Assembly: GCA_016209715.1 (NCBI GenBank)
Contig: JACQVP010000014.1
Span: 1-58,993 of the forward strand
Direction: 5' to 3'
Source of the DNA: Candidatus Omnitrophota bacterium
Lineage (GTDB): Bacteria; Omnitrophota; Omnitrophia; Omnitrophales; Omnitrophaceae
Length of the DNA stretch: 58,993 nucleotides
Position numbers and translations under genes: made by a program. How positions within the stretch are numbered: the stretch's first letter is position 1; each line of letters starts with the position of its first letter. This document shows positions 1 through 58,993 of the stretch, one piece after another. The notes under the pieces were generated by a model, which made no database searches, was not told where the DNA came from, and saw nothing but the letters and a program-made list of their open reading frames with translations.

Positions 1-43
1 GCTGAGGGCTAATGACCAAACTCAAAACTTGTGGTTTTGAGTT
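1..43. repeat. Left copy (cut by the window edge) of a double-hairpin repeat: GCTGAGGGC (1-9) plus the perfect hairpin AACTCAAAAC/TTGTG/GTTTTGAGTT (19-43)
   Basis: Read directly. The blocks GCTGAGGGC, CTCAAAAC and GTTTTGAG recur in the same order on the opposite strand at 1976-2030. Confidence 0.6.
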
Positions 44-54
44 ATTTGACTCAG

Positions 55-435
55 CTACGTAGCTGAGGTGCATGTTTGCGTGAGATCCCGCATGATCGTT
101 TGCATGATCCCTGCGGCCTTGGCTTCGTCAAAATCCTGATGATAAGACTTCTCGGCCCCGAATCTTGAAAGGTCATAATGAAAATCCGGCCGGAGCCTTT
201 CTTTCGCCAGGCATTGACGGGCGCATTGCAACGAACAGCCGTCGATTGCGATCAGTATACCAGCCTCCCTGGCTTGGCGGACAAAGGACCGGATGCCGGC
301 GCCGATGCCGGCGATGCATGACATTTCCGCGACCTGCTGCCGGTCCAATTGAACGGCGATCCAGTTGGCCATTTGCGCGGCCGAAGAACATCCGGAGCAG
401 GAATAAAGGACCTTTTTCAGTTCGGCTGAAGGCAA
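55..435 (-). CDS. DGC-domain putative zinc-binding protein
   Basis: N-terminal YSCSGCSSAAQ Cys cluster and the AIDGCSLQCA (DGC) motif. The ORF-track start codon is TTG, so the start is uncertain. Confidence 0.6.
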   Translation of the reverse strand: MPSAELKKVLYSCSGCSSAAQMANWIAVQLDRQQVAEMSCIAGIGAGIRSFVRQAREAGILIAIDGCSLQCARQCLAKERLRPDFHYDLSRFGAEKSYHQDFDEAKAAGIMQTIMRDLTQTCTSAT

Positions 436-1478
436 GGACGGTGCCCCTCCTCTTTTGTGCGCCGCAGGACTTCGCCGAGCGGGCGGTGATCGAGCAGTTC
501 GAACTGCCCTCCCGGTCCGCTTTCCGTCAGCGTGTAACCGCCGGGCGCCGTCGCCGACCCCGCGCTGAGATGCGTCACGCCGATCCCTTTTTTAAGGACG
601 CTGTCGCGGAATGCCGGCGTTTCGCGGGTGCTGAGGACGATGCCGGCGGACGGCACCGCAAGCCGCGCGAGGACGATGATCCTTTCCAACTGCTCATCCG
701 TGACTTCTTTCCCCTCCCCGGCCGTAGGCCCAAGCCCGTAGGCCGAGCGCAGTCTCGGAAATGAAAACGTGGCCGGAAATTTTCCGTACCGCGTCCGCAA
801 ATCCCGGGCGTGGGCGATCAGCGCGCACAAATCCTCGCGGTAATCGTTCAAGCCGAGAAGGATGCCCAGCCCCACGCGGGATATCCCCGCCTCGAGGGCC
901 CTCTCCATCGCGCCTTTCCGCCATTCGTAATCCTCCTTGGGGCCGTCATGCGCCGCCGCGTATACCTCCCGGTTGTACGTCTCCTGAAAAAGAAGGCATT
1001 GCGAAATGCCGGCCTGCCTGAGAACGCGGTAATCCGGAACGCTCATCGGGGCGACTTCCGCCATCAGATAGAAGGACATTCCCGCCGCGCGCAGGGCCCC
1101 GGCATGCGCCGCGATTTTCGCGGCCCCGGAATGGCCCGGGTGCTCGGCCGCCACCAAAAGCAGGGTTCGGTGCCCCTGTTCCCAGAGAAACCGGGCCTCC
1201 GTCAGAAATTCGTCCGTTTCAAGCGCCCGGCGGCGCAGGGCGCGGTTGCTTCTCCGAAAACCGCAATACGCGCAATCGTTCACGCAGTAGCTGGAAAAAT
1301 ACAACGGCGCGAAAAAAAACAAGCGCCCGCCGAAATGCCCGCGCGTCAGGGCGCAGGCCGTCTCATGGGCCCGCCTCCAGTCCTCCGGCCCGGCCCGTTC
1401 CAAAAACAGGGCGGCCTCCTCCGCCGTCAAACCGGCACCGGCGGCCGCCTTCTCGTGCAGGCTCTCGAGCGATTCCAT
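417..1478 (-). CDS. Radical SAM enzyme of the ThiH/HydG (tyrosine lyase) family
   Basis: YFSSYCVNDCAYCGF CX3CX2C motif, as in ThiH/HydG. The start is trimmed to the ATG at 1478 (MESLESLHEK), 2 nt after the upstream stop. The longer track ORF to 1568 overlaps the hemerythrin gene. Confidence 0.7.
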   Translation of the reverse strand: MESLESLHEKAAAGAGLTAEEAALFLERAGPEDWRRAHETACALTRGHFGGRLFFFAPLYFSSYCVNDCAYCGFRRSNRALRRRALETDEFLTEARFLWEQGHRTLLLVAAEHPGHSGAAKIAAHAGALRAAGMSFYLMAEVAPMSVPDYRVLRQAGISQCLLFQETYNREVYAAAHDGPKEDYEWRKGAMERALEAGISRVGLGILLGLNDYREDLCALIAHARDLRTRYGKFPATFSFPRLRSAYGLGPTAGEGKEVTDEQLERIIVLARLAVPSAGIVLSTRETPAFRDSVLKKGIGVTHLSAGSATAPGGYTLTESGPGGQFELLDHRPLGEVLRRTKEEGHRPCLQPN

Positions 1479-1480
1479 CC

Positions 1481-1960
1481 TCAATGGCCGCAGCAGCCGG
1501 AATGGGAGCCGCCCGAAACCGGTTCGGACATTTTGCGAAACACGACCTCCCTTTCCTCGGGACCGCAAAGAGAATCGATCAGCGGATACAGGATTTGTTC
1601 TTCTTTGCCGTTGTGGGCCGTGAGGACCGAGATCAGGAGGTCCTCCTCCGCGTCGCTCCCGGCGTCCCCGGCGGCGATCCGGTCCTGGATCTTGCCGAGC
1701 ACGGCCTTGATTTGCACGTGTTCGCTCCGCATCACCTCCGTGGGGCCGGCCCCCTGCATCCCCGTCTTTTCCTCGAAGAGGGGGAACAGAATCTCCTCCT
1801 CCCAGACGATGTGCCGTTCCAGGCCGCTCTTGAATTCCGAAAAAAACTTGCCGGCCCGTTCAAAGTCAACGTGCTTGTATTTTTTGAACTGCTTCATGAG
1901 CTCGTCCAGCCGGTCATGATCGGCGCCGTAAAACGAAGTGATGTTTCTACCCGATGTCAT
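1481..1960 (-). CDS. Hemerythrin (HHE cation-binding) domain protein with a C-terminal Cys/His tail
   Basis: H/E-rich helices (HIVWEEEILFP, RSEHVQI, AHNGKEEQILYP), a C-terminal HSGCCGH tail and a GGGAGGAGA RBS before the ATG at 1960. Confidence 0.7.
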   Translation of the reverse strand: MTSGRNITSFYGADHDRLDELMKQFKKYKHVDFERAGKFFSEFKSGLERHIVWEEEILFPLFEEKTGMQGAGPTEVMRSEHVQIKAVLGKIQDRIAAGDAGSDAEEDLLISVLTAHNGKEEQILYPLIDSLCGPEEREVVFRKMSEPVSGGSHSGCCGH

Positions 1961-1975
1961 ATTTCTCCTCCCGAT

Positions 1976-2030
1976 AGCTCAAAACATCCAGTTTTGAGCT
2001 GCTTATCGCCCTCAGCCACGGGGCTGAGGG
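1976..2030. repeat. Right, inverted copy of the double-hairpin repeat: hairpin AGCTCAAAAC/ATCCA/GTTTTGAGCT (1976-2000) plus hairpin CCCTCAGCC/ACGG/GGCTGAGGG (2009-2030)
   Basis: Read directly. The reverse complement aligns with 1-43 (GCTGAGGGC..CTCAAAAC-N5-GTTTTGAG). The second hairpin overlaps the mobA stop. Confidence 0.6.
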
Positions 2031-2605
2031 TCCAGTTTATTGAATCGTTCCAAATCCCGTTTTTCGTTTACGTTAAAAAATGCCGTTTCTCCGGACCCGA
2101 AGAAGTCGAGGACCTCCAGTCCGGGCAGGTCCCGCAAAAAGCTTTCCATAGACAACTGATTGTCGCGCAGGCACGCCTCGATCCTGTCCTTGAGCGAGGC
2201 CGCGTAAATCCCGGGAAACGGGTGCCGATACCGGCGCTCCGGCGCGGCAATGACAGCCGCGCGAGAACCGTTCTTCGCGGAAGACAGAAGCGTTTCCAAA
2301 AGCGGCCGCGTGATCCCCGGCATATCGCAGGTGAGCGCCAGAAAGCTCTCTTCCGGATAGCGCAGGCAGGCGGTGTACAACCCGCCGAGCGGCCCCTTGC
2401 CGGGAATCGCGTCGAAATGGACCGGACACTCCAGAAAGGAATAGTCGCGGGCCGGATTGGCAATGATCGAAACAGCGAGGTCCAATTCCCGGAGACGGTT
2501 CAGGATCCGGCCGATCACCGGCGTGTTTCCAATACTGGCCAGGGCCTTGTCTTCTCCGAACCGGCTGCTCAACCCACCCGCGAGAATGATGCCCCGGACG
2601 TTCAT
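2012..2605 (-). CDS. mobA: Molybdenum cofactor guanylyltransferase
   Basis: N-terminal GIILAGGLSSRFGEDKAL nucleotidyltransferase motif, 197 aa, and an ATGA overlap with moaE. Confidence 0.85.
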   Translation of the reverse strand: MNVRGIILAGGLSSRFGEDKALASIGNTPVIGRILNRLRELDLAVSIIANPARDYSFLECPVHFDAIPGKGPLGGLYTACLRYPEESFLALTCDMPGITRPLLETLLSSAKNGSRAAVIAAPERRYRHPFPGIYAASLKDRIEACLRDNQLSMESFLRDLPGLEVLDFFGSGETAFFNVNEKRDLERFNKLDPQPRG

Positions 2606-3024
2606 CTAGCTTCTCCCCGGCAGCACACCCATTCGGCAGCGCCGTCGGCATAAAGTTCATGCTTCCAGATGGGCACGGCGGCCTTGATCTCCTCCAGCAC
2701 GCGGCGGCAGGCAGCAAAGGCTTCCTCGCGATGAGCCGAATAGACGGCGATGGCGACCGCGGCTTCGCCAACCTCCAGCAGGCCGATCCGGTGCAGGACC
2801 CGGATGTCGGAAACGCCGTGGGCCCGCCCGGCCTCCTCAATGATCCGCGCGATTTCTTTCTCCGCCATGGCCTCGTAACACTCGTACCGCAGGGCCGAGA
2901 CCGCTCTTCCCCCGTGCTCGTTGCGTACCAGGCCCACGAACAGAGCGGCCGCGCCGGAGCCGGCATCGCCGCCCGCGAGAAACGTCTCGAGAGGGATGGG
3001 ACTTTTCGTCAGGTGCACGGTCAT
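2602..3024 (-). CDS. moaE: Molybdopterin synthase catalytic subunit
   Basis: 140 aa. Position between moaD and mobA, MoaE-like sequence (VGLVRNEHGGR, AAVPIWKHE) and coupled stops/starts. Confidence 0.8.
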   Translation of the reverse strand: MTVHLTKSPIPLETFLAGGDAGSGAAALFVGLVRNEHGGRAVSALRYECYEAMAEKEIARIIEEAGRAHGVSDIRVLHRIGLLEVGEAAVAIAVYSAHREEAFAACRRVLEEIKAAVPIWKHELYADGAAEWVCCRGEAR

Positions 3025-3263
3025 CCTCCCGCCACCGGCGGCATCAACGCGATATCGTCCCCTTCCCGCAGACGGTAAGGATGGGGAACGTAGTGTTCAT
3101 TGACCGCCATCAGCACCGGGAATCCCGGCGGCAAGGCCCGCGAAAAGCCGCAAACCCGCTGCAGCAATTCTCCGGCGGTGGCCCCATCGGAAATCTCCAT
3201 CACGCAAGACTCGGTCCCGAAAAAATTCCTGAGCTGAGCAAAAAAACTGACTTTTATCTTCAT
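3021..3263 (-). CDS. moaD: Molybdopterin synthase sulfur-carrier subunit
   Basis: 80-aa ubiquitin-like protein ending in PPVAGG (C-terminal GG). ATGA overlaps on both sides. Confidence 0.8.
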   Translation of the reverse strand: MKIKVSFFAQLRNFFGTESCVMEISDGATAGELLQRVCGFSRALPPGFPVLMAVNEHYVPHPYRLREGDDIALMPPVAGG

Positions 3264-4480
3264 GACCGTCCTCCTTGTAATCCCGGAATCAAATCCACGC
3301 GAAAATTCCCCGCCCGTCCGTTTGCCCGCGGCGGGACCCGGATCAAGGCTTGCGTCCCGGCGAGCGACGAGAGCATGTGCGAGCCCTGCTTCGAAAGAGG
3401 CTTGGCCCAGGCCGAGCCGTTTTTCGCCGTCACGCGGCTTCTGACGAATAGAAAGCGGGCGGCGGAACGAACTCCGCCGCGGACGGCAAGCGTCCGGCTG
3501 GGCAAAGCAAAATCCTTGCGCCCCGCCATCTTTCTCAGCGCGGGGAGCGCGTATTCATAGAAACAGGCAAACACGGCGCCGGGATTTCCCGGCAGGCCGA
3601 AAACCAGTCGCCGGCCGGCCCGGCCGAAATACAGCGGCTTGCCGGGCTTTTGATTCACCTTCCAGAAAATGGTCCGGACGCCCGAGCGCGCCAAAACTGA
3701 TTTGGCAAAATCATAGTCCCCTGCCGAAACGCCCCCCGTGAGCAAAAGGATATCACCGGCCTTGAGCGCGGCCCGGACCGCTCTCTCCAAAGAGCGCGGG
3801 CGGTCCGCCGCCCGTTTCAAGACCCGGAATGGAAATCCGGCATCCTTCAGGGCCGCCGCGAGCATTCCCCCGTTGGAATCGTAAACCCGGCCGGGTTTGA
3901 GTCCGGTTCCCGGCTCCGCGAGTTCATCGCCCGTCGTCAAAATCGCGACCCGGGGCTTCAGAAACACCGGGACCCGCGTCAAACCCAGGGAGGCCAAAAG
4001 CCCCACCGCGCCCGGATTGATCACCGCGCCCCGGCGGAGAACGACGCGCCCCTTCCGGATTTCCTCGCCCCGGCGGCGCACATGATTTCCCCACGGCACC
4101 GGCGCGCGCAAGCATAAGAAGCCGTCTGCCTCTCCGGCGTCTTCAAACGCCAGGACCGCATCGGCTCCGCGCGGAATCTTCGCACCGGTCATGATCCGGC
4201 AGGCCGTCCCCCTGTTCAAGGCGCAGGCGCGGGTCTCGCCCGCCCGCAAACTACCCGACAATGCCAGGCGCACCGGCAGGCCGGCCGAGGCGCGCCGCGT
4301 GTCCCGCGAGCGCAGGGCGAAACCGTCCATCGCCGAATTATCGAAAAGGGGAAATTCCACCGGTGAGGCGATGTCGTCGGCCAAAACGCATCCGAGCGCT
4401 CCGGCCAGCGCGATCCGGCCCTTTCGCGGGGCCGGGACATTCGTGCGAACCAATTTTTCCGCTTGCGCGACCGTGATCAT
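3260..4480 (-). CDS. moeA: Molybdopterin molybdotransferase
   Basis: MoeA-like sequence (SAMDGFAL, LLLTGGVSAGDYDF, FGLPGNPGA). The start is trimmed to the ATG at 4480 (MITVAQAEKL), which forms an ATGA overlap with the upstream gene. The 524-aa track ORF carries a spurious Arg/Gly-rich extension. Confidence 0.85.
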   Translation of the reverse strand: MITVAQAEKLVRTNVPAPRKGRIALAGALGCVLADDIASPVEFPLFDNSAMDGFALRSRDTRRASAGLPVRLALSGSLRAGETRACALNRGTACRIMTGAKIPRGADAVLAFEDAGEADGFLCLRAPVPWGNHVRRRGEEIRKGRVVLRRGAVINPGAVGLLASLGLTRVPVFLKPRVAILTTGDELAEPGTGLKPGRVYDSNGGMLAAALKDAGFPFRVLKRAADRPRSLERAVRAALKAGDILLLTGGVSAGDYDFAKSVLARSGVRTIFWKVNQKPGKPLYFGRAGRRLVFGLPGNPGAVFACFYEYALPALRKMAGRKDFALPSRTLAVRGGVRSAARFLFVRSRVTAKNGSAWAKPLSKQGSHMLSSLAGTQALIRVPPRANGRAGNFRVDLIPGLQGGRS

Positions 4481-5226
4481 AATCCCCTCAAAAGAAGTTT
4501 GACCGAAACGAAAATCACCAACCCCGCGAGAAGGCGCGTCAGCAAGGGTTTGGGCACCGGGCCGGCGCCCAGGCGCGAACCGGCAAGTCCCCCGAAAAAC
4601 ACCGACGCGGCGAGCGCGGCGAGTCCGCTGAAATCCGCCTGCCCTTTGCCCAATTGGCCCGCCAGTCCCGCGGCCGAATTGAGCGTGATGAATAGACTCG
4701 CGGCGCAGGCCGCCTGCTTCGCGTCCGCCCATTTCATGAGAAGTAAAAACGGGCTCAAAAAAACGCCGCCGCCGATGCCCACGAGCCCGGAAAGGAAACC
4801 GAAAGAACCTCCCGCCGCGAGACCTGCCGCCCATCTCATTCGCGCGCTCAAAGGGGCCGCCCCTTCCGCCGGCTTTTCATTCAGCATCATCCGCACGCCC
4901 GCGGCGAAAAGGGAGAGGCCCAGGAGCACCGTAAACAATTCCCGGCCGACGGAAATGCGCCCTCCCGCGTAAGCCAGAGGCACCGACAAAACTAAAAAAG
5001 GAAATATCAGAGAGGGAACGAAATGGCCTTGCCGGCGGTAATTGAAGAACCCGGTCCCCGCGACCACCAGATTGCAAACCAGCGCCAAGGCCGGGACGGA
5101 CTGATAGGAAAGGCCGGCCAGCACCAGAACGGCAAGGTAGGAAGATCCGCCGCCAAAGCCCACCATCGAATAGAAGAAGGCGATCCAGAAAAAAACCAGC
5201 GGGACCCATCCCGGAAGCGGATCCAT
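4477..5226 (-). CDS. TSUP (TauE/SafE) family membrane permease
   Basis: About 250 aa of very hydrophobic sequence with 7-8 helices and repeated GxGGG motifs (VGFGGGSS, VGIGGGVF). The first ATG is at 5226; the track starts at a TTG at 5229. Confidence 0.7.
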   Translation of the reverse strand: MDPLPGWVPLVFFWIAFFYSMVGFGGGSSYLAVLVLAGLSYQSVPALALVCNLVVAGTGFFNYRRQGHFVPSLIFPFLVLSVPLAYAGGRISVGRELFTVLLGLSLFAAGVRMMLNEKPAEGAAPLSARMRWAAGLAAGGSFGFLSGLVGIGGGVFLSPFLLLMKWADAKQAACAASLFITLNSAAGLAGQLGKGQADFSGLAALAASVFFGGLAGSRLGAGPVPKPLLTRLLAGLVIFVSVKLLLRGL

Positions 5227-6128
5227 CAATGCCCGCCTCCTTCCATCATCTGATACGTATGCAGGACGGCCGGAAAGACCGCGGCCAGCGATTCGCGGAC
5301 GCCGTTCGACGAGCCCGGGAGATTGAGAATGATTGTCCGGCCTTTTTGCGCCGCCACGCCCCTCGAAAGCATGGCGTAGGGCGTGCGGCGCTGTCCGTAG
5401 GCCCGGGCCGATTCCGCGATCCCCGGGATTTCGCGGTCCATGATTTCCCGCGTGGCTTCGACGGTCACGTCCCGGGGCCCGAGCCCGGTGCCGCCCGTGG
5501 TCACGATGAGATCATCCCCCCTCCCGCACCATTCCGCGAGGCGCTCCCGGATCTTTTCCTTGTCGTCCGGGAGCACCGCGTAATCCGGCCGTATCCCGAA
5601 GCTTTCGAGCTTTTCCACGATGATCTTCCCTGATTTATCCTGCCGCTTCCCCTGAAAGGTCCCGTCCGAAGTGACCAGGACCGAGGCGCGGAACCCGCGG
5701 GGCAGCACCTCGCGGTAATCGCTCTTCCCACCTTTTTTCGAGACGAGCCGCGTAGCGGTAATCTCCAGGCCGTCATCCACGGGTTTCAGCATGTCATAAA
5801 TGGTGAGCGCGGCGACCGAGGCGGCCGTGAGGGCCTCCATTTCGAGGCCCGTTTTCGCGACGGCTTCGACCACGGCGGTGACGGACACCGAATCCGGGCC
5901 GGTCTCAAAATCGACGGCGATAAAATCAATGGGCACGGGATGGCAATACGGGATGAGCTCCGAGGTCTTTTTCGCGGCCGAAATCCCGGCCACGCGCGCC
6001 ACCGCCAGGACGTCTTTTTTGGGCAGATCGTTCGCGGCAAGCCGAGCCAAAGTTTCCGGCCGGGCGCGAACGACGCTCCGGGCCTCCGCCCGCCTCAAGG
6101 TCTCGATTTTTCCGGTCACCGATTTCAT
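5226..6128 (-). CDS. moaC: Bifunctional MoaC (cyclic pyranopterin monophosphate synthase) / MogA-MoaB-like protein
   Basis: The N-terminal half carries ELIPYCHPVPI (MoaC signature). The C-terminal half carries LIVTTGGTGLGPRDVTVEA (MogA/MoaB signature). Confidence 0.85.
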   Translation of the reverse strand: MKSVTGKIETLRRAEARSVVRARPETLARLAANDLPKKDVLAVARVAGISAAKKTSELIPYCHPVPIDFIAVDFETGPDSVSVTAVVEAVAKTGLEMEALTAASVAALTIYDMLKPVDDGLEITATRLVSKKGGKSDYREVLPRGFRASVLVTSDGTFQGKRQDKSGKIIVEKLESFGIRPDYAVLPDDKEKIRERLAEWCGRGDDLIVTTGGTGLGPRDVTVEATREIMDREIPGIAESARAYGQRRTPYAMLSRGVAAQKGRTIILNLPGSSNGVRESLAAVFPAVLHTYQMMEGGGH

Positions 6129-6129
6129 T

Positions 6130-7143
6130 TCAGCCTCCCACCTTATGGATCAAGGGATATTCTCCGGCCGCCACGCCGAAGCGGGAATCCGCGCGGTACG
6201 GGTTCCCCCGGAACTCGTTTCCCTTCGGCTTCATCTTCACGGCCAGGCGCAGGGCCGCGCGAATCTCCTCGTCCGGGGCCCCCGCTCTCAGCAAATGCCC
6301 CACGGCGTATTCCTCTTCCGAGAAAAGACAGGGCCGGATCTTGCCGTCAGCCGTCATGCGGACGCGCGAGCAACGGTCGCAGAAGGATTCCGTGAGCGAG
6401 GCGATAAATCCGATTTTCCCCGCCCCTCCGCGGATGCGGAACACCCGCGCGGTATCGTCCTCGCCGCCGACCTCCTCGACCAGATCAAAATGCCGGTCCA
6501 TGAGGGCCCGGACTTCGGAGATCGGCAGAAAATATTCGGGACTCCAGTTTTCGCCGCACAACGGCATGAATTCGAGGAACCTGACCTCCAGGGCGTTCCC
6601 CTCGGCCAGGCGCCCCATCCCGAGGAGTTCATCCTCGTTCAGGCCGCGGAGGGCCACCGCGTTGATCTTCACCGGGAACCCCGCCCGAAGGGCCGACAGC
6701 GCCGCCCCCAGCACCGCTCCGGAATTTCGCGAGCCCGTGATCCGGCGGAACCGCTCCGGATCGATACTGTCCAAGCTGATGTTGATGCGGTCCAAGCCGG
6801 CCTCGCGCAGGGGCTTGAGAAAGAGCTCCAGCCGGCTTCCGTTCGTGGTGATCGAGAGGTCGCGGATCCCGTCAATTTGCTTGAGGGCCCGCACGATCTC
6901 GACGATGTCGGGCCTCAGCAAAGGCTCACCGCCCGTCAAGCGGACCTTTTCGATGCCGAGTCCCGCCGCGAGAGCCACGAACCTGGCGATTTCATCCAGC
7001 TTCAGATAACGCCCGGACGGAGAAGACAGAATGCCCCCGGAAGGCAGGCAGTAGACGCATTTAAAATTGCAGGCTTCGGTCAGGGAAATCCGGAGATAAG
7101 AGATGCGGCGTCCGAAAGAATCGATCAAGAAATCTTGTTTCAT
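6130..7143 (-). CDS. moaA: GTP 3',8-cyclase
   Basis: LTEACNFKCVYC radical SAM motif, C-terminal auxiliary cluster CDRCSRVRMTADGKIRPCLF and a terminal GG. The start is trimmed to the ATG at 7143 (MKQDFLIDSFGRR) behind a GGAAAGGAG RBS. Confidence 0.9.
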   Translation of the reverse strand: MKQDFLIDSFGRRISYLRISLTEACNFKCVYCLPSGGILSSPSGRYLKLDEIARFVALAAGLGIEKVRLTGGEPLLRPDIVEIVRALKQIDGIRDLSITTNGSRLELFLKPLREAGLDRINISLDSIDPERFRRITGSRNSGAVLGAALSALRAGFPVKINAVALRGLNEDELLGMGRLAEGNALEVRFLEFMPLCGENWSPEYFLPISEVRALMDRHFDLVEEVGGEDDTARVFRIRGGAGKIGFIASLTESFCDRCSRVRMTADGKIRPCLFSEEEYAVGHLLRAGAPDEEIRAALRLAVKMKPKGNEFRGNPYRADSRFGVAAGEYPLIHKVGG

Positions 7144-7149
7144 TTTTCT

Positions 7150-7270
7150 CCTTTCCAATTCCGCGAGCCGCCATCCCGGGCGGCGTCGCATCGGGAGGCG
7201 CCGCCGTTTCCCGCGGCGCCCTCGTCCCGTCATCCGTGGCATGAAGCTTTAGGACGTCCGGGATCGGAGT
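7150..7270 (-). ncRNA. Candidate Moco (moaA-motif) riboswitch in the moaA leader
   Basis: The minus-strand leader reads ACUCCGAUCC...GGCGCCGC-GGGAAACG-GCGGCGCC-UCCCGA...GGAAAGGAG-AUG. CUCCGA, GGAAAC and GCCUCCC blocks and a moaA-proximal position fit my memory of the motif. No covariance-model check was done. Confidence 0.4.
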
Positions 7271-7282
7271 TCAACTGTGCCA

Positions 7283-7325
7283 AGGATATCCCATGGCGGA
7301 GAGTGCGTCTGTGATGCAAATCACA
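7283..7325 (-). promoter_or_regulatory. CRP-type operator TGTGATTTGCATCACA (7310-7325), then 21 nt, then the -10-like TATCCT (7283-7288); putative moa operon promoter
   Basis: A perfect TGTGA-N6-TCACA palindrome followed by GACG, with the same geometry as three other sites in the window. Confidence 0.5.
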
Positions 7326-7327
7326 CC

Positions 7328-7672
7328 TCAAACGGAAGGAATCATTCGGACGGCAGGACGGTCGTTTACAGTACGGCAGGCCGTTTCGCATTGGGCGCAG
7401 CCGTTGCACAACTGCGCCGCCAGGACGGGTTTGGCATCGATCATGCGGAGGGCCTGGTCCCGGAGGGGGCAGGCCAGATAGCATTGCTGGCAATCCATCC
7501 CGCCCCAGGCCAGGCATTGAGCCACTTCCAGCCGGGCCTTGAGGACCCCGGCCCCGGGAGGCGAGGCGGGCGCCAAAAATCCTTGTCCCAAAGCGCGCAA
7601 TCCGTGCGCCAGAGAGCCGGGCAAGCGCTTCAGGAAATTTCTTCGGGCCTCGACTGGTAGATCCCGTAACAT
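7328..7672 (-). CDS. NapF-like ferredoxin with a vestigial Tat motif (two Cys clusters)
   Basis: ARRNFLKRL twin-arginine motif followed by a weakly hydrophobic segment. Clusters CX8CX2CX3CP and CNGCAQCETAC. ATG at 7672 behind GGAGG; the track start at 7702 is a GTG. Confidence 0.6.
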   Translation of the reverse strand: MLRDLPVEARRNFLKRLPGSLAHGLRALGQGFLAPASPPGAGVLKARLEVAQCLAWGGMDCQQCYLACPLRDQALRMIDAKPVLAAQLCNGCAQCETACRTVNDRPAVRMIPSV

Positions 7673-8565
7673 TGTTCGCAGACCTCCATTTCCGGATTCC
7701 ACTCCCGGTGCTCCGAGCGGATTCTCTGATGAACGGCCTCAGAACGAACAGGCCTCACGGCGGGGCGGAAGCCGGGGAAGCCGCACAGGGAGCAGCGAAA
7801 CCATCCCTCTTCCTTGGCGGCCAAATAATTCCTGGATCGGCGGCCGGCCGCAAGATCGATGAGCTCAGACTGAGTCCAGGCCCGGCCGTCTTCCATTTCT
7901 TTTGAAATTTCAAGCCGCGTCTCCTCCGTCCAAAACGGAAACGCCATCTCCAAGGCGCGTTCGCGACGGCCGTAAAATTCCTCCGCCATCAAATGCCCTT
8001 TCTTCCGCAGCCTGACGGCGGTGTAAAGCGACCAGAGAAACGAGAATCGTTCACGAATGACCTCGTTCTCGGCCTCGCTCCCCCCGCCCAGGGCGGGGGC
8101 CGGCGAATACCGGAAACCGGGATCCAGCATGTCCGCGAGCTGGGTCAGCTCATGTCTCAGGAAAAAATCGATGTCCCCGCGGTCCGGCGAGGTCAACAAA
8201 CTTACCCGGACGGCGATCAGCGCCGTCTTGAAAGGGCCCTCCGCATAAATCTCACCGCGTTCCTCCTTGCGCGTGAACGCGCGCCGGATGACAAAACGGA
8301 GGTGCGGCGATTGAAAGGCGCGGAATTCCAGGATGCGGTCGCGGAAGATCGAAGACATCCCGAGGCGGTCGAACCAGCGGCGGTTGAGCGTTTCGAAGGA
8401 ACCGTTGTCCGCGCCCGCGGCGGTTTCGTAGAGGTGTTCCCGCTCCCGGTAAAATTCCTCCGCGATGTCAGACCGCCCGCCGTCCCTCAGGTTTCTGACC
8501 GCAAAAAAGACGGATTCCTCGACGAGCGAGGACTCATATTCAATCTTTATTTGCGAAGCGAGCAT
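7630..8565 (-). CDS. Hypothetical 311-aa protein with a C-terminal Cys4 (CSLC...CEQC) ribbon, inside the NXR-like operon
   Basis: Long ORF with charged, non-repetitive composition. The start is trimmed to the ATG at 8565 (MLASQIKIEY). I recognise no family. Confidence 0.55.
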   Translation of the reverse strand: MLASQIKIEYESSLVEESVFFAVRNLRDGGRSDIAEEFYREREHLYETAAGADNGSFETLNRRWFDRLGMSSIFRDRILEFRAFQSPHLRFVIRRAFTRKEERGEIYAEGPFKTALIAVRVSLLTSPDRGDIDFFLRHELTQLADMLDPGFRYSPAPALGGGSEAENEVIRERFSFLWSLYTAVRLRKKGHLMAEEFYGRRERALEMAFPFWTEETRLEISKEMEDGRAWTQSELIDLAAGRRSRNYLAAKEEGWFRCSLCGFPGFRPAVRPVRSEAVHQRIRSEHREWNPEMEVCEQCYGIYQSRPEEIS

Positions 8566-9302
8566 GACACGCACCCCGCTTCCTCGGATTCCTGGACCAT
8601 CCGGACCGGGAGGTCCGGCCTTCCGGACTCGACACCCATGATGCGGCAATCCCAGGAGGCGAACGCCGCCGCCGCGCGGGCCGCGTCGGCGAGGAAGGTT
8701 TTCCCGGCCCGTTTTTCGAGCCGCGAAGCAAACGCCGGCAGCCAACGGCCCAAGTGGTCGGCCGCGAAACGCCCCGCCGCCCGGGCGCATATTTCCGCCT
8801 TCTCGGGGCCGTGATGGGCGAGCGCATACGCCTGCTTATACAGCAGGAAATACAGGAACTCGCATTCCACGGAAACATGGTCGGGCCTTTCCCGCGAACG
8901 CCCGTTCAATCGCAAACCGAAGGCCTGATAGAAGGAGCTGATGTCCGCGAGCTCCTGCGGCTGGCGATGGCTGTGCTCTTCCCCGTATTCAAGCTCGTAA
9001 GCGGGGACCTTGGCGTAGGCCGTGAACCCGAAACAATGCTCATATTGCCCGCACCAATCCTCGAGCGAAAGGCGGCCGGTCTTCCGGAACAGGTCCCCGA
9101 CGTTTTTCCTGACGCCGGATGCACCGGCCATTTTGAGAGAATGCAGCGCCTGGGACCAGGAACGGCGGTTTTCGGCGAAAAATTCCCGCACGCCTTTCTC
9201 GGCCGGATGGCGGAAGGCGAAGGCCAGCATTTGGTAGAAGTAACTCCTGCCGAATAGCCGGTCGAGCTCAGATGCTGTTTTGGTGGATGTCGGGTCGGAC
9301 AT
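8547..9302 (-). CDS. TorD/NarJ/DmsD-family redox-enzyme maturation chaperone
   Basis: ERPDHVSVECEFL (E-P-x-D-H signature), aromatic-rich helices and a position after the beta subunit. Confidence 0.8.
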   Translation of the reverse strand: MSDPTSTKTASELDRLFGRSYFYQMLAFAFRHPAEKGVREFFAENRRSWSQALHSLKMAGASGVRKNVGDLFRKTGRLSLEDWCGQYEHCFGFTAYAKVPAYELEYGEEHSHRQPQELADISSFYQAFGLRLNGRSRERPDHVSVECEFLYFLLYKQAYALAHHGPEKAEICARAAGRFAADHLGRWLPAFASRLEKRAGKTFLADAARAAAAFASWDCRIMGVESGRPDLPVRMVQESEEAGCVSCSLRK

Positions 9303-10506
9303 AAAACGGCTCCTCCACTTTCGTGCTCACGATCTTGCGGCCGTCCCGGTCGAAGCCGTTGATGGTGTCGTCGTAGAGCGCGAAGGGTTTCCCCTGGATT
9401 TCGGTCTCATAAATTTTCGGGCCGGGCTCGATCTGGTACCGGAAAATGATCTGATTCGTCTTCCGGAACATCTGCAGGACGGCCAGAAGCTCGCGATCGG
9501 GGTTCCGATAGGCCTCGATGGCATGGTCCACGCCGGGGCCGAACATTTGCTTCAGGAAGTCGCGGGAGACCCAGCGCGGCGGAATGTAATAGCCGTTGGG
9601 CTCGGTGCCGAACTGAGGATAGAGCGGCAGCGCGACCTTGGCCACTTTGACCAGATAATAAATGGGATTGTAACGGTCCTCGGCCCATTGCCCATCGGAA
9701 GCGATCTGGACCAGCCCCTGGAGCCGGATCTGTCCGATGCAGGCGGCCATGCAGCGCGTTTCCATGGGCCGGCCCTGGGTCTCCGGGTCCTTCCCTTCGA
9801 TCCGGGGATAACAGCCGATGCACTTTTCCGTCACCCGCGTGCTGGGCCGGTACATGGCTTTTTTATACGGGCAGGCCTCCACGCATTTGCGATAGCCGCG
9901 GCAGCGCGATTGGTCCACCAGCACGATGCCGTCTTCCGGCCGTTTGTAGATGGCGTTCCGCGGACAGGCAGCCAGGCAGGCCGGATAGGTGCAATGATTG
10001 CAAAGGCGAGCGAGATAAAAGAACCAGGTCTTGTGCTCCGGTAAACTCGTGCCGTCGTCGACGTAGGAGCCTTCTTTCCCCTTCGGGCCCACGGCCGTGT
10101 CTTCATAGATATTCGGAAACCGCCATTCTTCGTCCGTCGGGAGGTATCCCAAGACTCGCTGGGGCTCGGCGCCGGCCTTGGTTTTCGCCGCCTCGAAAAT
10201 CGTCTTCCCGTCGAAGACGTCCCCTTTCCATTTTTGGGCGCCGGGATTGGTTTCCTCGAGCAGTTTCAGGAGCTTGACGTCCCAGAACTGCGGATAACCG
10301 CCGTAGGGTTTCGTCTCCACATTGTTCCACCACATGTATTCCTGCCCCTTGGAGAACGTCCAGGTGGATTTGCAAGCCATGGTGCAAGTTTGACAGCCGA
10401 TGCACCGGTTCAGATTGAAGACAAAGGCGAATTGACGGTCGGGATGATGCTCCTCGTGGGGGTATTCCATCTTCCGGTTGATCTGCCAATTGAAGACCTG
10501 GCTCAT
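9268..10506 (-). CDS. Type II DMSO-reductase beta (NxrB/NarH-like) Fe-S subunit
   Basis: Four Cys groups: CIGCQTCTMAC, CNHCTYPACLAACP, CRGYRKCVEACP and CIGCYPR...CMAAC. The start is trimmed to the ATG at 10506 (MSQVFNWQINR), which overlaps the upstream stop. Confidence 0.9.
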   Translation of the reverse strand: MSQVFNWQINRKMEYPHEEHHPDRQFAFVFNLNRCIGCQTCTMACKSTWTFSKGQEYMWWNNVETKPYGGYPQFWDVKLLKLLEETNPGAQKWKGDVFDGKTIFEAAKTKAGAEPQRVLGYLPTDEEWRFPNIYEDTAVGPKGKEGSYVDDGTSLPEHKTWFFYLARLCNHCTYPACLAACPRNAIYKRPEDGIVLVDQSRCRGYRKCVEACPYKKAMYRPSTRVTEKCIGCYPRIEGKDPETQGRPMETRCMAACIGQIRLQGLVQIASDGQWAEDRYNPIYYLVKVAKVALPLYPQFGTEPNGYYIPPRWVSRDFLKQMFGPGVDHAIEAYRNPDRELLAVLQMFRKTNQIIFRYQIEPGPKIYETEIQGKPFALYDDTINGFDRDGRKIVSTKVEEPFYVRPDIHQNSI

Positions 10507-10772
10507 GACGCCCTTCTCCCCCGCCATTTGGCCCCGGCCTCTTCGATGACCGAGCGCACAAACGCGTCTCCTTTTTGCTTCCACACCCGGTACGGGCCGA
10601 CGTAAAGCGGGTTCCGGAACAGATTCAAAAGGGCGTCCTCCCCCCAGCCGTCACGCGCGAATTCCTCCGCGAAACAAAGCGCCATGTCGCGCACTTCCGC
10701 CTCCGACTGCGCAGGCAGTTCGATCCCCACCATTTCCATCGGGTCTTCCGGGTCCATTTCGTGTTTCGGCAT
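10503..10772 (-). CDS. Hypothetical 89-aa acidic protein between the alpha and beta genes
   Basis: ATG at 10772 preceded by AGGAGG. Its stop overlaps the beta start (ATGA). Sequence begins MPKHEMDPEDPMEMVGIELP...; no family recognised. Confidence 0.5.
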   Translation of the reverse strand: MPKHEMDPEDPMEMVGIELPAQSEAEVRDMALCFAEEFARDGWGEDALLNLFRNPLYVGPYRVWKQKGDAFVRSVIEEAGAKWRGRRAS

Positions 10773-10780
10773 GTTGCCTC

Positions 10781-13700
10781 CTACCCCTTGAAATAACCGC
10801 CGCTCAAATACTGTTTCATGACTTCGCTCTCGTTGGCGGGCGTGAATCCCGTAGTGGCCGGGGCCCACACGCCCTTGCCGTCCAGGCCGCCGTCCTCGGC
10901 CTTGGTCACGCGCACCAGAGTTTCCTTCGGCACGGTGTTGACCGCATGGTTGTCCGCCTCGCCGCCAAAGATGAAGGACATGAACACCTTGGCCTTGTGG
11001 AACAACGTGTCCGTCTGGTGCATCGGCATGTGCCAATTTCGCGTCACGCTTTGCTGGGAGCCGTACCGGAAATTGGCCTGATAGGCGCCGCCTTCCGACA
11101 ACGCGCGCTTGTCCGGCCGCGACTCGTGCGCCTTCACCGATTTTTCCGTGGCGATATAAGTTCCGTGTTTCATCATCACCACGTTATAAGGAAAGGCCGG
11201 GTTGAATTTGACGCGCAACATCAGGCGCGCGACTTTGTAAAATGGATCGTCGGGCCGGGCGCCGACATAGGGCCGGTCCGCCGGGTTGGCGTCCACGTAG
11301 ACGTAATCGCCGTCGTTGATGCCGAGCTCCTTGGCCGCCTGAGGGTTCATGTGCACCTGCTGTTCGCCGACTCCCGGGGTGCGCTTGTCCATGCGGTAAG
11401 GATCGCCGAAGTTGGAGTCCCAAATCTGGTGCCAGTCCACATTGCTCCAGAGCGAATGGACCCGGTGCCGGCTCTTCGGCGTGAGACAGTAGAAGCGAAA
11501 CCCTTTTTCCCACAGGAAATTCTGCGTCTGCTTCACCTCCGCCCAAGGCATCCGGATGTTGCGCACGGAGCGGTCGTCCCAATGTTCCGCCGCGGGCGCG
11601 ATGCCGTAATCATTGGGCCGGACGTAGGGATTGGAGCTCACGATGACGTTGGGCAGATACGGCGTGGCCTCGGGCCCTTCCCGGTGCACGATGAAATTCT
11701 CTCCGTATTCGATGGCCTCGGCCACGTCGGTGTAGGCGTGGAGACGCCCGGTGTCGGTGTGGAACGGCTCTCCCGCGTGCACCTGCTCCCAGAAGGGGAC
11801 GCGCGGATAGGTCCGGAAGAGCATCAGGGCCCCGCCCGGAGGACCGTATTTTCCGCTCATGATGTCCGGGAGCTTGTAGCCTGCGGTGGTGGTGGAGGTT
11901 TCCAGCAGGCGCTGGATATAGACCTCCCGGTTTCCCTCCAGCGCGAATTTCCAGTAATCGCGGAAGCGTGCGTCTCCGGTCAGTTCCCCGAGCTTTTCGG
12001 CGATCCCGGCCAGGATCATGATGTCGTCCCGGCTGTCGAACACCGGCGGGATCCCTCCCTTCCAAATCTGCAGAAAAGGATTGGAGCAGGAGGCGGTGAC
12101 CTCCAGCCCCTCGAATTCCAGCCAGCTGTTGGCGGGAAGCGCCAGGTCCGCGTATTCGATCGAGGCCGTCATCTGGATGTCGATGGAGACGATCATTTCC
12201 ACGTTGGGATTGACGTTCTTCAGCATCTCGTAGGCGTGCTTGGCGTTGTTCAGCAAGTTCACGTTGGTGAACATCATCACTTTGGTAGGGCTCGGCATGT
12301 GCGTGGCGCCGGTGAACACTTTGCGGCCGTCCTTCGGCGTGTCCACGATGAGCGGCCGGTCCCCGTGGTTCCAGTAGGCCGGCTCCTCGTCTTTGAAATA
12401 AACTTTGGCGTGCACGTCTTTGCCCGGCGCGGCCGGATCGAGGTTCGGATGGAACGGGTCTTCACCCACCCAGCCTTTGAACCCGTACCCGGTCCAGGGC
12501 GAACCCTGGAACAGGGCCGCTTTATAATTTCCGGCCCAGGTGTGGCAGCCCGAACCCGGCTTGCCGATGTTGCCCGTGAGCATGAGCGGCAGGTAGGCCG
12601 CGCGGTTCATTTCCGTGGCGTGGAAGTAATGATTGATCCCCTCGCCCTGGTGGATGGCCGCCGGCTTGATCGTCGCCAGGTCCTTGGCCAATTGCTCGAT
12701 CATCTCCCTCGGCGCCCGGGTCATTTCCACCACCGAGTCGAGGTCGTAATCCCGGAGATGGATCCGGTAAAGCGAGAAGAGGGTCATCACTTCGATTTCC
12801 CGCCCGTCCACAGTGCGGACTTTAAACGTCCCTTCCAGGGCCGGCCGGATATTTTTCCGGGCCAGCGCCGGACCGAGATCGTCGCGGGTGAGCGCGGCCG
12901 GCTGATTCCCGGCCTCGTCCCAGATCACGAAGTCGCCGATCTTGGCGTATTGTTCGTCCGTCAATCCCTGGTACTTGAAACTCGGCCCGTCTTTTTTGAG
13001 GCCCGGCCGGTAATCGGCGAAGATTTCGGCGGCGCGCAGGCGGCGCAGGTTGTCGGTCCTCACCAATAGGGGGAAATCCGTGAACTGGAGGACAAAATCT
13101 TTGTCGTACCAGCCGTTGTCCACCATGAGGCGCGTGATGCCCAGGAAGAGCGCCGTGTCCGAGGCGGGACGGATCGGGATCCAGTAATCCGACTTCGTCG
13201 CCGGGGGACTGTATTCGGGCGTGATGGTGACCAGTTTCGCCCCGCGCTCCATGCATTCGATGAACCAATGACTGTCCGTGAGCTTGTTCTCGACTAGGTT
13301 CTTCCCGTCCTGGATGATCAGCTTGCTCGACCGCAAGTCGTTGAAATCGCAATCCGAAGCCTGCAGGCCGTGGACCCAGGGATGCCCGGGGGCCTGGTCG
13401 CCGTGCCAGGTGTAGTTGGACCAAATCCTGCCGGCCTTGGCTTGATCGGGCCCGACGCCTCTCAAATGAGCGTCGAGAAGGGCCATGGTGTTCGACAACC
13501 GGTACATCCCGTATTTTCCGAAGACACCGAGCAGGCCCATCCCGCCGCGCATCTTGATCGTCCGGACCCCCGCGCCTTCCATCGGCGCGAGCATTTCTTC
13601 CGGATATCCCTCGGCCAGGAGTTTTTTCTTTCCTTCCTCTCCGCTGTACCGTTTGCCGACGGCCATCAGGCCTTTGGCGACGTAGCCCAGCGCCTGATCC

Positions 13701-14218
13701 CAGGAAACCTTCTCGAATTGGTCGGTCCCGCGGGAATCGAATTTGTATTTGGTCTTGTTTTGCGCCGTGAGCTCGGGGAACCCGTCTTCGGCCCACTGGC
13801 GCCAGCCGCGCCGGACGATGGGATATTTCAACCGGTAAGGACCGTAAAGAAGGCGATGAAACGTGAAACCTTTGGCGCATTGCCGGGGATTCCAGTTGGA
13901 CGTGGCCTTGTTACCGTAGAGGTCGCTGTAGGTCTCGTAATCGTACTGGGAACCGAGGCGCACCACGACGCCGTTGCGAACGTAGGCCTTGGCGCGGCAG
14001 GCGTGCGTGTCATTGGGAGAGCAGACCCAGGAGAAAGTGCTGTCGTACCGGTACTGATCGCGGTAGATCTGCTCCCAGTCCCGGTCCGGGTAATGAGCGA
14101 GAGGGTTGGCAATTTCCTCGACCGGCTCGAGGGCCCAAAGCGAATCTTTCATCGCCAGAGCCATGCCGGCCGCCGTGAGTCCGGAAAGTTTCAAGAAGTT
14201 ACGCCGAGTCAGTTTCAT
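10781..14218 (-). CDS. Tat-exported molybdopterin alpha subunit of a periplasmic NXR/NarG-like type II DMSO reductase
   Basis: MKLTRRNFLKLSGLTAAGMALA Tat signal. The mature protein is about 1145 aa. The FS0-type motif VCSPNDTHACRAKAYVRNG is C-x3-D-x3-C when aligned to NarG H-x3-C-x3-C. Beta, gamma and chaperone genes are adjacent. The start is trimmed to the ATG at 14218. Confidence 0.9.
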   Translation of the reverse strand: MKLTRRNFLKLSGLTAAGMALAMKDSLWALEPVEEIANPLAHYPDRDWEQIYRDQYRYDSTFSWVCSPNDTHACRAKAYVRNGVVVRLGSQYDYETYSDLYGNKATSNWNPRQCAKGFTFHRLLYGPYRLKYPIVRRGWRQWAEDGFPELTAQNKTKYKFDSRGTDQFEKVSWDQALGYVAKGLMAVGKRYSGEEGKKKLLAEGYPEEMLAPMEGAGVRTIKMRGGMGLLGVFGKYGMYRLSNTMALLDAHLRGVGPDQAKAGRIWSNYTWHGDQAPGHPWVHGLQASDCDFNDLRSSKLIIQDGKNLVENKLTDSHWFIECMERGAKLVTITPEYSPPATKSDYWIPIRPASDTALFLGITRLMVDNGWYDKDFVLQFTDFPLLVRTDNLRRLRAAEIFADYRPGLKKDGPSFKYQGLTDEQYAKIGDFVIWDEAGNQPAALTRDDLGPALARKNIRPALEGTFKVRTVDGREIEVMTLFSLYRIHLRDYDLDSVVEMTRAPREMIEQLAKDLATIKPAAIHQGEGINHYFHATEMNRAAYLPLMLTGNIGKPGSGCHTWAGNYKAALFQGSPWTGYGFKGWVGEDPFHPNLDPAAPGKDVHAKVYFKDEEPAYWNHGDRPLIVDTPKDGRKVFTGATHMPSPTKVMMFTNVNLLNNAKHAYEMLKNVNPNVEMIVSIDIQMTASIEYADLALPANSWLEFEGLEVTASCSNPFLQIWKGGIPPVFDSRDDIMILAGIAEKLGELTGDARFRDYWKFALEGNREVYIQRLLETSTTTAGYKLPDIMSGKYGPPGGALMLFRTYPRVPFWEQVHAGEPFHTDTGRLHAYTDVAEAIEYGENFIVHREGPEATPYLPNVIVSSNPYVRPNDYGIAPAAEHWDDRSVRNIRMPWAEVKQTQNFLWEKGFRFYCLTPKSRHRVHSLWSNVDWHQIWDSNFGDPYRMDKRTPGVGEQQVHMNPQAAKELGINDGDYVYVDANPADRPYVGARPDDPFYKVARLMLRVKFNPAFPYNVVMMKHGTYIATEKSVKAHESRPDKRALSEGGAYQANFRYGSQQSVTRNWHMPMHQTDTLFHKAKVFMSFIFGGEADNHAVNTVPKETLVRVTKAEDGGLDGKGVWAPATTGFTPANESEVMKQYLSGGYFKG

Positions 14219-14220
14219 GG

Positions 14221-15891
14221 TCACTCCAGCTTGAGTTCGTTCCATATGGAAACCATCTTTTGTCCGTTCCGGTCTCTGTTTTCCCCGTCCCAGACCGCGA
14301 AAGCCGCCTGGACGGGCTCTCCTTTTTTAAACGTCAGGCGCTCCGCGTCCTCCGGGCGCAGCTTGCGCCGGAAAACAACGCGCCATTTGCCGTCCTGCCA
14401 GAAGCCGCGCACCTCCACCGCTTCAGTCTTGGGAAACATCGTGGTGAAGGTGCCGATCCCGCGCGCCATCCCCTCTTCGGCGGAAGCCCGCAGGGGATTT
14501 GAAACCGGGTTGCCGGCCCCCCAACCGGTCATGCGCTCCGGATCATGCCGGGCGGTTTGGGACCGGACCGCTTCAAAGCTCGCCCCATGCGCGTAATCCG
14601 CGTCCTCCGGATAATAATCGATGCCGGTCTCGGGATATCGCGAATCGATGTCTTTCCAGCCCTCGCGGTCCTCCTGCCAGGCGGCTTTCCAATGCCAGAA
14701 GAGAACGTCTTGGGCGGCGCTTCCCATGGCGAAGAGCGGCGGATCGGATTCGGCGGAAAACTGGATCGCCGCGCCGTCGGAAAAATCCTGCGGCGCCGCC
14801 ACGGAACGGTTGGGCACGGGGTCCGGCCATTCGAGATGGATCCCGATATTTTTCCCATCGTGCGCGGCGCGCACCTCGACCGCTTCCGCGCGTTCATTTC
14901 GCCACCAGAGCGGCGTGAGCGGGACGCGGACCGGCTCGATCTTGAGCCAGGCCGCGGCCAGAGGGTCGATCTCCACGCCTCCGCGGAGGCGCTTGGCGCG
15001 GAGAGTCATCCGCTCCAACTGGGCCCGGCCTTCGGCCCCTTCGGCCGGCAAAGTCTGGACGTAATGAATCAAGTCCCAGATCTGCTCATCCGTGAAAACG
15101 CCTTGATAGCCCGGCATGGGAGAGCCCGGGAGGCCGGCCAGGACGCGGTAATACAATTCGCGGGACGACGAATCCGCTTTGAAAACGCCGGCCGTGAGGT
15201 CCCGGGGTTTTACCGGAACGCCCTGGCTGTCGATCATTCGCTGCTGGCCGTCGCCTTTTCCTTCCAGCCCGTGGCAGGGCGCGCAGGCCTTGACGAAAAG
15301 TTCACGCCCCTGGGCGAGACCCGCCGGGTCCGCGGACGTTTCGGCCGGCACCGCGATCACGGCCGCTGGATCGACCTCCTTCCGCATCATCTTCTCGAGC
15401 ACGGCCCAGGGAATTTCAGTCTTCAGCATCTCGTCCGTCAATTCCCCCTTCCCGAGATAGGCACGGGTCTCCGCCAGGGTCCGCACGTAATAGACGAGCG
15501 CCCAGCGCTGATTTTCGCTCAAGTGCTTCCAGGCCGGCATGGAGGAGCCGGGCATGCCCCGGCTGATGCTTTTGAAGAGATCCTCGTCGGTGGCGGTCAT
15601 GTCGGTCGTCGATATCAGGCGGAATTCGTCGCGGGAAAAATTGCGCGGCTTGGGATACAGGAGATACGACGCCGGACCGTCTCCTTCGCCTTTCAGCCCG
15701 TGGCAGGTCGTGCATTGCTTGAGATAAAGGTCGCGCCCCAACCGGTAAAGTTCCGGGCTAGGGACGGGTTTCACGGCGGCCTCCCGGGCGTCTATCGGCT
15801 GCCAGAACGCGAACACCGCGACGAGGACGGCAATCCCCGTGGCTGAAGCGACGGCCTTCAGAATGTCGAACCGGTCGGCGGGGTCGCTCAT
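14221..15891 (-). CDS. Membrane-anchored gamma subunit: dihaem cytochrome c fused to an EB_dh (NxrC/EbdC-like) domain
   Basis: N-terminal TM (ILKAVASATGIAVLVAVFAFW), CTTCH and CAPCH motifs each followed by a Met-containing loop, and a C-terminal half resembling NxrC/EbdC haem-b domains. Lies immediately upstream of alpha. Confidence 0.75.
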   Translation of the reverse strand: MSDPADRFDILKAVASATGIAVLVAVFAFWQPIDAREAAVKPVPSPELYRLGRDLYLKQCTTCHGLKGEGDGPASYLLYPKPRNFSRDEFRLISTTDMTATDEDLFKSISRGMPGSSMPAWKHLSENQRWALVYYVRTLAETRAYLGKGELTDEMLKTEIPWAVLEKMMRKEVDPAAVIAVPAETSADPAGLAQGRELFVKACAPCHGLEGKGDGQQRMIDSQGVPVKPRDLTAGVFKADSSSRELYYRVLAGLPGSPMPGYQGVFTDEQIWDLIHYVQTLPAEGAEGRAQLERMTLRAKRLRGGVEIDPLAAAWLKIEPVRVPLTPLWWRNERAEAVEVRAAHDGKNIGIHLEWPDPVPNRSVAAPQDFSDGAAIQFSAESDPPLFAMGSAAQDVLFWHWKAAWQEDREGWKDIDSRYPETGIDYYPEDADYAHGASFEAVRSQTARHDPERMTGWGAGNPVSNPLRASAEEGMARGIGTFTTMFPKTEAVEVRGFWQDGKWRVVFRRKLRPEDAERLTFKKGEPVQAAFAVWDGENRDRNGQKMVSIWNELKLE

Positions 15892-16049
15892 TTTTTGTCG
15901 TCCGCCCCCCCTCCGGCGGTCCGGCCCTTTTTGAATTCGCGAATCCCCTCGCCAAACGACCGCGCCATTTCCGGGATGCGCTTGGCTCCGAACAACAGCA
16001 ACAGCACTGCCAAAATCAATGCCAATTCCAACGGCCCGGGCAAATTCAT
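15888..16049 (-). CDS. tatA: Twin-arginine translocase subunit TatA/E (53 aa, below the ORF-track cutoff)
   Basis: My translation is MNLPGPLELALILAVLLLLFGAKRIPEMARSFGEGIREFKKGRTAGGGRDDKK. It has the canonical FG-x-KR-(I/L)PE hinge and ATGA overlaps with both neighbours. Confidence 0.85.
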   Translation of the reverse strand: MNLPGPLELALILAVLLLLFGAKRIPEMARSFGEGIREFKKGRTAGGGADDKK

Positions 16050-16606
16050 TTTCTTTTCCCTCCTTCCGCCGCCCTGATTTTTCGCACCAGGATCTTCTTC
16101 TCTTCCGGGTTCAGGTCACGGCTGATAGTCTTGTAGACGCTCACGTTTTCGTTATAAAGGTGATGCCGCAGCAGATAAATAAGATAGGTCCCCGTTTCCT
16201 GCATTTTTTCCAGGGACAGCAATCGTTTGCCGGCGTCATTCTCGCGGTCGACCGCCCGCAGGCTCGCGTTGAATTCGATCAAGGTCTTCTCGAAATCCGC
16301 GTGCTCCGAGCGGAGCAGGCGGATGACGGATTCCATCTTCGGTACGTGCTTTTCCAGAAACGGAAAAATGACCGTCTCTTCCAGGCGCGCGTGATGCCGC
16401 ATCACCCGGTTAAAAAAGAGCCGCAGGCGGTTGGCCTCCTTGAGATTCTTCCCGAGCGAGAGCTTCCCCTCGTATCGGATGTTGGTCAAGACGTCGGAAA
16501 GCTTTTCCGTCTCCCGGAAGCTTTCTTCATGCTCGGCCTCGAGCTCGTTCAGGCAATCGCTGAATTTGGGGGCCCGAATATTTTTAGCGATCATCTCTTT
16601 TTTCAT
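16046..16606 (-). CDS. Hemerythrin (HHE) domain protein, first gene of the NXR-like operon
   Basis: RHHARLEETVIFPFLEKH and LLRSEHADFEK His/Glu motifs; 186 aa. Confidence 0.65.
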   Translation of the reverse strand: MKKEMIAKNIRAPKFSDCLNELEAEHEESFRETEKLSDVLTNIRYEGKLSLGKNLKEANRLRLFFNRVMRHHARLEETVIFPFLEKHVPKMESVIRLLRSEHADFEKTLIEFNASLRAVDRENDAGKRLLSLEKMQETGTYLIYLLRHHLYNENVSVYKTISRDLNPEEKKILVRKIRAAEGGKRK

Positions 16607-16616
16607 TTCCGGCCAA

Positions 16617-16659
16617 ATGGTAACCCCGCTCGCGGCGGCCGTCTGTGATGTTCGTCACG
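16617..16659 (-). promoter_or_regulatory. CRP-type operator CGTGACGAACATCACA (16644-16659), then 21 nt, then the -10-like TACCAT (16617-16622); putative NXR-like operon promoter
   Basis: Read directly. Followed by GACG like the other sites. The predicted TSS is only about 4 nt before the ATG at 16606. Confidence 0.5.
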
Positions 16660-17656
16660 GCGCGAGCGAATCCGTGAGGCGTTCGGCGGCGCGCTCTCCG
16701 CTCATGACGCAGCTGAACACGCTCACCCCGTCGTAAGCATTGCCGGCCAGGGCGAGCCCGCGCCAGGGGCGCAACAAGTTCTCGATCCGGCGCTTCCAAA
16801 AGGAATGCCCCGGCCCGTACCGGGGCACGGCCCGCCGGTGGCGACGGAGGCAATAAAAATCAGGCGATTCGCGAAGGCCGCATTTGCGGGCCAAGCGGGC
16901 CTGCATTCGGCGAACAATCGCCTCATCCGTCAAGGGCGAAGACTCTTCATCCCAGGAAAGCATCACCCGGACGAGACGCCGGTCCGGCGGCGCGTGTTCG
17001 GGAAATTTTTGCGCTCCCGCCAGGCCCTCCCGGAATCGGATCCGAGCCGGCACGGACAAGCCGGGCCGTGCGGGATAGCCCATATACAGGGAAATCACCG
17101 AACAGTAGGACAGCTCGCTCAGCGCCTGAGACAAACGCGGGGCCCAGGATGCGAGCAGCGCCGCCGCGGCGGGGGCCGGGACGGCGAGGCAAACGCCGTC
17201 GGCTTCGAGGAGGCTCAAGTCGTCGAGCAACACATACCATTTCCCCCGGATCCCCTGCCAAACCCGGACGGCCCGGCCCGTCTTGCGGCAGCCCGGCGGC
17301 AGGGCTTGAAAATACGCCGTGGGCAAACTTCCGAGCCCCCGCCGGAAAGAGAACACCGGACGTTTAAAAAAAGGAAATCGAAAGCCGGGCCCGAAGGCAC
17401 AGAGGATATCAGCGGCCAACCCGGCGCTTTCCCAATAGCCCGCGGGCCAGGGCTTGAGCGCGGAGAGCGCGTCCGGACCGTGCTCTAAAAGGGCTCCCTC
17501 CCGGGCTTCGGTTTCGATCAAACCGCCGAGCCGCGGCTGCGCCTCGATCAGCACCAGCTCGACCGCGAGCGAACGCTCTTGCGAGAGCCGGGCGATCCGG
17601 CGCGCCGCGCTCAACCCCGCGATCCCGCCGCCGACAACGATCAGGGTGCGACGCAT
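16655..17656 (-). CDS. FAD-dependent oxidoreductase, short protoporphyrinogen/amine-oxidase-like protein
   Basis: N-terminal LIVVGGGIAGLSAARR dinucleotide fold. At 333 aa it is shorter than typical HemY. Confidence 0.55.
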   Translation of the reverse strand: MRRTLIVVGGGIAGLSAARRIARLSQERSLAVELVLIEAQPRLGGLIETEAREGALLEHGPDALSALKPWPAGYWESAGLAADILCAFGPGFRFPFFKRPVFSFRRGLGSLPTAYFQALPPGCRKTGRAVRVWQGIRGKWYVLLDDLSLLEADGVCLAVPAPAAAALLASWAPRLSQALSELSYCSVISLYMGYPARPGLSVPARIRFREGLAGAQKFPEHAPPDRRLVRVMLSWDEESSPLTDEAIVRRMQARLARKCGLRESPDFYCLRRHRRAVPRYGPGHSFWKRRIENLLRPWRGLALAGNAYDGVSVFSCVMSGERAAERLTDSLAP

Positions 17657-18777
17657 GAGCCCAAATAGTCGCCGGGGTGCGGTTCCCTGAGACCGAGGTC
17701 CGGGAAGCGCCGAAAAAAATTTTCATGAAAGAGATAATCGAGGCCTTCGTTGGACGGCGGCGAAAATCCCATGACCTCTTTCCACACCGTCTTGTTCTCC
17801 ATGCAGAAATAGATGAGGACTTCCTTCCAGCGCGAACGCAGGCCGGAATAAATGCCGCGGTAAATGGCCGTCCGGACCGGACGGAAATAACGGAGCTTGC
17901 CGTCCGTCCCGCGCACCATTTCGGCGGACGTGATGCGGGTGCGCGGAAACCGCCTTTCGATGACCGGCTTGAGCGGGGGCGGGAAACGCAGGCTTCCCAG
18001 ACTGATCCAGGCCACGTCTTCCTCATTCACGGCGGAAAACAGCTCCCGGATCAATCCCGCGTATTCCTCTTCCCATCCCGGAAAATCAAGCAACGGATCG
18101 AAATGAAACCCCAGCCGGTATCCCTTGGCCGCGGCGCGGGCCGCCGCCTCCAGCCTTTCCCGGACGGGGGCCGTCTTGTGCTCCTCCGTCTCCACGATGC
18201 GAGCGGGGTTCAGGGACCAGGAGACCACCACATTTCTCGTCGCGATCGGCGGCAGATGCCCCACGAAATCCGTCTTCGTCTTAAACTCGAGGATGACCGG
18301 ACGGGTCTTCGCGGCCTGGATCAGGGCGGTGTTGAATCCGGTCAAGGGATCGAGCGCCAAGGAGTCCGTCAGTTCCCCGGTGCCGATCCGCAACATCCGG
18401 CCCGGCAGGCGCTCGATCAACCGGTCCAACTCCTCCGGAATGATTTCCAAATTGGCGTAGAGCGTCAGGGCCGTCTGGTTGAGATAACCTTGCAGAATGC
18501 AATACGTGCAATCCCAGGGACAATTCGCCTGAATGTTGAGCACCCAATAATTGCAACAGAGGTAGGAAGCATCGGTGCCCGGGCAGGGTTTCAGGAACGG
18601 GCCTTTGAAGCGAGTGATCCAGAGCGACCGCTTCCCCTCGGCGGGAGAAAGCGCCCGAGCGGCGAGTGCGGTCTCGTCCGTGAATTCGAAAGGGATCCCG
18701 CGCAATTTGTTCAGGACCCGCGTCGCGAGCGGCGTCTCGCGAACGTCGGAATCGACGTAAATTTTATCGATCTTCAT
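17641..18777 (-). CDS. Spore-photoproduct-lyase-family radical SAM protein
   Basis: CPWDCTYC cluster motif. GYRLGFHFDPL and RRFPRTRI blocks resemble SplB (GYKLGFVVAPI, RYPKTRL). Confidence 0.6.
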   Translation of the reverse strand: MKIDKIYVDSDVRETPLATRVLNKLRGIPFEFTDETALAARALSPAEGKRSLWITRFKGPFLKPCPGTDASYLCCNYWVLNIQANCPWDCTYCILQGYLNQTALTLYANLEIIPEELDRLIERLPGRMLRIGTGELTDSLALDPLTGFNTALIQAAKTRPVILEFKTKTDFVGHLPPIATRNVVVSWSLNPARIVETEEHKTAPVRERLEAAARAAAKGYRLGFHFDPLLDFPGWEEEYAGLIRELFSAVNEEDVAWISLGSLRFPPPLKPVIERRFPRTRITSAEMVRGTDGKLRYFRPVRTAIYRGIYSGLRSRWKEVLIYFCMENKTVWKEVMGFSPPSNEGLDYLFHENFFRRFPDLGLREPHPGDYLGSCVAP

Positions 18778-19751
18778 CGTCCGAATTCGAAGCCTTCGGC
18801 GCGCAGGTCCTCGAAGTCACTTTCCAGAGCATTCCCGGGCGTCGTTAGAAGGTCCCCCACGATCAAACCGTTCACCCCCGCGCGCAGGGCCTCTCTCTGC
18901 CATCCGCCGAGTTGCAGCCGCCGCCCTCCCGCCAAACGGAGAGGCGAACCGGGCAGGATCAGACGGAACACCGCCACGGTTTTCAACACCTCGATCGGAT
19001 CGAGCAAGGGCTGGTTCTCGAGCGGCGTGCCGGGGCGCGGATCGAGCAGATTGATGGGCACGCATTCGGGGGCGTAGGTCCGGATCTCAAAGGCCGCATC
19101 CACCCGGTCCTCTCGCGTCTCTCCCATTCCCAAGAGCACCCCGCAGCAGAGTTCGAGGCCGGCCGCCCGCGCCGCGCCGAGAGTGGCCACGCGGTCCTCG
19201 AAGCTATGCGTGGTCGCAATCCGCTCATAAAATGAGGACGATGTTTGAATGTTGTGATTGATGCGGCGGATCCCGGCCTCTTTAAGGCGCCGGGCCCGGA
19301 CAAAATCGAGAAAACCGACGGAAGCGTCCAAATGGAGGGTGACGGCGCGCCGGACGGCGGCGATTATTTCAAGGAGTTTGCCGAATTCCGCGTCGGTAAG
19401 CTTCCCTCCGGAAGTGACGATGCAAAACTCGTCGCAGCCGCGGTCTTCGGCCTGCTTCGCCTTCTCCAGCACGGCCGCTATTTCCAGAAGCGGATATCGC
19501 GGGATCCCGGTCTTGTAGCGGACCGACTGCGCGCAAAAAGCGCAATCTTCGGCGCAGAGGCCGCTTTTGGCATTCACGATCGAGCACAACCCGGCCCTCC
19601 GGCCTTGAAATTTTCTCGTGACGGCGACGGCGAATTCGAAAAGGCGGCTGATTTCGGAAGGATTTTCCAGGCGGAGCAATCCCAGATAGGAGTCACGGGA
19701 AAGGAGCTTGCCGTCAAGGGCCTGACGCCCCACCCAATCGACCGATTGCAT
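18774..19751 (-). CDS. bioB: Biotin-synthase-like radical SAM enzyme
   Basis: SGLCAEDCAFCAQS, INHNIQTS, CCGVLLGMGE, VPINLLDPRPGTPL and RLAGGR blocks parallel BioB. Confidence 0.7.
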   Translation of the reverse strand: MQSVDWVGRQALDGKLLSRDSYLGLLRLENPSEISRLFEFAVAVTRKFQGRRAGLCSIVNAKSGLCAEDCAFCAQSVRYKTGIPRYPLLEIAAVLEKAKQAEDRGCDEFCIVTSGGKLTDAEFGKLLEIIAAVRRAVTLHLDASVGFLDFVRARRLKEAGIRRINHNIQTSSSFYERIATTHSFEDRVATLGAARAAGLELCCGVLLGMGETREDRVDAAFEIRTYAPECVPINLLDPRPGTPLENQPLLDPIEVLKTVAVFRLILPGSPLRLAGGRRLQLGGWQREALRAGVNGLIVGDLLTTPGNALESDFEDLRAEGFEFGR

Positions 19752-19756
19752 ACTCC

Positions 19757-19799
19757 TATATAGCCAAAGGCTGGCAAATCGTCTGTGACGGCAGTCACA
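19757..19799 (-). promoter_or_regulatory. CRP-type operator TGTGACTGCCGTCACA (19784-19799), then 21 nt, then the -10 TATATA (19757-19762); putative bioB-like operon promoter
   Basis: A perfect TGTGA-N6-TCACA followed by GACG. The hexamer ends 5 nt before the bioB ATG, so the mRNA may be leaderless. Confidence 0.55.
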
Positions 19800-19804
19800 A
19801 GGAC

Positions 19805-20485
19805 TTAGGAGAGGAGGTCGCGGAGGCCTTTTTCGTCGAGAATGGCGATGGACTTGGGCAGGATATCGATCAGCTTCGCGCGCTTCAGCTGATAAAGGTA
19901 ACGGGCGACCGTCTCGCGCGAGGTGCCGATGCGCTGGGCGAGTTCTTCCCGCGTGAAATTGACGCTCAACACGTCTTTTACGTCTTTTTTCGAGCCGGGC
20001 GCGGCCTGAGCGGAACGCATGTCCAGCAGGAACTTGGCCAGCCGCTTTTTGACGTCCTTCAGCGAAACCTCCTCGATGAGAGAGGTGAAACAGCGGAGGC
20101 GGTCGGCGAACAGGCGATTGAGGGTGCGGGCGAGTTTATGGTTGTTTTGCACCATCCTCACATAATCGTCGCGGGACAAGAAAAGAACTTTGCAGTCGGT
20201 CATGGCTTCGGCCGAAGCGGAGCAAAACCAGGTAAAAGAACCCGGATTGCAGGCGCAGGTGTCTCCCGGGCCCAGCATCTCCAGGATCTGTTCGCGGCCG
20301 GAGGACGCCGTGCGGTAAAGCTTGACCCGTCCGGAGTGGACGAAGAACACCCTCTCGCACAAATTACCTTCATGAAAAAGCAGGTCGCCTTTGGCGAACG
20401 ACTTCTCGCGCATGACCTGCTTGATCGTGCCAACTTCGCTCTCCGACAGGCCTTGGAAGAACGGGATACCTTTGGGGATCTCCAT
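19805..20485 (-). CDS. Crp/Fnr-family transcription regulator with a CRP-like recognition helix
   Basis: cNMP-binding-like N-terminal half and a C-terminal HTH, ELAQRIGTSRETVARYL (RE-x3-R as in CRP RETVGR). No FNR-type N-terminal Cys cluster. Contains an internal CAC...C group (DTCACNPGSFTWFC). Confidence 0.85.
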   Translation of the reverse strand: MEIPKGIPFFQGLSESEVGTIKQVMREKSFAKGDLLFHEGNLCERVFFVHSGRVKLYRTASSGREQILEMLGPGDTCACNPGSFTWFCSASAEAMTDCKVLFLSRDDYVRMVQNNHKLARTLNRLFADRLRCFTSLIEEVSLKDVKKRLAKFLLDMRSAQAAPGSKKDVKDVLSVNFTREELAQRIGTSRETVARYLYQLKRAKLIDILPKSIAILDEKGLRDLLS

Positions 20486-20526
20486 GCCAACTCTATCTTG
20501 TCAGAGGCGGCCTAAAAGTTCAAGGC

Positions 20527-21336
20527 TTAAGAATAAGCGTGGAGAGAAGCCAGCCAGAAATTGACGCCGAAATAGGTAAACATCACCAGAAAGAAACCGA
20601 AAAACGCGAGCACGGCAAAGCCCCGGCCGGATCCGTTTTCCATCGACCGCACATGATGAAGGGCCCCATACAAGGCCCAGGTGATGAAGGCCCAGGTTTC
20701 CTTGGGATCCCAGTTCCAATAGCGACCCCAGGAAGCGTTGGCCCAGACAGCGCCGGTGGAAATGCCCAGCGTCAAAAAAGCGAATCCGACCGCGATGAGC
20801 CTCGCCATCAGTCGGTCCAAATACTCCAGCCGGCCTTCGATCTCGCCGCGTTTTTCCGGCCGGGAGACAAATTTCCTCGCCGCGTCCAGGAATAAATAGA
20901 TGCCGGCCGTGCCGAATGCCACGGCAAAAGAGGCGTAGCCGAGGATGGCCGCCGTAACATGGAAGAGCAGCCAATTGCTTTTCAAGGCCGGCAGAAGGGG
21001 CTCAATATCGGATGACAAGAGCGAGCACAATCCGAGCAGGACGGCGGCCGTCAGACCGGCGAACCCCCCTACGGAAAGCGCCCGGAATTTCGGGAAGGTG
21101 GTCCAGTAAATGGCCATCATGAGAAAACCGAGCAAAATCAGGGTTTCGTAAGTATTGGACCATGGGAGATGGCCCGCCTGGACCCCGCGGATGGCGATCA
21201 CGGAGCCGTGAAAAGCAAGCAGCCCGAGACCCATCGAGATTGCGGACCAAAACCAAATCCTCCCTCCGGAAACGGCTGCGGAAAAGGATACCAGGGCAAA
21301 GAGAAGATAACATAACATCAAAATGCCGATGATCAT
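20527..21336 (-). CDS. ccsA: Cytochrome c biogenesis (System II) haem-handling protein
   Basis: WGRYWNWDPKETWAFITW tryptophan-rich haem motif and polytopic sequence. The start is trimmed to the ATG at 21336 (an ATGA overlap). Confidence 0.85.
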   Translation of the reverse strand: MIIGILMLCYLLFALVSFSAAVSGGRIWFWSAISMGLGLLAFHGSVIAIRGVQAGHLPWSNTYETLILLGFLMMAIYWTTFPKFRALSVGGFAGLTAAVLLGLCSLLSSDIEPLLPALKSNWLLFHVTAAILGYASFAVAFGTAGIYLFLDAARKFVSRPEKRGEIEGRLEYLDRLMARLIAVGFAFLTLGISTGAVWANASWGRYWNWDPKETWAFITWALYGALHHVRSMENGSGRGFAVLAFFGFFLVMFTYFGVNFWLASLHAYS

Positions 21337-22637
21337 CTCACACCGCCCCCCTTCACAACCGGTTCCAGTTCCCTCAGTATGATCCCGGCTTCGTATTTCA
21401 AGCCCGCGGGATCTTTGACGCAGGCGCCTGAACATTCATAGGAGCTCTCTTCCCCGCGCCGCTCGGGAACAAAAGAAATCCGTATGCCCCGCGGGATGAC
21501 AAAGGCACTCAGAAAGGCACCCAGGATCATGACCACAAAGCCCGCATAGGCAAGCGGCCAGCCCGGATCATAGCTCACTTTCATCCCGGAAGAGTAAATC
21601 TTCCGGATCCTCCCGATGGCAAAGGCCCATTCTGCGGGACCAGCGCCCTGATGCAAAAATAGATCGGAGAATACCCAAATCTGCTTCTCGGGGGTATCGG
21701 GCGAGGTGGAAGTATACAAAAACAAGGAGACCGCGGGATTGCGGAAATAGGGAGAACGGCTCGCCGCTTTTCCGCCTTGAACGATGACAAAATCCGGAAC
21801 GATCTCACCCGCCTCGACCGTGTAAGGCAGCCCCGCGAGTCCTGATTTTTTACCCGGCGCGAGGGTGATTTCACCGAAGGGTTTGCCGTTTTTATAGACC
21901 CGGAGAACTACCTCCCGGATCTTCACGCTGTAACGCATCTGAAAAACCCGCACTCCCCCTATCTGCAGGGGGCCGTTCACACTCAAGTCATGGTGCTCGA
22001 TCCGTCCCTTCCGGTCCTGAACCAGTAAACGGCTCACGTAAGACGCGACATTGCCCGTCGCGTCCAGCATCACGCTGAATTTCTCCAATTTGATTTTGGC
22101 ACCTCCCCGCGCAAGCAAGGTCGTGGCGCCTTCTTGCAATTCGATGTCCCGGACGTCCGCGAACGAATAAGTCAAAAGCCCCGCGAGAAGGGCAACCACC
22201 AGTCCAGCATGGACCAGGAAACTGCCCCAAATGCCGTCCAAATCCTTAACGCCGGTAAAAGAGAACCGCAATTTCTCCATTTTCGCGATCACGCGGTATC
22301 TCTTCGACCTCAGGACCGATGAAATCCGATCCTGATACTCCTGCAGATCTGAAAATGGGATCCTGGCGGGTCGGAAATCTTGAAGGCGCGTCTCCCGCCC
22401 CGCGGTGGTAATCTCATCCGCGGCCGCCATCCGGAACAAATCGATCCCCTTGCGGACTGTGTGCGACACCGCGAAGACTCCCAGGAGTCCCAAAAAAGCG
22501 ACAAACGGCTTCGCCGCAAACAGGGCACTGGGATTTTTCAAAAAAGGGAGGGTACTTTCAGGAATGGTGCCGAACGCGGCCGCGGCGCAGATCAAAACGA
22601 TCAAAACATTGACAAAGCGCAGAATAGAAGTAGTCAC
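21333..22637 (-). CDS. ccsB: Cytochrome c biogenesis protein ResB/CcsB
   Basis: N-terminal TM helices, a large soluble domain, a C-terminal TM and translational coupling to ccsA. GTG start. Confidence 0.7.
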   Translation of the reverse strand: MTTSILRFVNVLIVLICAAAAFGTIPESTLPFLKNPSALFAAKPFVAFLGLLGVFAVSHTVRKGIDLFRMAAADEITTAGRETRLQDFRPARIPFSDLQEYQDRISSVLRSKRYRVIAKMEKLRFSFTGVKDLDGIWGSFLVHAGLVVALLAGLLTYSFADVRDIELQEGATTLLARGGAKIKLEKFSVMLDATGNVASYVSRLLVQDRKGRIEHHDLSVNGPLQIGGVRVFQMRYSVKIREVVLRVYKNGKPFGEITLAPGKKSGLAGLPYTVEAGEIVPDFVIVQGGKAASRSPYFRNPAVSLFLYTSTSPDTPEKQIWVFSDLFLHQGAGPAEWAFAIGRIRKIYSSGMKVSYDPGWPLAYAGFVVMILGAFLSAFVIPRGIRISFVPERRGEESSYECSGACVKDPAGLKYEAGIILRELEPVVKGGGVR

Positions 22638-22666
22638 TGAGGCCCATATTATTGGGGAACGAAGGA

Positions 22667-24817
22667 TTATTCAAACGCTTTCTTAAATCCGACGGTCACG
22701 CCCTGGCCAAAATACTCGTCGTTGTAACCGCTGAAACCTCGGCCGTCGTAGAATTTGAATATCTGGTAGCGGGCCTCGAAGGAGCAGGTCTTGCTGATAT
22801 CGTACTGGATCCCCGCGGTCACCTCATTCATGGTGTTCCGATTATCGCCGAGGGAATCCGTCAATTGATACCCCGTGGACAGCACGCTCTTCTTGGTCAG
22901 ACGATAATTCAGATTGGAAACCAGATAATATACGTCTCCGTTAAAATCGTAAGCGCCTGTGCCGCCCGACCAATTGCTCCTTCCGGTAGCGTCCGTCGGC
23001 GTATCCACGCGGTAATAATCGTACATTCCGGCGAAATACCCGAATAAATTCCGGATCACCGGTCCCGAGAAAGCCATCGAAAAGCGATCCCGGTCCAAAT
23101 TCTGCTGCTGATCTCCGACTTTGGGAAATTCAATATTGTCCATGATCCATTGGTATTTCAAGGTCGAGATCCACGCCGCCGGCAGTTTCACGTCTAAGTT
23201 CGCAGTGATTTCCTGCACCATCCGCTCCTGATCGCCCAGATAACCGGGATAATATCGAGGCAACGTGTCCGACCGGGTGTTGTACTGACGCTCTCTCTGC
23301 TGCCATTTGTACTGCAGATTCGCCTTCATCCTCGAATTCAACCTCTGGGCTATCTTCACTTTCGGCACGTAGTCCAGATAAGTGACATTGGTTTCATAAC
23401 TCAGTTCGGGCGCTCCGGATCCCCAACCCGCATCCGTGAAGATTTCATGATTGCGCGCGTCAAATGTTTCTTTCCAATTCAAACGCCGCTGCTCGAGATC
23501 AATGCCCGCGTAAGCGGTAGTCCCTTGACGCCGGTACGTGACCGACAACGCTTCCCCAAACCAGCCTTCGCTCAAATTGGTATCGGAGGACCGGAGGTTA
23601 TTGATCCCGCCCGCGATCAACGTGCCATGATTGTCCGTCACGGCATGCTCGCCGCGAAATCCGAACCGCATATCGAGACCCTTCCGCCGCAGAAAATCCA
23701 GCATGGCGCTTCCCGCGCTCACGGTATTGCTGACCCTCCAGTTGTCGACATCCGGGCTCCAATAAATATTGGGATTGGCCAGATTCGGCCGGACCTCGCT
23801 GCGGACACTGTCATTCCGGAGAAAATTGAAGAAATAGCCCCCGTGCACGTAAACATCGTCGGACCAGAAGCTGTCGTACTTCGTTTGGAGTTTGATATCG
23901 TGAAATTGGTAGCGGTCGATATAGTCGCGCTTCTGAGCAAGGACTCCATTCGTGTATCTCGTCGAATCGGTAAACTGGCCGTCTTGATAGGCTTCATATG
24001 AAATCAGCGGCTCAATATTGTGTTTCTCGGCAACCTTCATCGGAAGACTGAGAGTGAATTTGTTGCTCACTCCATCCACCTGCCGTCTCATTGAAATAGA
24101 GCGCAGAGACGGCAATCCCGTGCGCGTGGCCACGTCCCCCTTGAGCAGGGTCTCCCTGCCTTCGCGAGTCCATAAGCCGTATTTAAAAATCAGTTTTGAT
24201 GTTTCCGATACCGGATACCCCAATTCCACATCGACATTTCCGCGGTCCGTATAAAGATCCTCGTCCGTCCAATCTCCGAACTCATCTGGCAGACGATACT
24301 GAGATGGATCCCACGGCTTGTCTTCCGTGCCATTCCAATATTTTCTAAACCGCTTCCATCTTGCATCCAGATAATAACCGCCCTCTTTTGAAACGCGCAT
24401 GTCAGCCAAATAGCTGTAATTGACGAGGGCCTTCCCCTTGAACTCCGTGGTGATGTCGCCGGAAGCATCCTTAAAATACAAGCCCCTTACCCCGCCCGTC
24501 GTCTGGTCATCCGTATACCAGTCTTCCCGAAACCGGCCTCTATCGCCTTTCACGTAGTAATGAGTGATCGAAGGTGCGACCACAAAAAGATCCGGGCTCG
24601 CCCCCGGAAAATCACCGAAGTATTTCTCCTTTAGATTCTGTGTCGCCTGCGCGGAACTCGGAGCAGCATTTTGCGCAGAAGGCTGCGGCTGGCTTTCTGT
24701 TATTTCTTTGGTCTCGGAAATCGCAATCTCGTCGGCATTAGCATTCAAGGAGGCGAAACACAAAATCCCGACCGTCAGGAGAACCGCCCCAAAGCCACCG
24801 CGGAGATGGATTCTCAT
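22667..24817 (-). CDS. Outer-membrane beta-barrel protein (MtrB/PioB-like porin of a porin-cytochrome pair)
   Basis: Signal peptide ending SLNANA-DE and 716 aa with alternating aromatic/polar strands (YxY, FxF) throughout. The start overlaps the stop of the cytochrome gene (ATGA). Confidence 0.65.
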   Translation of the reverse strand: MRIHLRGGFGAVLLTVGILCFASLNANADEIAISETKEITESQPQPSAQNAAPSSAQATQNLKEKYFGDFPGASPDLFVVAPSITHYYVKGDRGRFREDWYTDDQTTGGVRGLYFKDASGDITTEFKGKALVNYSYLADMRVSKEGGYYLDARWKRFRKYWNGTEDKPWDPSQYRLPDEFGDWTDEDLYTDRGNVDVELGYPVSETSKLIFKYGLWTREGRETLLKGDVATRTGLPSLRSISMRRQVDGVSNKFTLSLPMKVAEKHNIEPLISYEAYQDGQFTDSTRYTNGVLAQKRDYIDRYQFHDIKLQTKYDSFWSDDVYVHGGYFFNFLRNDSVRSEVRPNLANPNIYWSPDVDNWRVSNTVSAGSAMLDFLRRKGLDMRFGFRGEHAVTDNHGTLIAGGINNLRSSDTNLSEGWFGEALSVTYRRQGTTAYAGIDLEQRRLNWKETFDARNHEIFTDAGWGSGAPELSYETNVTYLDYVPKVKIAQRLNSRMKANLQYKWQQRERQYNTRSDTLPRYYPGYLGDQERMVQEITANLDVKLPAAWISTLKYQWIMDNIEFPKVGDQQQNLDRDRFSMAFSGPVIRNLFGYFAGMYDYYRVDTPTDATGRSNWSGGTGAYDFNGDVYYLVSNLNYRLTKKSVLSTGYQLTDSLGDNRNTMNEVTAGIQYDISKTCSFEARYQIFKFYDGRGFSGYNDEYFGQGVTVGFKKAFE

Positions 24818-25590
24818 CGGTTGAATGTCCTCCAGGTATTGGATCCATGCGGTGAACGGTGATGATCCACGCAGTTTTCACCGGGGCCAATGAAGTAATT
24901 TCCGCCGCCCGCGCCGTGCGGCACGCCGCCGATATTACCAGCCTGATTATTGGTATTGGGCTCCCAGTGGCATCGCAGACAGAGCGCATTGTCGTCCGCG
25001 ACGAGCAATTTTGCATAAACGCCGCCGTGGGGTTCATGGCAAACCTGACAGCCGTCCCGCATCGCGTCGTGCTCGAAGACAAACGGCCCTTTGTATTCCT
25101 TATGGCATTTAAAGCATTTTTCGCTGGATCGTTCCAAATCGGTGACGGAATGTGATGCCCGGTCGGCGTTATGCATGCCATGGCAGTCCATGCACGCCAT
25201 TTGCCCTTCCGTCACGGGATGATGAAATTGAAGTTGAAACTGAGCCTTTTTGTCCAGATGGCAGGCGAAACAACGCTCCGTATCATAGCGTATGATCTTT
25301 GTTTTATCTCCGCTGCCGTCCACATGCAGACTTCCGGGACCGTGGCAGGATTCACAGGCCTCCCCGGTGATTTTCTCTCCCTCTTCTAAACTAGTCCCGA
25401 AATGGGATTCCAAGCGGTGCCGCTTCACGACGTCCTCATGGCAAGCGGCGCAGGTTTCCATTCCGACGTATTCGGCCCCCGGTATCGTATGCTGCTCAAG
25501 AGCATTGCGGATTTCTTCATAGTCCCGGCAGGAGGAAATATAAAATGCTGTGAGTGCAAAAATTGGGAGCAACAGGTAACGAAGTTTCAT
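24814..25590 (-). CDS. Heptahaem c-type cytochrome lipoprotein
   Basis: Lipobox FYISSC. Seven CXXCH motifs (CAACH, CESCH, CFACH, CMDCH, CFKCH, CQVCH, CLRCH) with paired CXXCH-x-PH spacing, plus a terminal CVDHH. Confidence 0.85.
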   Translation of the reverse strand: MKLRYLLLPIFALTAFYISSCRDYEEIRNALEQHTIPGAEYVGMETCAACHEDVVKRHRLESHFGTSLEEGEKITGEACESCHGPGSLHVDGSGDKTKIIRYDTERCFACHLDKKAQFQLQFHHPVTEGQMACMDCHGMHNADRASHSVTDLERSSEKCFKCHKEYKGPFVFEHDAMRDGCQVCHEPHGGVYAKLLVADDNALCLRCHWEPNTNNQAGNIGGVPHGAGGGNYFIGPGENCVDHHRSPHGSNTWRTFNR

Positions 25591-25605
25591 AATCGCATTT
25601 TAATA

Positions 25606-25621
25606 GGCCAGAATCGTGCCA
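25606..25621 (-). promoter_or_regulatory. Sigma54 (-24/-12) promoter TGGCACGATTCTGGCC
   Basis: The minus strand reads GTTGGCACGATTCTGGCCTA. TGGCACG is perfect, the GG-N10-GC spacing is correct, and it lies about 15-30 nt upstream of the cytochrome ATG in the 48-nt gap after the NtrC-type regulator gene. Confidence 0.6.
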
Positions 25622-25638
25622 ACTTCATGAAGGGGAAA

Positions 25639-27096
25639 TTACTGTTCAGAGTTCTGAGATTGGGTGTTTTGGCTCAAGTCGGCTGGATCTTCCGTGTCAT
25701 TCAACCCATATTTTCCCATTTTATACCGCAAAGCGTCCCGGCCAATGCCCAGCATGCGTGCGGCCTTGGACTGATTCCCCGATGCCGCTTCCAGCGTCTG
25801 GATCACAAGCTGTTTTTCGATTTCATCCAGCGGAACGGACAAGAGACAGGTGGGCAATTTATTGGAGGGCTTGCCGGAAGACGGCGCGCTTCCTTCCGAC
25901 TTGTAATCCTTCAGCACACAGCCGCAATCGATCTCCGCCGGAAGATGATGGGTCCGGATGAGGGTTTCTTCATTCAGGATCATCGCCCTTTCGATGATGT
26001 TTTTGAGCTCCCTCACGTTCCCGGGCCATTTATAATTCAGGAGCATTTCCAGCGCGTCCGGCGCGATGCCGGAAATCGATTTTTTGAATTCCCGGTTGAA
26101 GTGGGCAAGGAAATAGCCCGCTAATGCCGGGATGTCCTCTTTCCGCTCACGCAGCGGATGAAGATAAATAGGCACGACGTTCAGCCGATAGTAAAGGTCT
26201 TCCCGAAAGCGCCCCTCCCGGACTTCCACCTTCACGTCTTTGTTCGTCGCCGCGAGGATCCTCACGTCGGCCTCAAGTTCCTTGACCCCGCCGATCTTGC
26301 GGAATTTTTTCTGATCGATGAGATGGAGAAGTTTTGCCTGGAGCTCCTTCGGCATATCGCCGATCTCGTCCAGGAAAAGGGTTCCTCCCTGCGCTTCTTC
26401 AACCAGCCCTTTTTTAGACTGACGCGCGTCCGTGAAAGCGCCCTTTTCATACCCAAACAATTCGCTCTCGAGAAGGGTCGCCGGAAGCGCGGCGCAATTC
26501 ACGGCGATGAAGGGACGCGCCGCCCGGCGGCCCCCATAATGGATCACACGGGCGAGCAGGTCCTTGCCCGTGCCGCTGGCGCCCTCGAGAAGCACGGTGG
26601 ACGCCTCCGAAAGACATATCTGCCTCACCAAATCGAGCACCCGTTTCATGAAAACACTTTCGGCTACGATATTGGACCAATCATATTTTCCACGTTCGAT
26701 GGACTCCCACTCATGGATCTTTTTCCGCAATTTCCTTCTCTCAATCGCTTTTTCGATATTGAGCTTGAGTTCGTCAAATTGAAACGGCTTGTGCAGATAA
26801 GTGAACGCCCCTGCCTGCATGCATTCGACCGCGCTCCGGATGTCATCATTCGCGGTGATGACCAGGACGGAGACCAAAGGATCCCGCTTCATCATTTCCA
26901 TCAGAACATCCTTCCCGTTTCCGTCCGGGAGGCGCAAGTCCAGGATGACCACGTCGACCACGTCCTCTTCAAAGAGCCGCAATCCCGCGCCGGCCTTCGT
27001 GGCCGTAGCGACTTCATACCCTTCGCGCGTCAAATCTTTTTCCAACGACCAGCAAATCAATTTTTCATCATCCACGATCAATATTTTGGCCTTCAT
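25639..27096 (-). CDS. Sigma54-dependent response regulator (REC + AAA+ + Fis-type HTH)
   Basis: ILIVDDE...DLRLPDG receiver, GASGTGKD Walker A, GAFTDA sigma54-contact loop and a C-terminal QSKAARMLGIGRDALRYKM HTH. Confidence 0.9.
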   Translation of the reverse strand: MKAKILIVDDEKLICWSLEKDLTREGYEVATATKAGAGLRLFEEDVVDVVILDLRLPDGNGKDVLMEMMKRDPLVSVLVITANDDIRSAVECMQAGAFTYLHKPFQFDELKLNIEKAIERRKLRKKIHEWESIERGKYDWSNIVAESVFMKRVLDLVRQICLSEASTVLLEGASGTGKDLLARVIHYGGRRAARPFIAVNCAALPATLLESELFGYEKGAFTDARQSKKGLVEEAQGGTLFLDEIGDMPKELQAKLLHLIDQKKFRKIGGVKELEADVRILAATNKDVKVEVREGRFREDLYYRLNVVPIYLHPLRERKEDIPALAGYFLAHFNREFKKSISGIAPDALEMLLNYKWPGNVRELKNIIERAMILNEETLIRTHHLPAEIDCGCVLKDYKSEGSAPSSGKPSNKLPTCLLSVPLDEIEKQLVIQTLEAASGNQSKAARMLGIGRDALRYKMGKYGLNDTEDPADLSQNTQSQNSEQ

Positions 27097-28634
27097 CCCA
27101 TCCTCCCCGCCTCCACAGAGGCCTCGTCCACCGCAGACTCCGCCGCGGCCGGCAAAATGATGCTTAAAATCGTTCCCTTCCCGGGAAGGCTTCGTGCCCG
27201 GATCGAGCCGTGGTGGGCCTCGATGATCCCCTTGGAAACCGACAGCCCCAATCCTGTTCCGTCCGCGCGCGTAGTGAAAAAAGGTTCAAAGATGGAGGCC
27301 AAGACGTCTGCGTCCATTCCCAAGCCGGTGTCCTCCACTTCGGTGAGAACTCCGTCCGGGACGGGCTCGATGCGAACGCTCAAAACGCCGCCTTCCGGCA
27401 TGGCGTTTGCGGAATTTAAGAACAAGTTCAGAAAGACCTGCTCCAACTGCCCTTCGTCCCCGCACACGGCCAATCCCGGGGATTTCGCCGTCACCTGAAA
27501 GCGGATGTTCCGCGACCTGAGAAAATGCTCCGCCAAATGAAATGCCTGCTGGACCGGGTCGGCGAGCGGGCACCGATCAAAAGAGGGCGGCTTTTGCCGC
27601 GCGTACCTCAAAAGATTATGAAGGGTCTTTTCGATGCGCCCAACCTGCATGATGAGCTCCGTAAAAATTTCGGGGTCCTGCCCGGGCTGAAGCTCGCTCT
27701 TGAGCGCATGGAGCGTCGAACTCATCGCGGCCAGCGGATTTTTAATTTCATGCGAAATATTGGAAATGAATTGCCCGAGAGAAGCCAGACGGTTTGAATG
27801 TGCAAGTTCGCGGCGGTGCTGTTCGGCAATTTTCTGCTGGGCCCGGCGAAAGCCGCGGATCATGGCGTTGAAGCTTTCTGAAAGGCGTTTCAAATCCGCA
27901 TCGCCCCGGATAGAAATCTTGGCATCGAGTTGCCCGCGCTGCGCTTTCTCCATCTCCGATATCAGCTGCCGAATGGGTTTGCGCACAATGGTCCGGACGA
28001 CCCACCGGATGAGGACCGCACTCAGCAGGATGATGCCGCCCGCGGCGATAATCATGAAGAGCCGGTTTTCGGCGAAGCGTTTGAAGATCGGCGCCAGGGA
28101 GACGTGAAGCTCGATCCCTCCCAACGCGGCCCCGGGGACAACGTCATGGCAGCGCATGCAGGCGGCCCGGCTGTGCACGGGATGCACGATCCGGAGGGTC
28201 CCCTTCGCACCCTTCTCCTGGAAGTGGATCACGCCTTGGTCGCGCGTAAAACGGTCCGCATCGGTCGTCGTCAAATCGACTGCCTGGTCGATTTTACGAG
28301 GGACCGTTGAAAAACGAATAATCCCTTTCGCATTGAAGATGTTGATCTCCGCGAGACCCAGACGATCTTTTTCGCTCCCGATCACCTGCTGCAATTGTGC
28401 CGGGTCGAACGTTTCGTTCATCATGGTCTCGATCAGCTTTCCCTTAAGGTACTGCGCCTGGTAGAGGGACGTCGTCACCAGCGTTTCGGCGATCCGCTTG
28501 GAAGCCCCTTTCATCAAAGCGAAGGCGCCGATCCCCACGATGAGACACACCACGGCGCCGACGGTCAGGACGAGTTTCACGGTCAGGGATTGAAACAGGA
28601 TCCTTTCCAAAAAGCCGGCCCTCCTAGTTCCCAT
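27093..28634 (-). CDS. Sensor histidine kinase with a periplasmic CXXCH (haem c) domain, HAMP, HisKA and HATPase
   Basis: Two TMs flank an approximately 150-aa loop containing CMRCH. H-box NISHEIKNPL; N/G boxes LNSANAM and DTGLGM...GTGLGLS. Confidence 0.85.
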   Translation of the reverse strand: MGTRRAGFLERILFQSLTVKLVLTVGAVVCLIVGIGAFALMKGASKRIAETLVTTSLYQAQYLKGKLIETMMNETFDPAQLQQVIGSEKDRLGLAEINIFNAKGIIRFSTVPRKIDQAVDLTTTDADRFTRDQGVIHFQEKGAKGTLRIVHPVHSRAACMRCHDVVPGAALGGIELHVSLAPIFKRFAENRLFMIIAAGGIILLSAVLIRWVVRTIVRKPIRQLISEMEKAQRGQLDAKISIRGDADLKRLSESFNAMIRGFRRAQQKIAEQHRRELAHSNRLASLGQFISNISHEIKNPLAAMSSTLHALKSELQPGQDPEIFTELIMQVGRIEKTLHNLLRYARQKPPSFDRCPLADPVQQAFHLAEHFLRSRNIRFQVTAKSPGLAVCGDEGQLEQVFLNLFLNSANAMPEGGVLSVRIEPVPDGVLTEVEDTGLGMDADVLASIFEPFFTTRADGTGLGLSVSKGIIEAHHGSIRARSLPGKGTILSIILPAAAESAVDEASVEAGRMG

Positions 28635-30531
28635 TTTCGCCGTGCCCTTCCGGGGACTTTCCCGTGAACATGCTCCAATTCATGGGGTAATTTTCGGGGT
28701 CGAACATCGCAAAATAAAAATGCCAGATCACGATGGCCAGCGTCGCCAGCACGGCTTCGTAAAAATGGACGATGGTCGCGACGTCGAGCGCCCATTTGGG
28801 GAAATACCGCATCGCGAAATTCTCATAGACCAGCATCAGCCCGGTGACGGCCATGACCACGGAGCCCCAGACCAGCGCCCAGTATTCGAGCTTTTCCACG
28901 TAGTTGTATCGCGCCAAGACGGGTTTCTCCGGCGTCAGGCCGAGATTGTGCTTCTGCATGCGCCAGAAATCGGAGAAATCCTTCGCCGCGGGGAGCAGCG
29001 CCCGGAACTGGCCGCGCCCGCGTTTGGTGAAAGCGAGGTAGCCCAGGTGGAAGGCGCCCACGGCCATGAACAACTTGGCCGCCAGGCGGTGCACGATCCC
29101 GCGCCAATCGGCCTGCGTCCCGAAGAAGGTGAAAGGCGCGGCCCACCAGGCGTCCGGATATTTGAGGGCGAAACCGGAATAGGCGAGCAGGATGAAAGAA
29201 ACGGCCAGGAGCAGGTGCTGGATCCGCTCGCTCAGCGTGAACCGGGTGTGCCGCCCTTTTTGCTTGGCCCGGGCGTAATGCTCGCGGAGTTTGCGCGCGA
29301 AATCAAGGGCGTTGTGCACGATCATCCCCCCGATCACCAGCAGAATGAGCCAGACATAAAAGACCCCCACGAAGTAGACCACCTGATCGCGGAGACTGGA
29401 AGGCGCGATGTGGATCGAGCCCTTGGCCAATTGATCGCTCACGTTCGGGTGGCAGCGCCCGCAGGTTTGGGGAAGGTTTTTCTTGTTGACCGAAGAGGCC
29501 GGGTCGCTCGAAGGCAGGATGTCGTGGGCGCCGTGACAGCTGGCGCAATTCGCCACCGTGGTGCGCCCGAACTTGCTCGCCAGCCCGTGATAACTTTCCA
29601 GATAAGTTTTCACCCGGTCGGCGGGCAGGCGGTATTTGGTGACGACCTTCTCGGCGGCATGGCAGTGGCCGCAGGTCTTTTCGGACACCGCGGTGGTGTA
29701 GACCGTCGAGGCCGGGTCTTTGTGCGAAAGGATGTTGTGCTCGCCGTGGCAATCGGTGCAGACGGGCACTTCCATCTTGCCCGCCAGGGCGGCGCGGCCG
29801 TGGATGCTCCGCTCGTAAGTCCGCAGCACGTTCTCGTGGCACTTGCCGCAGGTGCCGGGCACGTGCTTTTTGAAAATTTTCGATTCGGGATTGGTCGGCG
29901 CGTGCAGGTCGTGCGAACCGTGGCAATCGTTGCAGACGGCCGCGGAAAGGTTCTTCTTCTCCAAGAGCGCCTTGCCGTGCACCGTGTCGGCGTACGAATG
30001 AAGGGGTTGTTTCTCCAGCAGGGAATACCTCGCCATCATCTTCTCGTTCTCGTGGCAGACGGCGCAGGTCTGCGGGATGTTCAACCGGTGGATCGGGGAA
30101 AGGGGATCCCGCGCGCTGCGAATGGTGTGTGTGTCGCCGTGGCAATTGAGACAGCTCGCCGCGGGGACCCCGCTCTTGAGCGCCTTGCCGTGGTCGGAGG
30201 CGCCGTAAATCTCGGCCTCGACGCGGTGGCAGACCGCGCAATCGACCTGTTTCAGGCTTTCCGGGTGGGGCAATTCTTTGATGTCGCTGTGGCAGGAAGT
30301 GCACAAATTGCTCCCGTGCGCGGTGGTCTCGAAATCCTCGAGCTTGAACGTGTCGTGGCAGGCGAGGCAGTCTTCGTTGGCGATGGTTTCAGCCGCTGCC
30401 GGCTCGTCCAGCGGCGCGGGGGCAGGTTCCTCGGCGCAAGCCAGCGCCGCCCAGAGGCAGATCGCGAGCGCGATCAGGATCAGGACGAGATCCAGCTTTA
30501 CGCGATTTCCCCCGAATGGCAATCGAAACAA
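28624..30531 (-). CDS. CbcL-like fusion: periplasmic 11-haem cytochrome c plus a 5-TM b-type cytochrome (FdnI/HydC-like) domain
   Basis: Signal peptide, 11 CXXCH motifs, then His-bearing TM helices (IQHLLLAVSF, IVHRLAAKLF, VATIVHFYEAV). TTG start at 30531 or 30522. Confidence 0.8.
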   Translation of the reverse strand: MFRLPFGGNRVKLDLVLILIALAICLWAALACAEEPAPAPLDEPAAAETIANEDCLACHDTFKLEDFETTAHGSNLCTSCHSDIKELPHPESLKQVDCAVCHRVEAEIYGASDHGKALKSGVPAASCLNCHGDTHTIRSARDPLSPIHRLNIPQTCAVCHENEKMMARYSLLEKQPLHSYADTVHGKALLEKKNLSAAVCNDCHGSHDLHAPTNPESKIFKKHVPGTCGKCHENVLRTYERSIHGRAALAGKMEVPVCTDCHGEHNILSHKDPASTVYTTAVSEKTCGHCHAAEKVVTKYRLPADRVKTYLESYHGLASKFGRTTVANCASCHGAHDILPSSDPASSVNKKNLPQTCGRCHPNVSDQLAKGSIHIAPSSLRDQVVYFVGVFYVWLILLVIGGMIVHNALDFARKLREHYARAKQKGRHTRFTLSERIQHLLLAVSFILLAYSGFALKYPDAWWAAPFTFFGTQADWRGIVHRLAAKLFMAVGAFHLGYLAFTKRGRGQFRALLPAAKDFSDFWRMQKHNLGLTPEKPVLARYNYVEKLEYWALVWGSVVMAVTGLMLVYENFAMRYFPKWALDVATIVHFYEAVLATLAIVIWHFYFAMFDPENYPMNWSMFTGKSPEGHGENGN

Positions 30532-32009
30532 TTCATCTCCTTCCAGGCTTCGCCCACGTCTTCATCGGGATGCTTGAACTCGAGCCCACCCGTGTTGCTT
30601 TCGATCGCCCCCGGCTTTCCCTGCTCCATGATGATGTGGCAGGAGTTGCAATCGTTGGTGAGGATCTCGCCTCCCGCGGTTTTATGTTTGTTGTCGTGGC
30701 ACCGGAAACATCCCGGCGCGTCTTTGTGCCCGATGTTCTCCGGATAGGCCTTCCAGGAAACCTTCATCTCGGGGAAAAAGTTGCTTTTGTAAATCTTGAC
30801 CACGGTGTTAACGCTCCTGGCTAAACTGTCCTTTTTCTCCTTCAGCACCGCGGGGTACTCCGATTCATAAAAGGCCTTCAACGATTCCCGGATCCCGGCC
30901 GCGGCTTCCTTCTCGCTGGCGTATTCGCCGACCAGGGCCTTCACCGCCTCCCGCTTTATATAAGGAAGCTCGCGGTCAATCTCCCCCACCGAAAGGGCTT
31001 CGTTGACCGCGTCCACCGGCGTCCGGAAATTGTGGCTGGGCCGGTTGTGGCAGTCCATGCAATCCATGCGCCGTATCTCGCCCGGGGGCGGCGAAGCCGC
31101 GGAAAACCCCGATTCTTCGTCCACGTAGACACGCTCCTTCCCTTCCGGGTCGATGATTTTGACCCAGGGGATCACGTGGCGCTCTTCGTCGGTGGCGATG
31201 TAATAAACTTTATTTTTGATGTTCATGTGCCAATGGATGCCCTCTTTTTTGCCGAACTTGCGGGTCCCCCCGCCCACGAACAGGAGCATCCGCGTGCGCC
31301 ATTCAGTGTTGGCCTCATCGGGCAGGAAATACTGCTTGTCCTGTTCCACGGCGCCGAAAAACTGCTGCGGCCAATGGCACCGCTCGCAAGTCTCCTGTGC
31401 CGGACGCAGGTGTTTGATGGGCGTTTCAATAGGCTTGGAATATTTTTTCATGACCACCGAATACACCTGGTAGGCCCCTGAAAATTTGGAGCGGACATAC
31501 CACGCCGCGCCCGGCCCGATGTGACATTCCACGCATTTGACCCGCGCGTGCGGCGAATTGTGATAGGCGGTAAATTCCGGCTTCATCACCTCGTGGCAAA
31601 CGCGGCCGCAGAACGTTTGCGACTCCGTGAATTCGTAAGAACGAAACAGGCCAAACACGGTGAAAAGCCCGAACAGGGTGGTCACCCCGATCGTGGTGAA
31701 GGCCCATTTTTGATGGGTCGGATTGTTGAAGTCGATCGCGGGAAAGCGCCGGACGGTGCCGTGTTTGAGCCGCGCGGCCCGCTCCCGAAGGGCCCCCACG
31801 GGGATCAGGATCAAACTCAAGGTCAAGAAGGCCGGCGCCAGAAAATAAGTGATAATCCCGATGTAAGGATTGATCTCCTTCGACCAGATGTCCAGGAAGG
31901 ACAGGAACAGGATCACCGTGAAGAAGATGACGGACAGTATCCCCCCGATGACGCTGATCCAATTCTGGAAATAGGAGTCCTTTTTATTCGGGTTATTCGG
32001 GTCCATCAT
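30498..32009 (-). CDS. ImcH-like inner-membrane multihaem cytochrome (NapC/NirT-related)
   Basis: Three N-terminal TM helices; CGRVCH (CX3CH) plus six CXXCH motifs (CVECH, CERCH, CMDCH, CFRCH, CNSCH, CFDCH). ATG at 32009 behind AGAGGGA; the track start at 32012 is a TTG. Confidence 0.7.
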   Translation of the reverse strand: MMDPNNPNKKDSYFQNWISVIGGILSVIFFTVILFLSFLDIWSKEINPYIGIITYFLAPAFLTLSLILIPVGALRERAARLKHGTVRRFPAIDFNNPTHQKWAFTTIGVTTLFGLFTVFGLFRSYEFTESQTFCGRVCHEVMKPEFTAYHNSPHARVKCVECHIGPGAAWYVRSKFSGAYQVYSVVMKKYSKPIETPIKHLRPAQETCERCHWPQQFFGAVEQDKQYFLPDEANTEWRTRMLLFVGGGTRKFGKKEGIHWHMNIKNKVYYIATDEERHVIPWVKIIDPEGKERVYVDEESGFSAASPPPGEIRRMDCMDCHNRPSHNFRTPVDAVNEALSVGEIDRELPYIKREAVKALVGEYASEKEAAAGIRESLKAFYESEYPAVLKEKKDSLARSVNTVVKIYKSNFFPEMKVSWKAYPENIGHKDAPGCFRCHDNKHKTAGGEILTNDCNSCHIIMEQGKPGAIESNTGGLEFKHPDEDVGEAWKEMNCFDCHSGEIA

Positions 32010-32031
32010 CAAAGTCCCTCTTAGCTGTGCA

Positions 32032-32074
32032 AGAGTACCGTATATATACTCAGCCGAAAGTGATCGGCATCACA
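32032..32074 (-). promoter_or_regulatory. CRP-type operator TGTGATGCCGATCACT (32059-32074), then 21 nt, then the -10-like TACTCT (32032-32037); putative imcH-cbcL operon promoter
   Basis: Read directly, with the same 21-nt geometry as the other three sites. A TATATATA run at 32041-32048 is an alternative -10. Confidence 0.5.
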
Positions 32075-32082
32075 AAGGGTCC

Positions 32083-32130
32083 AAAAAAAAAGGCTGCCCG
32101 TCACCTCCTCTGAACCCATGACGGACAGCC
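32083..32130 (-). terminator. Rho-independent terminator after the tetrahaem cytochrome gene
   Basis: Minus strand GGCTGTCCGTCA-15 nt loop-TGACGGGCAGCC (12-bp stem, one G-U pair) followed by a run of 9 T. Confidence 0.75.
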
Positions 32131-32156
32131 CGGCGGCTCAATCAGCCACCTAATAC

Positions 32157-32687
32157 TTATTTATTTGGAACCGGGTGCTTAATCTTCTCCCACCGTTCCG
32201 CAAAATTGAACGGCCTGAAATTCGGGTTTTCTTCGTTATGGCATTTCACGCAAGTCGCTTCGGTGGGAATCTCCATTCCCGCCTTCATCGCCGCGTCCCG
32301 ATTTTCCATAATGCTCTTCTTGGCATAGTCTTTCCCCGCACCGTGGCAAGACTCGCAGGAAACGCCTTCCTCGACCGGCACTTTTTGTGTAACTTTTTGC
32401 TCTGTAAGACCATACGCTGTCGCATGGCATTTCAAGCATTTGCCGCTCGTCGTGGGATCTTCAATTCCCAGCTTGGCTGCGGTTTCCTTGGCAGCCGGTG
32501 TCGTAAGTGTTTGGTAGGCTTTGGAATGTGCGGATTCCTGCCAAATCCTCAGCTGTTCGCCCTGTTCCGGTTTCTTGTGGCACATTGAACACATCTTCAC
32601 CCCTGTGTATTCATGAGCGGCCAGTGCCGCGTCCAAGGGGGCCAGCAGATTCACTGCCAAAAACATCATGATCCATTTCTTCATCAC
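32157..32687 (-). CDS. Periplasmic tetrahaem c-type cytochrome
   Basis: Signal peptide ending LDAALA-AH and four CXXCH motifs (CSMCH, CLKCH, CESCH, CVKCH). The track start is a GTG at 32687; the first ATG is at 32684. Confidence 0.85.
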   Translation of the reverse strand: MMKKWIMMFLAVNLLAPLDAALAAHEYTGVKMCSMCHKKPEQGEQLRIWQESAHSKAYQTLTTPAAKETAAKLGIEDPTTSGKCLKCHATAYGLTEQKVTQKVPVEEGVSCESCHGAGKDYAKKSIMENRDAAMKAGMEIPTEATCVKCHNEENPNFRPFNFAERWEKIKHPVPNK

Positions 32688-33069
32688 CCATCACCCCTTT
32701 CCTCTGGCATCTTAAATTTCTACTAATACAATCTTGATGCCAAGATCAAACCGTTATTACGAATTATTGCTCTCTCCTAAGTCATATTTCAGAAATGAGT
32801 TATACTATCGGCCCGCGCCGGCAGATTTGACCCCGCCAGCGCCTTGCGTCATTTCACTCAATGGCCTTTAAAGGGCTGCGTCAGAATCCCTAAGGATCGT
32901 TATTGTTTCTGTAATAATGGCTAATTTTGCTGCTTTCTGATTAATCTTAAAGGCAACTGGCTCGACAGGAATCATGATGCGATCTCTGTGCGGAGTTGGG
33001 TCTTCCGATCTTTGACCGCGCTGATGTCAAAAATTTCAAAACATCTCTTCCGTTGCGGATTTTTCTGAA

Positions 33070-33075
33070 TATAAT
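33070..33075 (+). promoter_or_regulatory. Perfect TATAAT hexamer about 95 nt upstream of the giant ORF (no convincing -35)
   Basis: Read directly in the AT-rich intergenic region. A TG lies 2 nt upstream (not canonical extended -10 spacing). Confidence 0.3.
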
Positions 33076-33170
33076 ATTCCCCTACCAGCCCAAAAGTCGC
33101 CGGGGTATCAGCAGCAATCAATGAATCAAATTGCCATCAAACAAGAGAAACGTGTCATCTCAAATTTTGG

Positions 33171-36100
33171 ATGGAAAAAAAACCTATGCGATTGAATTTC
33201 CACTTTCATAAGTCGCATAGTGTTAGACGGGTCCTCCTCCTCTCTTTCTTCTTTCTTCTTCCTTTCTCTTCCCTGAATTCATACGCCGCCGATTCCTTTC
33301 ACGTTCTCGACGCGGCCGACCGCGGCGCCGAGGCCTCCGAACCGGGCCGGGCCTCCACGCTGGCCGGTTACGACGAGACCCGCAAACAGGACGTGATCGA
33401 ACTAAACTATTCCCTTCCCGCGAATGGAACGGCGAGTTTTTGGGCCAAGAATTTTCCGGCCGGCCTGGAGCCGGAGTCCGTCGGGACGGTCGAGATCTCC
33501 GTGAAAACGGCCGATGCCGCGGAGCAGGAGCAAATTTCCGTCACCCTGGATCTAAACGGAAGCGCCGGGACACAGAGCTTCCCCATCGAACTGAAGACCG
33601 GCTGGACGAGCAGGACGGAAATCATTGATTGGCCGACCCTCGGCAAATTGGAGGAATTGAGACTCGACCTGAAGGCCGCGGCGCCCGCGGAAGGAACACT
33701 TACTTTTACGATCTCTTTCAAACCGGCGCCGGCCCCGGCACCAGCCGCGCCCGCGGTGGAAGTCACGGCGCCGGCCAGCTCCGCTCCTGAGCCGGCGGCA
33801 GAGCCTGAGACCGAGGACGCCGAGGCCCCGGCGCCCAAGCCGGAAGTGGTCCCGGCCGCGTGGACGCTCTTCGACGCCGGTCAGCGCGGAGTGGACATGA
33901 GCGGGAACGCCGCCGGCGGGATCATGCCGACTTTTGACGAGGCCGCCAACAAGGACGTCCTCGAGTTTGACTACACCCTTTCCGAAGGCGACTCCATCAA
34001 AGTCTGGGCCCGGGAGTTCCCTTCGACTCTTTCGAGCGCCACCGCCAACGCCTCTAAAATCAGCGTCCGGGTGATCGAGCCCGGCCAGGCAGAAACGATC
34101 TCGGCCTCGCTCGAAATCCAAGGCAGCGCGGGGGCTCAATCCGTCCCGCTCATTTTGAAATCGGGCTGGAATTCGTCGTTGAACGCCGTGAACTGGGACG
34201 AGACCGGCGATTTACGCGAAGCGGCTCTAGCTTTGGCGCCGGCGCCGGGACAAAAGTCGGCTAAGGGGACGCTCAACGTGGCCGTGGATTTCGTCCGACT
34301 GGCCGACTTGAACCTGCTCCGCTCCTCCGGCCAAACAGCCGCCTGTTCCCTTTTCGACGCGGGTGAAAAGGGCGTCTTCAACATCGGTTCCTCCAAAGGG
34401 CTCATCACCGGCGCCTTCAATGAGCAATTGGGCAAAGACGTGTGGGCCTTCGAGTATTCTTTGCCCGACGCCTCGGTGGTCGGCATCTGGACCAAGAGTT
34501 ACCCCGCCGACCTCAATGCCGCGGCGGCGGACGCGGTCCGGGTCGGGGTCCAGGTCCCCGACTCCAATCAATTGACGCAGGTTTCGGTCAAACTGGAAAT
34601 CAAAGGAGAGAGCGGCATGCAGACCATCCCTCTTTCCCTGAAACCCGGGTACAACTCCGTCGCCGAGCGCATCAACTGGGGGACCATCGGGGCCTTGACG
34701 GAAGTCGTGTTCGTGGTGAGCCCGATGGCCGTGGGGCCGCTCGTGGTGAGCCCCGTCGGCCTGAGCCCGATGGAAAACAAGGAACCCATCAACGGCACCC
34801 TGTACTTCGATCTTGAATTCGGCCGCCTCAGCTTCATGCAAAAGAATGCCACGCTGATCAAGGTGGCCCTGATCTTGTTGGTCGGTCTTCTGGCCTCGCT
34901 CGGCACGTTTGTCGCGAGCCGGACCTTCCGGCGCGAGACCGCACGCGCCACCGCCCCGGAAGAAAACACCGGTCGCAGCCCGGCCGGCAGGGACTTTTTT
35001 TACGGCGCCATGGCCGTTCTCATCGCCGGAGTCGCGATCTACATCTATTCTCTGAATTCGATCAGCCCCCTCGACGGAGCCTTTCATCTCGGTTTCGCCG
35101 GAGTGGCCCTGACGGGGATCGTCATTTCCGCGCTCCTGAAAAAGCATCTCACGGGCGAATGCCTTTCGGCCGGCGAAGTCTTCCAGAATTTCACGGCGTG
35201 CGGCCTCCTGGCCATCGCCACGAGCAAGCAGGAAATCCTCCAGGCGCCCTCCAGTTGGGTTCAGATCTTTCAATTCAGCGGCATGGTGGCCGCGGTCACG
35301 TTTTCCATCTATCAATTTTCGAACGCGCGTTCCCTGGCTGTTTCCCGGCGCCATCTGGGCCCGGTCAGCTGCGCCCTCATCGTGGGCACCCCCTATTTGT
35401 TCAACTGGCTGCTGCTGGTCGAAAACGCTAATTTCCTGCAAACCCTGATCAACGCCCTCACCGTGCACCTGCTGGCCGCCTGGCCCCCGGTCCTGGAATT
35501 CCTGGGCCGGCTTTTGGTCATCTTTCTCTTCAACGAAGCGGTGACGAACGGCATCAGCCTCTCCACCAAAGGCCGCCTGCTCAAATCCGGACTGGCCCAT
35601 GCCGTTATTTTCGGCGTTTCGGCCGGCGTCGTGGTTTCGCCTTACATCGCCGACCTCGGGTCCCTGCCCGCGGTGGGAGCTCTGGCCGCGCCGCTGCGCG
35701 CCCTCGTCGCCATCCTGACCACCGTGCTTTCGTTCGCCGGACTCTGGGGCGAGGTGTATCTCCTCACGGGAATTTCCCTCGACGGCGGCCACAGCAAGGC
35801 CCCCTCCCAGGAAAGCATCCTGAATCACGTCAATATCGGCGTGCGTAAAGGCATGGCTTACAGCGGCATCCTCACCGCCATCTTGTATGTGCTCTTCATC
35901 GTTTTCGACGCGCGCGCGGCACAGGCGTTCATGGCGCGCTTTCCGCTGCCCATCGGCATCCTCGCCGGGGGGCTCATTTTTCCGTTCGTGAAGACCATCA
36001 TCGAGACCTTCGACGGAAGCCTTCCCTTTTTCGAGCGCACCCGTTTCAGCTACCGCGACCCGGTGCTCTATTTCCGCGGCGCGATCGTCGGCTTCGGTTT

Positions 36101-39100
36101 CGCGCACATGATCGCGCACGGCCTGTTCGCGGCGGGCATGCAAGAGCGGATCGGATTCGGCCTCGTGATCGGGCTGGCCGCCTCGGGCGGAGTCAGCTTC
36201 CTGAGAGACGTATTTTACGGATTCCGCGGCCAGGGCGGGGTTCAGAGCTGGCGGCTTTATCTGGTGGATTCCCTGCTCGGGGCCTTCGTGGGGTGCGCGG
36301 TGGCCTTCTACCTCGATGCCCGCCAGGTCCCGGTCATCCTGGAAAAATTCAAGCTTTACACCTCCGCCGGTTTCGACGCGGTCGATTACATCACTTACCC
36401 GCTCTTGAACAAATGGGGCCGCATCGACCTCGGCACTTACGCGGGCGGCGTGAAACTTTTGTACACCGAATCTCTCGCCGGCGTCATCAATTGGTCCATC
36501 GCGGCCTGGCTCTTCGCCATCAACAAAGTCTTCATGCAGGCCTTTTTCGACAAGGACAAGACCCCCATCAAGTTTTTCTTCTCCAAGGAAGGCTTCGCCA
36601 CCCTCATCGAGCACATGATCTACGTCCTCCGGTGGGGGCTCTGGATGTCCCCGATCATTTTCACTTTCCTCCGGATGATGCCCGAGGCCACCTGGTACAA
36701 CCAGGACGGCGCGATCCGCACCGTGTTCGCGATTTATCAAAACGCCACCCTGTCTCCGGAGGCCTTCCAGCAGTGGAGCCTTCAGGTTTTCGTGTACATC
36801 CTGGCCTTCGACTTCTTCCGCATCCTGATCTGGATGGACCACATGGGCCTGCGCGTGGCCACGCTCGTCAATTTGAGCTTCCTCGGGATGGACAAGCTGG
36901 ACGAAAAGATTTCCCGCTTCATCGGCCCGGCCGCGGCGCAACGTTATATCCCCGAAGGCGTGAAACGCTTCACCACGTGGGCGCCCCTGCTGATCCCGTT
37001 CTATCTCCCCCGCGGCGACGATTGGAACTATGTCTGGAACACCGCCGAGGCCATGCAAAACGCCGGGCGCGGCCGCGGCTTGGTTTCCTTCCTCCAATCT
37101 CTCTCGCTTCCGCAAATGGCGCTCTTGATCGCCTGCGCCGTCGCGGTCGCCACCGCCGTTTCTTATGCCGCGCGCGAACTGAGCCGCCGGGCGAGAAAGC
37201 GGCGCCTGGCCACGTTCGAGCTGGAGAACCGCGAATATCGCGTCGTGGTGAAGGAAAACGGCGAGGCCTACAGCGAGGTGCTCTCCAAGGAATTTTTTGA
37301 CCTCACCCGCCGCGCTTACGACCTGATCGATCCCTGCGGGCGCATTCTCTTCCTTCTGGACACCAAGGAAGCCCCCCGCGCGCCCCGCCGCTTTTGGCCG
37401 GTCGTCGGCAATTTTCCGCGGGACATGTTCGACGCCTCGCAAATCGAGAAGGGCGACGGCACCGTCAAATTCACGAACGAGAATCACGGCGTGCGAACCA
37501 CTGTGGAAATGAGACTCCCGGACCTCGACAGCACCGCGGAGGTCTGGACGGTCACCGTTGAAAACATGACCGCAAAACAGCGCGAGTTGAAAATGGTCCC
37601 TTATCTCGAGTGGGTCCTGAACGGATGGATCCACGACCGGTTTCACACGCAGTACGCGCGGCTGTATCCCGAGATGGAATACAAGGCCGGCGCGAACGCG
37701 ATCCTGACCTGGCAGAAGGCCACCAAATCCATGGGCTTCCTGGCCTCCGATGTCGCCCCGCAGGGGTTCCTCTCTTCCCGCATGGATTTCATCGGCCGGG
37801 CGCAGAGCATCTGGGCGCCCCGGATCTTCGACACGCTCGCGTTTTCGGAAGCGCGCGACACGGCCGGCTACCCGACGTTCGATCCCATCGGCAGCCTCCT
37901 GATCCATTTGACCCTGCAGCCGAAATCTTCGAAGACCGTGCGCTTCATCGTCGGACACGCCAAAAACAAAGACGCGGCGCTGGGCCTGATCCGTAAGTAC
38001 CTCAATCCGGTCCCGGCCGAGACGGCGCCTTCCGGTCCCGCCAAGAAGAAATATCCCCTGATCGGGCACGGCGAAATCTTGCCGGGCACGCCGCAGCCGT
38101 ATTCGGAATTCATCGACGAGGGCCGGAAATTGCTCGTCCGCACGCCTTTCACCACCCGGCCGTACGACCACGCGCTCTCCAACGCCATCCACTCGGTGAT
38201 GGTCACCAATCGCGGCCTGCACACGTCCTGCAACGGCAATTCGCAGCAAAACCGCCTCACGCCGGACTGGCCGGACACGGTGACGAAGGAAATCCCGACG
38301 GAAGCCATTTATCTGCATGACCCGGAGACGCGGGAATGGTTTTCCCCGACCTACCATCCCCTGAACAAACCCAACGCGCAGTTCGAGTCCGAGTTCGGCG
38401 TCGACGGAACCGCCATTTTCCGCATGACCGAGGGCTCCCTGTCGACGCGCCTCACCGTGTTCGTGCCGGTGGACGACCCGGCCGGCGTCTATTATTTGAC
38501 CGTGAAAAACAATTCCGACCGCTCCCGCAGGCTCCGGGTGTCGCCTTATTTCCAAATGGTCCTCTCCTTTCAACCGGAGCGCTCGGGGACACTCAGCGTG
38601 AAACACGACCGCGACACCAACGCCCTCTTCTTCGAAAACCCGCGCAACATGTTCCGCACGGGATGGGCCTTTGCCTCCATGTCGCTCCCGGCCGAGCAGG
38701 TGGAGACCAAGCGGGGCCGCTATTTCGGTTCGGACCGCGGCACCATCCATCCTTTCCTGGTGGAGCAGGGCCGCCCGGACGAGACCCAACTGTGGGACGA
38801 CCGCCAGGTGGCCGCCTTTGTCGGGACCTTGGAAGTCCCCGCGCGCGGGGAGGCTTCGGTCGCTGTGGTCCTGGGGCAGACGGACCGGCGAGACGAGGCG
38901 CAGAAATTGGTCCGCAAGTACAAAGACCTCGAGACCGCCAAGACCGCGCTGGCCCAGACCCAGCAATGGTGGCTCAATCTGATGAACACGGCGCAAGTGG
39001 AGACCAACCGTCCCGAATTCGACCGCCTGCTTCACTGGCTCAAGTACCAGGCCCTCGCCGAGCGCATCTGGGCCCGCCGCGGGTTTTACCAAACGAGCGG

Positions 39101-40481
39101 CGCCTTCGGGTTCCGCGACCAGCTGCAGGACACGGTCAACATGATCTGGGTGGACCCTTCCCTGGCCCGCAAACAAATCATTCTCCATGCCTCCCAGCAA
39201 TTCGTCGAGGGAGACGTCTTTCACTGGTTCTTCACCCTGACGGACGGGCGCACGGCCTTCTCGTGCCGCTCCCATGCCTCGGACAATCCCGTGTGGCTGC
39301 CGTGGGCCGTGGTCGAATACGTGCGCGGCACCGGCGATTATTCGGTCCTGGACGAAATGGCCTCTTACGTCGTTTCCGAATTTCCCTTTGCGCCCCTTCC
39401 CAAAAACAAGCAGGGCTGGGGCCATTTATACCACCGTTCCACCCGCGCCGATTCCATTTACCGGCACTGCATGAAATCCATCGACCTGGTCCTCAACCAT
39501 CGCATGGGCAAGCACGGCCTCCCGCTGATCCAGACCGGCGACTGGAACGACGGCCTGGACGAGATCGGCAGCGAAGGCCACGGCGAAAGCGTCTGGCTCG
39601 GGTTCTTCCTCTACTACATCTTGAAGCACATCCTCCCCGTCATCGAAGTGAAGGAAGGCGGGGCCAGGAAGGAGCATTACACCCGCAGGATGAAAGACCT
39701 CGGCGCCGCGCTCGAACGCACCTGGCGGGGAGACCGTTACCTGCGCGCCATCCACGACGACGGGACGGAAATCGGGGTCAAGGACAGCGGCGTCTGGGAA
39801 ATCGACGCCCTCACCGCGGCGTGGGCAGTGATCTCGGGCCTCAATCTCGAACGCGGCCTCATCGTTTTCAACACCGCTTTGCATGTGCTCGAGAAGGAGA
39901 ACGCGGTCCTGCTCGGCTGGCCGGCGCTCCGGGAGGACACCAAGCCTTATTTGGGCCGCAGCAGCAAATATCCGGAAGGGGTCCGCGAGAACGGCATGTA
40001 CTGCCACGGCGTGCAATGGCTCGTGCGCGCGGCCCGAATCCTGGCCGAAGAATTCGACAAGGACGGGGACCGGGCCAAGGCCGACGAATACCGCGAAACG
40101 GCCTACCGCCTGTGGCTGAAGGTCTCCGCCATTCCGCACACCGAAGGAAAGGAAATTGAAATCTACGGCGGACAGCCCAACAAGCAGTCGGCGGACATCC
40201 TCACCAACTTCGACCAGGGCCGCATGATTTGGCACGGTTACACGGGCGCGGCCGGCTGGATGCTGCGCCAGGCGTTCGAAGGAGTGGTCGGCGCCGCCTT
40301 GTCCAAGAACCACCTCATCCCGCCCAAGGACCTGGACAAAAATCGCGGAAACTTGAAAGTGAACCGCGTGCACCGTGATCTCGACGTCCTGAAATCCGCC
40401 GGGAACGCGTTCAAACGTTCGTCGAAAGTACAAGTCGAGCCGCCGGCATGGGCGGCAGACAGCCATTCTAAAAGGAGGTAA
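33171..40481 (+). CDS. 2436-aa membrane protein: signal peptide, three beta-sandwich-like repeats, about 20 TM helices and a tandem GH94-like (cyclic-glucan-synthase C-terminal-like) phosphorylase region
   Basis: Uninterrupted ORF. Repeats at about aa 42-183, 229-376 and 391-553. Hydrophobic block at aa 560-1335. GH94-type blocks: TRPYDHALSN...NGNSQQNRLTPDW, FGFRDQLQD and QTGDWNDGLDE. An alternative ATG at 33186 has a better GGATGGA spacer. Confidence 0.85.
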   Translation: MEKKPMRLNFHFHKSHSVRRVLLLSFFFLLPFSSLNSYAADSFHVLDAADRGAEASEPGRASTLAGYDETRKQDVIELNYSLPANGTASFWAKNFPAGLEPESVGTVEISVKTADAAEQEQISVTLDLNGSAGTQSFPIELKTGWTSRTEIIDWPTLGKLEELRLDLKAAAPAEGTLTFTISFKPAPAPAPAAPAVEVTAPASSAPEPAAEPETEDAEAPAPKPEVVPAAWTLFDAGQRGVDMSGNAAGGIMPTFDEAANKDVLEFDYTLSEGDSIKVWAREFPSTLSSATANASKISVRVIEPGQAETISASLEIQGSAGAQSVPLILKSGWNSSLNAVNWDETGDLREAALALAPAPGQKSAKGTLNVAVDFVRLADLNLLRSSGQTAACSLFDAGEKGVFNIGSSKGLITGAFNEQLGKDVWAFEYSLPDASVVGIWTKSYPADLNAAAADAVRVGVQVPDSNQLTQVSVKLEIKGESGMQTIPLSLKPGYNSVAERINWGTIGALTEVVFVVSPMAVGPLVVSPVGLSPMENKEPINGTLYFDLEFGRLSFMQKNATLIKVALILLVGLLASLGTFVASRTFRRETARATAPEENTGRSPAGRDFFYGAMAVLIAGVAIYIYSLNSISPLDGAFHLGFAGVALTGIVISALLKKHLTGECLSAGEVFQNFTACGLLAIATSKQEILQAPSSWVQIFQFSGMVAAVTFSIYQFSNARSLAVSRRHLGPVSCALIVGTPYLFNWLLLVENANFLQTLINALTVHLLAAWPPVLEFLGRLLVIFLFNEAVTNGISLSTKGRLLKSGLAHAVIFGVSAGVVVSPYIADLGSLPAVGALAAPLRALVAILTTVLSFAGLWGEVYLLTGISLDGGHSKAPSQESILNHVNIGVRKGMAYSGILTAILYVLFIVFDARAAQAFMARFPLPIGILAGGLIFPFVKTIIETFDGSLPFFERTRFSYRDPVLYFRGAIVGFGFAHMIAHGLFAAGMQERIGFGLVIGLAASGGVSFLRDVFYGFRGQGGVQSWRLYLVDSLLGAFVGCAVAFYLDARQVPVILEKFKLYTSAGFDAVDYITYPLLNKWGRIDLGTYAGGVKLLYTESLAGVINWSIAAWLFAINKVFMQAFFDKDKTPIKFFFSKEGFATLIEHMIYVLRWGLWMSPIIFTFLRMMPEATWYNQDGAIRTVFAIYQNATLSPEAFQQWSLQVFVYILAFDFFRILIWMDHMGLRVATLVNLSFLGMDKLDEKISRFIGPAAAQRYIPEGVKRFTTWAPLLIPFYLPRGDDWNYVWNTAEAMQNAGRGRGLVSFLQSLSLPQMALLIACAVAVATAVSYAARELSRRARKRRLATFELENREYRVVVKENGEAYSEVLSKEFFDLTRRAYDLIDPCGRILFLLDTKEAPRAPRRFWPVVGNFPRDMFDASQIEKGDGTVKFTNENHGVRTTVEMRLPDLDSTAEVWTVTVENMTAKQRELKMVPYLEWVLNGWIHDRFHTQYARLYPEMEYKAGANAILTWQKATKSMGFLASDVAPQGFLSSRMDFIGRAQSIWAPRIFDTLAFSEARDTAGYPTFDPIGSLLIHLTLQPKSSKTVRFIVGHAKNKDAALGLIRKYLNPVPAETAPSGPAKKKYPLIGHGEILPGTPQPYSEFIDEGRKLLVRTPFTTRPYDHALSNAIHSVMVTNRGLHTSCNGNSQQNRLTPDWPDTVTKEIPTEAIYLHDPETREWFSPTYHPLNKPNAQFESEFGVDGTAIFRMTEGSLSTRLTVFVPVDDPAGVYYLTVKNNSDRSRRLRVSPYFQMVLSFQPERSGTLSVKHDRDTNALFFENPRNMFRTGWAFASMSLPAEQVETKRGRYFGSDRGTIHPFLVEQGRPDETQLWDDRQVAAFVGTLEVPARGEASVAVVLGQTDRRDEAQKLVRKYKDLETAKTALAQTQQWWLNLMNTAQVETNRPEFDRLLHWLKYQALAERIWARRGFYQTSGAFGFRDQLQDTVNMIWVDPSLARKQIILHASQQFVEGDVFHWFFTLTDGRTAFSCRSHASDNPVWLPWAVVEYVRGTGDYSVLDEMASYVVSEFPFAPLPKNKQGWGHLYHRSTRADSIYRHCMKSIDLVLNHRMGKHGLPLIQTGDWNDGLDEIGSEGHGESVWLGFFLYYILKHILPVIEVKEGGARKEHYTRRMKDLGAALERTWRGDRYLRAIHDDGTEIGVKDSGVWEIDALTAAWAVISGLNLERGLIVFNTALHVLEKENAVLLGWPALREDTKPYLGRSSKYPEGVRENGMYCHGVQWLVRAARILAEEFDKDGDRAKADEYRETAYRLWLKVSAIPHTEGKEIEIYGGQPNKQSADILTNFDQGRMIWHGYTGAAGWMLRQAFEGVVGAALSKNHLIPPKDLDKNRGNLKVNRVHRDLDVLKSAGNAFKRSSKVQVEPPAWAADSHSKRR

Positions 40482-40489
40482 GTTTACAC

Positions 40490-40711
40490 ATGAAGACGTT
40501 GAGGAATACCGGGTCGGCCGCGCTTTTGGCCTTGGGGCTGGCCGTTTTCGCGGGGGGAACCGCCGAAGCCAACCACCACCTGGAATGCTGCAAGTATGAA
40601 GGCAAGAAATCTCTCACCCAGAGAGAGCTTCCGGAAGCCCAGAACGAGATCGTGATGATGCGCGTCCAACAAATGGAACGGGCGCAAAAGGAAGCCGGCG
40701 CCGCGCTTTAA
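40490..40711 (+). CDS. Small secreted protein (73 aa) with an HHLECC motif
   Basis: GGAGG 12 nt upstream of the ATG (inside the end of the giant ORF) and a signal peptide ending GTAEA-NHH. Its stop overlaps the convergent stop of the Ehr small-subunit gene. Confidence 0.45.
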   Translation: MKTLRNTGSAALLALGLAVFAGGTAEANHHLECCKYEGKKSLTQRELPEAQNEIVMMRVQQMERAQKEAGAAL

Positions 40712-41616
40712 TTCCCCGGCGCTCCGGCTTTGCCGAGCGCCACGAAGATCCCGTACAGAATCGCCTCCGGACGGGGCGGACAGCCCGGAATATAAACGTC
40801 GACCGGCACCGCCTGGTCCACCCCTCCCGAGACCGCGTAACTGCCCCGGAAGATCCCCCCGCTCACGGCACAACCCCCGCAAGCCACCACTGATTTAGGA
40901 GAAGGCATCGCCGCGTAAGTCTTCACCAGCGCCAGTTCCATCTGGCGGGTCACCGGCCCCGTCACGAGCAGCAGGTCCGCGTGCCGGGGCGAGGCCACGA
41001 AGTGGATTCCGTATCGTTCGGCATCATAAAGCGGGGTTGACAGATTGGTGATTTCCACTTCGCAGCCGTTGCAGGAGCCCGCGTCGACCTCGCGGACATG
41101 CAGCGACCGGCCGAAGAGCGCGCCGATCTTGTCTTTGAGCTTCCTCCCCAGGTCCTCGAGCGGGAGTCTGTCGGCAAAGTCTCCCTGCTCGTAATTCGGA
41201 TGGCGCGCACGCGCCGCCGCCGGCGGAAAATTCTTTTCCGGAGCTACGAACCGGGGGTCCTTAACGGTCTCGGACAGCCGGAACTCGAATGGCCGCGCGA
41301 GCGCGTCGCGGGAAGGCGCCGCCAGTTCAAATTTCCCCCGGAAGGAAATGGCCTCGTACGGGCAGGCCGGTCCGCAAAGACCGCAAAAGATGCAGTCGCC
41401 GTAATCCAGGACCAGCGTCCGGCGGTTCTCCTTCTGATCGTCCGAGACCGAAAGCGCGTCCGTGGGGCACGCCGCGACGCATTGGCCGCAGCCCGTGCAT
41501 TTGGCGGCGTCGATCTCAGGAGCCCCCGCGAAGCCTAACGGCGCCTCCGTCTGTCCCGGACAATACGAGGGCGCGGGCCTCCCGCTCTGGAAATTTTTTT
41601 TCAGGATCCTCAGCAT
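40708..41616 (-). CDS. Fused 2x[4Fe-4S] ferredoxin (HyfH/NuoI-like) and NuoB/HycG-like small subunit
   Basis: N-terminal CTGCGQCVAACP and CIFCGLCGPACP. C-terminal GSCNGCEVEI, ACGGCAVSGG and IPGCPPRPE (N2/proximal cluster ligands). Confidence 0.85.
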   Translation of the reverse strand: MLRILKKNFQSGRPAPSYCPGQTEAPLGFAGAPEIDAAKCTGCGQCVAACPTDALSVSDDQKENRRTLVLDYGDCIFCGLCGPACPYEAISFRGKFELAAPSRDALARPFEFRLSETVKDPRFVAPEKNFPPAAARARHPNYEQGDFADRLPLEDLGRKLKDKIGALFGRSLHVREVDAGSCNGCEVEITNLSTPLYDAERYGIHFVASPRHADLLLVTGPVTRQMELALVKTYAAMPSPKSVVACGGCAVSGGIFRGSYAVSGGVDQAVPVDVYIPGCPPRPEAILYGIFVALGKAGAPGN

Positions 41617-41634
41617 CGGATTCTATCTCCCCGT

Positions 41635-43212
41635 TCAGCGGTCATTGCCGGAATACGAAAGGTTCAGGCTCTTGTTGATCACCGGAAAGTCCGGCACGAT
41701 GTTCTCGAGAACCGCGTACTCGATAAGCGGCCAATTGGCGAAAGAGGGCGATTGAATCTTCCAGCGGCTGATCTTGCCCTCCCGGTCCGTCGAAAGCCAA
41801 TGGAAGCACTCGCCCCGCGGCGACTCGACCCCTCCCAGGGCATGAGCCATCGGCGCCAAAGGCCGCGGTACGGCCAGGCAGGGCCCCGGCGCGAGACCCG
41901 CGGCGACTTCGTGGATGAGCTTGAAGCTCTCGTAGATTTCCTGGATCCTGACTTTAAGCCGGGACTCGACGTCACCTTCCGCGAACACGGGCACCATGAA
42001 AAAGAGCTGTGAGTAGACGCCGTACGGATGATCGCGCCGGAGGTCGCGATCGACGCCCGAGGCCCGCGCCGCGGGGCCTGTGCCGCCGAGCGCTTCGGCG
42101 ATTTCCCTGCGGATGATCCCCGTTTCCTCCACCCGGTCGAGAAAGGAACTCGAATTCCAGATGATGTGGACGATCTGCTCGAAATCTTTCTTGATGGCTT
42201 CCGTTTCCCGGAGCAGATGATCCAAGGCGCCGGCCGCGAAGTCCTTGTGCACGCCCCCCGGTACGATCATGGACCGCAGGAGCCGCTGTCCCGTGAGCCT
42301 TTCGTTGAGCCGCAGGAGCCGCTCCTTGACCGCCGCCAACTGGGCCGCTCCGAAGCTGAAGGCCACGTCGAGAACGACGCCCGAAATATCGGCGACGTGG
42401 TTGTAAAGCCTTTCCAGTTCGAGCAAGATGACCCGCAGGCGGAGCGCCCGTTCGGGCACCGTCGTCCCGCTGAGAGCTTCCAGCGCCTGCGCGCAAGCCG
42501 CCGCATGCGACACCGAATTGTCGCCGGAGACCCTTTCGGCGAGGCATAGAATTTCCCGCGGGCTTTTTCCCTCGCCCAGTTTTTCGATCCCTTTGTGGGT
42601 GTAAAAAAGGCGGATCTCGAGCTTCAGGATGCTTTCCCCCGCCGATGAAAACCGGAAATGGCCCGGCTCGATCACCCCCGCGTGAACGGGCCCCACGGGG
42701 ATTTCGAAGACGCCGGCGCCTTCCACCCGCTCGAACGGGTAATCGCCCTGGCGGCGCGGGACTTTTACGCCGTTGGGGAAATCCTTGCGGAGCGGATATT
42801 GGCCGGCGGGCCAGTCCTCGTGCAAAACCAGACGCCGGGGATCCGGGTGACCGGACGGTTTGAGCCCGAACAAATCCTGGATCTCGCGCTCCTGCCAATT
42901 GGCCTGGGGATACAACGACACGACGGAGGGAAAGGAAGCCTCCGTTTCCCCCGCCTGCACCGCCAGGGCCAGGAACCGGTCTTCGCGCGGATGGGCGAAC
43001 GCATAACGCAGGCGGAAGCCCCCTCCCGACTTCCGTTCGTCAAATCCGGCCAGGAATAGAAAGCGCATCTCGAGGACGCGGGCCATGAATTCCGCCGCCG
43101 CGGGCAGGACTTCCGGCGCAACCGAGACCGATGTCAGACGGCCGGTCTCGGCGCGTTCGCCGTACACGGACTTGCCAAACTGTTGCTTCAAACGTTCGAT
43201 CTCAGGGGTCAT
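41635..43212 (-). CDS. NuoC-NuoD / HycE-like large subunit lacking all NiFe-binding cysteines (Ehr type)
   Basis: NWQEREIQDLFG (NuoC), then GPVHAGVIEPGHFRF and FYTHKGIEK (HycE/EchE-like). The L1 position reads ERVSGDNSVSH instead of R-x-C-G-x-C-x3-H. The C-terminus reads NLSYSGNDR-stop instead of D-P-C-x2-C-x2-R. The start is trimmed to the ATG at 43212. Confidence 0.85.
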   Translation of the reverse strand: MTPEIERLKQQFGKSVYGERAETGRLTSVSVAPEVLPAAAEFMARVLEMRFLFLAGFDERKSGGGFRLRYAFAHPREDRFLALAVQAGETEASFPSVVSLYPQANWQEREIQDLFGLKPSGHPDPRRLVLHEDWPAGQYPLRKDFPNGVKVPRRQGDYPFERVEGAGVFEIPVGPVHAGVIEPGHFRFSSAGESILKLEIRLFYTHKGIEKLGEGKSPREILCLAERVSGDNSVSHAAACAQALEALSGTTVPERALRLRVILLELERLYNHVADISGVVLDVAFSFGAAQLAAVKERLLRLNERLTGQRLLRSMIVPGGVHKDFAAGALDHLLRETEAIKKDFEQIVHIIWNSSSFLDRVEETGIIRREIAEALGGTGPAARASGVDRDLRRDHPYGVYSQLFFMVPVFAEGDVESRLKVRIQEIYESFKLIHEVAAGLAPGPCLAVPRPLAPMAHALGGVESPRGECFHWLSTDREGKISRWKIQSPSFANWPLIEYAVLENIVPDFPVINKSLNLSYSGNDR

Positions 43213-44678
43213 CCGCCCGCTCCTTCCACCACCCGCACGGCGCCGTGCAAGAGGTCCTGAAACGGCCCCGGAATATAAATCCCCAGGGACACGATCAAGA
43301 AGAGCCCGATCCAGAGCACTCCGTCCATCCAGCCGTTCCTGGAAGGATGCGGCTCCCGCACCCGCTCGCCCAGCGCCATTTCGCTCAGATGCCTCACAAA
43401 GCCGGCGAAGATCAGCACCAGCAGCGCGATGACGGCCGCCGTCGCCCCGAAATGCCGGCTGGCGAAACCGCCGCTCAGGATGGAAAATTCGCTGACGAAG
43501 ACACTGAAAGGCGGAAGGCCCGCAATGGCGAGGATCCCGGCAAAAAAGACGGTCCCCAGGAACGGGCTGGTCTTCAGGAGCCCCCGCACGCCGCGGATTT
43601 CCTTGGTGCGAAAGTGGTGCAGGATATGGCCGCAGCTGAAAAACAAGAGCGACTTGGTGAAGGCGTGATTGACGATGTGAAGCAGCGCGCCGTAGACCCC
43701 GAAAAACGACCCAAAACCGATCCCCGCCGCGGTGAGCCCCATGTGCTCGACGCTGGAGTAAGCCAGCAGTCTCTTGTAATCGCCCTGCACGAGAATGAAG
43801 GGACAGGCCACCGCCACCGACAGCACGCCGAAGAAGATCAGCAAGCCGTCCGAGAACCCCCCTCCGACCGCCGCCCGCGTCAGAATATGGAAACGGATGA
43901 TGCCCGAAATCGAACAGCTCAAGAGCACGCCCGAAAGGAGCGCGCTCACGGGGCTCGGCGCCTGGCTGTGCGCGTCCGGCAGCCAGGAGTGGAACGGGGC
44001 GAGCCCGGCCTTGGTCCCGTAACCGGCCAGGATGAATACGAACGCGAGTTTCATGATTTGGGGGTCCAGGGTCGCGGCCCGGGACAAAAGCACGGACCAG
44101 TGAAGGAGGTCCTGGCCTTCCCCGCCCCCGCCCGAAGTGGCCGAATAGTAGACCAGGATGATGCCGAAGAGCGCCAGCGCAATGCCGACGGTGCACAGAA
44201 TCAAATACTTCCAGGCCGCTTCGATGGAGCTTTTCTTGTCATCCACGTTGACGAGAAAAGCGGAGGCGAGCGTGGTCCCTTCGATCGCGATCCACATGAT
44301 CCCCAGATTATTGGACAAGACGACGAGCAGCATGCTCAGCAGAAAGAGATGGAAGAAAATGGCGTATCGCTTCAATTTTACGAGAGGGATCGCCAGGTCG
44401 CTTTCCCCAAAAAGATAGCCTGCCGCGTAAACGGCCGACAACAATCCCACGGTCGCGATCAAGAAAACAAACACCGCCGCCAGCGGGTCCAGCAGGATAT
44501 TGCCGCCGAACTCAAAACGCGGCCCCGTCCCCGCCGTCCGGAACACCAGGGCCCAGGCGCATCCGGCCAGCAGGGCCGCGCCGGAGACAAAGACCCATTG
44601 CAGAAATCTCTTCGCCGGCGACAGCACGGCCAGGAGGCCCGAAATCAGAGGGATCACGAGCAGGCAGGCGATTGTCAT
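43209..44678 (-). CDS. NuoM/N (HyfF/HycC)-like antiporter-type membrane subunit
   Basis: 489 aa, about 14 TM helices, and a Mrp/Nuo antiporter-like block FHSWLPDAHSQAPSPVSALLSG. Confidence 0.85.
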   Translation of the reverse strand: MTIACLLVIPLISGLLAVLSPAKRFLQWVFVSGAALLAGCAWALVFRTAGTGPRFEFGGNILLDPLAAVFVFLIATVGLLSAVYAAGYLFGESDLAIPLVKLKRYAIFFHLFLLSMLLVVLSNNLGIMWIAIEGTTLASAFLVNVDDKKSSIEAAWKYLILCTVGIALALFGIILVYYSATSGGGGEGQDLLHWSVLLSRAATLDPQIMKLAFVFILAGYGTKAGLAPFHSWLPDAHSQAPSPVSALLSGVLLSCSISGIIRFHILTRAAVGGGFSDGLLIFFGVLSVAVACPFILVQGDYKRLLAYSSVEHMGLTAAGIGFGSFFGVYGALLHIVNHAFTKSLLFFSCGHILHHFRTKEIRGVRGLLKTSPFLGTVFFAGILAIAGLPPFSVFVSEFSILSGGFASRHFGATAAVIALLVLIFAGFVRHLSEMALGERVREPHPSRNGWMDGVLWIGLFLIVSLGIYIPGPFQDLLHGAVRVVEGAGG

Positions 44679-44679
44679 A

Positions 44680-45342
44680 TCATCCTTTTAACATCGTCAA
44701 TTGATCCATGTCGAGGCCCTCGAAAGCTCCGCGGATCTTAAAGACAAAGACCCCCATGATGATGGCCCCCACCAGAACGTCGAAAAAGATCCCGATTTCA
44801 ACGAGGAGGGGCATCCCGAACGTGGTGGTGACGCCGAGCAGGAAAAGGCCGTTTTCGATCAGGAGAAGCCCCAGCACCTGGGTCAGCGCCTTCTTGCGCG
44901 TGGTCATCATGAACATGCCCAGGAACAGCGTGGCCACCGCAATGGAGACAAACTCCTGGGACAGCGGGGGCTTGATCGCGCGCAGGTTCCCGACCCCGTA
45001 AAACGAGATGAACACGAGGAGCGTCGAAAAAATGAGCGAAAGCGGGATGTTGAGGTAAGTCTCCACATCCCGGCGGATGCCGAGCCGGCGGATCATGCGG
45101 TAAAAGATCTGGGGGATCACGATGGTTTTCAGGACCAGGGTCAGAACGGCCGCGATCAGGACATGAGGAACGCGATGATAGAGGGCGGTGCCGGTGGTGA
45201 TGAGCGCGAGCAGGAACGAATGCAGCGCGTAAAAACGGATGCAGGCGAACAGTTGCGGCGAAACGATGAGCGCCAGCGAAGTCACGAGAAGGAGCATGGC
45301 CACGAAATGCAAGGCCGGCAGCATCCAGGCGGCGCCGGTCAT
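44680..45342 (-). CDS. HyfE/NuoK-like small membrane subunit
   Basis: About 220 aa and 6-7 TM helices. The start is trimmed to the ATG at 45342 (ATGA overlap). The position matches hyfE in hyf-type operons. Confidence 0.6.
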   Translation of the reverse strand: MTGAAWMLPALHFVAMLLLVTSLALIVSPQLFACIRFYALHSFLLALITTGTALYHRVPHVLIAAVLTLVLKTIVIPQIFYRMIRRLGIRRDVETYLNIPLSLIFSTLLVFISFYGVGNLRAIKPPLSQEFVSIAVATLFLGMFMMTTRKKALTQVLGLLLIENGLFLLGVTTTFGMPLLVEIGIFFDVLVGAIIMGVFVFKIRGAFEGLDMDQLTMLKG

Positions 45343-46286
45343 TGCCAGCTTCCCATCATGAGCTGTCCCAGCATCGAAAGGATCGCCAGCGCGTAGGCCA
45401 CCCCGAGCAGGTCCGGGACCCGGAACAGGCGGAGTTTGGCGCAGTGGATCTCGATCCAGCCGACGAGGAGCGCCAGCGAAAGGACTTTGGCGGCGAAGAT
45501 CAGCACCGCCAAGAGCGCCGCCGCCGGCGAAGCGACGCTGAGCGCCGGTGAAGGGATAAAGAAATTCGCCAGAAGCGTCAGGAAAATCAGCTGTTTGATC
45601 TGGTGCGCCCATTCAATCAGCGCGAGATATGGGCCGGAATATTCCAGGACCATGGCCTCATGGATCATGGTGAGTTCCAGATGGGTGGAGGGGTTGTCAA
45701 CCGGAATGCGGCCGCTCTCGGCGATCGCCACGATGAGCATCGCCCCAAAGGCCGGGACCATGAAATAAAGTCCGTCCAGGGGGGCTTCCGCGCTCAGCCG
45801 CGAGGCCATGCCCGAAAGAGACAGCGTCTGCGTGCGGTAAGCCAGCGCAAACAACGTCAGCAAAAAGGCCGGCTCAGCCAGCGAACCCAGGGTCATTTCC
45901 CGGCTGGAACCCATCCCCCCGAATGTCGTCCCGGTGTCGAGAGCCGCCAGCGCGAGAAAAAACTTGCCCAAGGCCAGGAAATAAACGAATACCACGAGGT
46001 CCCCCAGGAACCCAAACAACGGCTCCGCCCCAATGGCGGGAATCATCCACGCCGCGATGACGGTAGAGCAGAAAAGCACGATGGGCATGGCATGAAAAAT
46101 CCACGAGGCCTGGTCCGAAATGACCATGTTTTTACGGAACAATTTGCCGAGATCCGCGTAGGCTTGAACAAGCGACGGCCCCCGCCGGTTTTGCGAGGCG
46201 GCCTTCATTTTCTTGATGAACCAGCCCGAGGCGGGCGCGACCGCCAGGAGGACCAGCCCTTGGAGCAGCGATCCGGCCAGGTTCAT
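45339..46286 (-). CDS. NuoH/HycD-like membrane subunit
   Basis: 315 aa and polytopic. RGPSLVQAYADLGKLFRK and EGESELVAG-like (ESGRIPVDNP..E) blocks are typical of HycD/NuoH. Confidence 0.8.
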   Translation of the reverse strand: MNLAGSLLQGLVLLAVAPASGWFIKKMKAASQNRRGPSLVQAYADLGKLFRKNMVISDQASWIFHAMPIVLFCSTVIAAWMIPAIGAEPLFGFLGDLVVFVYFLALGKFFLALAALDTGTTFGGMGSSREMTLGSLAEPAFLLTLFALAYRTQTLSLSGMASRLSAEAPLDGLYFMVPAFGAMLIVAIAESGRIPVDNPSTHLELTMIHEAMVLEYSGPYLALIEWAHQIKQLIFLTLLANFFIPSPALSVASPAAALLAVLIFAAKVLSLALLVGWIEIHCAKLRLFRVPDLLGVAYALAILSMLGQLMMGSWQ

Positions 46287-48304
46287 AGAAGCCTCACCAC
46301 CAGGACCAGAATGATCGTGGTCAGAAGAATGTAACTCAGATAGAGCTGGATGTGCCCCGTCTGGATTTGCCTGGCCTTTTCCGAGAGGCCGATGATCCAG
46401 CGCGCCAGCGGGCGGTAAAGGACCTCTTCAAACAACGGACGGATCCTCGACTCAAACCGCTGGGCGGTGCGCAGGAGGACGTGGCCTTCATCTTCGACCT
46501 CGACCCGGCGCAGGGGCTGATAAAGAAAAGAAAAGATCCTCCGCAGGGGCTTCGAGTAGCCGGTCGCCGAATACTGCATGCGGTCGGTGATCCGCGAAAA
46601 ACCGCAATCCCAATTGGGTCCGGTCCGCACTTTGAGCTGTTTCAATCTCAGGCGCCGCCAGATCCAAAGGGAGATCGGAAGAACGGCCAAAAGCCCCAAC
46701 CCGGCGGCGGGCATAAAGCGGCCCATCTCGGCCGGTCCGGACACGCAAACGGATTGTCCGGAAGGCAGAAAATCGGCCGGTGCGCCTTCCAAGAGGTCCG
46801 CCGCAACCCGGCTCAGGATCCCCGCTGTCCAGCCTGCACCGGCGGACAAAAGAACGCATCCCGCGGAAAGAACGGCCATGGCCGCTTTCATCCAGCCGTC
46901 CGATTCCCGGGCCTGGGCCGCCTCGGAAGAGCGCGGACTTCCCAGAAAAGTGATGCCGAAGGCCTTGACGAAACACATCGCGGCCAGCGCTCCGGCAAAC
47001 CCGAAAAGTGAAGCCAGGATCGGAAAGAAGAAGCGAGCCGCCAGTCCTTGGAACTGCATGCCCGCGAACAAAGCAATCAAAGTCATCCATTCGCTCACGA
47101 AACCGTTTAGCGGCGGAAGGGCGGAAATCGCGACGCAGCCCGTCAGAAAAAAAGCCGCCGTCGCGGGCATTCGGTGGATCAGTCCGCCCAACCGCTCCAT
47201 GTCCCGGCAATGGACGGCCGAAAAAACTGAGCCCGCGCCCAAAAACAAAAGCCCTTTGAAGAAGGCGTGATTGACCGAGTGGAACAGCGCGGCGATGAGC
47301 GCAAAGCCCGCCCAGGCCGTCCGGCCCGAGGCGGCGAAAAACAACGAGGATCCGATCCCCAGGAAAACAATGCCCATATTTTCGATGCTGCTGTAAGCCA
47401 ACAGGCGCTTGAGATCATGCTCCATGAGCGCGTAGAGGATGCCGATCAGCGCCGATAAAATGCCGGCGCAAAGAATCACTCCGCCCCACCAGGCCTCGAT
47501 CTCCCCTAAAAATTGAAAAAGGAAGCGCAACAGCGCGTAAATCGCGGTCTTGATCATCACGCCTGACATCAGGGCCGAGGCGTGACTGGGCGCCTGCGTA
47601 TGCGCTTCCGGAAGCCAAATGTGCAGCGGAATCATTCCGGCCTTTGTCCCAAGCCCAATCAGGGCGCAGACAAAAACAGCGTTTTTCCAGGCCGGGGCCA
47701 GGGCGGACGCGCTCGCCTGAAAGTCCCGGAACTCAAAGCTCCCGGCGTTCAGAAACAGGGCCAAAAAGGCGATCATGAGAAAAGCGGTCCCCAGGTGCGT
47801 CATCACAAAATATAAGAGGCCCGCCCGGCGGGACTCCTTCTGCTCATGCTCCATGACGACGAACATATAAGAGGTCAACGCCATCACTTCCCAGCTGAGC
47901 AGGAAATAAAAGGCATTGGCAGCCGTGATCACGAGCGCCATGCTGCAAATGAAACTGTTATAGACAAATCCCAAGAAACGCGCGTCCCGATGATGATCTT
48001 TGAGGTAACCGACCGCATAAATGGAAACGGCGGCCGATAGAGCCGACAGGATGAACAGAAACACGGCCGACAGCCGGTCGAGGCGGAGGGTCAGGTTCCC
48101 GAACACGCCTTCCCCCGGGAAAACCCATTCGAACGGAATTCCGCTCGCGAAAACGAAAAGGGCGCAGGCCAGGCCGAGCATGGAACCGATGCCCGCCGCG
48201 AGGTGGCTGGCGGCCGAGGCCAAGCGCGTGTTCTTTCCGGAGAGCGCCGGAATGAGCGCCCCGAAGATATAAAATATGAATTGCAGTAAAAACAGGGTTT
48301 TCAT
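46283..48304 (-). CDS. NuoL (HyfB)-like antiporter-type membrane subunit
   Basis: 673 aa with LHIWLPEAHTQAPSHASALMSG and AYSSIENMG blocks. The start is trimmed to the ATG at 48304 (ATGA overlap). Confidence 0.85.
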   Translation of the reverse strand: MKTLFLLQFIFYIFGALIPALSGKNTRLASAASHLAAGIGSMLGLACALFVFASGIPFEWVFPGEGVFGNLTLRLDRLSAVFLFILSALSAAVSIYAVGYLKDHHRDARFLGFVYNSFICSMALVITAANAFYFLLSWEVMALTSYMFVVMEHEQKESRRAGLLYFVMTHLGTAFLMIAFLALFLNAGSFEFRDFQASASALAPAWKNAVFVCALIGLGTKAGMIPLHIWLPEAHTQAPSHASALMSGVMIKTAIYALLRFLFQFLGEIEAWWGGVILCAGILSALIGILYALMEHDLKRLLAYSSIENMGIVFLGIGSSLFFAASGRTAWAGFALIAALFHSVNHAFFKGLLFLGAGSVFSAVHCRDMERLGGLIHRMPATAAFFLTGCVAISALPPLNGFVSEWMTLIALFAGMQFQGLAARFFFPILASLFGFAGALAAMCFVKAFGITFLGSPRSSEAAQARESDGWMKAAMAVLSAGCVLLSAGAGWTAGILSRVAADLLEGAPADFLPSGQSVCVSGPAEMGRFMPAAGLGLLAVLPISLWIWRRLRLKQLKVRTGPNWDCGFSRITDRMQYSATGYSKPLRRIFSFLYQPLRRVEVEDEGHVLLRTAQRFESRIRPLFEEVLYRPLARWIIGLSEKARQIQTGHIQLYLSYILLTTIILVLVVRLL

Positions 48305-49026
48305 TTCACCACCAGGACCGGACAGGCCGCCTCCTCGGCAATGGTGTCGCAGAGCGCCCGAAAACGATGATCCCTCCAGTGATGGGTCTCGCTCGACCCC
48401 ATGATCAGCATGTCCGCGGATGATTCGCGGCACGCCGCCTGAAGGGTTTGCCTCGGTTCGCCGCAAAGGATGCGGTATCGGGCCCTGACTTTCAGCCGGT
48501 GGAATAAATACTCCGCCCGGGCCTGGGCCATCCGGAGGGCCGGCGAGGAAGCGGAGCCCACCGTCACGACCTCGACTGGGGAGCGGCCGCGCTTGCCCAG
48601 CAAGGCCGCCAAGCCGAGGGCCTTTTCGTTGAAACGGCCGCCGATGCAGGCCAGCACGATGTTGCGGATCTCCCGGTCGAAATGACCGGGGATCGCCAAG
48701 ACCGGACAGGGCGCCTCCTTCAAGGCCGTCCTGACGAAGGTTCGCACATTCCCTTCTTTCAGCAGCGCCACATAGTCGTGTCCGCTCTGGAACGACCGCA
48801 GGAGAGCGGGAAACGAATCTTCATAAACGCACTTTTCCCACCGGAACGAACCGTGGTCCGCTTCTTCATTCAGAAAGCGCGAATAAAAATCAATTTTGCT
48901 CGGCCGGTCTTTGAGCCACTCGCCGGAAACCCACCACCGCAGTTCCGCGCCGATCGCTTCCGCGATTTCAATGGAAGCCCGCAGGAATCCCGTGTGACAT
49001 CCGTCCGTGGGGAGAAAAATGGCCAT
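48301..49026 (-). CDS. Universal stress protein (tandem USP-like)
   Basis: C-terminal ADMLIMGSSETHHW...ACPVLVVK USP signature. The start is ambiguous: ATG at 49026 with AGGAGA, or ATG at 49071 without an RBS. Confidence 0.65.
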   Translation of the reverse strand: MAIFLPTDGCHTGFLRASIEIAEAIGAELRWWVSGEWLKDRPSKIDFYSRFLNEEADHGSFRWEKCVYEDSFPALLRSFQSGHDYVALLKEGNVRTFVRTALKEAPCPVLAIPGHFDREIRNIVLACIGGRFNEKALGLAALLGKRGRSPVEVVTVGSASSPALRMAQARAEYLFHRLKVRARYRILCGEPRQTLQAACRESSADMLIMGSSETHHWRDHRFRALCDTIAEEAACPVLVVK

Positions 49027-49078
49027 GTTCTCCTGCGCTTTCTTATGGCTATTCCTGGTTGGGGCGGGCATGGCGGGA

Positions 49079-50251
49079 TCAGGTGGAAAGATGGGCGGGA
49101 ACGCGAGCCCGGCCCTCATCTGCGGACGGCAATAACGTGACCTCTTCGGCTTCGCCTTGCAGGAACCGCTCCGTTTCCAGCCGCGCCTGGGCATCGTCCA
49201 TTTGCCGAGGGGGATGCTTCATATAATAGGCCGATACGCCCTCCAAGGGCCCGCGGAGGCCCCGCTGCCGTGCGATCTTCAGACAGCGGATTGCGTCGAT
49301 GACGATCCCGGCGGAGTTGGGAGAATCCTCGACGGAAAGCCGCAGTTCGATGCTGACGGGAGCTCCCGAGAATCCGCGGCCTTCCATGCGCACGAAACAA
49401 AGCTTATTGTCTTTCTGCCAAGGGACATAATCGGAAGGGCCGATGTGGATATCCTCGTCGGGGAGCCTTTCCGGCAATTGCGATTGCACAGCTTCGGTCT
49501 TGGATATTTTCTTACTCTTCAGACGATCCCGGTTGAGCATGTTCAGGAAGTCGGTGTTGCCGCCCGTGTTGAGCTGGTAAGTCCGGTCCAATTTCACTCC
49601 CCGGTCCACAAAAAGCTTGGTCAGGACGCGGTGCACGATCGTGGCGCCGAGCTGCGATTTGATGTCGTCGCCGATCAGCGGAATGCCTTTCGTCCGGAAG
49701 CGCTCGGCCCAGACGGGATTGCTGGCCACGAAAACAGGCATGCAATTGACCAGGCTCACACCGGCCTCCAGACAGGCCTCCGCGTAAAAGGCGGTGGCCA
49801 TTTCGGAGCCAACCGGCAGATAATTCAACAGGATTTCCGTCTTGGTTTCCCGAAGCCGGCGGACCAGTTGGGCTAATTCAAGGGGTTTCTGCCCCGCCAG
49901 CACGAAGCGACGGGATTCCGGATAATCGTTCATGTGCGCGGACAGGCCGTCCAGCGGATTGCCCATCTCCACCGTCACTCCCTTATCCACGGCAGGATAG
50001 AGCCGCATAGCGCAATTGGGCTCGGCAAATAGTGCCTCTCCCACGGGACGGCCGACCTTGCGCCGGTCAATGTCAACGGCCAGAACCGTTTCAATCTCTC
50101 CCGGAGCGAAACCTCCGATTTCCGGATGCATCAATCCCGGGACCTTCTCCGGAATTCCCCCCTTGAACAAGTCCCGGTAAAGGGCGATGCCCTGCAACAA
50201 GGAGCTGGCGCAATTCCCCACTCCCACGACGGCGATTCTGATCCTAGGCAT
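49079..50251 (-). CDS. ino1: myo-Inositol-1-phosphate synthase
   Basis: IRIAVVGVGNCASSLLQG N-terminal fold and LNRDRLKSKKISKTEAV, typical of archaeal/bacterial MIPS. Confidence 0.8.
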   Translation of the reverse strand: MPRIRIAVVGVGNCASSLLQGIALYRDLFKGGIPEKVPGLMHPEIGGFAPGEIETVLAVDIDRRKVGRPVGEALFAEPNCAMRLYPAVDKGVTVEMGNPLDGLSAHMNDYPESRRFVLAGQKPLELAQLVRRLRETKTEILLNYLPVGSEMATAFYAEACLEAGVSLVNCMPVFVASNPVWAERFRTKGIPLIGDDIKSQLGATIVHRVLTKLFVDRGVKLDRTYQLNTGGNTDFLNMLNRDRLKSKKISKTEAVQSQLPERLPDEDIHIGPSDYVPWQKDNKLCFVRMEGRGFSGAPVSIELRLSVEDSPNSAGIVIDAIRCLKIARQRGLRGPLEGVSAYYMKHPPRQMDDAQARLETERFLQGEAEEVTLLPSADEGRARVPAHLST

Positions 50252-51671
50252 GCATTCCCTCTCTCATTCTTCTTTGGGCCACGCCGGTTTTGTACGCGGC
50301 CTTGGCCACGCCGTCCGCGACCGCAGCGACGACTCGCGGATCGAAAATGCTCGGAATGATGTATTCCTCGCTCAGCTGTTCGGGAGAGATGAGACCGGCG
50401 AGCGCGTTTGCCGCCGCGACTTTCATTTCCTCGTTGATAGCCTTGGCGCGGACATTTAACGCGCCCCGAAAAATGCCGGGGAAGGCAAGGGCATTGTTGA
50501 TCTGGTTGGGAAAATCCGAGCGGCCCGTGGCAAAAATACGGCAGGCCTTGAGGGCCTCGAAGGGATCGACCTCGGGGTCCGGATTGGCCATCGCGAAAAC
50601 GATCCGGTCCTTTTTCATCCACCGCAGGTCCGAAACGTCGAGCAGGTTCGCGGCCGACACTCCGATGAACACGTCCGCCCCGCGCAGGGCCTCCTTCAAG
50701 GTCATCATCGGCTCGGCGCTCCGTTCGTGCAGATCCAGACGGCTGCGCAATTCCCGCTTGTCGCCGGCGAGCACCACGCCGCGCCGGCCGCATCCCAGGA
50801 GATGGCGAGCGCCTGCGGCGAGCAGTATCTGACAGCAGGCCGTGCCCGCCGCGCCCAGTCCGCTCACCACAATCCGGACTTTGGAAATTTCCTTCCCCAG
50901 GATCTTCAGCGCGTTCTTCAGAGCGGCCAGGACCACTACGGCCGTGCCATGCTGATCATCGTGCATGACCGGAATGTCGAGCGTCTTCTTCAGACGCTCC
51001 TCGATCTCGAAACAACGGGGAGCGCTGATGTCCTCCAGGTTGATCCCCCCGAAGGCGGGAGCGATGTTCTGGACAGTCTTGACGATTTCGTCAACGTCCT
51101 GCGTCGCCAGACAGACCGGCCAGGCGTCGATCCCGGCGAATTCCTTGAATATCATGGCCTTGCCTTCCATGACCGGCATGGCGGCCGCCGGCCCCAAATT
51201 GCCCAATCCCAGAATCGCCGAGCCGTCGGTGATTACGGCAACACTATTGCCTTTCACGGTGAGCGCGTAAACCTTGCTGGGCTCTTCGGATATGGCTCGC
51301 GAAACGCGGGCCACCCCCGGCGTGTAGGCCATGGAAAGCTGATTGCGGGTTTTCAGAGGGAACTTGCTGTGGACTTGGATCTTGCCTCCCAAATGCATTA
51401 GGAAAATACGGTCGGATACGGAGATGACCCGGATCGAAGAGACATTTTTAAGCCCGGCGACGACACGCTCCCCGTCTTCCTCGTCCGCCACGTCAAATGT
51501 GATATCCCGCACAATTTTCGACTTGGTGACCTCGACAATATCCACCGCCCCGAGGTTCGCCCCTTCCTGGGCCAGGGCCACTGCCACTTGGGCAAACACG
51601 CCGGGCTTATTGTCCAGCTCCAGGCGCGCCGTGAGGCGGTAATTAGAATAAGGGCCGTCGTCGCGGGTCAT
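50244..51671 (-). CDS. NAD(P)-dependent malic enzyme with an N-terminal ACT-like domain
   Basis: PVMEGKAMIFKEFAGID, VMHDDQHGTAVV and VSGLGAAGTAC blocks. Confidence 0.9.
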   Translation of the reverse strand: MTRDDGPYSNYRLTARLELDNKPGVFAQVAVALAQEGANLGAVDIVEVTKSKIVRDITFDVADEEDGERVVAGLKNVSSIRVISVSDRIFLMHLGGKIQVHSKFPLKTRNQLSMAYTPGVARVSRAISEEPSKVYALTVKGNSVAVITDGSAILGLGNLGPAAAMPVMEGKAMIFKEFAGIDAWPVCLATQDVDEIVKTVQNIAPAFGGINLEDISAPRCFEIEERLKKTLDIPVMHDDQHGTAVVVLAALKNALKILGKEISKVRIVVSGLGAAGTACCQILLAAGARHLLGCGRRGVVLAGDKRELRSRLDLHERSAEPMMTLKEALRGADVFIGVSAANLLDVSDLRWMKKDRIVFAMANPDPEVDPFEALKACRIFATGRSDFPNQINNALAFPGIFRGALNVRAKAINEEMKVAAANALAGLISPEQLSEEYIIPSIFDPRVVAAVADGVAKAAYKTGVAQRRMREGMHA

Positions 51672-51707
51672 GATAGTCTCATCTATTCAAATATGGCAAT
51701 ATTGTCA

Positions 51708-51736
51708 TATATAGAACACAAAAAAATAGCTGTCAA
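51708..51736 (-). promoter_or_regulatory. Near-consensus sigma70 promoter TTGACA-17 nt-TATATA upstream of the malic enzyme gene
   Basis: Read directly on the minus strand: TTGACAGCTATTTTTTTGTGTTCTATATA. It lies about 37 nt before the ATG at 51671. Confidence 0.6.
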
Positions 51737-51739
51737 CGT

Positions 51740-52084
51740 TTATTCCTTCCCCAAGCTCTCCAGCAGTTTTTCGCTCTTCCTCAATTTTTTCCGTAAAATC
51801 TCGGCGATGGGCCGCAAGACCTTGAAAATGTCGTGATCATGAATGCCGTAAAAAACGGTCGTCTTTTCCTGCCGGGCGCTCAAAATGCCGAGTTCGCGCA
51901 GGGTGGCCAAATGGCGGGAAAGATTCGATTGTTCGACGCCGAGGGCGCTCACGATCTTGCCCACGCTGGCTTCCCCGTCCTTGAGGTATTCGATGACCTG
52001 CAAACGGACGGGGTGTCCGAGGACCTTCAGAAAATCGGCCTTGATCTTGAAGATCATGTCCTGCATTTGTCTTTTCTCGTGCAT
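51740..52084 (-). CDS. ArsR/SmtB-family transcriptional regulator
   Basis: LGHPVRLQVIEYLKDGEASVGKIVSALGVEQSNLSRHL winged HTH. The start is trimmed to the ATG at 52084; the longer track ORF runs into the tRNA. Confidence 0.8.
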   Translation of the reverse strand: MHEKRQMQDMIFKIKADFLKVLGHPVRLQVIEYLKDGEASVGKIVSALGVEQSNLSRHLATLRELGILSARQEKTTVFYGIHDHDIFKVLRPIAEILRKKLRKSEKLLESLGKE

Positions 52085-52097
52085 ATGGCCTCCCAAA

Positions 52098-52172
52098 TCG
52101 GGGCGAGAGGATTCGAACCTCCGACATCTTGCTCCCAAAGCAAGCGCTCTAGCCAGGCTGAGCTACGCCCCG
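52098..52172 (-). tRNA. tRNA-Pro (anticodon UGG)
   Basis: The minus strand CGGGGCGTAGCTCAGCCTGGCTAGAGCGCTTGCTTTGGGAGCAAGATGTCGGAGGTTCGAATCCTCTCGCCCCGA folds as a cloverleaf with anticodon loop TTTGGGA, GTTCGAATC T-loop and no encoded CCA. Confidence 0.9.
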
Positions 52173-52297
52173 TCATTCCCTGTGCCTTGCGGGCACGCCC
52201 CGCTTGCAGCCGCGATTTTAACGAACCGGCCGCGGCCCGTCAATGCCCTAAGTTTGACACCGGTCGGTATTTATGATAGAGATATGCCCTCATTGAC

Positions 52298-52834
52298 ATG
52301 TTCAATACCCTGCGGAAGCATTCCAAAACCGTCATCTGGCTCATCATCATCGCCTTCATCTTGTGGGGGGCTTCCAGCCTGCTCGTGAGCCAGAACCGCA
52401 GCACGAGTTATGCCGGCGAAGTCTTCGGCCGCAAGGTTTCGTACAAAGAATATAACGATATTTCGAAAATGCTGAGCGTCTTCAAGCCCCCGCTCGAGAC
52501 GTCGCAGACCGGAACGGCCTCGGACGACGAGATTTGGCTTTACATCGCCCTCAAGCGGGAGGCCGAACAAACTAAAATTCCGGCGGACGATGAGTCCGTG
52601 AGGCTCGAAATCCAGAAGATGTTCGGGATGAATGAACTCTTCGATCCTCGCCGGTACGAAGAATGGGTGCGGGACGTGCTCAAAGAAAACCCCCGCAATT
52701 TCGAAGAGCTGGTCCGGACCCAAATCCGGATCCGTAAACTGATCCAGTCCGTGGCGCCTCAAAACGCCGAAAATCCCGCTTTTCAGGAATGGGTCACCGC
52801 GCTCTTGCGGCGCGCCAGGATCAAAAAGTACTGA
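52298..52834 (+). CDS. SurA-N/PpiD-like membrane-anchored chaperone fragment
   Basis: MFNTLRKHSKTVIWLIIIAFILWG N-terminal anchor typical of PpiD-like proteins; 178 aa and no PPIase domain. Confidence 0.5.
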   Translation: MFNTLRKHSKTVIWLIIIAFILWGASSLLVSQNRSTSYAGEVFGRKVSYKEYNDISKMLSVFKPPLETSQTGTASDDEIWLYIALKREAEQTKIPADDESVRLEIQKMFGMNELFDPRRYEEWVRDVLKENPRNFEELVRTQIRIRKLIQSVAPQNAENPAFQEWVTALLRRARIKKY

Positions 52835-53290
52835 TCACTTCTTTCCCAAAAGGGCCTTCACTTCCTGCATGAAGTGGTTCAGGTCCTTGAATTCGCGATA
52901 GACCGATGCGAACCGCACGTAGGCCACCTGGTCGATCCTGGACAGTTTCTCCATGATAAACTCCCCGATTTCCGCCGAGCGAATTTCCCTCAAATCCTTT
53001 TCATCGAGGAGCTTCTCGAGGTCGTCGGCAATGGATTGCTGCTGTTCGATGGAGACCGGCCTTTTTTCGCAGGCCTTCATGATGCCCTGCAGGGCCTTGT
53101 TGCGCTCATAAGGCTCCCGCCTCTGGTCTTTTTTGACCACCAGAAGCGGAATTTCCTCGACCTTCTCGTAGGTGGTGAAACGGCGTCCGCAGGGGTCGCA
53201 TTGGCGGCGCCGGCGGATCACCGCCCCCTCGTTCGAGGCGCGGGAATCGATGACTTTGGTGTCTTCAAACTTGCAATAAGGGCAGCGCAT
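52835..53290 (-). CDS. nrdR: Transcriptional repressor NrdR
   Basis: MRCPYCKFEDTKVIDSR...CDPCGRRFTTYE zinc ribbon plus an ATP-cone. Confidence 0.9.
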   Translation of the reverse strand: MRCPYCKFEDTKVIDSRASNEGAVIRRRRQCDPCGRRFTTYEKVEEIPLLVVKKDQRREPYERNKALQGIMKACEKRPVSIEQQQSIADDLEKLLDEKDLREIRSAEIGEFIMEKLSRIDQVAYVRFASVYREFKDLNHFMQEVKALLGKK

Positions 53291-53951
53291 GTTGGAGAAT
53301 CGCTTTCTTCAGTCTTTGGGCGGAGGCATACGGGTCATCGCATCTGAACACGGCGCGGACCACGGCGACGCGCCGGGCGCCCGCCTCCAGAACCTGAGGC
53401 AAGTTGTCCGCGTCGATGCCTCCGATGGCGACGAAAGGTACTTTGATTTTACGCGATACTTCGCGCACGAGGTCCAGGCCCACGGGTTCGTATGACGGCT
53501 TGGTGGGCGTCGAAAAAACCGGCCCCACACCGATGTAATCCGCTCCTTCTTCGGCCGCCCGCAGCGCCTGTCCCAAGCTGTGGGTCGATTTGCCGATGAT
53601 CTTCGACCGGTCCCGGAGGATCTTGCGGGCCACGGCAACGGGCAAATCATCCTGTCCCAGATGGACGCCGTCCGCGCCCAGGGCGATCGCGAGATCGAGG
53701 CGGTCGTTGACGATGAAAATTCGCCGGTGCTTTGCCGTCAAGCGCCGCAATTTCGACCCCACGCGCAGGAGCTCCGCGTCGCTCAATGATTTCGAGCGGA
53801 GCTGCAGGACATCGACCCCGCCCCGGAGGGCCTTTTCCGCCCGCGCAAGAAAACCCGCGTCCGGTTCGCGGAGGTCCGTGACGGCGTACAGTCTAAAATT
53901 TTTCAGCAAACCTTTTTTCCAGCTCATAAAGGGAAAAACGCAAGTTTTCAA
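53265..53951 (-). CDS. thiE: Thiamine-phosphate synthase
   Basis: RLYAVTD, VLQLRSK, IVNDRLDLA, GVHLGQDD and VAIGGI blocks. Confidence 0.85.
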   Translation of the reverse strand: MKTCVFPFMSWKKGLLKNFRLYAVTDLREPDAGFLARAEKALRGGVDVLQLRSKSLSDAELLRVGSKLRRLTAKHRRIFIVNDRLDLAIALGADGVHLGQDDLPVAVARKILRDRSKIIGKSTHSLGQALRAAEEGADYIGVGPVFSTPTKPSYEPVGLDLVREVSRKIKVPFVAIGGIDADNLPQVLEAGARRVAVVRAVFRCDDPYASAQRLKKAILQHALPLLQV

Positions 53952-54306
53952 ACTCGGACGCCCGGGCAGGATAAACCGCGCGCGTCACTTCTTCCAGCAC
54001 CCGGACCGCCTCCTGGGCGCGCTTGACGTTCGCCTCGAAAATATCCGGAGCGCCGGGCCGTTTCTTGTCATTCAGGCTTCGCTCGCGGCCCACGTCGCGC
54101 GCCGTGTCCCGCGCGGCCACTATCTTAGCATAGGGAACGGGCAGGCCTAAAAGGATTCGCGTGAGCCGGTGGCGCAGTTGCTTGGCCCGGAGAGTGCCGC
54201 GGGAATCGTTGAAGGCGAATCTCAGGATGTCCTCGCAGACGCGAAGGGCCTCCTTGGCGCGGTTATAATTGGAATCCATGATCCGCAAATAGGCCTTGCG
54301 CCACAT
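53893..54306 (-). CDS. ThiE-associated N-terminal-domain-like protein (free-standing)
   Basis: RIMDSNYNRAKEALRVCEDILRF resembles the LDANLNRAREGLRV domain that is fused to ThiE in other bacteria (from memory). It overlaps the thiE start in another frame. Confidence 0.45.
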   Translation of the reverse strand: MWRKAYLRIMDSNYNRAKEALRVCEDILRFAFNDSRGTLRAKQLRHRLTRILLGLPVPYAKIVAARDTARDVGRERSLNDKKRPGAPDIFEANVKRAQEAVRVLEEVTRAVYPARASEFENLRFSLYELEKRFAEKF

Positions 54307-54779
54307 CACCGGGCCCGCGACTTCTGGAGGATCCCGGTGGTGGAACGCCCCGGCCGGAGCGGGATGCGGACGACCTTGCCGCCGTAGGACTCCACGAAGG
54401 TCCGTCCCACGATGTCCTCGAGCCGGTAATCCGCCCCTTTGACCAGCGCGTCCGGACGGATGCGCCGGATGAGTTTGAGCGGGGTCGCGTCGCCGAAGAG
54501 CGTGACCGCGTCCACGCTGCAAAGCTCGCTCAGAATCTCGGCGCGGTCGCTCTGGCTGTTCACGGGGCGCCCTTTGCCTTTCAAGGCCCGCACCGAACGG
54601 TCGGTATTCATCCCGACCACGAGCAGGTCGCCGAATTTTTTCGCTTTGCGGAGGTAGTCGACGTGCCCGTAATGGAGGATATCGAAACAGCCGTTGGTGA
54701 AAACGATCTTCTTCCCCGCCCGGCGGGCTTTCTGGACGAAAGCCAGCAACGCGGCCGGAGATTTCACTTTGGGGTTCAT
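54306..54779 (-). CDS. D-beta-D-heptose 1-phosphate adenylyltransferase (RfaE domain II)
   Basis: IVFTNGCFDILHYGHVDYL cytidylyltransferase HxGH motif. The start is trimmed to the ATG at 54779. Confidence 0.85.
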   Translation of the reverse strand: MNPKVKSPAALLAFVQKARRAGKKIVFTNGCFDILHYGHVDYLRKAKKFGDLLVVGMNTDRSVRALKGKGRPVNSQSDRAEILSELCSVDAVTLFGDATPLKLIRRIRPDALVKGADYRLEDIVGRTFVESYGGKVVRIPLRPGRSTTGILQKSRAR

Positions 54780-55342
54780 CAGCCGGCGGGGGATTCGTCG
54801 ATCATCTCGCACAAGGCGTGCAACGCCACGAGATGGACTTCCTGGATGTGGCTGGTGACGTCGGAAGGGACGCAAAAACAGTGGTCCGCAAGCTCTTTCA
54901 AGGCTCCGCCTTTGGCGCCCGTGAAACCGATGGTCGTCACCCCGGCGCGGCGGGCCTCCCGGCACGCCTCGAGGCAGTTCTTGGAATTGCCGCTGGTCGA
55001 AAGAAGAAAGAGGACATCGCCGGCCTCTCCCAGGGCCTCGACCTGACGGGCAAAAACGCGGTCGTAGGAATAGTCGTTGGCGATGGAGGTCAGAATGGAA
55101 GTGTCGGTGGTGAAGGAAATGGCGGCCAGACCTTTCCTTTCCTTCTTGAAACGGCCCACGAATTCGGCCGCGATGTGCTGAGCTTCGGCCGCGCTCCCGC
55201 CGTTTCCGCAAAACAGGATCTTTTTACCGGCCTTGAGGGCCTGGGAGCATATCCCGGCAAATTGCGCGATCTGGTCCTGGCACTTCCGGTTCCGGGCGGT
55301 CTCTTCGAGTACGGTCAAGGCCCCTTGTAAGATAGGGTTCAT
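54779..55342 (-). CDS. gmhA: Phosphoheptose isomerase (SIS domain)
   Basis: ILFCGNGGSAAEAQHIAAEF and LLSTSGNSKN blocks. Confidence 0.85.
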   Translation of the reverse strand: MNPILQGALTVLEETARNRKCQDQIAQFAGICSQALKAGKKILFCGNGGSAAEAQHIAAEFVGRFKKERKGLAAISFTTDTSILTSIANDYSYDRVFARQVEALGEAGDVLFLLSTSGNSKNCLEACREARRAGVTTIGFTGAKGGALKELADHCFCVPSDVTSHIQEVHLVALHALCEMIDESPAG

Positions 55343-56370
55343 CCAAAAAAGACCTTGGCCATCTCGTACATTTCCTTCGGCACGAGCTTCAGCGCGCCCA
55401 CCGCATTGGCCAAGTCCACAGAGACGATGTTGTTGCCCTGCAGGCTCACCATTTGGCCGAACCTTCCCTCTTTCACCAGATCCACCGCCTTGACGCCGAA
55501 TCGGGTGCCCAGGATACGGTCAAACGCCGTGGGGCTGCCGCCGCGCTGGATGTGCCCCAAGACGGTGACGCGCGTTTCGTAACCGGTTTTCTTCTCGATC
55601 AATTTCGCCAGCGCGCTGCCGATCCCGCCCAGTTTGACATGCCCGAACTCGTCGAGCTTCTCTTCCTGCGTGATTTCCTGCTCGGAGAGTTTGGCGCCCT
55701 CGGCCACCGCGACGATACTGAACGTCTTGCCGCGCTCGTGGCGCTTCTTGATGAGCGCGCAGACCTCGTTCAAGTCGATGGGAAATTCCGGAATCAGGAT
55801 GATGTCCGCGCCGCCGGCCAGCCCGGACTGCAAAGCGATCCATCCGGCGTGCCGTCCCATGATCTCGACCACGATCACGCGGTTGTGGGATTCCGCCGTG
55901 GTGTGCAAGCGGTCGATGCATTCGGTGGCGATGTTCAAGGCGGTGTCAAAACCGAAAGTGAAGTCCGTGCAGGAAAGATCGTTGTCGATGGTCTTCGGGA
56001 TCCCGATCACCTTGACGCCTTCTTTGTAAAGTTTGGAAGCCACGCCCAGCGTGTCCTCTCCGCCCACCGCGATCAGGGCGTGGAGGTCATTGACGGCGAT
56101 GGTCTGCTTGACTTTTTCGACGTCGCCCTGCTTCTTGTAAGGGTTCGTGCGGGAAGTCCCGAGGATCGTTCCGCCGCGCGGCAGGATCCCCGACACGGCC
56201 TTCGAATCCAGCACCACCCGGTCATTGTCGACGAGCCCCTTCCAGCCGTTCCGGAAACCGAGGACCTGCCAGTTCTCGAGGATGGCCTTTTTCACGACCG
56301 CGCGGATCACGGGGTTCAAACCGGGGCAATCGCCTCCTCCCGTCATGATACCTATTTTAGGATTAGACAT
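55339..56370 (-). CDS. pfk: 6-phosphofructokinase (ATP- or PPi-dependent; GGEDT / PKTIDND variant)
   Basis: IGIMTGGGDCPGLN, AVGGEDTLGVA, IGIPKTIDNDL and MGRHAGW. The Lys in PKTIDND leaves the phosphoryl donor ambiguous. Confidence 0.9.
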   Translation of the reverse strand: MSNPKIGIMTGGGDCPGLNPVIRAVVKKAILENWQVLGFRNGWKGLVDNDRVVLDSKAVSGILPRGGTILGTSRTNPYKKQGDVEKVKQTIAVNDLHALIAVGGEDTLGVASKLYKEGVKVIGIPKTIDNDLSCTDFTFGFDTALNIATECIDRLHTTAESHNRVIVVEIMGRHAGWIALQSGLAGGADIILIPEFPIDLNEVCALIKKRHERGKTFSIVAVAEGAKLSEQEITQEEKLDEFGHVKLGGIGSALAKLIEKKTGYETRVTVLGHIQRGGSPTAFDRILGTRFGVKAVDLVKEGRFGQMVSLQGNNIVSVDLANAVGALKLVPKEMYEMAKVFFG

Positions 56371-56427
56371 TTTTCCTTCTTCCTTCCCTTCTTTGTCAAT
56401 GAACTCAAATCAGGTTAACGCCATCCA

Positions 56428-57015
56428 CTACAAAACCGCTTTCGAGGAAGAAACCGCCGGCGGTGAAACGAGTTCGTCTTCCACTTTGTGTTCTTCCACT
56501 TTCACGACCTCCGCCTTGATCTCGATCGGATATTCCATTCCGAGCACCCGCGCCAGTTTCTGACGGATATCGTCCTGGACTTCGCGGACCAGGTCCGGAA
56601 TGTTGAGCGCGGACCAGAGGGTCAAGCGGATCACGATCTCGAGTTCGCCGTCCTGCAAACGGCGCTTGATCTTGCAGTCTTTGATCACCAAAAATTTCTT
56701 GAGGGCCTTCCGGACGATGTCCTCGATGGCGTCCAGAGACACGGTGATGCGGCCGAGCTCGCTCTGGAAGACGACGGAATCTTCCGCCCGGTTCCGCGCG
56801 ATCAGCATCTTGGCGAATACCAGCCCCACGGTGATAAAAAGAAATCCGGTGACCAGGATCTGCATCGAGTCCCAAAAACCGGCATACATTTGGTCAATGG
56901 CCAGATAAACGTCTTCGACGGGCACGATCCGGAGGGCCATGATCACCAGCAGGCTTCCCACCGTCAAATAGACCAGGACCGAAAAAGCGTACACAAAGAA
57001 TTGGACAACTTTCAT
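56428..57015 (-). CDS. AmaP/Asp23-like membrane-anchored stress protein
   Basis: Two N-terminal TM helices followed by an Asp23-like soluble part (GRITVSLDAIEDIVRKA...ELEIVIRL). Family assignment is from memory. Confidence 0.45.
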   Translation of the reverse strand: MKVVQFFVYAFSVLVYLTVGSLLVIMALRIVPVEDVYLAIDQMYAGFWDSMQILVTGFLFITVGLVFAKMLIARNRAEDSVVFQSELGRITVSLDAIEDIVRKALKKFLVIKDCKIKRRLQDGELEIVIRLTLWSALNIPDLVREVQDDIRQKLARVLGMEYPIEIKAEVVKVEEHKVEDELVSPPAVSSSKAVL

Positions 57016-57019
57016 AAGG

Positions 57020-58378
57020 TTACTCCTCTTCGACTTTGCCGGTTTGAAACAGCTTGTCGATAAAAAGGGTCGTGTTTTTTCCTTTGAGAAACGCGGGATT
57101 CGTCATGATCCTCTTGTGCAAAGGAATAGTGGTCTTGACCGGGCTGATCTCGGTCTCGTCCAAGACGCGCTGCATCGTGGCGATGGCCTCCTGCCGGTTA
57201 CGGCCCCAGGTGATCATCTTGGCGATCATGGAATCGTAAAACGGCGGGATCTCATAGCCCGCGTAGGCGTGGGAATCCACCCGGACATGGGGGCCGGCGC
57301 CGAAGGTGATCTTATCGATCCGGCCCGGAGATGGCATGAAATTGTTGTCGGGATCTTCGGCGTTGATGCGGCATTCGATGGCCGCGCCGTTGCACTTCAC
57401 GGTGTCCTGGGTCACGGACAACTTTTCCCCCTGCGCGATCCGAATTTGTTCTTTCACGATGTCCACACCCGTCACGATTTCGGTCACGGGATGCTCCACC
57501 TGCAGTCGGGTGTTCATTTCCATAAAATAGAACCTTTCTTCATCATCGACCAGAAATTCCACCGTGCCGACGTTTTCATAGTTGACGGCCTTGGCCGCCC
57601 GCACCGCCGCTTCTCCCATTTTGCGGCGCAATTTCTCCGAAATCATCGCCGGGGCTTCCTCCAGGAGCTTCTGATGCCGCCGCTGGATCGAGCAATCGCG
57701 CTCGCCCAAATGGATCACGTGTCCGAAAGAGTCCGCCATGATCTGGACTTCGATGTGGCGGGGCCCTTTCACGTACTTTTCCATGTACACTTCCGGGTTC
57801 CCGAAAGCCGCGTCGGCCTCCGTGCGGGCGGTCAAAAACGCGCTGACCAAAGTCCCGTCGTTATGGGCGATCTTCATTCCCTTTCCGCCGCCGCCGGCCT
57901 TGGCCTTGATGATGACCGGATAAGTGAGCTTTTTCGCCACACGGAGCGCTTCTTCCTGGTCCTTCAGGACCCCCTTGCTTCCCGGGATCAAAGGCAAACC
58001 CGCTTTCCTCATGGTGTCCCGGGCCAGGGATTTGTCGCCCATCAGCCGGATCGCCTCGGGTTTCGGCCCGATGAATTTGATTTCGCAAGACTCGCAGATT
58101 TCCGCAAAATGGGGATTCTCGGCCAGGAACCCGAACCCCGGATGGATGGCCTCGACGTCCGCGATCTCGGCGGCGCTGATGATGCTCGGAATATTCAAAT
58201 AGCTGTCGGCCGATCTGGCCTCGCCGATGCAAATGGCATCGTTTGCCAATTTTACATGCAGCGAATCGCGGTCGGCCTTGGAATAGACCGCGATGGTCTG
58301 GATGCCCAATTCCTTGCAGGCCCGGATGATCCTGACCGCAATTTCGCCGCGGTTGGCGATTAAAATCTTGCTAAACAA
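57020..58378 (-). CDS. accC: Acetyl-CoA carboxylase biotin carboxylase subunit
   Basis: [33 protein letters not shown] and [14 protein letters not shown]. Confidence 0.95.
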
Positions 58379-58381
58379 CGG

Positions 58382-58840
58382 TCAGGATTTCTCGATTTTG
58401 AACAAAGGTTGATCGAACTCAATGGGTTGGCCGTTCGTCACCAGGATGTCCACGACTTTCCCGTTGATTTCCGATTTGATCTCGTTCATGAGCTTCATGG
58501 CCTCAATGATGCAGAGAACGTCGCCTTCCTTAACCACATGCCCTTTGGTCACATAGGGATCCTGGTCCGGGGCGGGGGCGCCGTAAAACGTGCCCACCAT
58601 GGGAGAGCGCACGAAAACAATACGATCATTGCCGGCTTCCTGCCGGGGAAGCGCTCCGGCGCCTGTTTCAGGCGCGGAAACGGCGGGTATGAAGCGGGCG
58701 TGGGAGATCTCTTCCTTGGGGGCGTAACCGGCGGTATCCTTTTTCAAGCGGATGCGTTCGCCTTCCTTTTCAATCTCCAGCTCGACCAGGTCGTGCTCTT
58801 TCATGAGATTGATCATTTCTTTCAACTCTTTTAGATGCAT
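58382..58840 (-). CDS. accB: Biotin carboxyl carrier protein
   Basis: CIIEAMKLMNEI biotinylation motif and a Pro/Ala linker. Confidence 0.9.
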   Translation of the reverse strand: MHLKELKEMINLMKEHDLVELEIEKEGERIRLKKDTAGYAPKEEISHARFIPAVSAPETGAGALPRQEAGNDRIVFVRSPMVGTFYGAPAPDQDPYVTKGHVVKEGDVLCIIEAMKLMNEIKSEINGKVVDILVTNGQPIEFDQPLFKIEKS

Positions 58841-58870
58841 ATTATTAGATCCTGTGTGGAAATTCCTGTA

Positions 58871-58899
58871 ATTCTACCGGAAAGCAAAATGGCTGTCAA
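58871..58899 (-). promoter_or_regulatory. Near-consensus sigma70 promoter TTGACA-17 nt-TAGAAT upstream of accB
   Basis: Read directly on the minus strand: TTGACAGCCATTTTGCTTTCCGGTAGAAT. It lies about 30 nt before the ATG at 58840. Confidence 0.6.
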
Positions 58900-58993
58900 T
58901 CAAAGAAGGGGGTTTTTATTTACAAGTCTTTACAAATCAGATATTTATGACGATTTTGACCGGATTACTCCTGCCAATGCCTTCAACCCCAGC

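Follow-up and report, generated by a model that had tools for sequence, protein, structure and literature searches.

The window that we analyzed was a 58,993-nucleotide stretch of contig JACQVP010000014.1, from a bacterium whose nearest named relatives are Candidatus Omnitrophota. It contained a six-gene hyf-like operon at positions 40708 to 48304 of the minus strand, and all of the reading frames lay where a preliminary description of the sequence had placed them. The operon and the gene next to it were as follows.

46283 to 48304, minus strand: EhrA, HyfB-like antiporter-type membrane subunit (NuoL-like), 673 aa
45339 to 46286, minus strand: EhrB, HyfC-like (HycD/MbhM/NuoH-type) coupling subunit, 315 aa
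44680 to 45342, minus strand: EhrC, HyfE-like small membrane subunit, 220 aa
43209 to 44678, minus strand: EhrD, HyfF-like antiporter-type membrane subunit (NuoN/M-like), 489 aa
41635 to 43212, minus strand: EhrL, NuoC-NuoD/HycE-like large subunit without NiFe ligands, 525 aa
40708 to 41616, minus strand: EhrS, fusion of a HyfH/HycF-like 2x[4Fe-4S] domain and a NuoB/HycG-like domain, 302 aa
48301 to 49026, minus strand: tandem universal stress protein (USP) gene (Pfam Usp, 2.7e-10)

The Pfam and NCBIfam assignments of the subunits were concordant, and together with the ORFs they bore out the proposed hyf-like order of NuoL-, NuoH-, HyfE-, NuoN/M-, NuoCD-, and NuoI-B-like genes. All six Ehr reading frames were intact. 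The preliminary description had also claimed ATGA coupling throughout. ATGA overlaps were found at the USP/hyfB, hyfB/hyfC, hyfC/hyfE, and hyfF/hyfG junctions, and the first of these agreed with the claim that the USP gene is translationally coupled upstream; however, a 1-nt spacer separated hyfE from hyfF, and an 18-nt spacer with a ribosome-binding site (GGGGAGA) separated hyfG from hyfHI. The USP ORF could reach 49194, but a start at 49026 (MAIFLPTDG) was most likely. Based on ORFs and Pfam, the hyf-like gene set contained no NuoA, NuoJ, NuoK, NuoE, NuoF, or NuoG. As had been stated, no hyp or maturation endopeptidase genes were found among the approximately 45 window ORFs that were scanned. 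The same-strand gene string carrying the operon was headed by an ArsR-type regulator. Elsewhere, the window encoded proteins of quinol-linked respiration: one that was NapC/NirT-like, one in which a multihaem cytochrome c was joined to a cytochrome b561 domain, and a type II Mo-oxidoreductase.

The best PDB sequence match of EhrL was Escherichia coli HycE (7z0s_E; E = 1e-83, 33% identity). NuoD-type chains scored 7.5e-47 or weaker, about 40 orders of magnitude below HycE, which placed the large subunit outside NuoD. Three segments of EhrL surround the former active site.

42505 to 42537, minus strand: former L1 motif ERVSGDNSVSH, residues 226-236 (Cys1 to Ser229, Cys2 to Asn232)
41638 to 41664, minus strand: former L2 motif NLSYSGNDR followed by the stop codon, residues 517-525 (Cys3 to Ser519, Cys4 to Gly522)
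42358 to 42378, minus strand: VVLDVAF, residues 279-285, with Asp282 by the former active site

In an ungapped local alignment, ERVSGDNSVSH of EhrL stood opposite DRVCGICGFAH in HycE; its counterpart in MbhL was ERMCGICSFSH. At L2, NLSYSGNDR and the stop codon stood opposite DPCYSCTDR of HycE, and EhrL lacked a cleavable C-terminal extension. Because this residue-by-residue alignment to HycE placed Ser, Asn, Ser, and Gly at the ligand positions, all four NiFe cysteines were replaced, as had been read from the motifs alone; EhrL had no intact CxxC pairs. No substitute cysteine was identified in the large subunit, since the other Cys columns were at most about 51% conserved across the family. 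Of the 120 closest homologues, almost all shared the sequence ER[IV]SGDNSxxH, with variation at the Asn or Ser positions in a few, and a cysteine at the former L1 motif was absent in all 120.

Asp231 was found in 100% of the Cys-less clade and in 0% of the Cys-containing relatives, and Ser519 and Gly522 were 100% conserved within the Cys-less clade. Position 282 was Asp in 90% of that clade and mostly Gly in the Cys-containing relatives. In phmmer alignments, Asp282 lined up with an Asp in each of Nqo4 (GLLDLG), E. coli NuoCD (IQDVG), and MbhL (GHDIG); the NuoD/Nqo4 residue is the partner of the quinone-ligating His in complex I. The hydrogenase-type residues Glu182, His236, and Arg466 were retained, and almost all of the residues that were at least 95% conserved in the Ehr large subunit were also conserved in the Cys-containing sisters. 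An AF2 model of EhrL (pLDDT 84, pTM 0.87) had 7z0s_E as its best structural match (TM 0.87), but its pLDDT fell below 50 at the pocket (residues 159-207 and 520-525), so the model was unreliable exactly there. As judged from the alignments, the NiFe pocket is rebuilt with conserved polar and acidic residues (Ser229, Asp231, Asn232, Asp282, Ser519, and Gly522). With the ligands gone and the pocket rebuilt, EhrL is therefore predicted to bind no NiFe cofactor and to turn over no H2.

EhrS consisted of a HyfH/HycF-like domain (residues 1 to about 140) and a NuoB/HycG-like domain (about 165-302), with matches to Pfam Fer4 families and Oxidored_q6 (6.8e-34) and to HycG (1.4e-42), MbhJ (4.2e-42), and HycF (1.1e-16, residues 2-139) in the PDB. 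The cluster ligands had been described as intact, and all twelve Fe-S cysteines were indeed kept: the two CxxCxxCxxxCP motifs in the N-terminal domain were complete (40/43/46/50 and 75/78/81/85), and C182, C185, C249, and C279 aligned with the cluster cysteines of HycG and MbhJ. Thus, a three-cluster Fe-S wire is retained. Both of the subunit fusions that had been singled out were present, but neither was special to this locus. HycE and HyfG ordinarily have NuoC and NuoD fused, and at least 30 of 84 related loci, some of them from Cys-containing relatives, had the HyfH::HyfI fusion; the fusions are therefore family traits. Many Ehr family members lacked the HyfH domain and had the proximal cluster alone.

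Similar conservation was observed in the membrane arm. EhrA matched Pfam Proton_antipo_M (9.8e-58), NCBIfam "hydrogenase 4 subunit B" (710 bits, above the cut-off of 667), and, as its best PDB match, HycC (2.3e-69). It carried the canonical TM5 Glu (SWEVMAL, 137-143) and TM7 Lys (GTKAG, 219-223), as well as the TM8 His/Lys (HSVNHAFFKG, 342-351) and TM12 Glu (VSEW, 403-406). EhrD matched Proton_antipo_M (4.7e-55) and, below the cut-off, NCBIfam HyfF (6.1e-143), and had the corresponding Glu of IEGTTL (132-137), Lys of GTKAG (221-225), HIVNHAFTKS (334-343), and Glu of VSEF (395-398). For EhrB (Pfam NADHdh, 6.7e-39), the only PDB matches below 1e-8 were HycD (3.7e-37) and MbhM (1.9e-24), with no complex I NuoH chain reaching that level. 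Its TM5-6 loop, AESGRIPVDNPSTHLELTMIHEAMVLEYSG (residues 189-218), was near-identical in Ehr and Cys-containing relatives, and its Glu225 was Ehr specific (97%). EhrC was identified only by the NCBIfam "hydrogenase 4 membrane subunit" model (4.5e-27; 95 bits, below the cut-off of 136), and a Pfam search gave no match; a HyfE-like gene between the HyfC- and HyfF-like genes was kept in nearly all related loci. The whole membrane arm (antiporter pair, HycD-type subunit, and HyfE-like subunit) is thus retained with its coupling residues.

A large Cys-less clade of group 4 relatives has been named Ehr ("Ech/energy-converting-hydrogenase-related") in the literature (PMC7894505, PMC6147122, PMC10284858, PMC12342949) and was described previously (Coppi 2005; Marreiros 2013), as the preliminary description had noted. 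The complex is virtually certain to be a member of this family. Its subunits best matched E. coli FHL or Pyrococcus furiosus Mbh, not complex I, and the sequence comparisons traced its descent to a Hyf/Hyc-type group 4 [NiFe] hydrogenase. The replacement motifs, ER[IV]SGDxSxxH and NLSY[SA]GND, were invariant or near-invariant in the 120 close homologues and in 63 diverse cluster representatives, and the Ehr signature was found in at least 597 species genomes of bacteria and archaea, with the replacement residues kept in most. Such conservation across a wide range of homologues indicated that the complex is under selection and not decaying. The family-specific changes around the old active site are acidic gains (Asp231, Asp282, Glu225 of the HyfC-like subunit, and Glu186 and Glu200 of EhrS).

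That the complex is still a [NiFe] hydrogenase, with misread motifs or alternative metal ligands, is exceedingly improbable. The likeness to HycE and the retained active-site shell would fit this idea, but the ligands are replaced with no Cys substitute, hyp and protease genes are missing from the window, HydDB leaves out Ehr on purpose as not H2 metabolizing, and Nitrospira Ehr was not induced by H2. We regard the hydrogenase reading as effectively refuted, and the complex as almost certainly not a hydrogenase. The conservation pattern also refuted two equally remote proposals, namely, a relic operon heading for loss and the Q-module of a true complex I. Loss of the catalytic ligands is what a relic would show, and homologues are often auto-annotated as "NADH-quinone oxidoreductase subunit C." However, none of the six translationally coupled frames is broken, conservation of the replacement residues spans phyla in both domains, and the NuoD scores, gene order, and missing Nuo subunits do not fit complex I.

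The best overall explanation, to which we assign a probability of about 0.55, is that the operon encodes a functional Ehr, a ferredoxin-linked, ion-translocating oxidoreductase that would not use H2. Redox-coupled ion translocation is quite probable, and ferredoxin is a fairly likely partner; the retained Fe-S chain, antiporters, and coupling residues make a ferredoxin-dependent ion pump a reasonable proposal. When the two closest ORFs on either side were surveyed with Pfam at about 80 loci, no dehydrogenase partner recurred, and such stand-alone operons fit a donor that diffuses freely, as ferredoxin does. Electrons from a soluble donor of low potential, most probably reduced ferredoxin, would enter the fused 2x[4Fe-4S] domain and then reach the proximal [4Fe-4S] cluster in the NuoB-like domain. 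The acceptor would be reduced and protonated in the remodelled pocket, where the large, small, and HycD-like subunits meet, and charge changes in this acid-lined pocket may drive H+ (or Na+) translocation via the membrane arm, a coupling modelled on Mbh, FHL, and complex I. In the Omnitrophota host, menaquinone would be the most plausible acceptor, although quinone as the other partner is a tentative assignment: EhrL lacks the quinone ligands known from complex I, with the invariant Gly230 at the Tyr87 position and Ile181, within a hydrogenase-type "IEPGHF" loop, at the His38 position, and EhrB resembled HycD and MbhM but not complex I NuoH.

An acceptor other than quinone, namely, an oxidant that is either soluble or bound to a partner and is reduced at the proximal cluster or close to it, seems unlikely. 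Candidates would be sulfane sulfur or polysulfide, as in Pyrococcus Mbs, or a docked heterodisulfide-reductase-like or formate dehydrogenase (FDH) module. The polar, acidic, nonhydrophobic pocket is consistent with this alternative, as is a match of EhrL to MbsL (6u8y_L, 1.9e-32), but that match is far below those to HycE or MbhL. The Ehr carriers in our genome survey included Methanomassiliicoccales, Acetobacterium, and CPR-labelled MAGs, lineages that are not known to have quinones. Riflemargulisbacteria, in which Ehr also occurs, have been reported to lack quinones (PMC6349859), an FDH-Ehr pairing was suggested earlier for Margulisbacteria and Saganbacteria, and Geobacter Ehr subunits were more abundant on formate. 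However, FDH, Hdr, and NuoEF-like genes were not recurrent beside the approximately 80 operons, and none adjoined the Omnitrophota operon. An Mrp-like cation/proton antiporter, whether redox-gated or redox-independent, that has structural or sensing Fe-S clusters and no net catalysis and serves ion or pH homeostasis under stress is also quite improbable. USP genes flanked 6 of 84 other distinct loci (of Methanoperedens type, Methanomassiliicoccales type, and Terracidiphilus) in addition to this one, ArsR-type regulators lay directly upstream in about 15 of the 84, and the ArsR-regulated Rv0081-87 locus of Mycobacterium tuberculosis is part of the hypoxia/dormancy response. The single Fe-S cluster of many members and the acidic nature of every gained residue would also suit an antiporter. 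Against it, the Fe-S cysteines are strictly kept, with a full 2x[4Fe-4S] input domain here and in at least 30 other loci, which makes it hard to do without electron transfer, and the hydrogenase proton-relay residues Glu182 and Arg466 are retained.

Two aspects of the ferredoxin-linked reading cannot hold for all of Ehr: quinone cannot be the universal acceptor, because some of the lineages with Ehr are reported to lack quinones or are not known to have them, and the ferredoxin-docking polyferredoxin is not universal, because many members lack the HyfH domain. According to a 2025 report, the function of Ehr "remains unknown," and the substrate has not been defined by experiment for any Ehr complex (PMC12342949). 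The Omnitrophota operon adds another Ehr complex to a family that is itself widespread and already described. In its host, this complex may conserve the energy of ferredoxin oxidation as an ion gradient or, in the reverse direction, may use the proton-motive force to reduce ferredoxin.

The six genes of the Ehr operon were intact, co-directional, and mostly overlapping, and the Pfam, NCBIfam, and PDB assignments placed a group 4 hydrogenase-type set of large, small, NuoH-like, and antiporter-like subunits in this single operon. The HyfB-like protein scored above the curated NCBIfam cut-off for "hydrogenase 4 subunit B." The operon lay at the end of a tightly packed same-strand string, the members of which were as follows:

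51740-52138, minus strand: ArsR-family HTH regulator, head of the string, homologous to the ArsR genes upstream of Ehr-type operons
50244-51671, minus strand: ACT-domain malic enzyme, second in the string
49079-50251, minus strand: myo-inositol-1-phosphate synthase, third in the string
48301-49026, minus strand: tandem USP, fourth in the string and followed by the Ehr operon
46283-48304, minus strand: gene B, NuoL/HyfB-like protein, 673 aa (Pfam and NCBIfam)
45339-46286, minus strand: gene C, NuoH/HyfC-like protein, 315 aa (Pfam and NCBIfam)
44680-45342, minus strand: gene E, HyfE-like protein, 220 aa (sub-threshold NCBIfam match and conserved position)
43209-44678, minus strand: gene F, NuoN/HyfF-like protein, 489 aa (Pfam and NCBIfam)
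41635-43212, minus strand: gene G, NuoC-NuoD/HycE-like large subunit, 525 aa (Pfam and NCBIfam)
40708-41616, minus strand: gene HI, 2x[4Fe-4S] HyfH/HycF-like domain joined to a NuoB/HycG-like domain, 302 aa (Pfam and NCBIfam)

The preliminary description had proposed ATGA coupling throughout the operon. ATGA overlaps were found at the USP/B, B/C, C/E, and F/G junctions, but a single nucleotide separated E from F, and G was separated from HI by 18 nt that included a GGGGAGA ribosome-binding site. Neither promoter nor terminator scans around the Ehr operon yielded anything above the shuffled expectation. A promoter-like site was noted at 51699-51670, between the ArsR and malic enzyme genes.

When the large subunit was compared with all PDB chains by phmmer, E. 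coli HycE was by far the best match (1e-83, full length), followed by Aquifex NuoCD (7.5e-47), MbhL (1.7e-43), Thermus Nqo4 (7.1e-41), E. coli NuoCD (3.5e-40), and MbsL (1.9e-32). The phmmer alignment placed RVSGDNSVSH on HycE RVCGICGFAH and the terminal NLSYSGNDR on DPCYSCTDR. The C-terminal tail was absent, and the four NiFe ligands of the group 4 [NiFe] hydrogenase motifs (L1, RxCGxCxxxH; L2, DPCxxCxxR/H) were all replaced, the residues at these positions being Ser229, Asn232, Ser519, and Gly522. Neither CxxC pair was intact, as had been read from the motifs beforehand, and no other Cys column that might have hidden substitute cysteines was conserved among the Ehr large subunits. Similarly, the reported absence of hyp and protease genes held: no hypA-F or endopeptidase maturation genes were present within the 59-kb window. 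An AlphaFold2 model of the large subunit (pLDDT 84, pTM 0.87) had HycE as its best structural match (TM 0.87), followed by fused NuoCD chains (TM of about 0.8); the model was good overall, but pLDDT was below 50 precisely at the pocket-forming segments. These comparisons showed that the complex lacks a NiFe site.

In the small subunit, C182, C185, C249, and C279 aligned with the proximal [4Fe-4S] ligands of HycG and MbhJ, in line with the earlier statement that the cluster ligands are kept, and both CxxCxxCxxxCP motifs of the fusion were also kept. The alignments showed that the three-cluster Fe-S chain is intact. In the membrane arm, the HyfC TM5-6 loop (AE[TS]GRxPVDNPxTHLELTMxHExMxLEYSG) was nearly identical between Ehr complexes and their Cys-containing relatives, and TM5 Glu, TM7 Lys, TM8 His/Lys, and TM12 Glu were present in both antiporter-like subunits. 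The coupling and pump residues were therefore intact, and the ion-coupling machinery was the same as in the nearest true hydrogenases.

The four cysteines were missing in all 120 of the closest database proteins, nearly all of which carried ER[IV]SGDNSxxH and [NS]LSYSGND[RML]. The first block of these proteins was 58 to 79% identical to the window copy, and its named members were all Candidatus Omnitrophota/Omnitrophica MAGs; in the remainder, identity was mostly about 50%, and those with names were ANME-2d/Ca. Methanoperedens archaea. Searching 1.84 billion cluster representatives exhaustively with HMMER returned 1,167 proteins at E ≤ 1e-30, and the 116 full-length top representatives comprised 84 Cys-less sequences, 27 with all of the cysteines, and 5 intermediate ones. 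Four representative large subunits (P0212, P0243, P0247, and P0258) kept the first NiFe Cys only (C-G-D-S ... A-Y-A-G) and, by their motifs, look like intermediates between the Cys-containing and Cys-less forms. In a neighbour-joining tree of the 116 representatives (100 bootstraps), the Cys-less SGD-type sequences clustered, with two Cys-containing sequences nested inside; because bootstrap values at the deep nodes were below 35%, the tree supports no claim that the cysteines were lost only once or about where the sub-clade of the window copy belongs.

When one genome per GTDB species was scanned, at least 597 loci with the family signature were confirmed. Among the matches listed, the carriers included Acidobacteriota, Nitrospirota, ammonia-oxidising archaea, Methanomassiliicoccales, Methanosarcina, Bacillota, Verrucomicrobiota, Rokubacteria/Methylomirabilota, Chloroflexota, Omnitrophota, Saganbacteria, and others. 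We compared 86 loci, namely, the best 80 of the at least 597 and six from contig look-ups; 75 were Cys-less and 11 were Cys-containing. The signature S229, D231, D282, S519, and G522 was common to the window large subunit, 63 diverse representatives, and 75 of the 86 loci. One Nitrospirota MAG contig (L050, positions ~3600-18100) carried two complete Cys-less Ehr operons in tandem. Ehr is a conserved family and not a decayed gene.

To define what replaced the NiFe site, 63 SGD-type Ehr large subunits were contrasted with 27 Cys-containing relatives, and positions were retained when a residue occurred in at least 85% of the former and at most 20% of the latter. Only six positions passed: Ser229, Ser519, Gly522, Asp231, Asp282, and Pro489. 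Three of these (Ser229, Ser519, and Gly522) were ligand positions, and the fourth ligand position was variable (N/S/T/E/H). Asp231 was found in 100% of the Ehr sequences and 0% of the relatives, and Asp282 was found in 90% of the Ehr sequences and was mostly Gly in the relatives; the family has therefore fixed two new aspartates. Almost all of the other residues that were at least 95% conserved in Ehr were equally conserved in the hydrogenase relatives, including Glu182 of the IEPGHF loop, His236, and the PRGE arginine Arg466. The Ehr-specific changes in the partner subunits were few and acidic, namely, HyfC Glu225 (97%) and small-subunit Glu186 and Glu200. These results showed that the substituted pocket is under selection. 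The picture is of a hydrogenase in which the metal site alone was swapped for a polar, acidic pocket, with the electron wire and the ion-coupling machinery left untouched.

In the phmmer alignments, the aspartate at position 282 fell on an Asp in Nqo4 (GLLDLG), in the Aquifex (GALDLG) and E. coli (IQDVG) proteins, and in MbhL (GHDIG). In complex I, the Asp at this position pairs with the quinone-ligating His. In the Nqo4 numbering, we take the quinone-ligating Tyr and His to be Y87 and H38 and the Asp partner to be D139. Y87 aligned with Gly230, and H38 aligned with Ile181, which belongs to the hydrogenase-type IEPGHF loop; a complex I-type quinone site is therefore absent.

Architectures were counted over 84 distinct loci, that is, the 86 loci minus two duplicate contigs. 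The order B-C-E-F-G was nearly universal, and the genes after G varied: at least 25 of the 73 Ehr-type loci and at least 5 of the 11 Cys-type loci had a fused HyfH::HyfI gene, and in the other arrangements HyfH and HyfI were separate genes (for example, in Methanoperedens and Methanomassiliicoccales), G was followed by HyfI alone, or HyfI stood ahead of HyfB. The two subunit fusions that the preliminary description stressed were both present but were not peculiar to this locus, because HyfH::HyfI occurs in many Ehr-type and Cys-type loci and is thus a common family trait, and NuoC-NuoD is the HycE/HyfG form.

In about 80 loci, the two ORFs closest to the operon on each side were surveyed with Pfam; no dehydrogenase, Hyp, NuoEF, or Hdr neighbours recurred, and the only recurrences were ArsR-type HTH proteins (11 members upstream) and USPs (4 downstream). 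The Ehr operon thus stands alone. Over the 84 loci, ArsR-type regulators were located directly upstream, on the same strand and often overlapping, in about 15, and USP genes were adjacent in 6 loci other than that of the window. USP placement also differed, with a coupled downstream gene in the Methanoperedens type, USP genes in Methanomassiliicoccales-type loci, and a tandem USP upstream in Terracidiphilus, as in the window. Because USP genes were adjacent in so few loci, we rejected USP as a family-wide partner and regard it as a minority association. A role for the ArsR protein as a metal or persulfide sensor was likewise rejected, since the ArsR alignment had no conserved Cys/His site and the window copy was cysteine-free; the regulator therefore gives no clue to the Ehr substrate. 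What the comparison did establish is that ArsR-type regulators and USPs recur beside Ehr operons. On two Methanomassiliicoccales-type contigs (L005, positions 4895-17849, and L009), an Ehr operon neighboured an Ech-type cluster of six genes, together with one or two USP genes. The C-terminal NiFe pair (DPCICCTDR) was kept in the Ech-type large subunit of both contigs, and that of L009 also had the L1 motif ERVCGICSYHH. Because the two clusters coexist, the complexes that they encode are presumably not redundant.

Cys-less complexes of this kind are known in the literature as Ehr (Ech-hydrogenase-related or energy-converting-hydrogenase-related complexes), and the preliminary classification as Ehr-type was therefore right; the Cys-less motifs, the retained proximal-cluster cysteines, and the hyf-like subunit set all bore it out. 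As cited in PMC6147122 and PMC7894505, the earliest description of Ehr concerned Geobacter sulfurreducens (GSU0739-45; Coppi 2005), and Marreiros et al. 2013 generalised it. The complexes have since been reported in Margulisbacteria and Saganbacteria (PMC6349859), in comammox and other Nitrospira, in ammonia-oxidising archaea, and in the M. tuberculosis complex. HydDB filters them out as not metabolising H2, and a 2025 survey (PMC12342949) still listed their function as unknown. The Geobacter complex resembles the window copy in its NuoL-like EhrA, HyfE-like EhrC, large EhrL, and small EhrS subunits, in its antiporter-like subunits, and in the lack of NiFe CxxC motifs; by the published definition and these shared features, nothing essential differs. 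By its sequence, the window locus is thus a member of an already described family. It is of the "SGDNS...NLSYSGNDR" sub-type, has a coupled tandem USP, and comes from a lineage previously undiscussed for Ehr (nearest named relatives, Candidatus Omnitrophota).

In the case of M. tuberculosis, Rv0081-Rv0087 ("hyc," a predicted formate hydrogenlyase) has been called EHR-like (PMC6728331). The ArsR-family gene Rv0081 heads this hyc/hyf-like operon, which is linked to the hypoxia response in a USP-rich setting, and the lack of hyp genes led to the judgement that the locus does not encode a working hydrogenase. Compared by arrangement, its ArsR-first order is that of about 15 of the 84 loci, and an ArsR gene also heads the window string, but there malic enzyme, inositol-1-phosphate synthase, and USP genes lie between ArsR and the Ehr operon. 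In addition, M. tuberculosis has the gene for the small subunit ahead of that for the NuoL-like protein, and a 2x[4Fe-4S] domain has not been reported there. The Cys-containing sisters (ERxCGxCxxSH ... ELCY[AS]CxDR-stop; about 41 to 48% identity) came from Thermincola, Desulfotomaculum, Desulfosporosinus, Ectobacillus, and others. They share the operon order, the HyfC coupling loop, the lack of a C-terminal extension, and the frequent HyfH::HyfI fusion but keep the four NiFe ligands and have Gly at 282 and no Asp231. These sisters are probably HydDB group 4f, beside which Ehr has been placed (PMC10284858). The Mbh and Mbs complexes of P. furiosus are driven by ferredoxin through a membrane arm of the Mrp type, and their L, J, and M subunits are homologous to those of the window complex (MbhL, 1.7e-43; MbhJ, 4.2e-42; MbhM, 1.9e-24). 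Unlike Ehr, Mbh evolves H2 and keeps the NiFe site. Mbs reduces sulfane sulfur, has a much larger Mrp module, and gave weak matches overall (6u8y_L, 1.9e-32; 6u8y_J, 7.6e-25); it illustrates that the group 4 scaffold can change substrate.

Arshad et al. 2015 described a Candidatus Methanoperedens "Ech hydrogenase lacking EchD" (ANME2D_02724 to 02718, RPKM 52-80) with the order EchA, EchB, two unnamed genes, EchE, EchF, and EchC. Two Ca. Methanoperedens MAG contigs (L003 and L004, positions 4923-12829) contained a Cys-less operon with the order HyfB-C-E-F-G-H-I, which is the ANME2D order, and the Cys-less large subunits were about 50% identical to the window copy. These operons differ from that of the window in having separate HyfH and HyfI genes and a USP gene coupled downstream rather than upstream. 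Given the Cys-less operons and the matching order, the Methanoperedens "Ech" is probably an Ehr incapable of making H2, the clusters being equated by gene order and not by sequence identity. If they are the same cluster, then the "Ech hydrogenase" of Methanoperedens metabolic models cannot evolve H2.

The rest of the window gave some indication of the host's metabolism. A periplasmic type II DMSO-reductase-family enzyme and the adjoining Mo-cofactor genes (MobA, MoaE, MoaD/ThiS-like, MoeA, a MoaC-MoaB/Mog fusion, and MoaA) occupied 2012-7242 and 9268-15891 on the minus strand. The 1,154-aa catalytic subunit had a twin-arginine-like N-terminus, and its partners were a 438-aa Fe-S subunit and a 556-aa gamma subunit with two cytochrome c domains and an EB_dh haem domain; this Mo-oxidoreductase is of the Nar/Nxr/Ebd/Clr type. 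Genes for system II cytochrome c biogenesis (ResB and CcsA) and three cytochrome genes were located at 20527-22637 and 28624-32687 (minus strand). One of the cytochromes, of 635 aa, is a multihaem cytochrome c with a fused cytochrome b561 (Ni_hydr_CYTB) membrane domain; the other two are a NapC/NirT-like multihaem protein of 504 aa and a cytochrome c554-like protein of 176 aa. Together they make up a set for exporting electrons from quinol to the periplasm, similar to the sets of metal reducers and Methanoperedens. Two hemerythrin-domain genes flanked the Mo-enzyme region (1481-1960 and 16046-16606, both minus strand) and may point to the sensing or buffering of O2 or NO, although the gene set otherwise resembles that of an anaerobe. 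The host is a respiratory organism that probably uses quinones. Two ORFs with coding-like GC3, of 716 aa (22667-24817, minus strand) and 386 aa (7630-8790, minus strand), had no Pfam match at E ≤ 1e-5. A gene for a 2,436-aa protein (33171-40481, plus strand) converged on the Ehr operon; GH94 supersandwich and catalytic domains, of the cyclic beta-1,2-glucan synthase/cellobiose-phosphorylase type, lay at the C-terminus of the protein and repeated domains at its N-terminus, and the protein also had a long multi-pass membrane region. The 78%-identical contig L006 (3219-10523) had the same synteny, including a 73-aa secreted-looking ORF (40490-40711 in the window).

The observation that the complex lacks the NiFe cysteines is confirmed, and the interpretation that it is not a hydrogenase is supported. 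E. coli Hyf/Hyc (formate hydrogenlyase, 7z0s) provided the best solved homologues for every subunit, and has the same order, B-C-(D)-E-F-G-H-I; the window large subunit has the NuoC-like domain fused as in HycE. The E. coli enzymes, however, have the four NiFe cysteines, a cleavable C-terminal tail, Hyp and HycI maturation, and a docked formate dehydrogenase, none of which applies to the window complex. We consider a cryptic hydrogenase highly improbable. A relic or part of complex I seems equally far-fetched. Complex I shares with Ehr a common ancestor, a cysteine-less large subunit, antiporter-like pumps, and the Asp aligned with Asp282, but its Tyr/His quinone ligands have no equivalents here and its sequence scores were far below those of the hydrogenase subunits. 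With HycE as the best-scoring match, the large subunit did not fall inside bona fide NuoD, the HycD-type subunit was not NuoH-like at E < 1e-8, no NuoA/J/K/E/F/G genes were present in the six-gene hyf-ordered operon, and nothing nuo-like was found elsewhere in the window.

The most likely reading is that Ehr is a redox-driven pump, in which reduced ferredoxin or a similar low-potential carrier would feed the 2x[4Fe-4S] domain, the proximal cluster would pass electrons to an acceptor reduced at the remodelled pocket, and protonation and charge changes at the pocket would be coupled, reversibly, to ion translocation. Menaquinone would be the most plausible acceptor in the window host, with a probability of only about 0.3 because the quinone ligands of complex I have no counterparts, the HycD-like subunit does not resemble NuoH, and Ehr occurs in lineages reported to lack quinones (PMC6349859). 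A non-quinone acceptor or a docked partner would suit such lineages, and the census revealed no recurrent dehydrogenase beside about 80 operons; we think this explanation unlikely. A redox-gated, Mrp-like antiporter for stress homeostasis would accommodate the USP genes, a minority association in the family, and is rather less likely again. For the pump reading, we suggest, as a speculation more apt to fail than to hold, that the pocket (Ser229-Gly-Asp231, Asp282, and Ser519-Tyr-Ser-Gly522-Asn-Asp), together with the Ehr-specific Glu residues of the HycD- and NuoB-like subunits, could form a new coupling or catalytic site that would make Ehr a reversible proton pump between ferredoxin and menaquinone or another membrane carrier.

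The family and its defining feature were described before this locus, which comes from an uncultured host; it adds an example whose closest named relatives are Candidatus Omnitrophota. Ehr is among the most widespread respiratory-type membrane complexes without a known function, with its signature in at least 597 species genomes and with carriers that include nitrifiers, soil Acidobacteriota, methanogens, and methanotrophs, as well as, reportedly, M. tuberculosis. If the proposed pump is real, Ehr would be the missing ferredoxin re-oxidation enzyme of Methanoperedens, whose published "Ech" appears to be Cys-less, and USP and ArsR control would link the complex to electron-acceptor limitation. 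Run backwards on the proton-motive force, Ehr would then be a source of reduced ferredoxin in nitrifiers, Acidobacteriota, and metal reducers.
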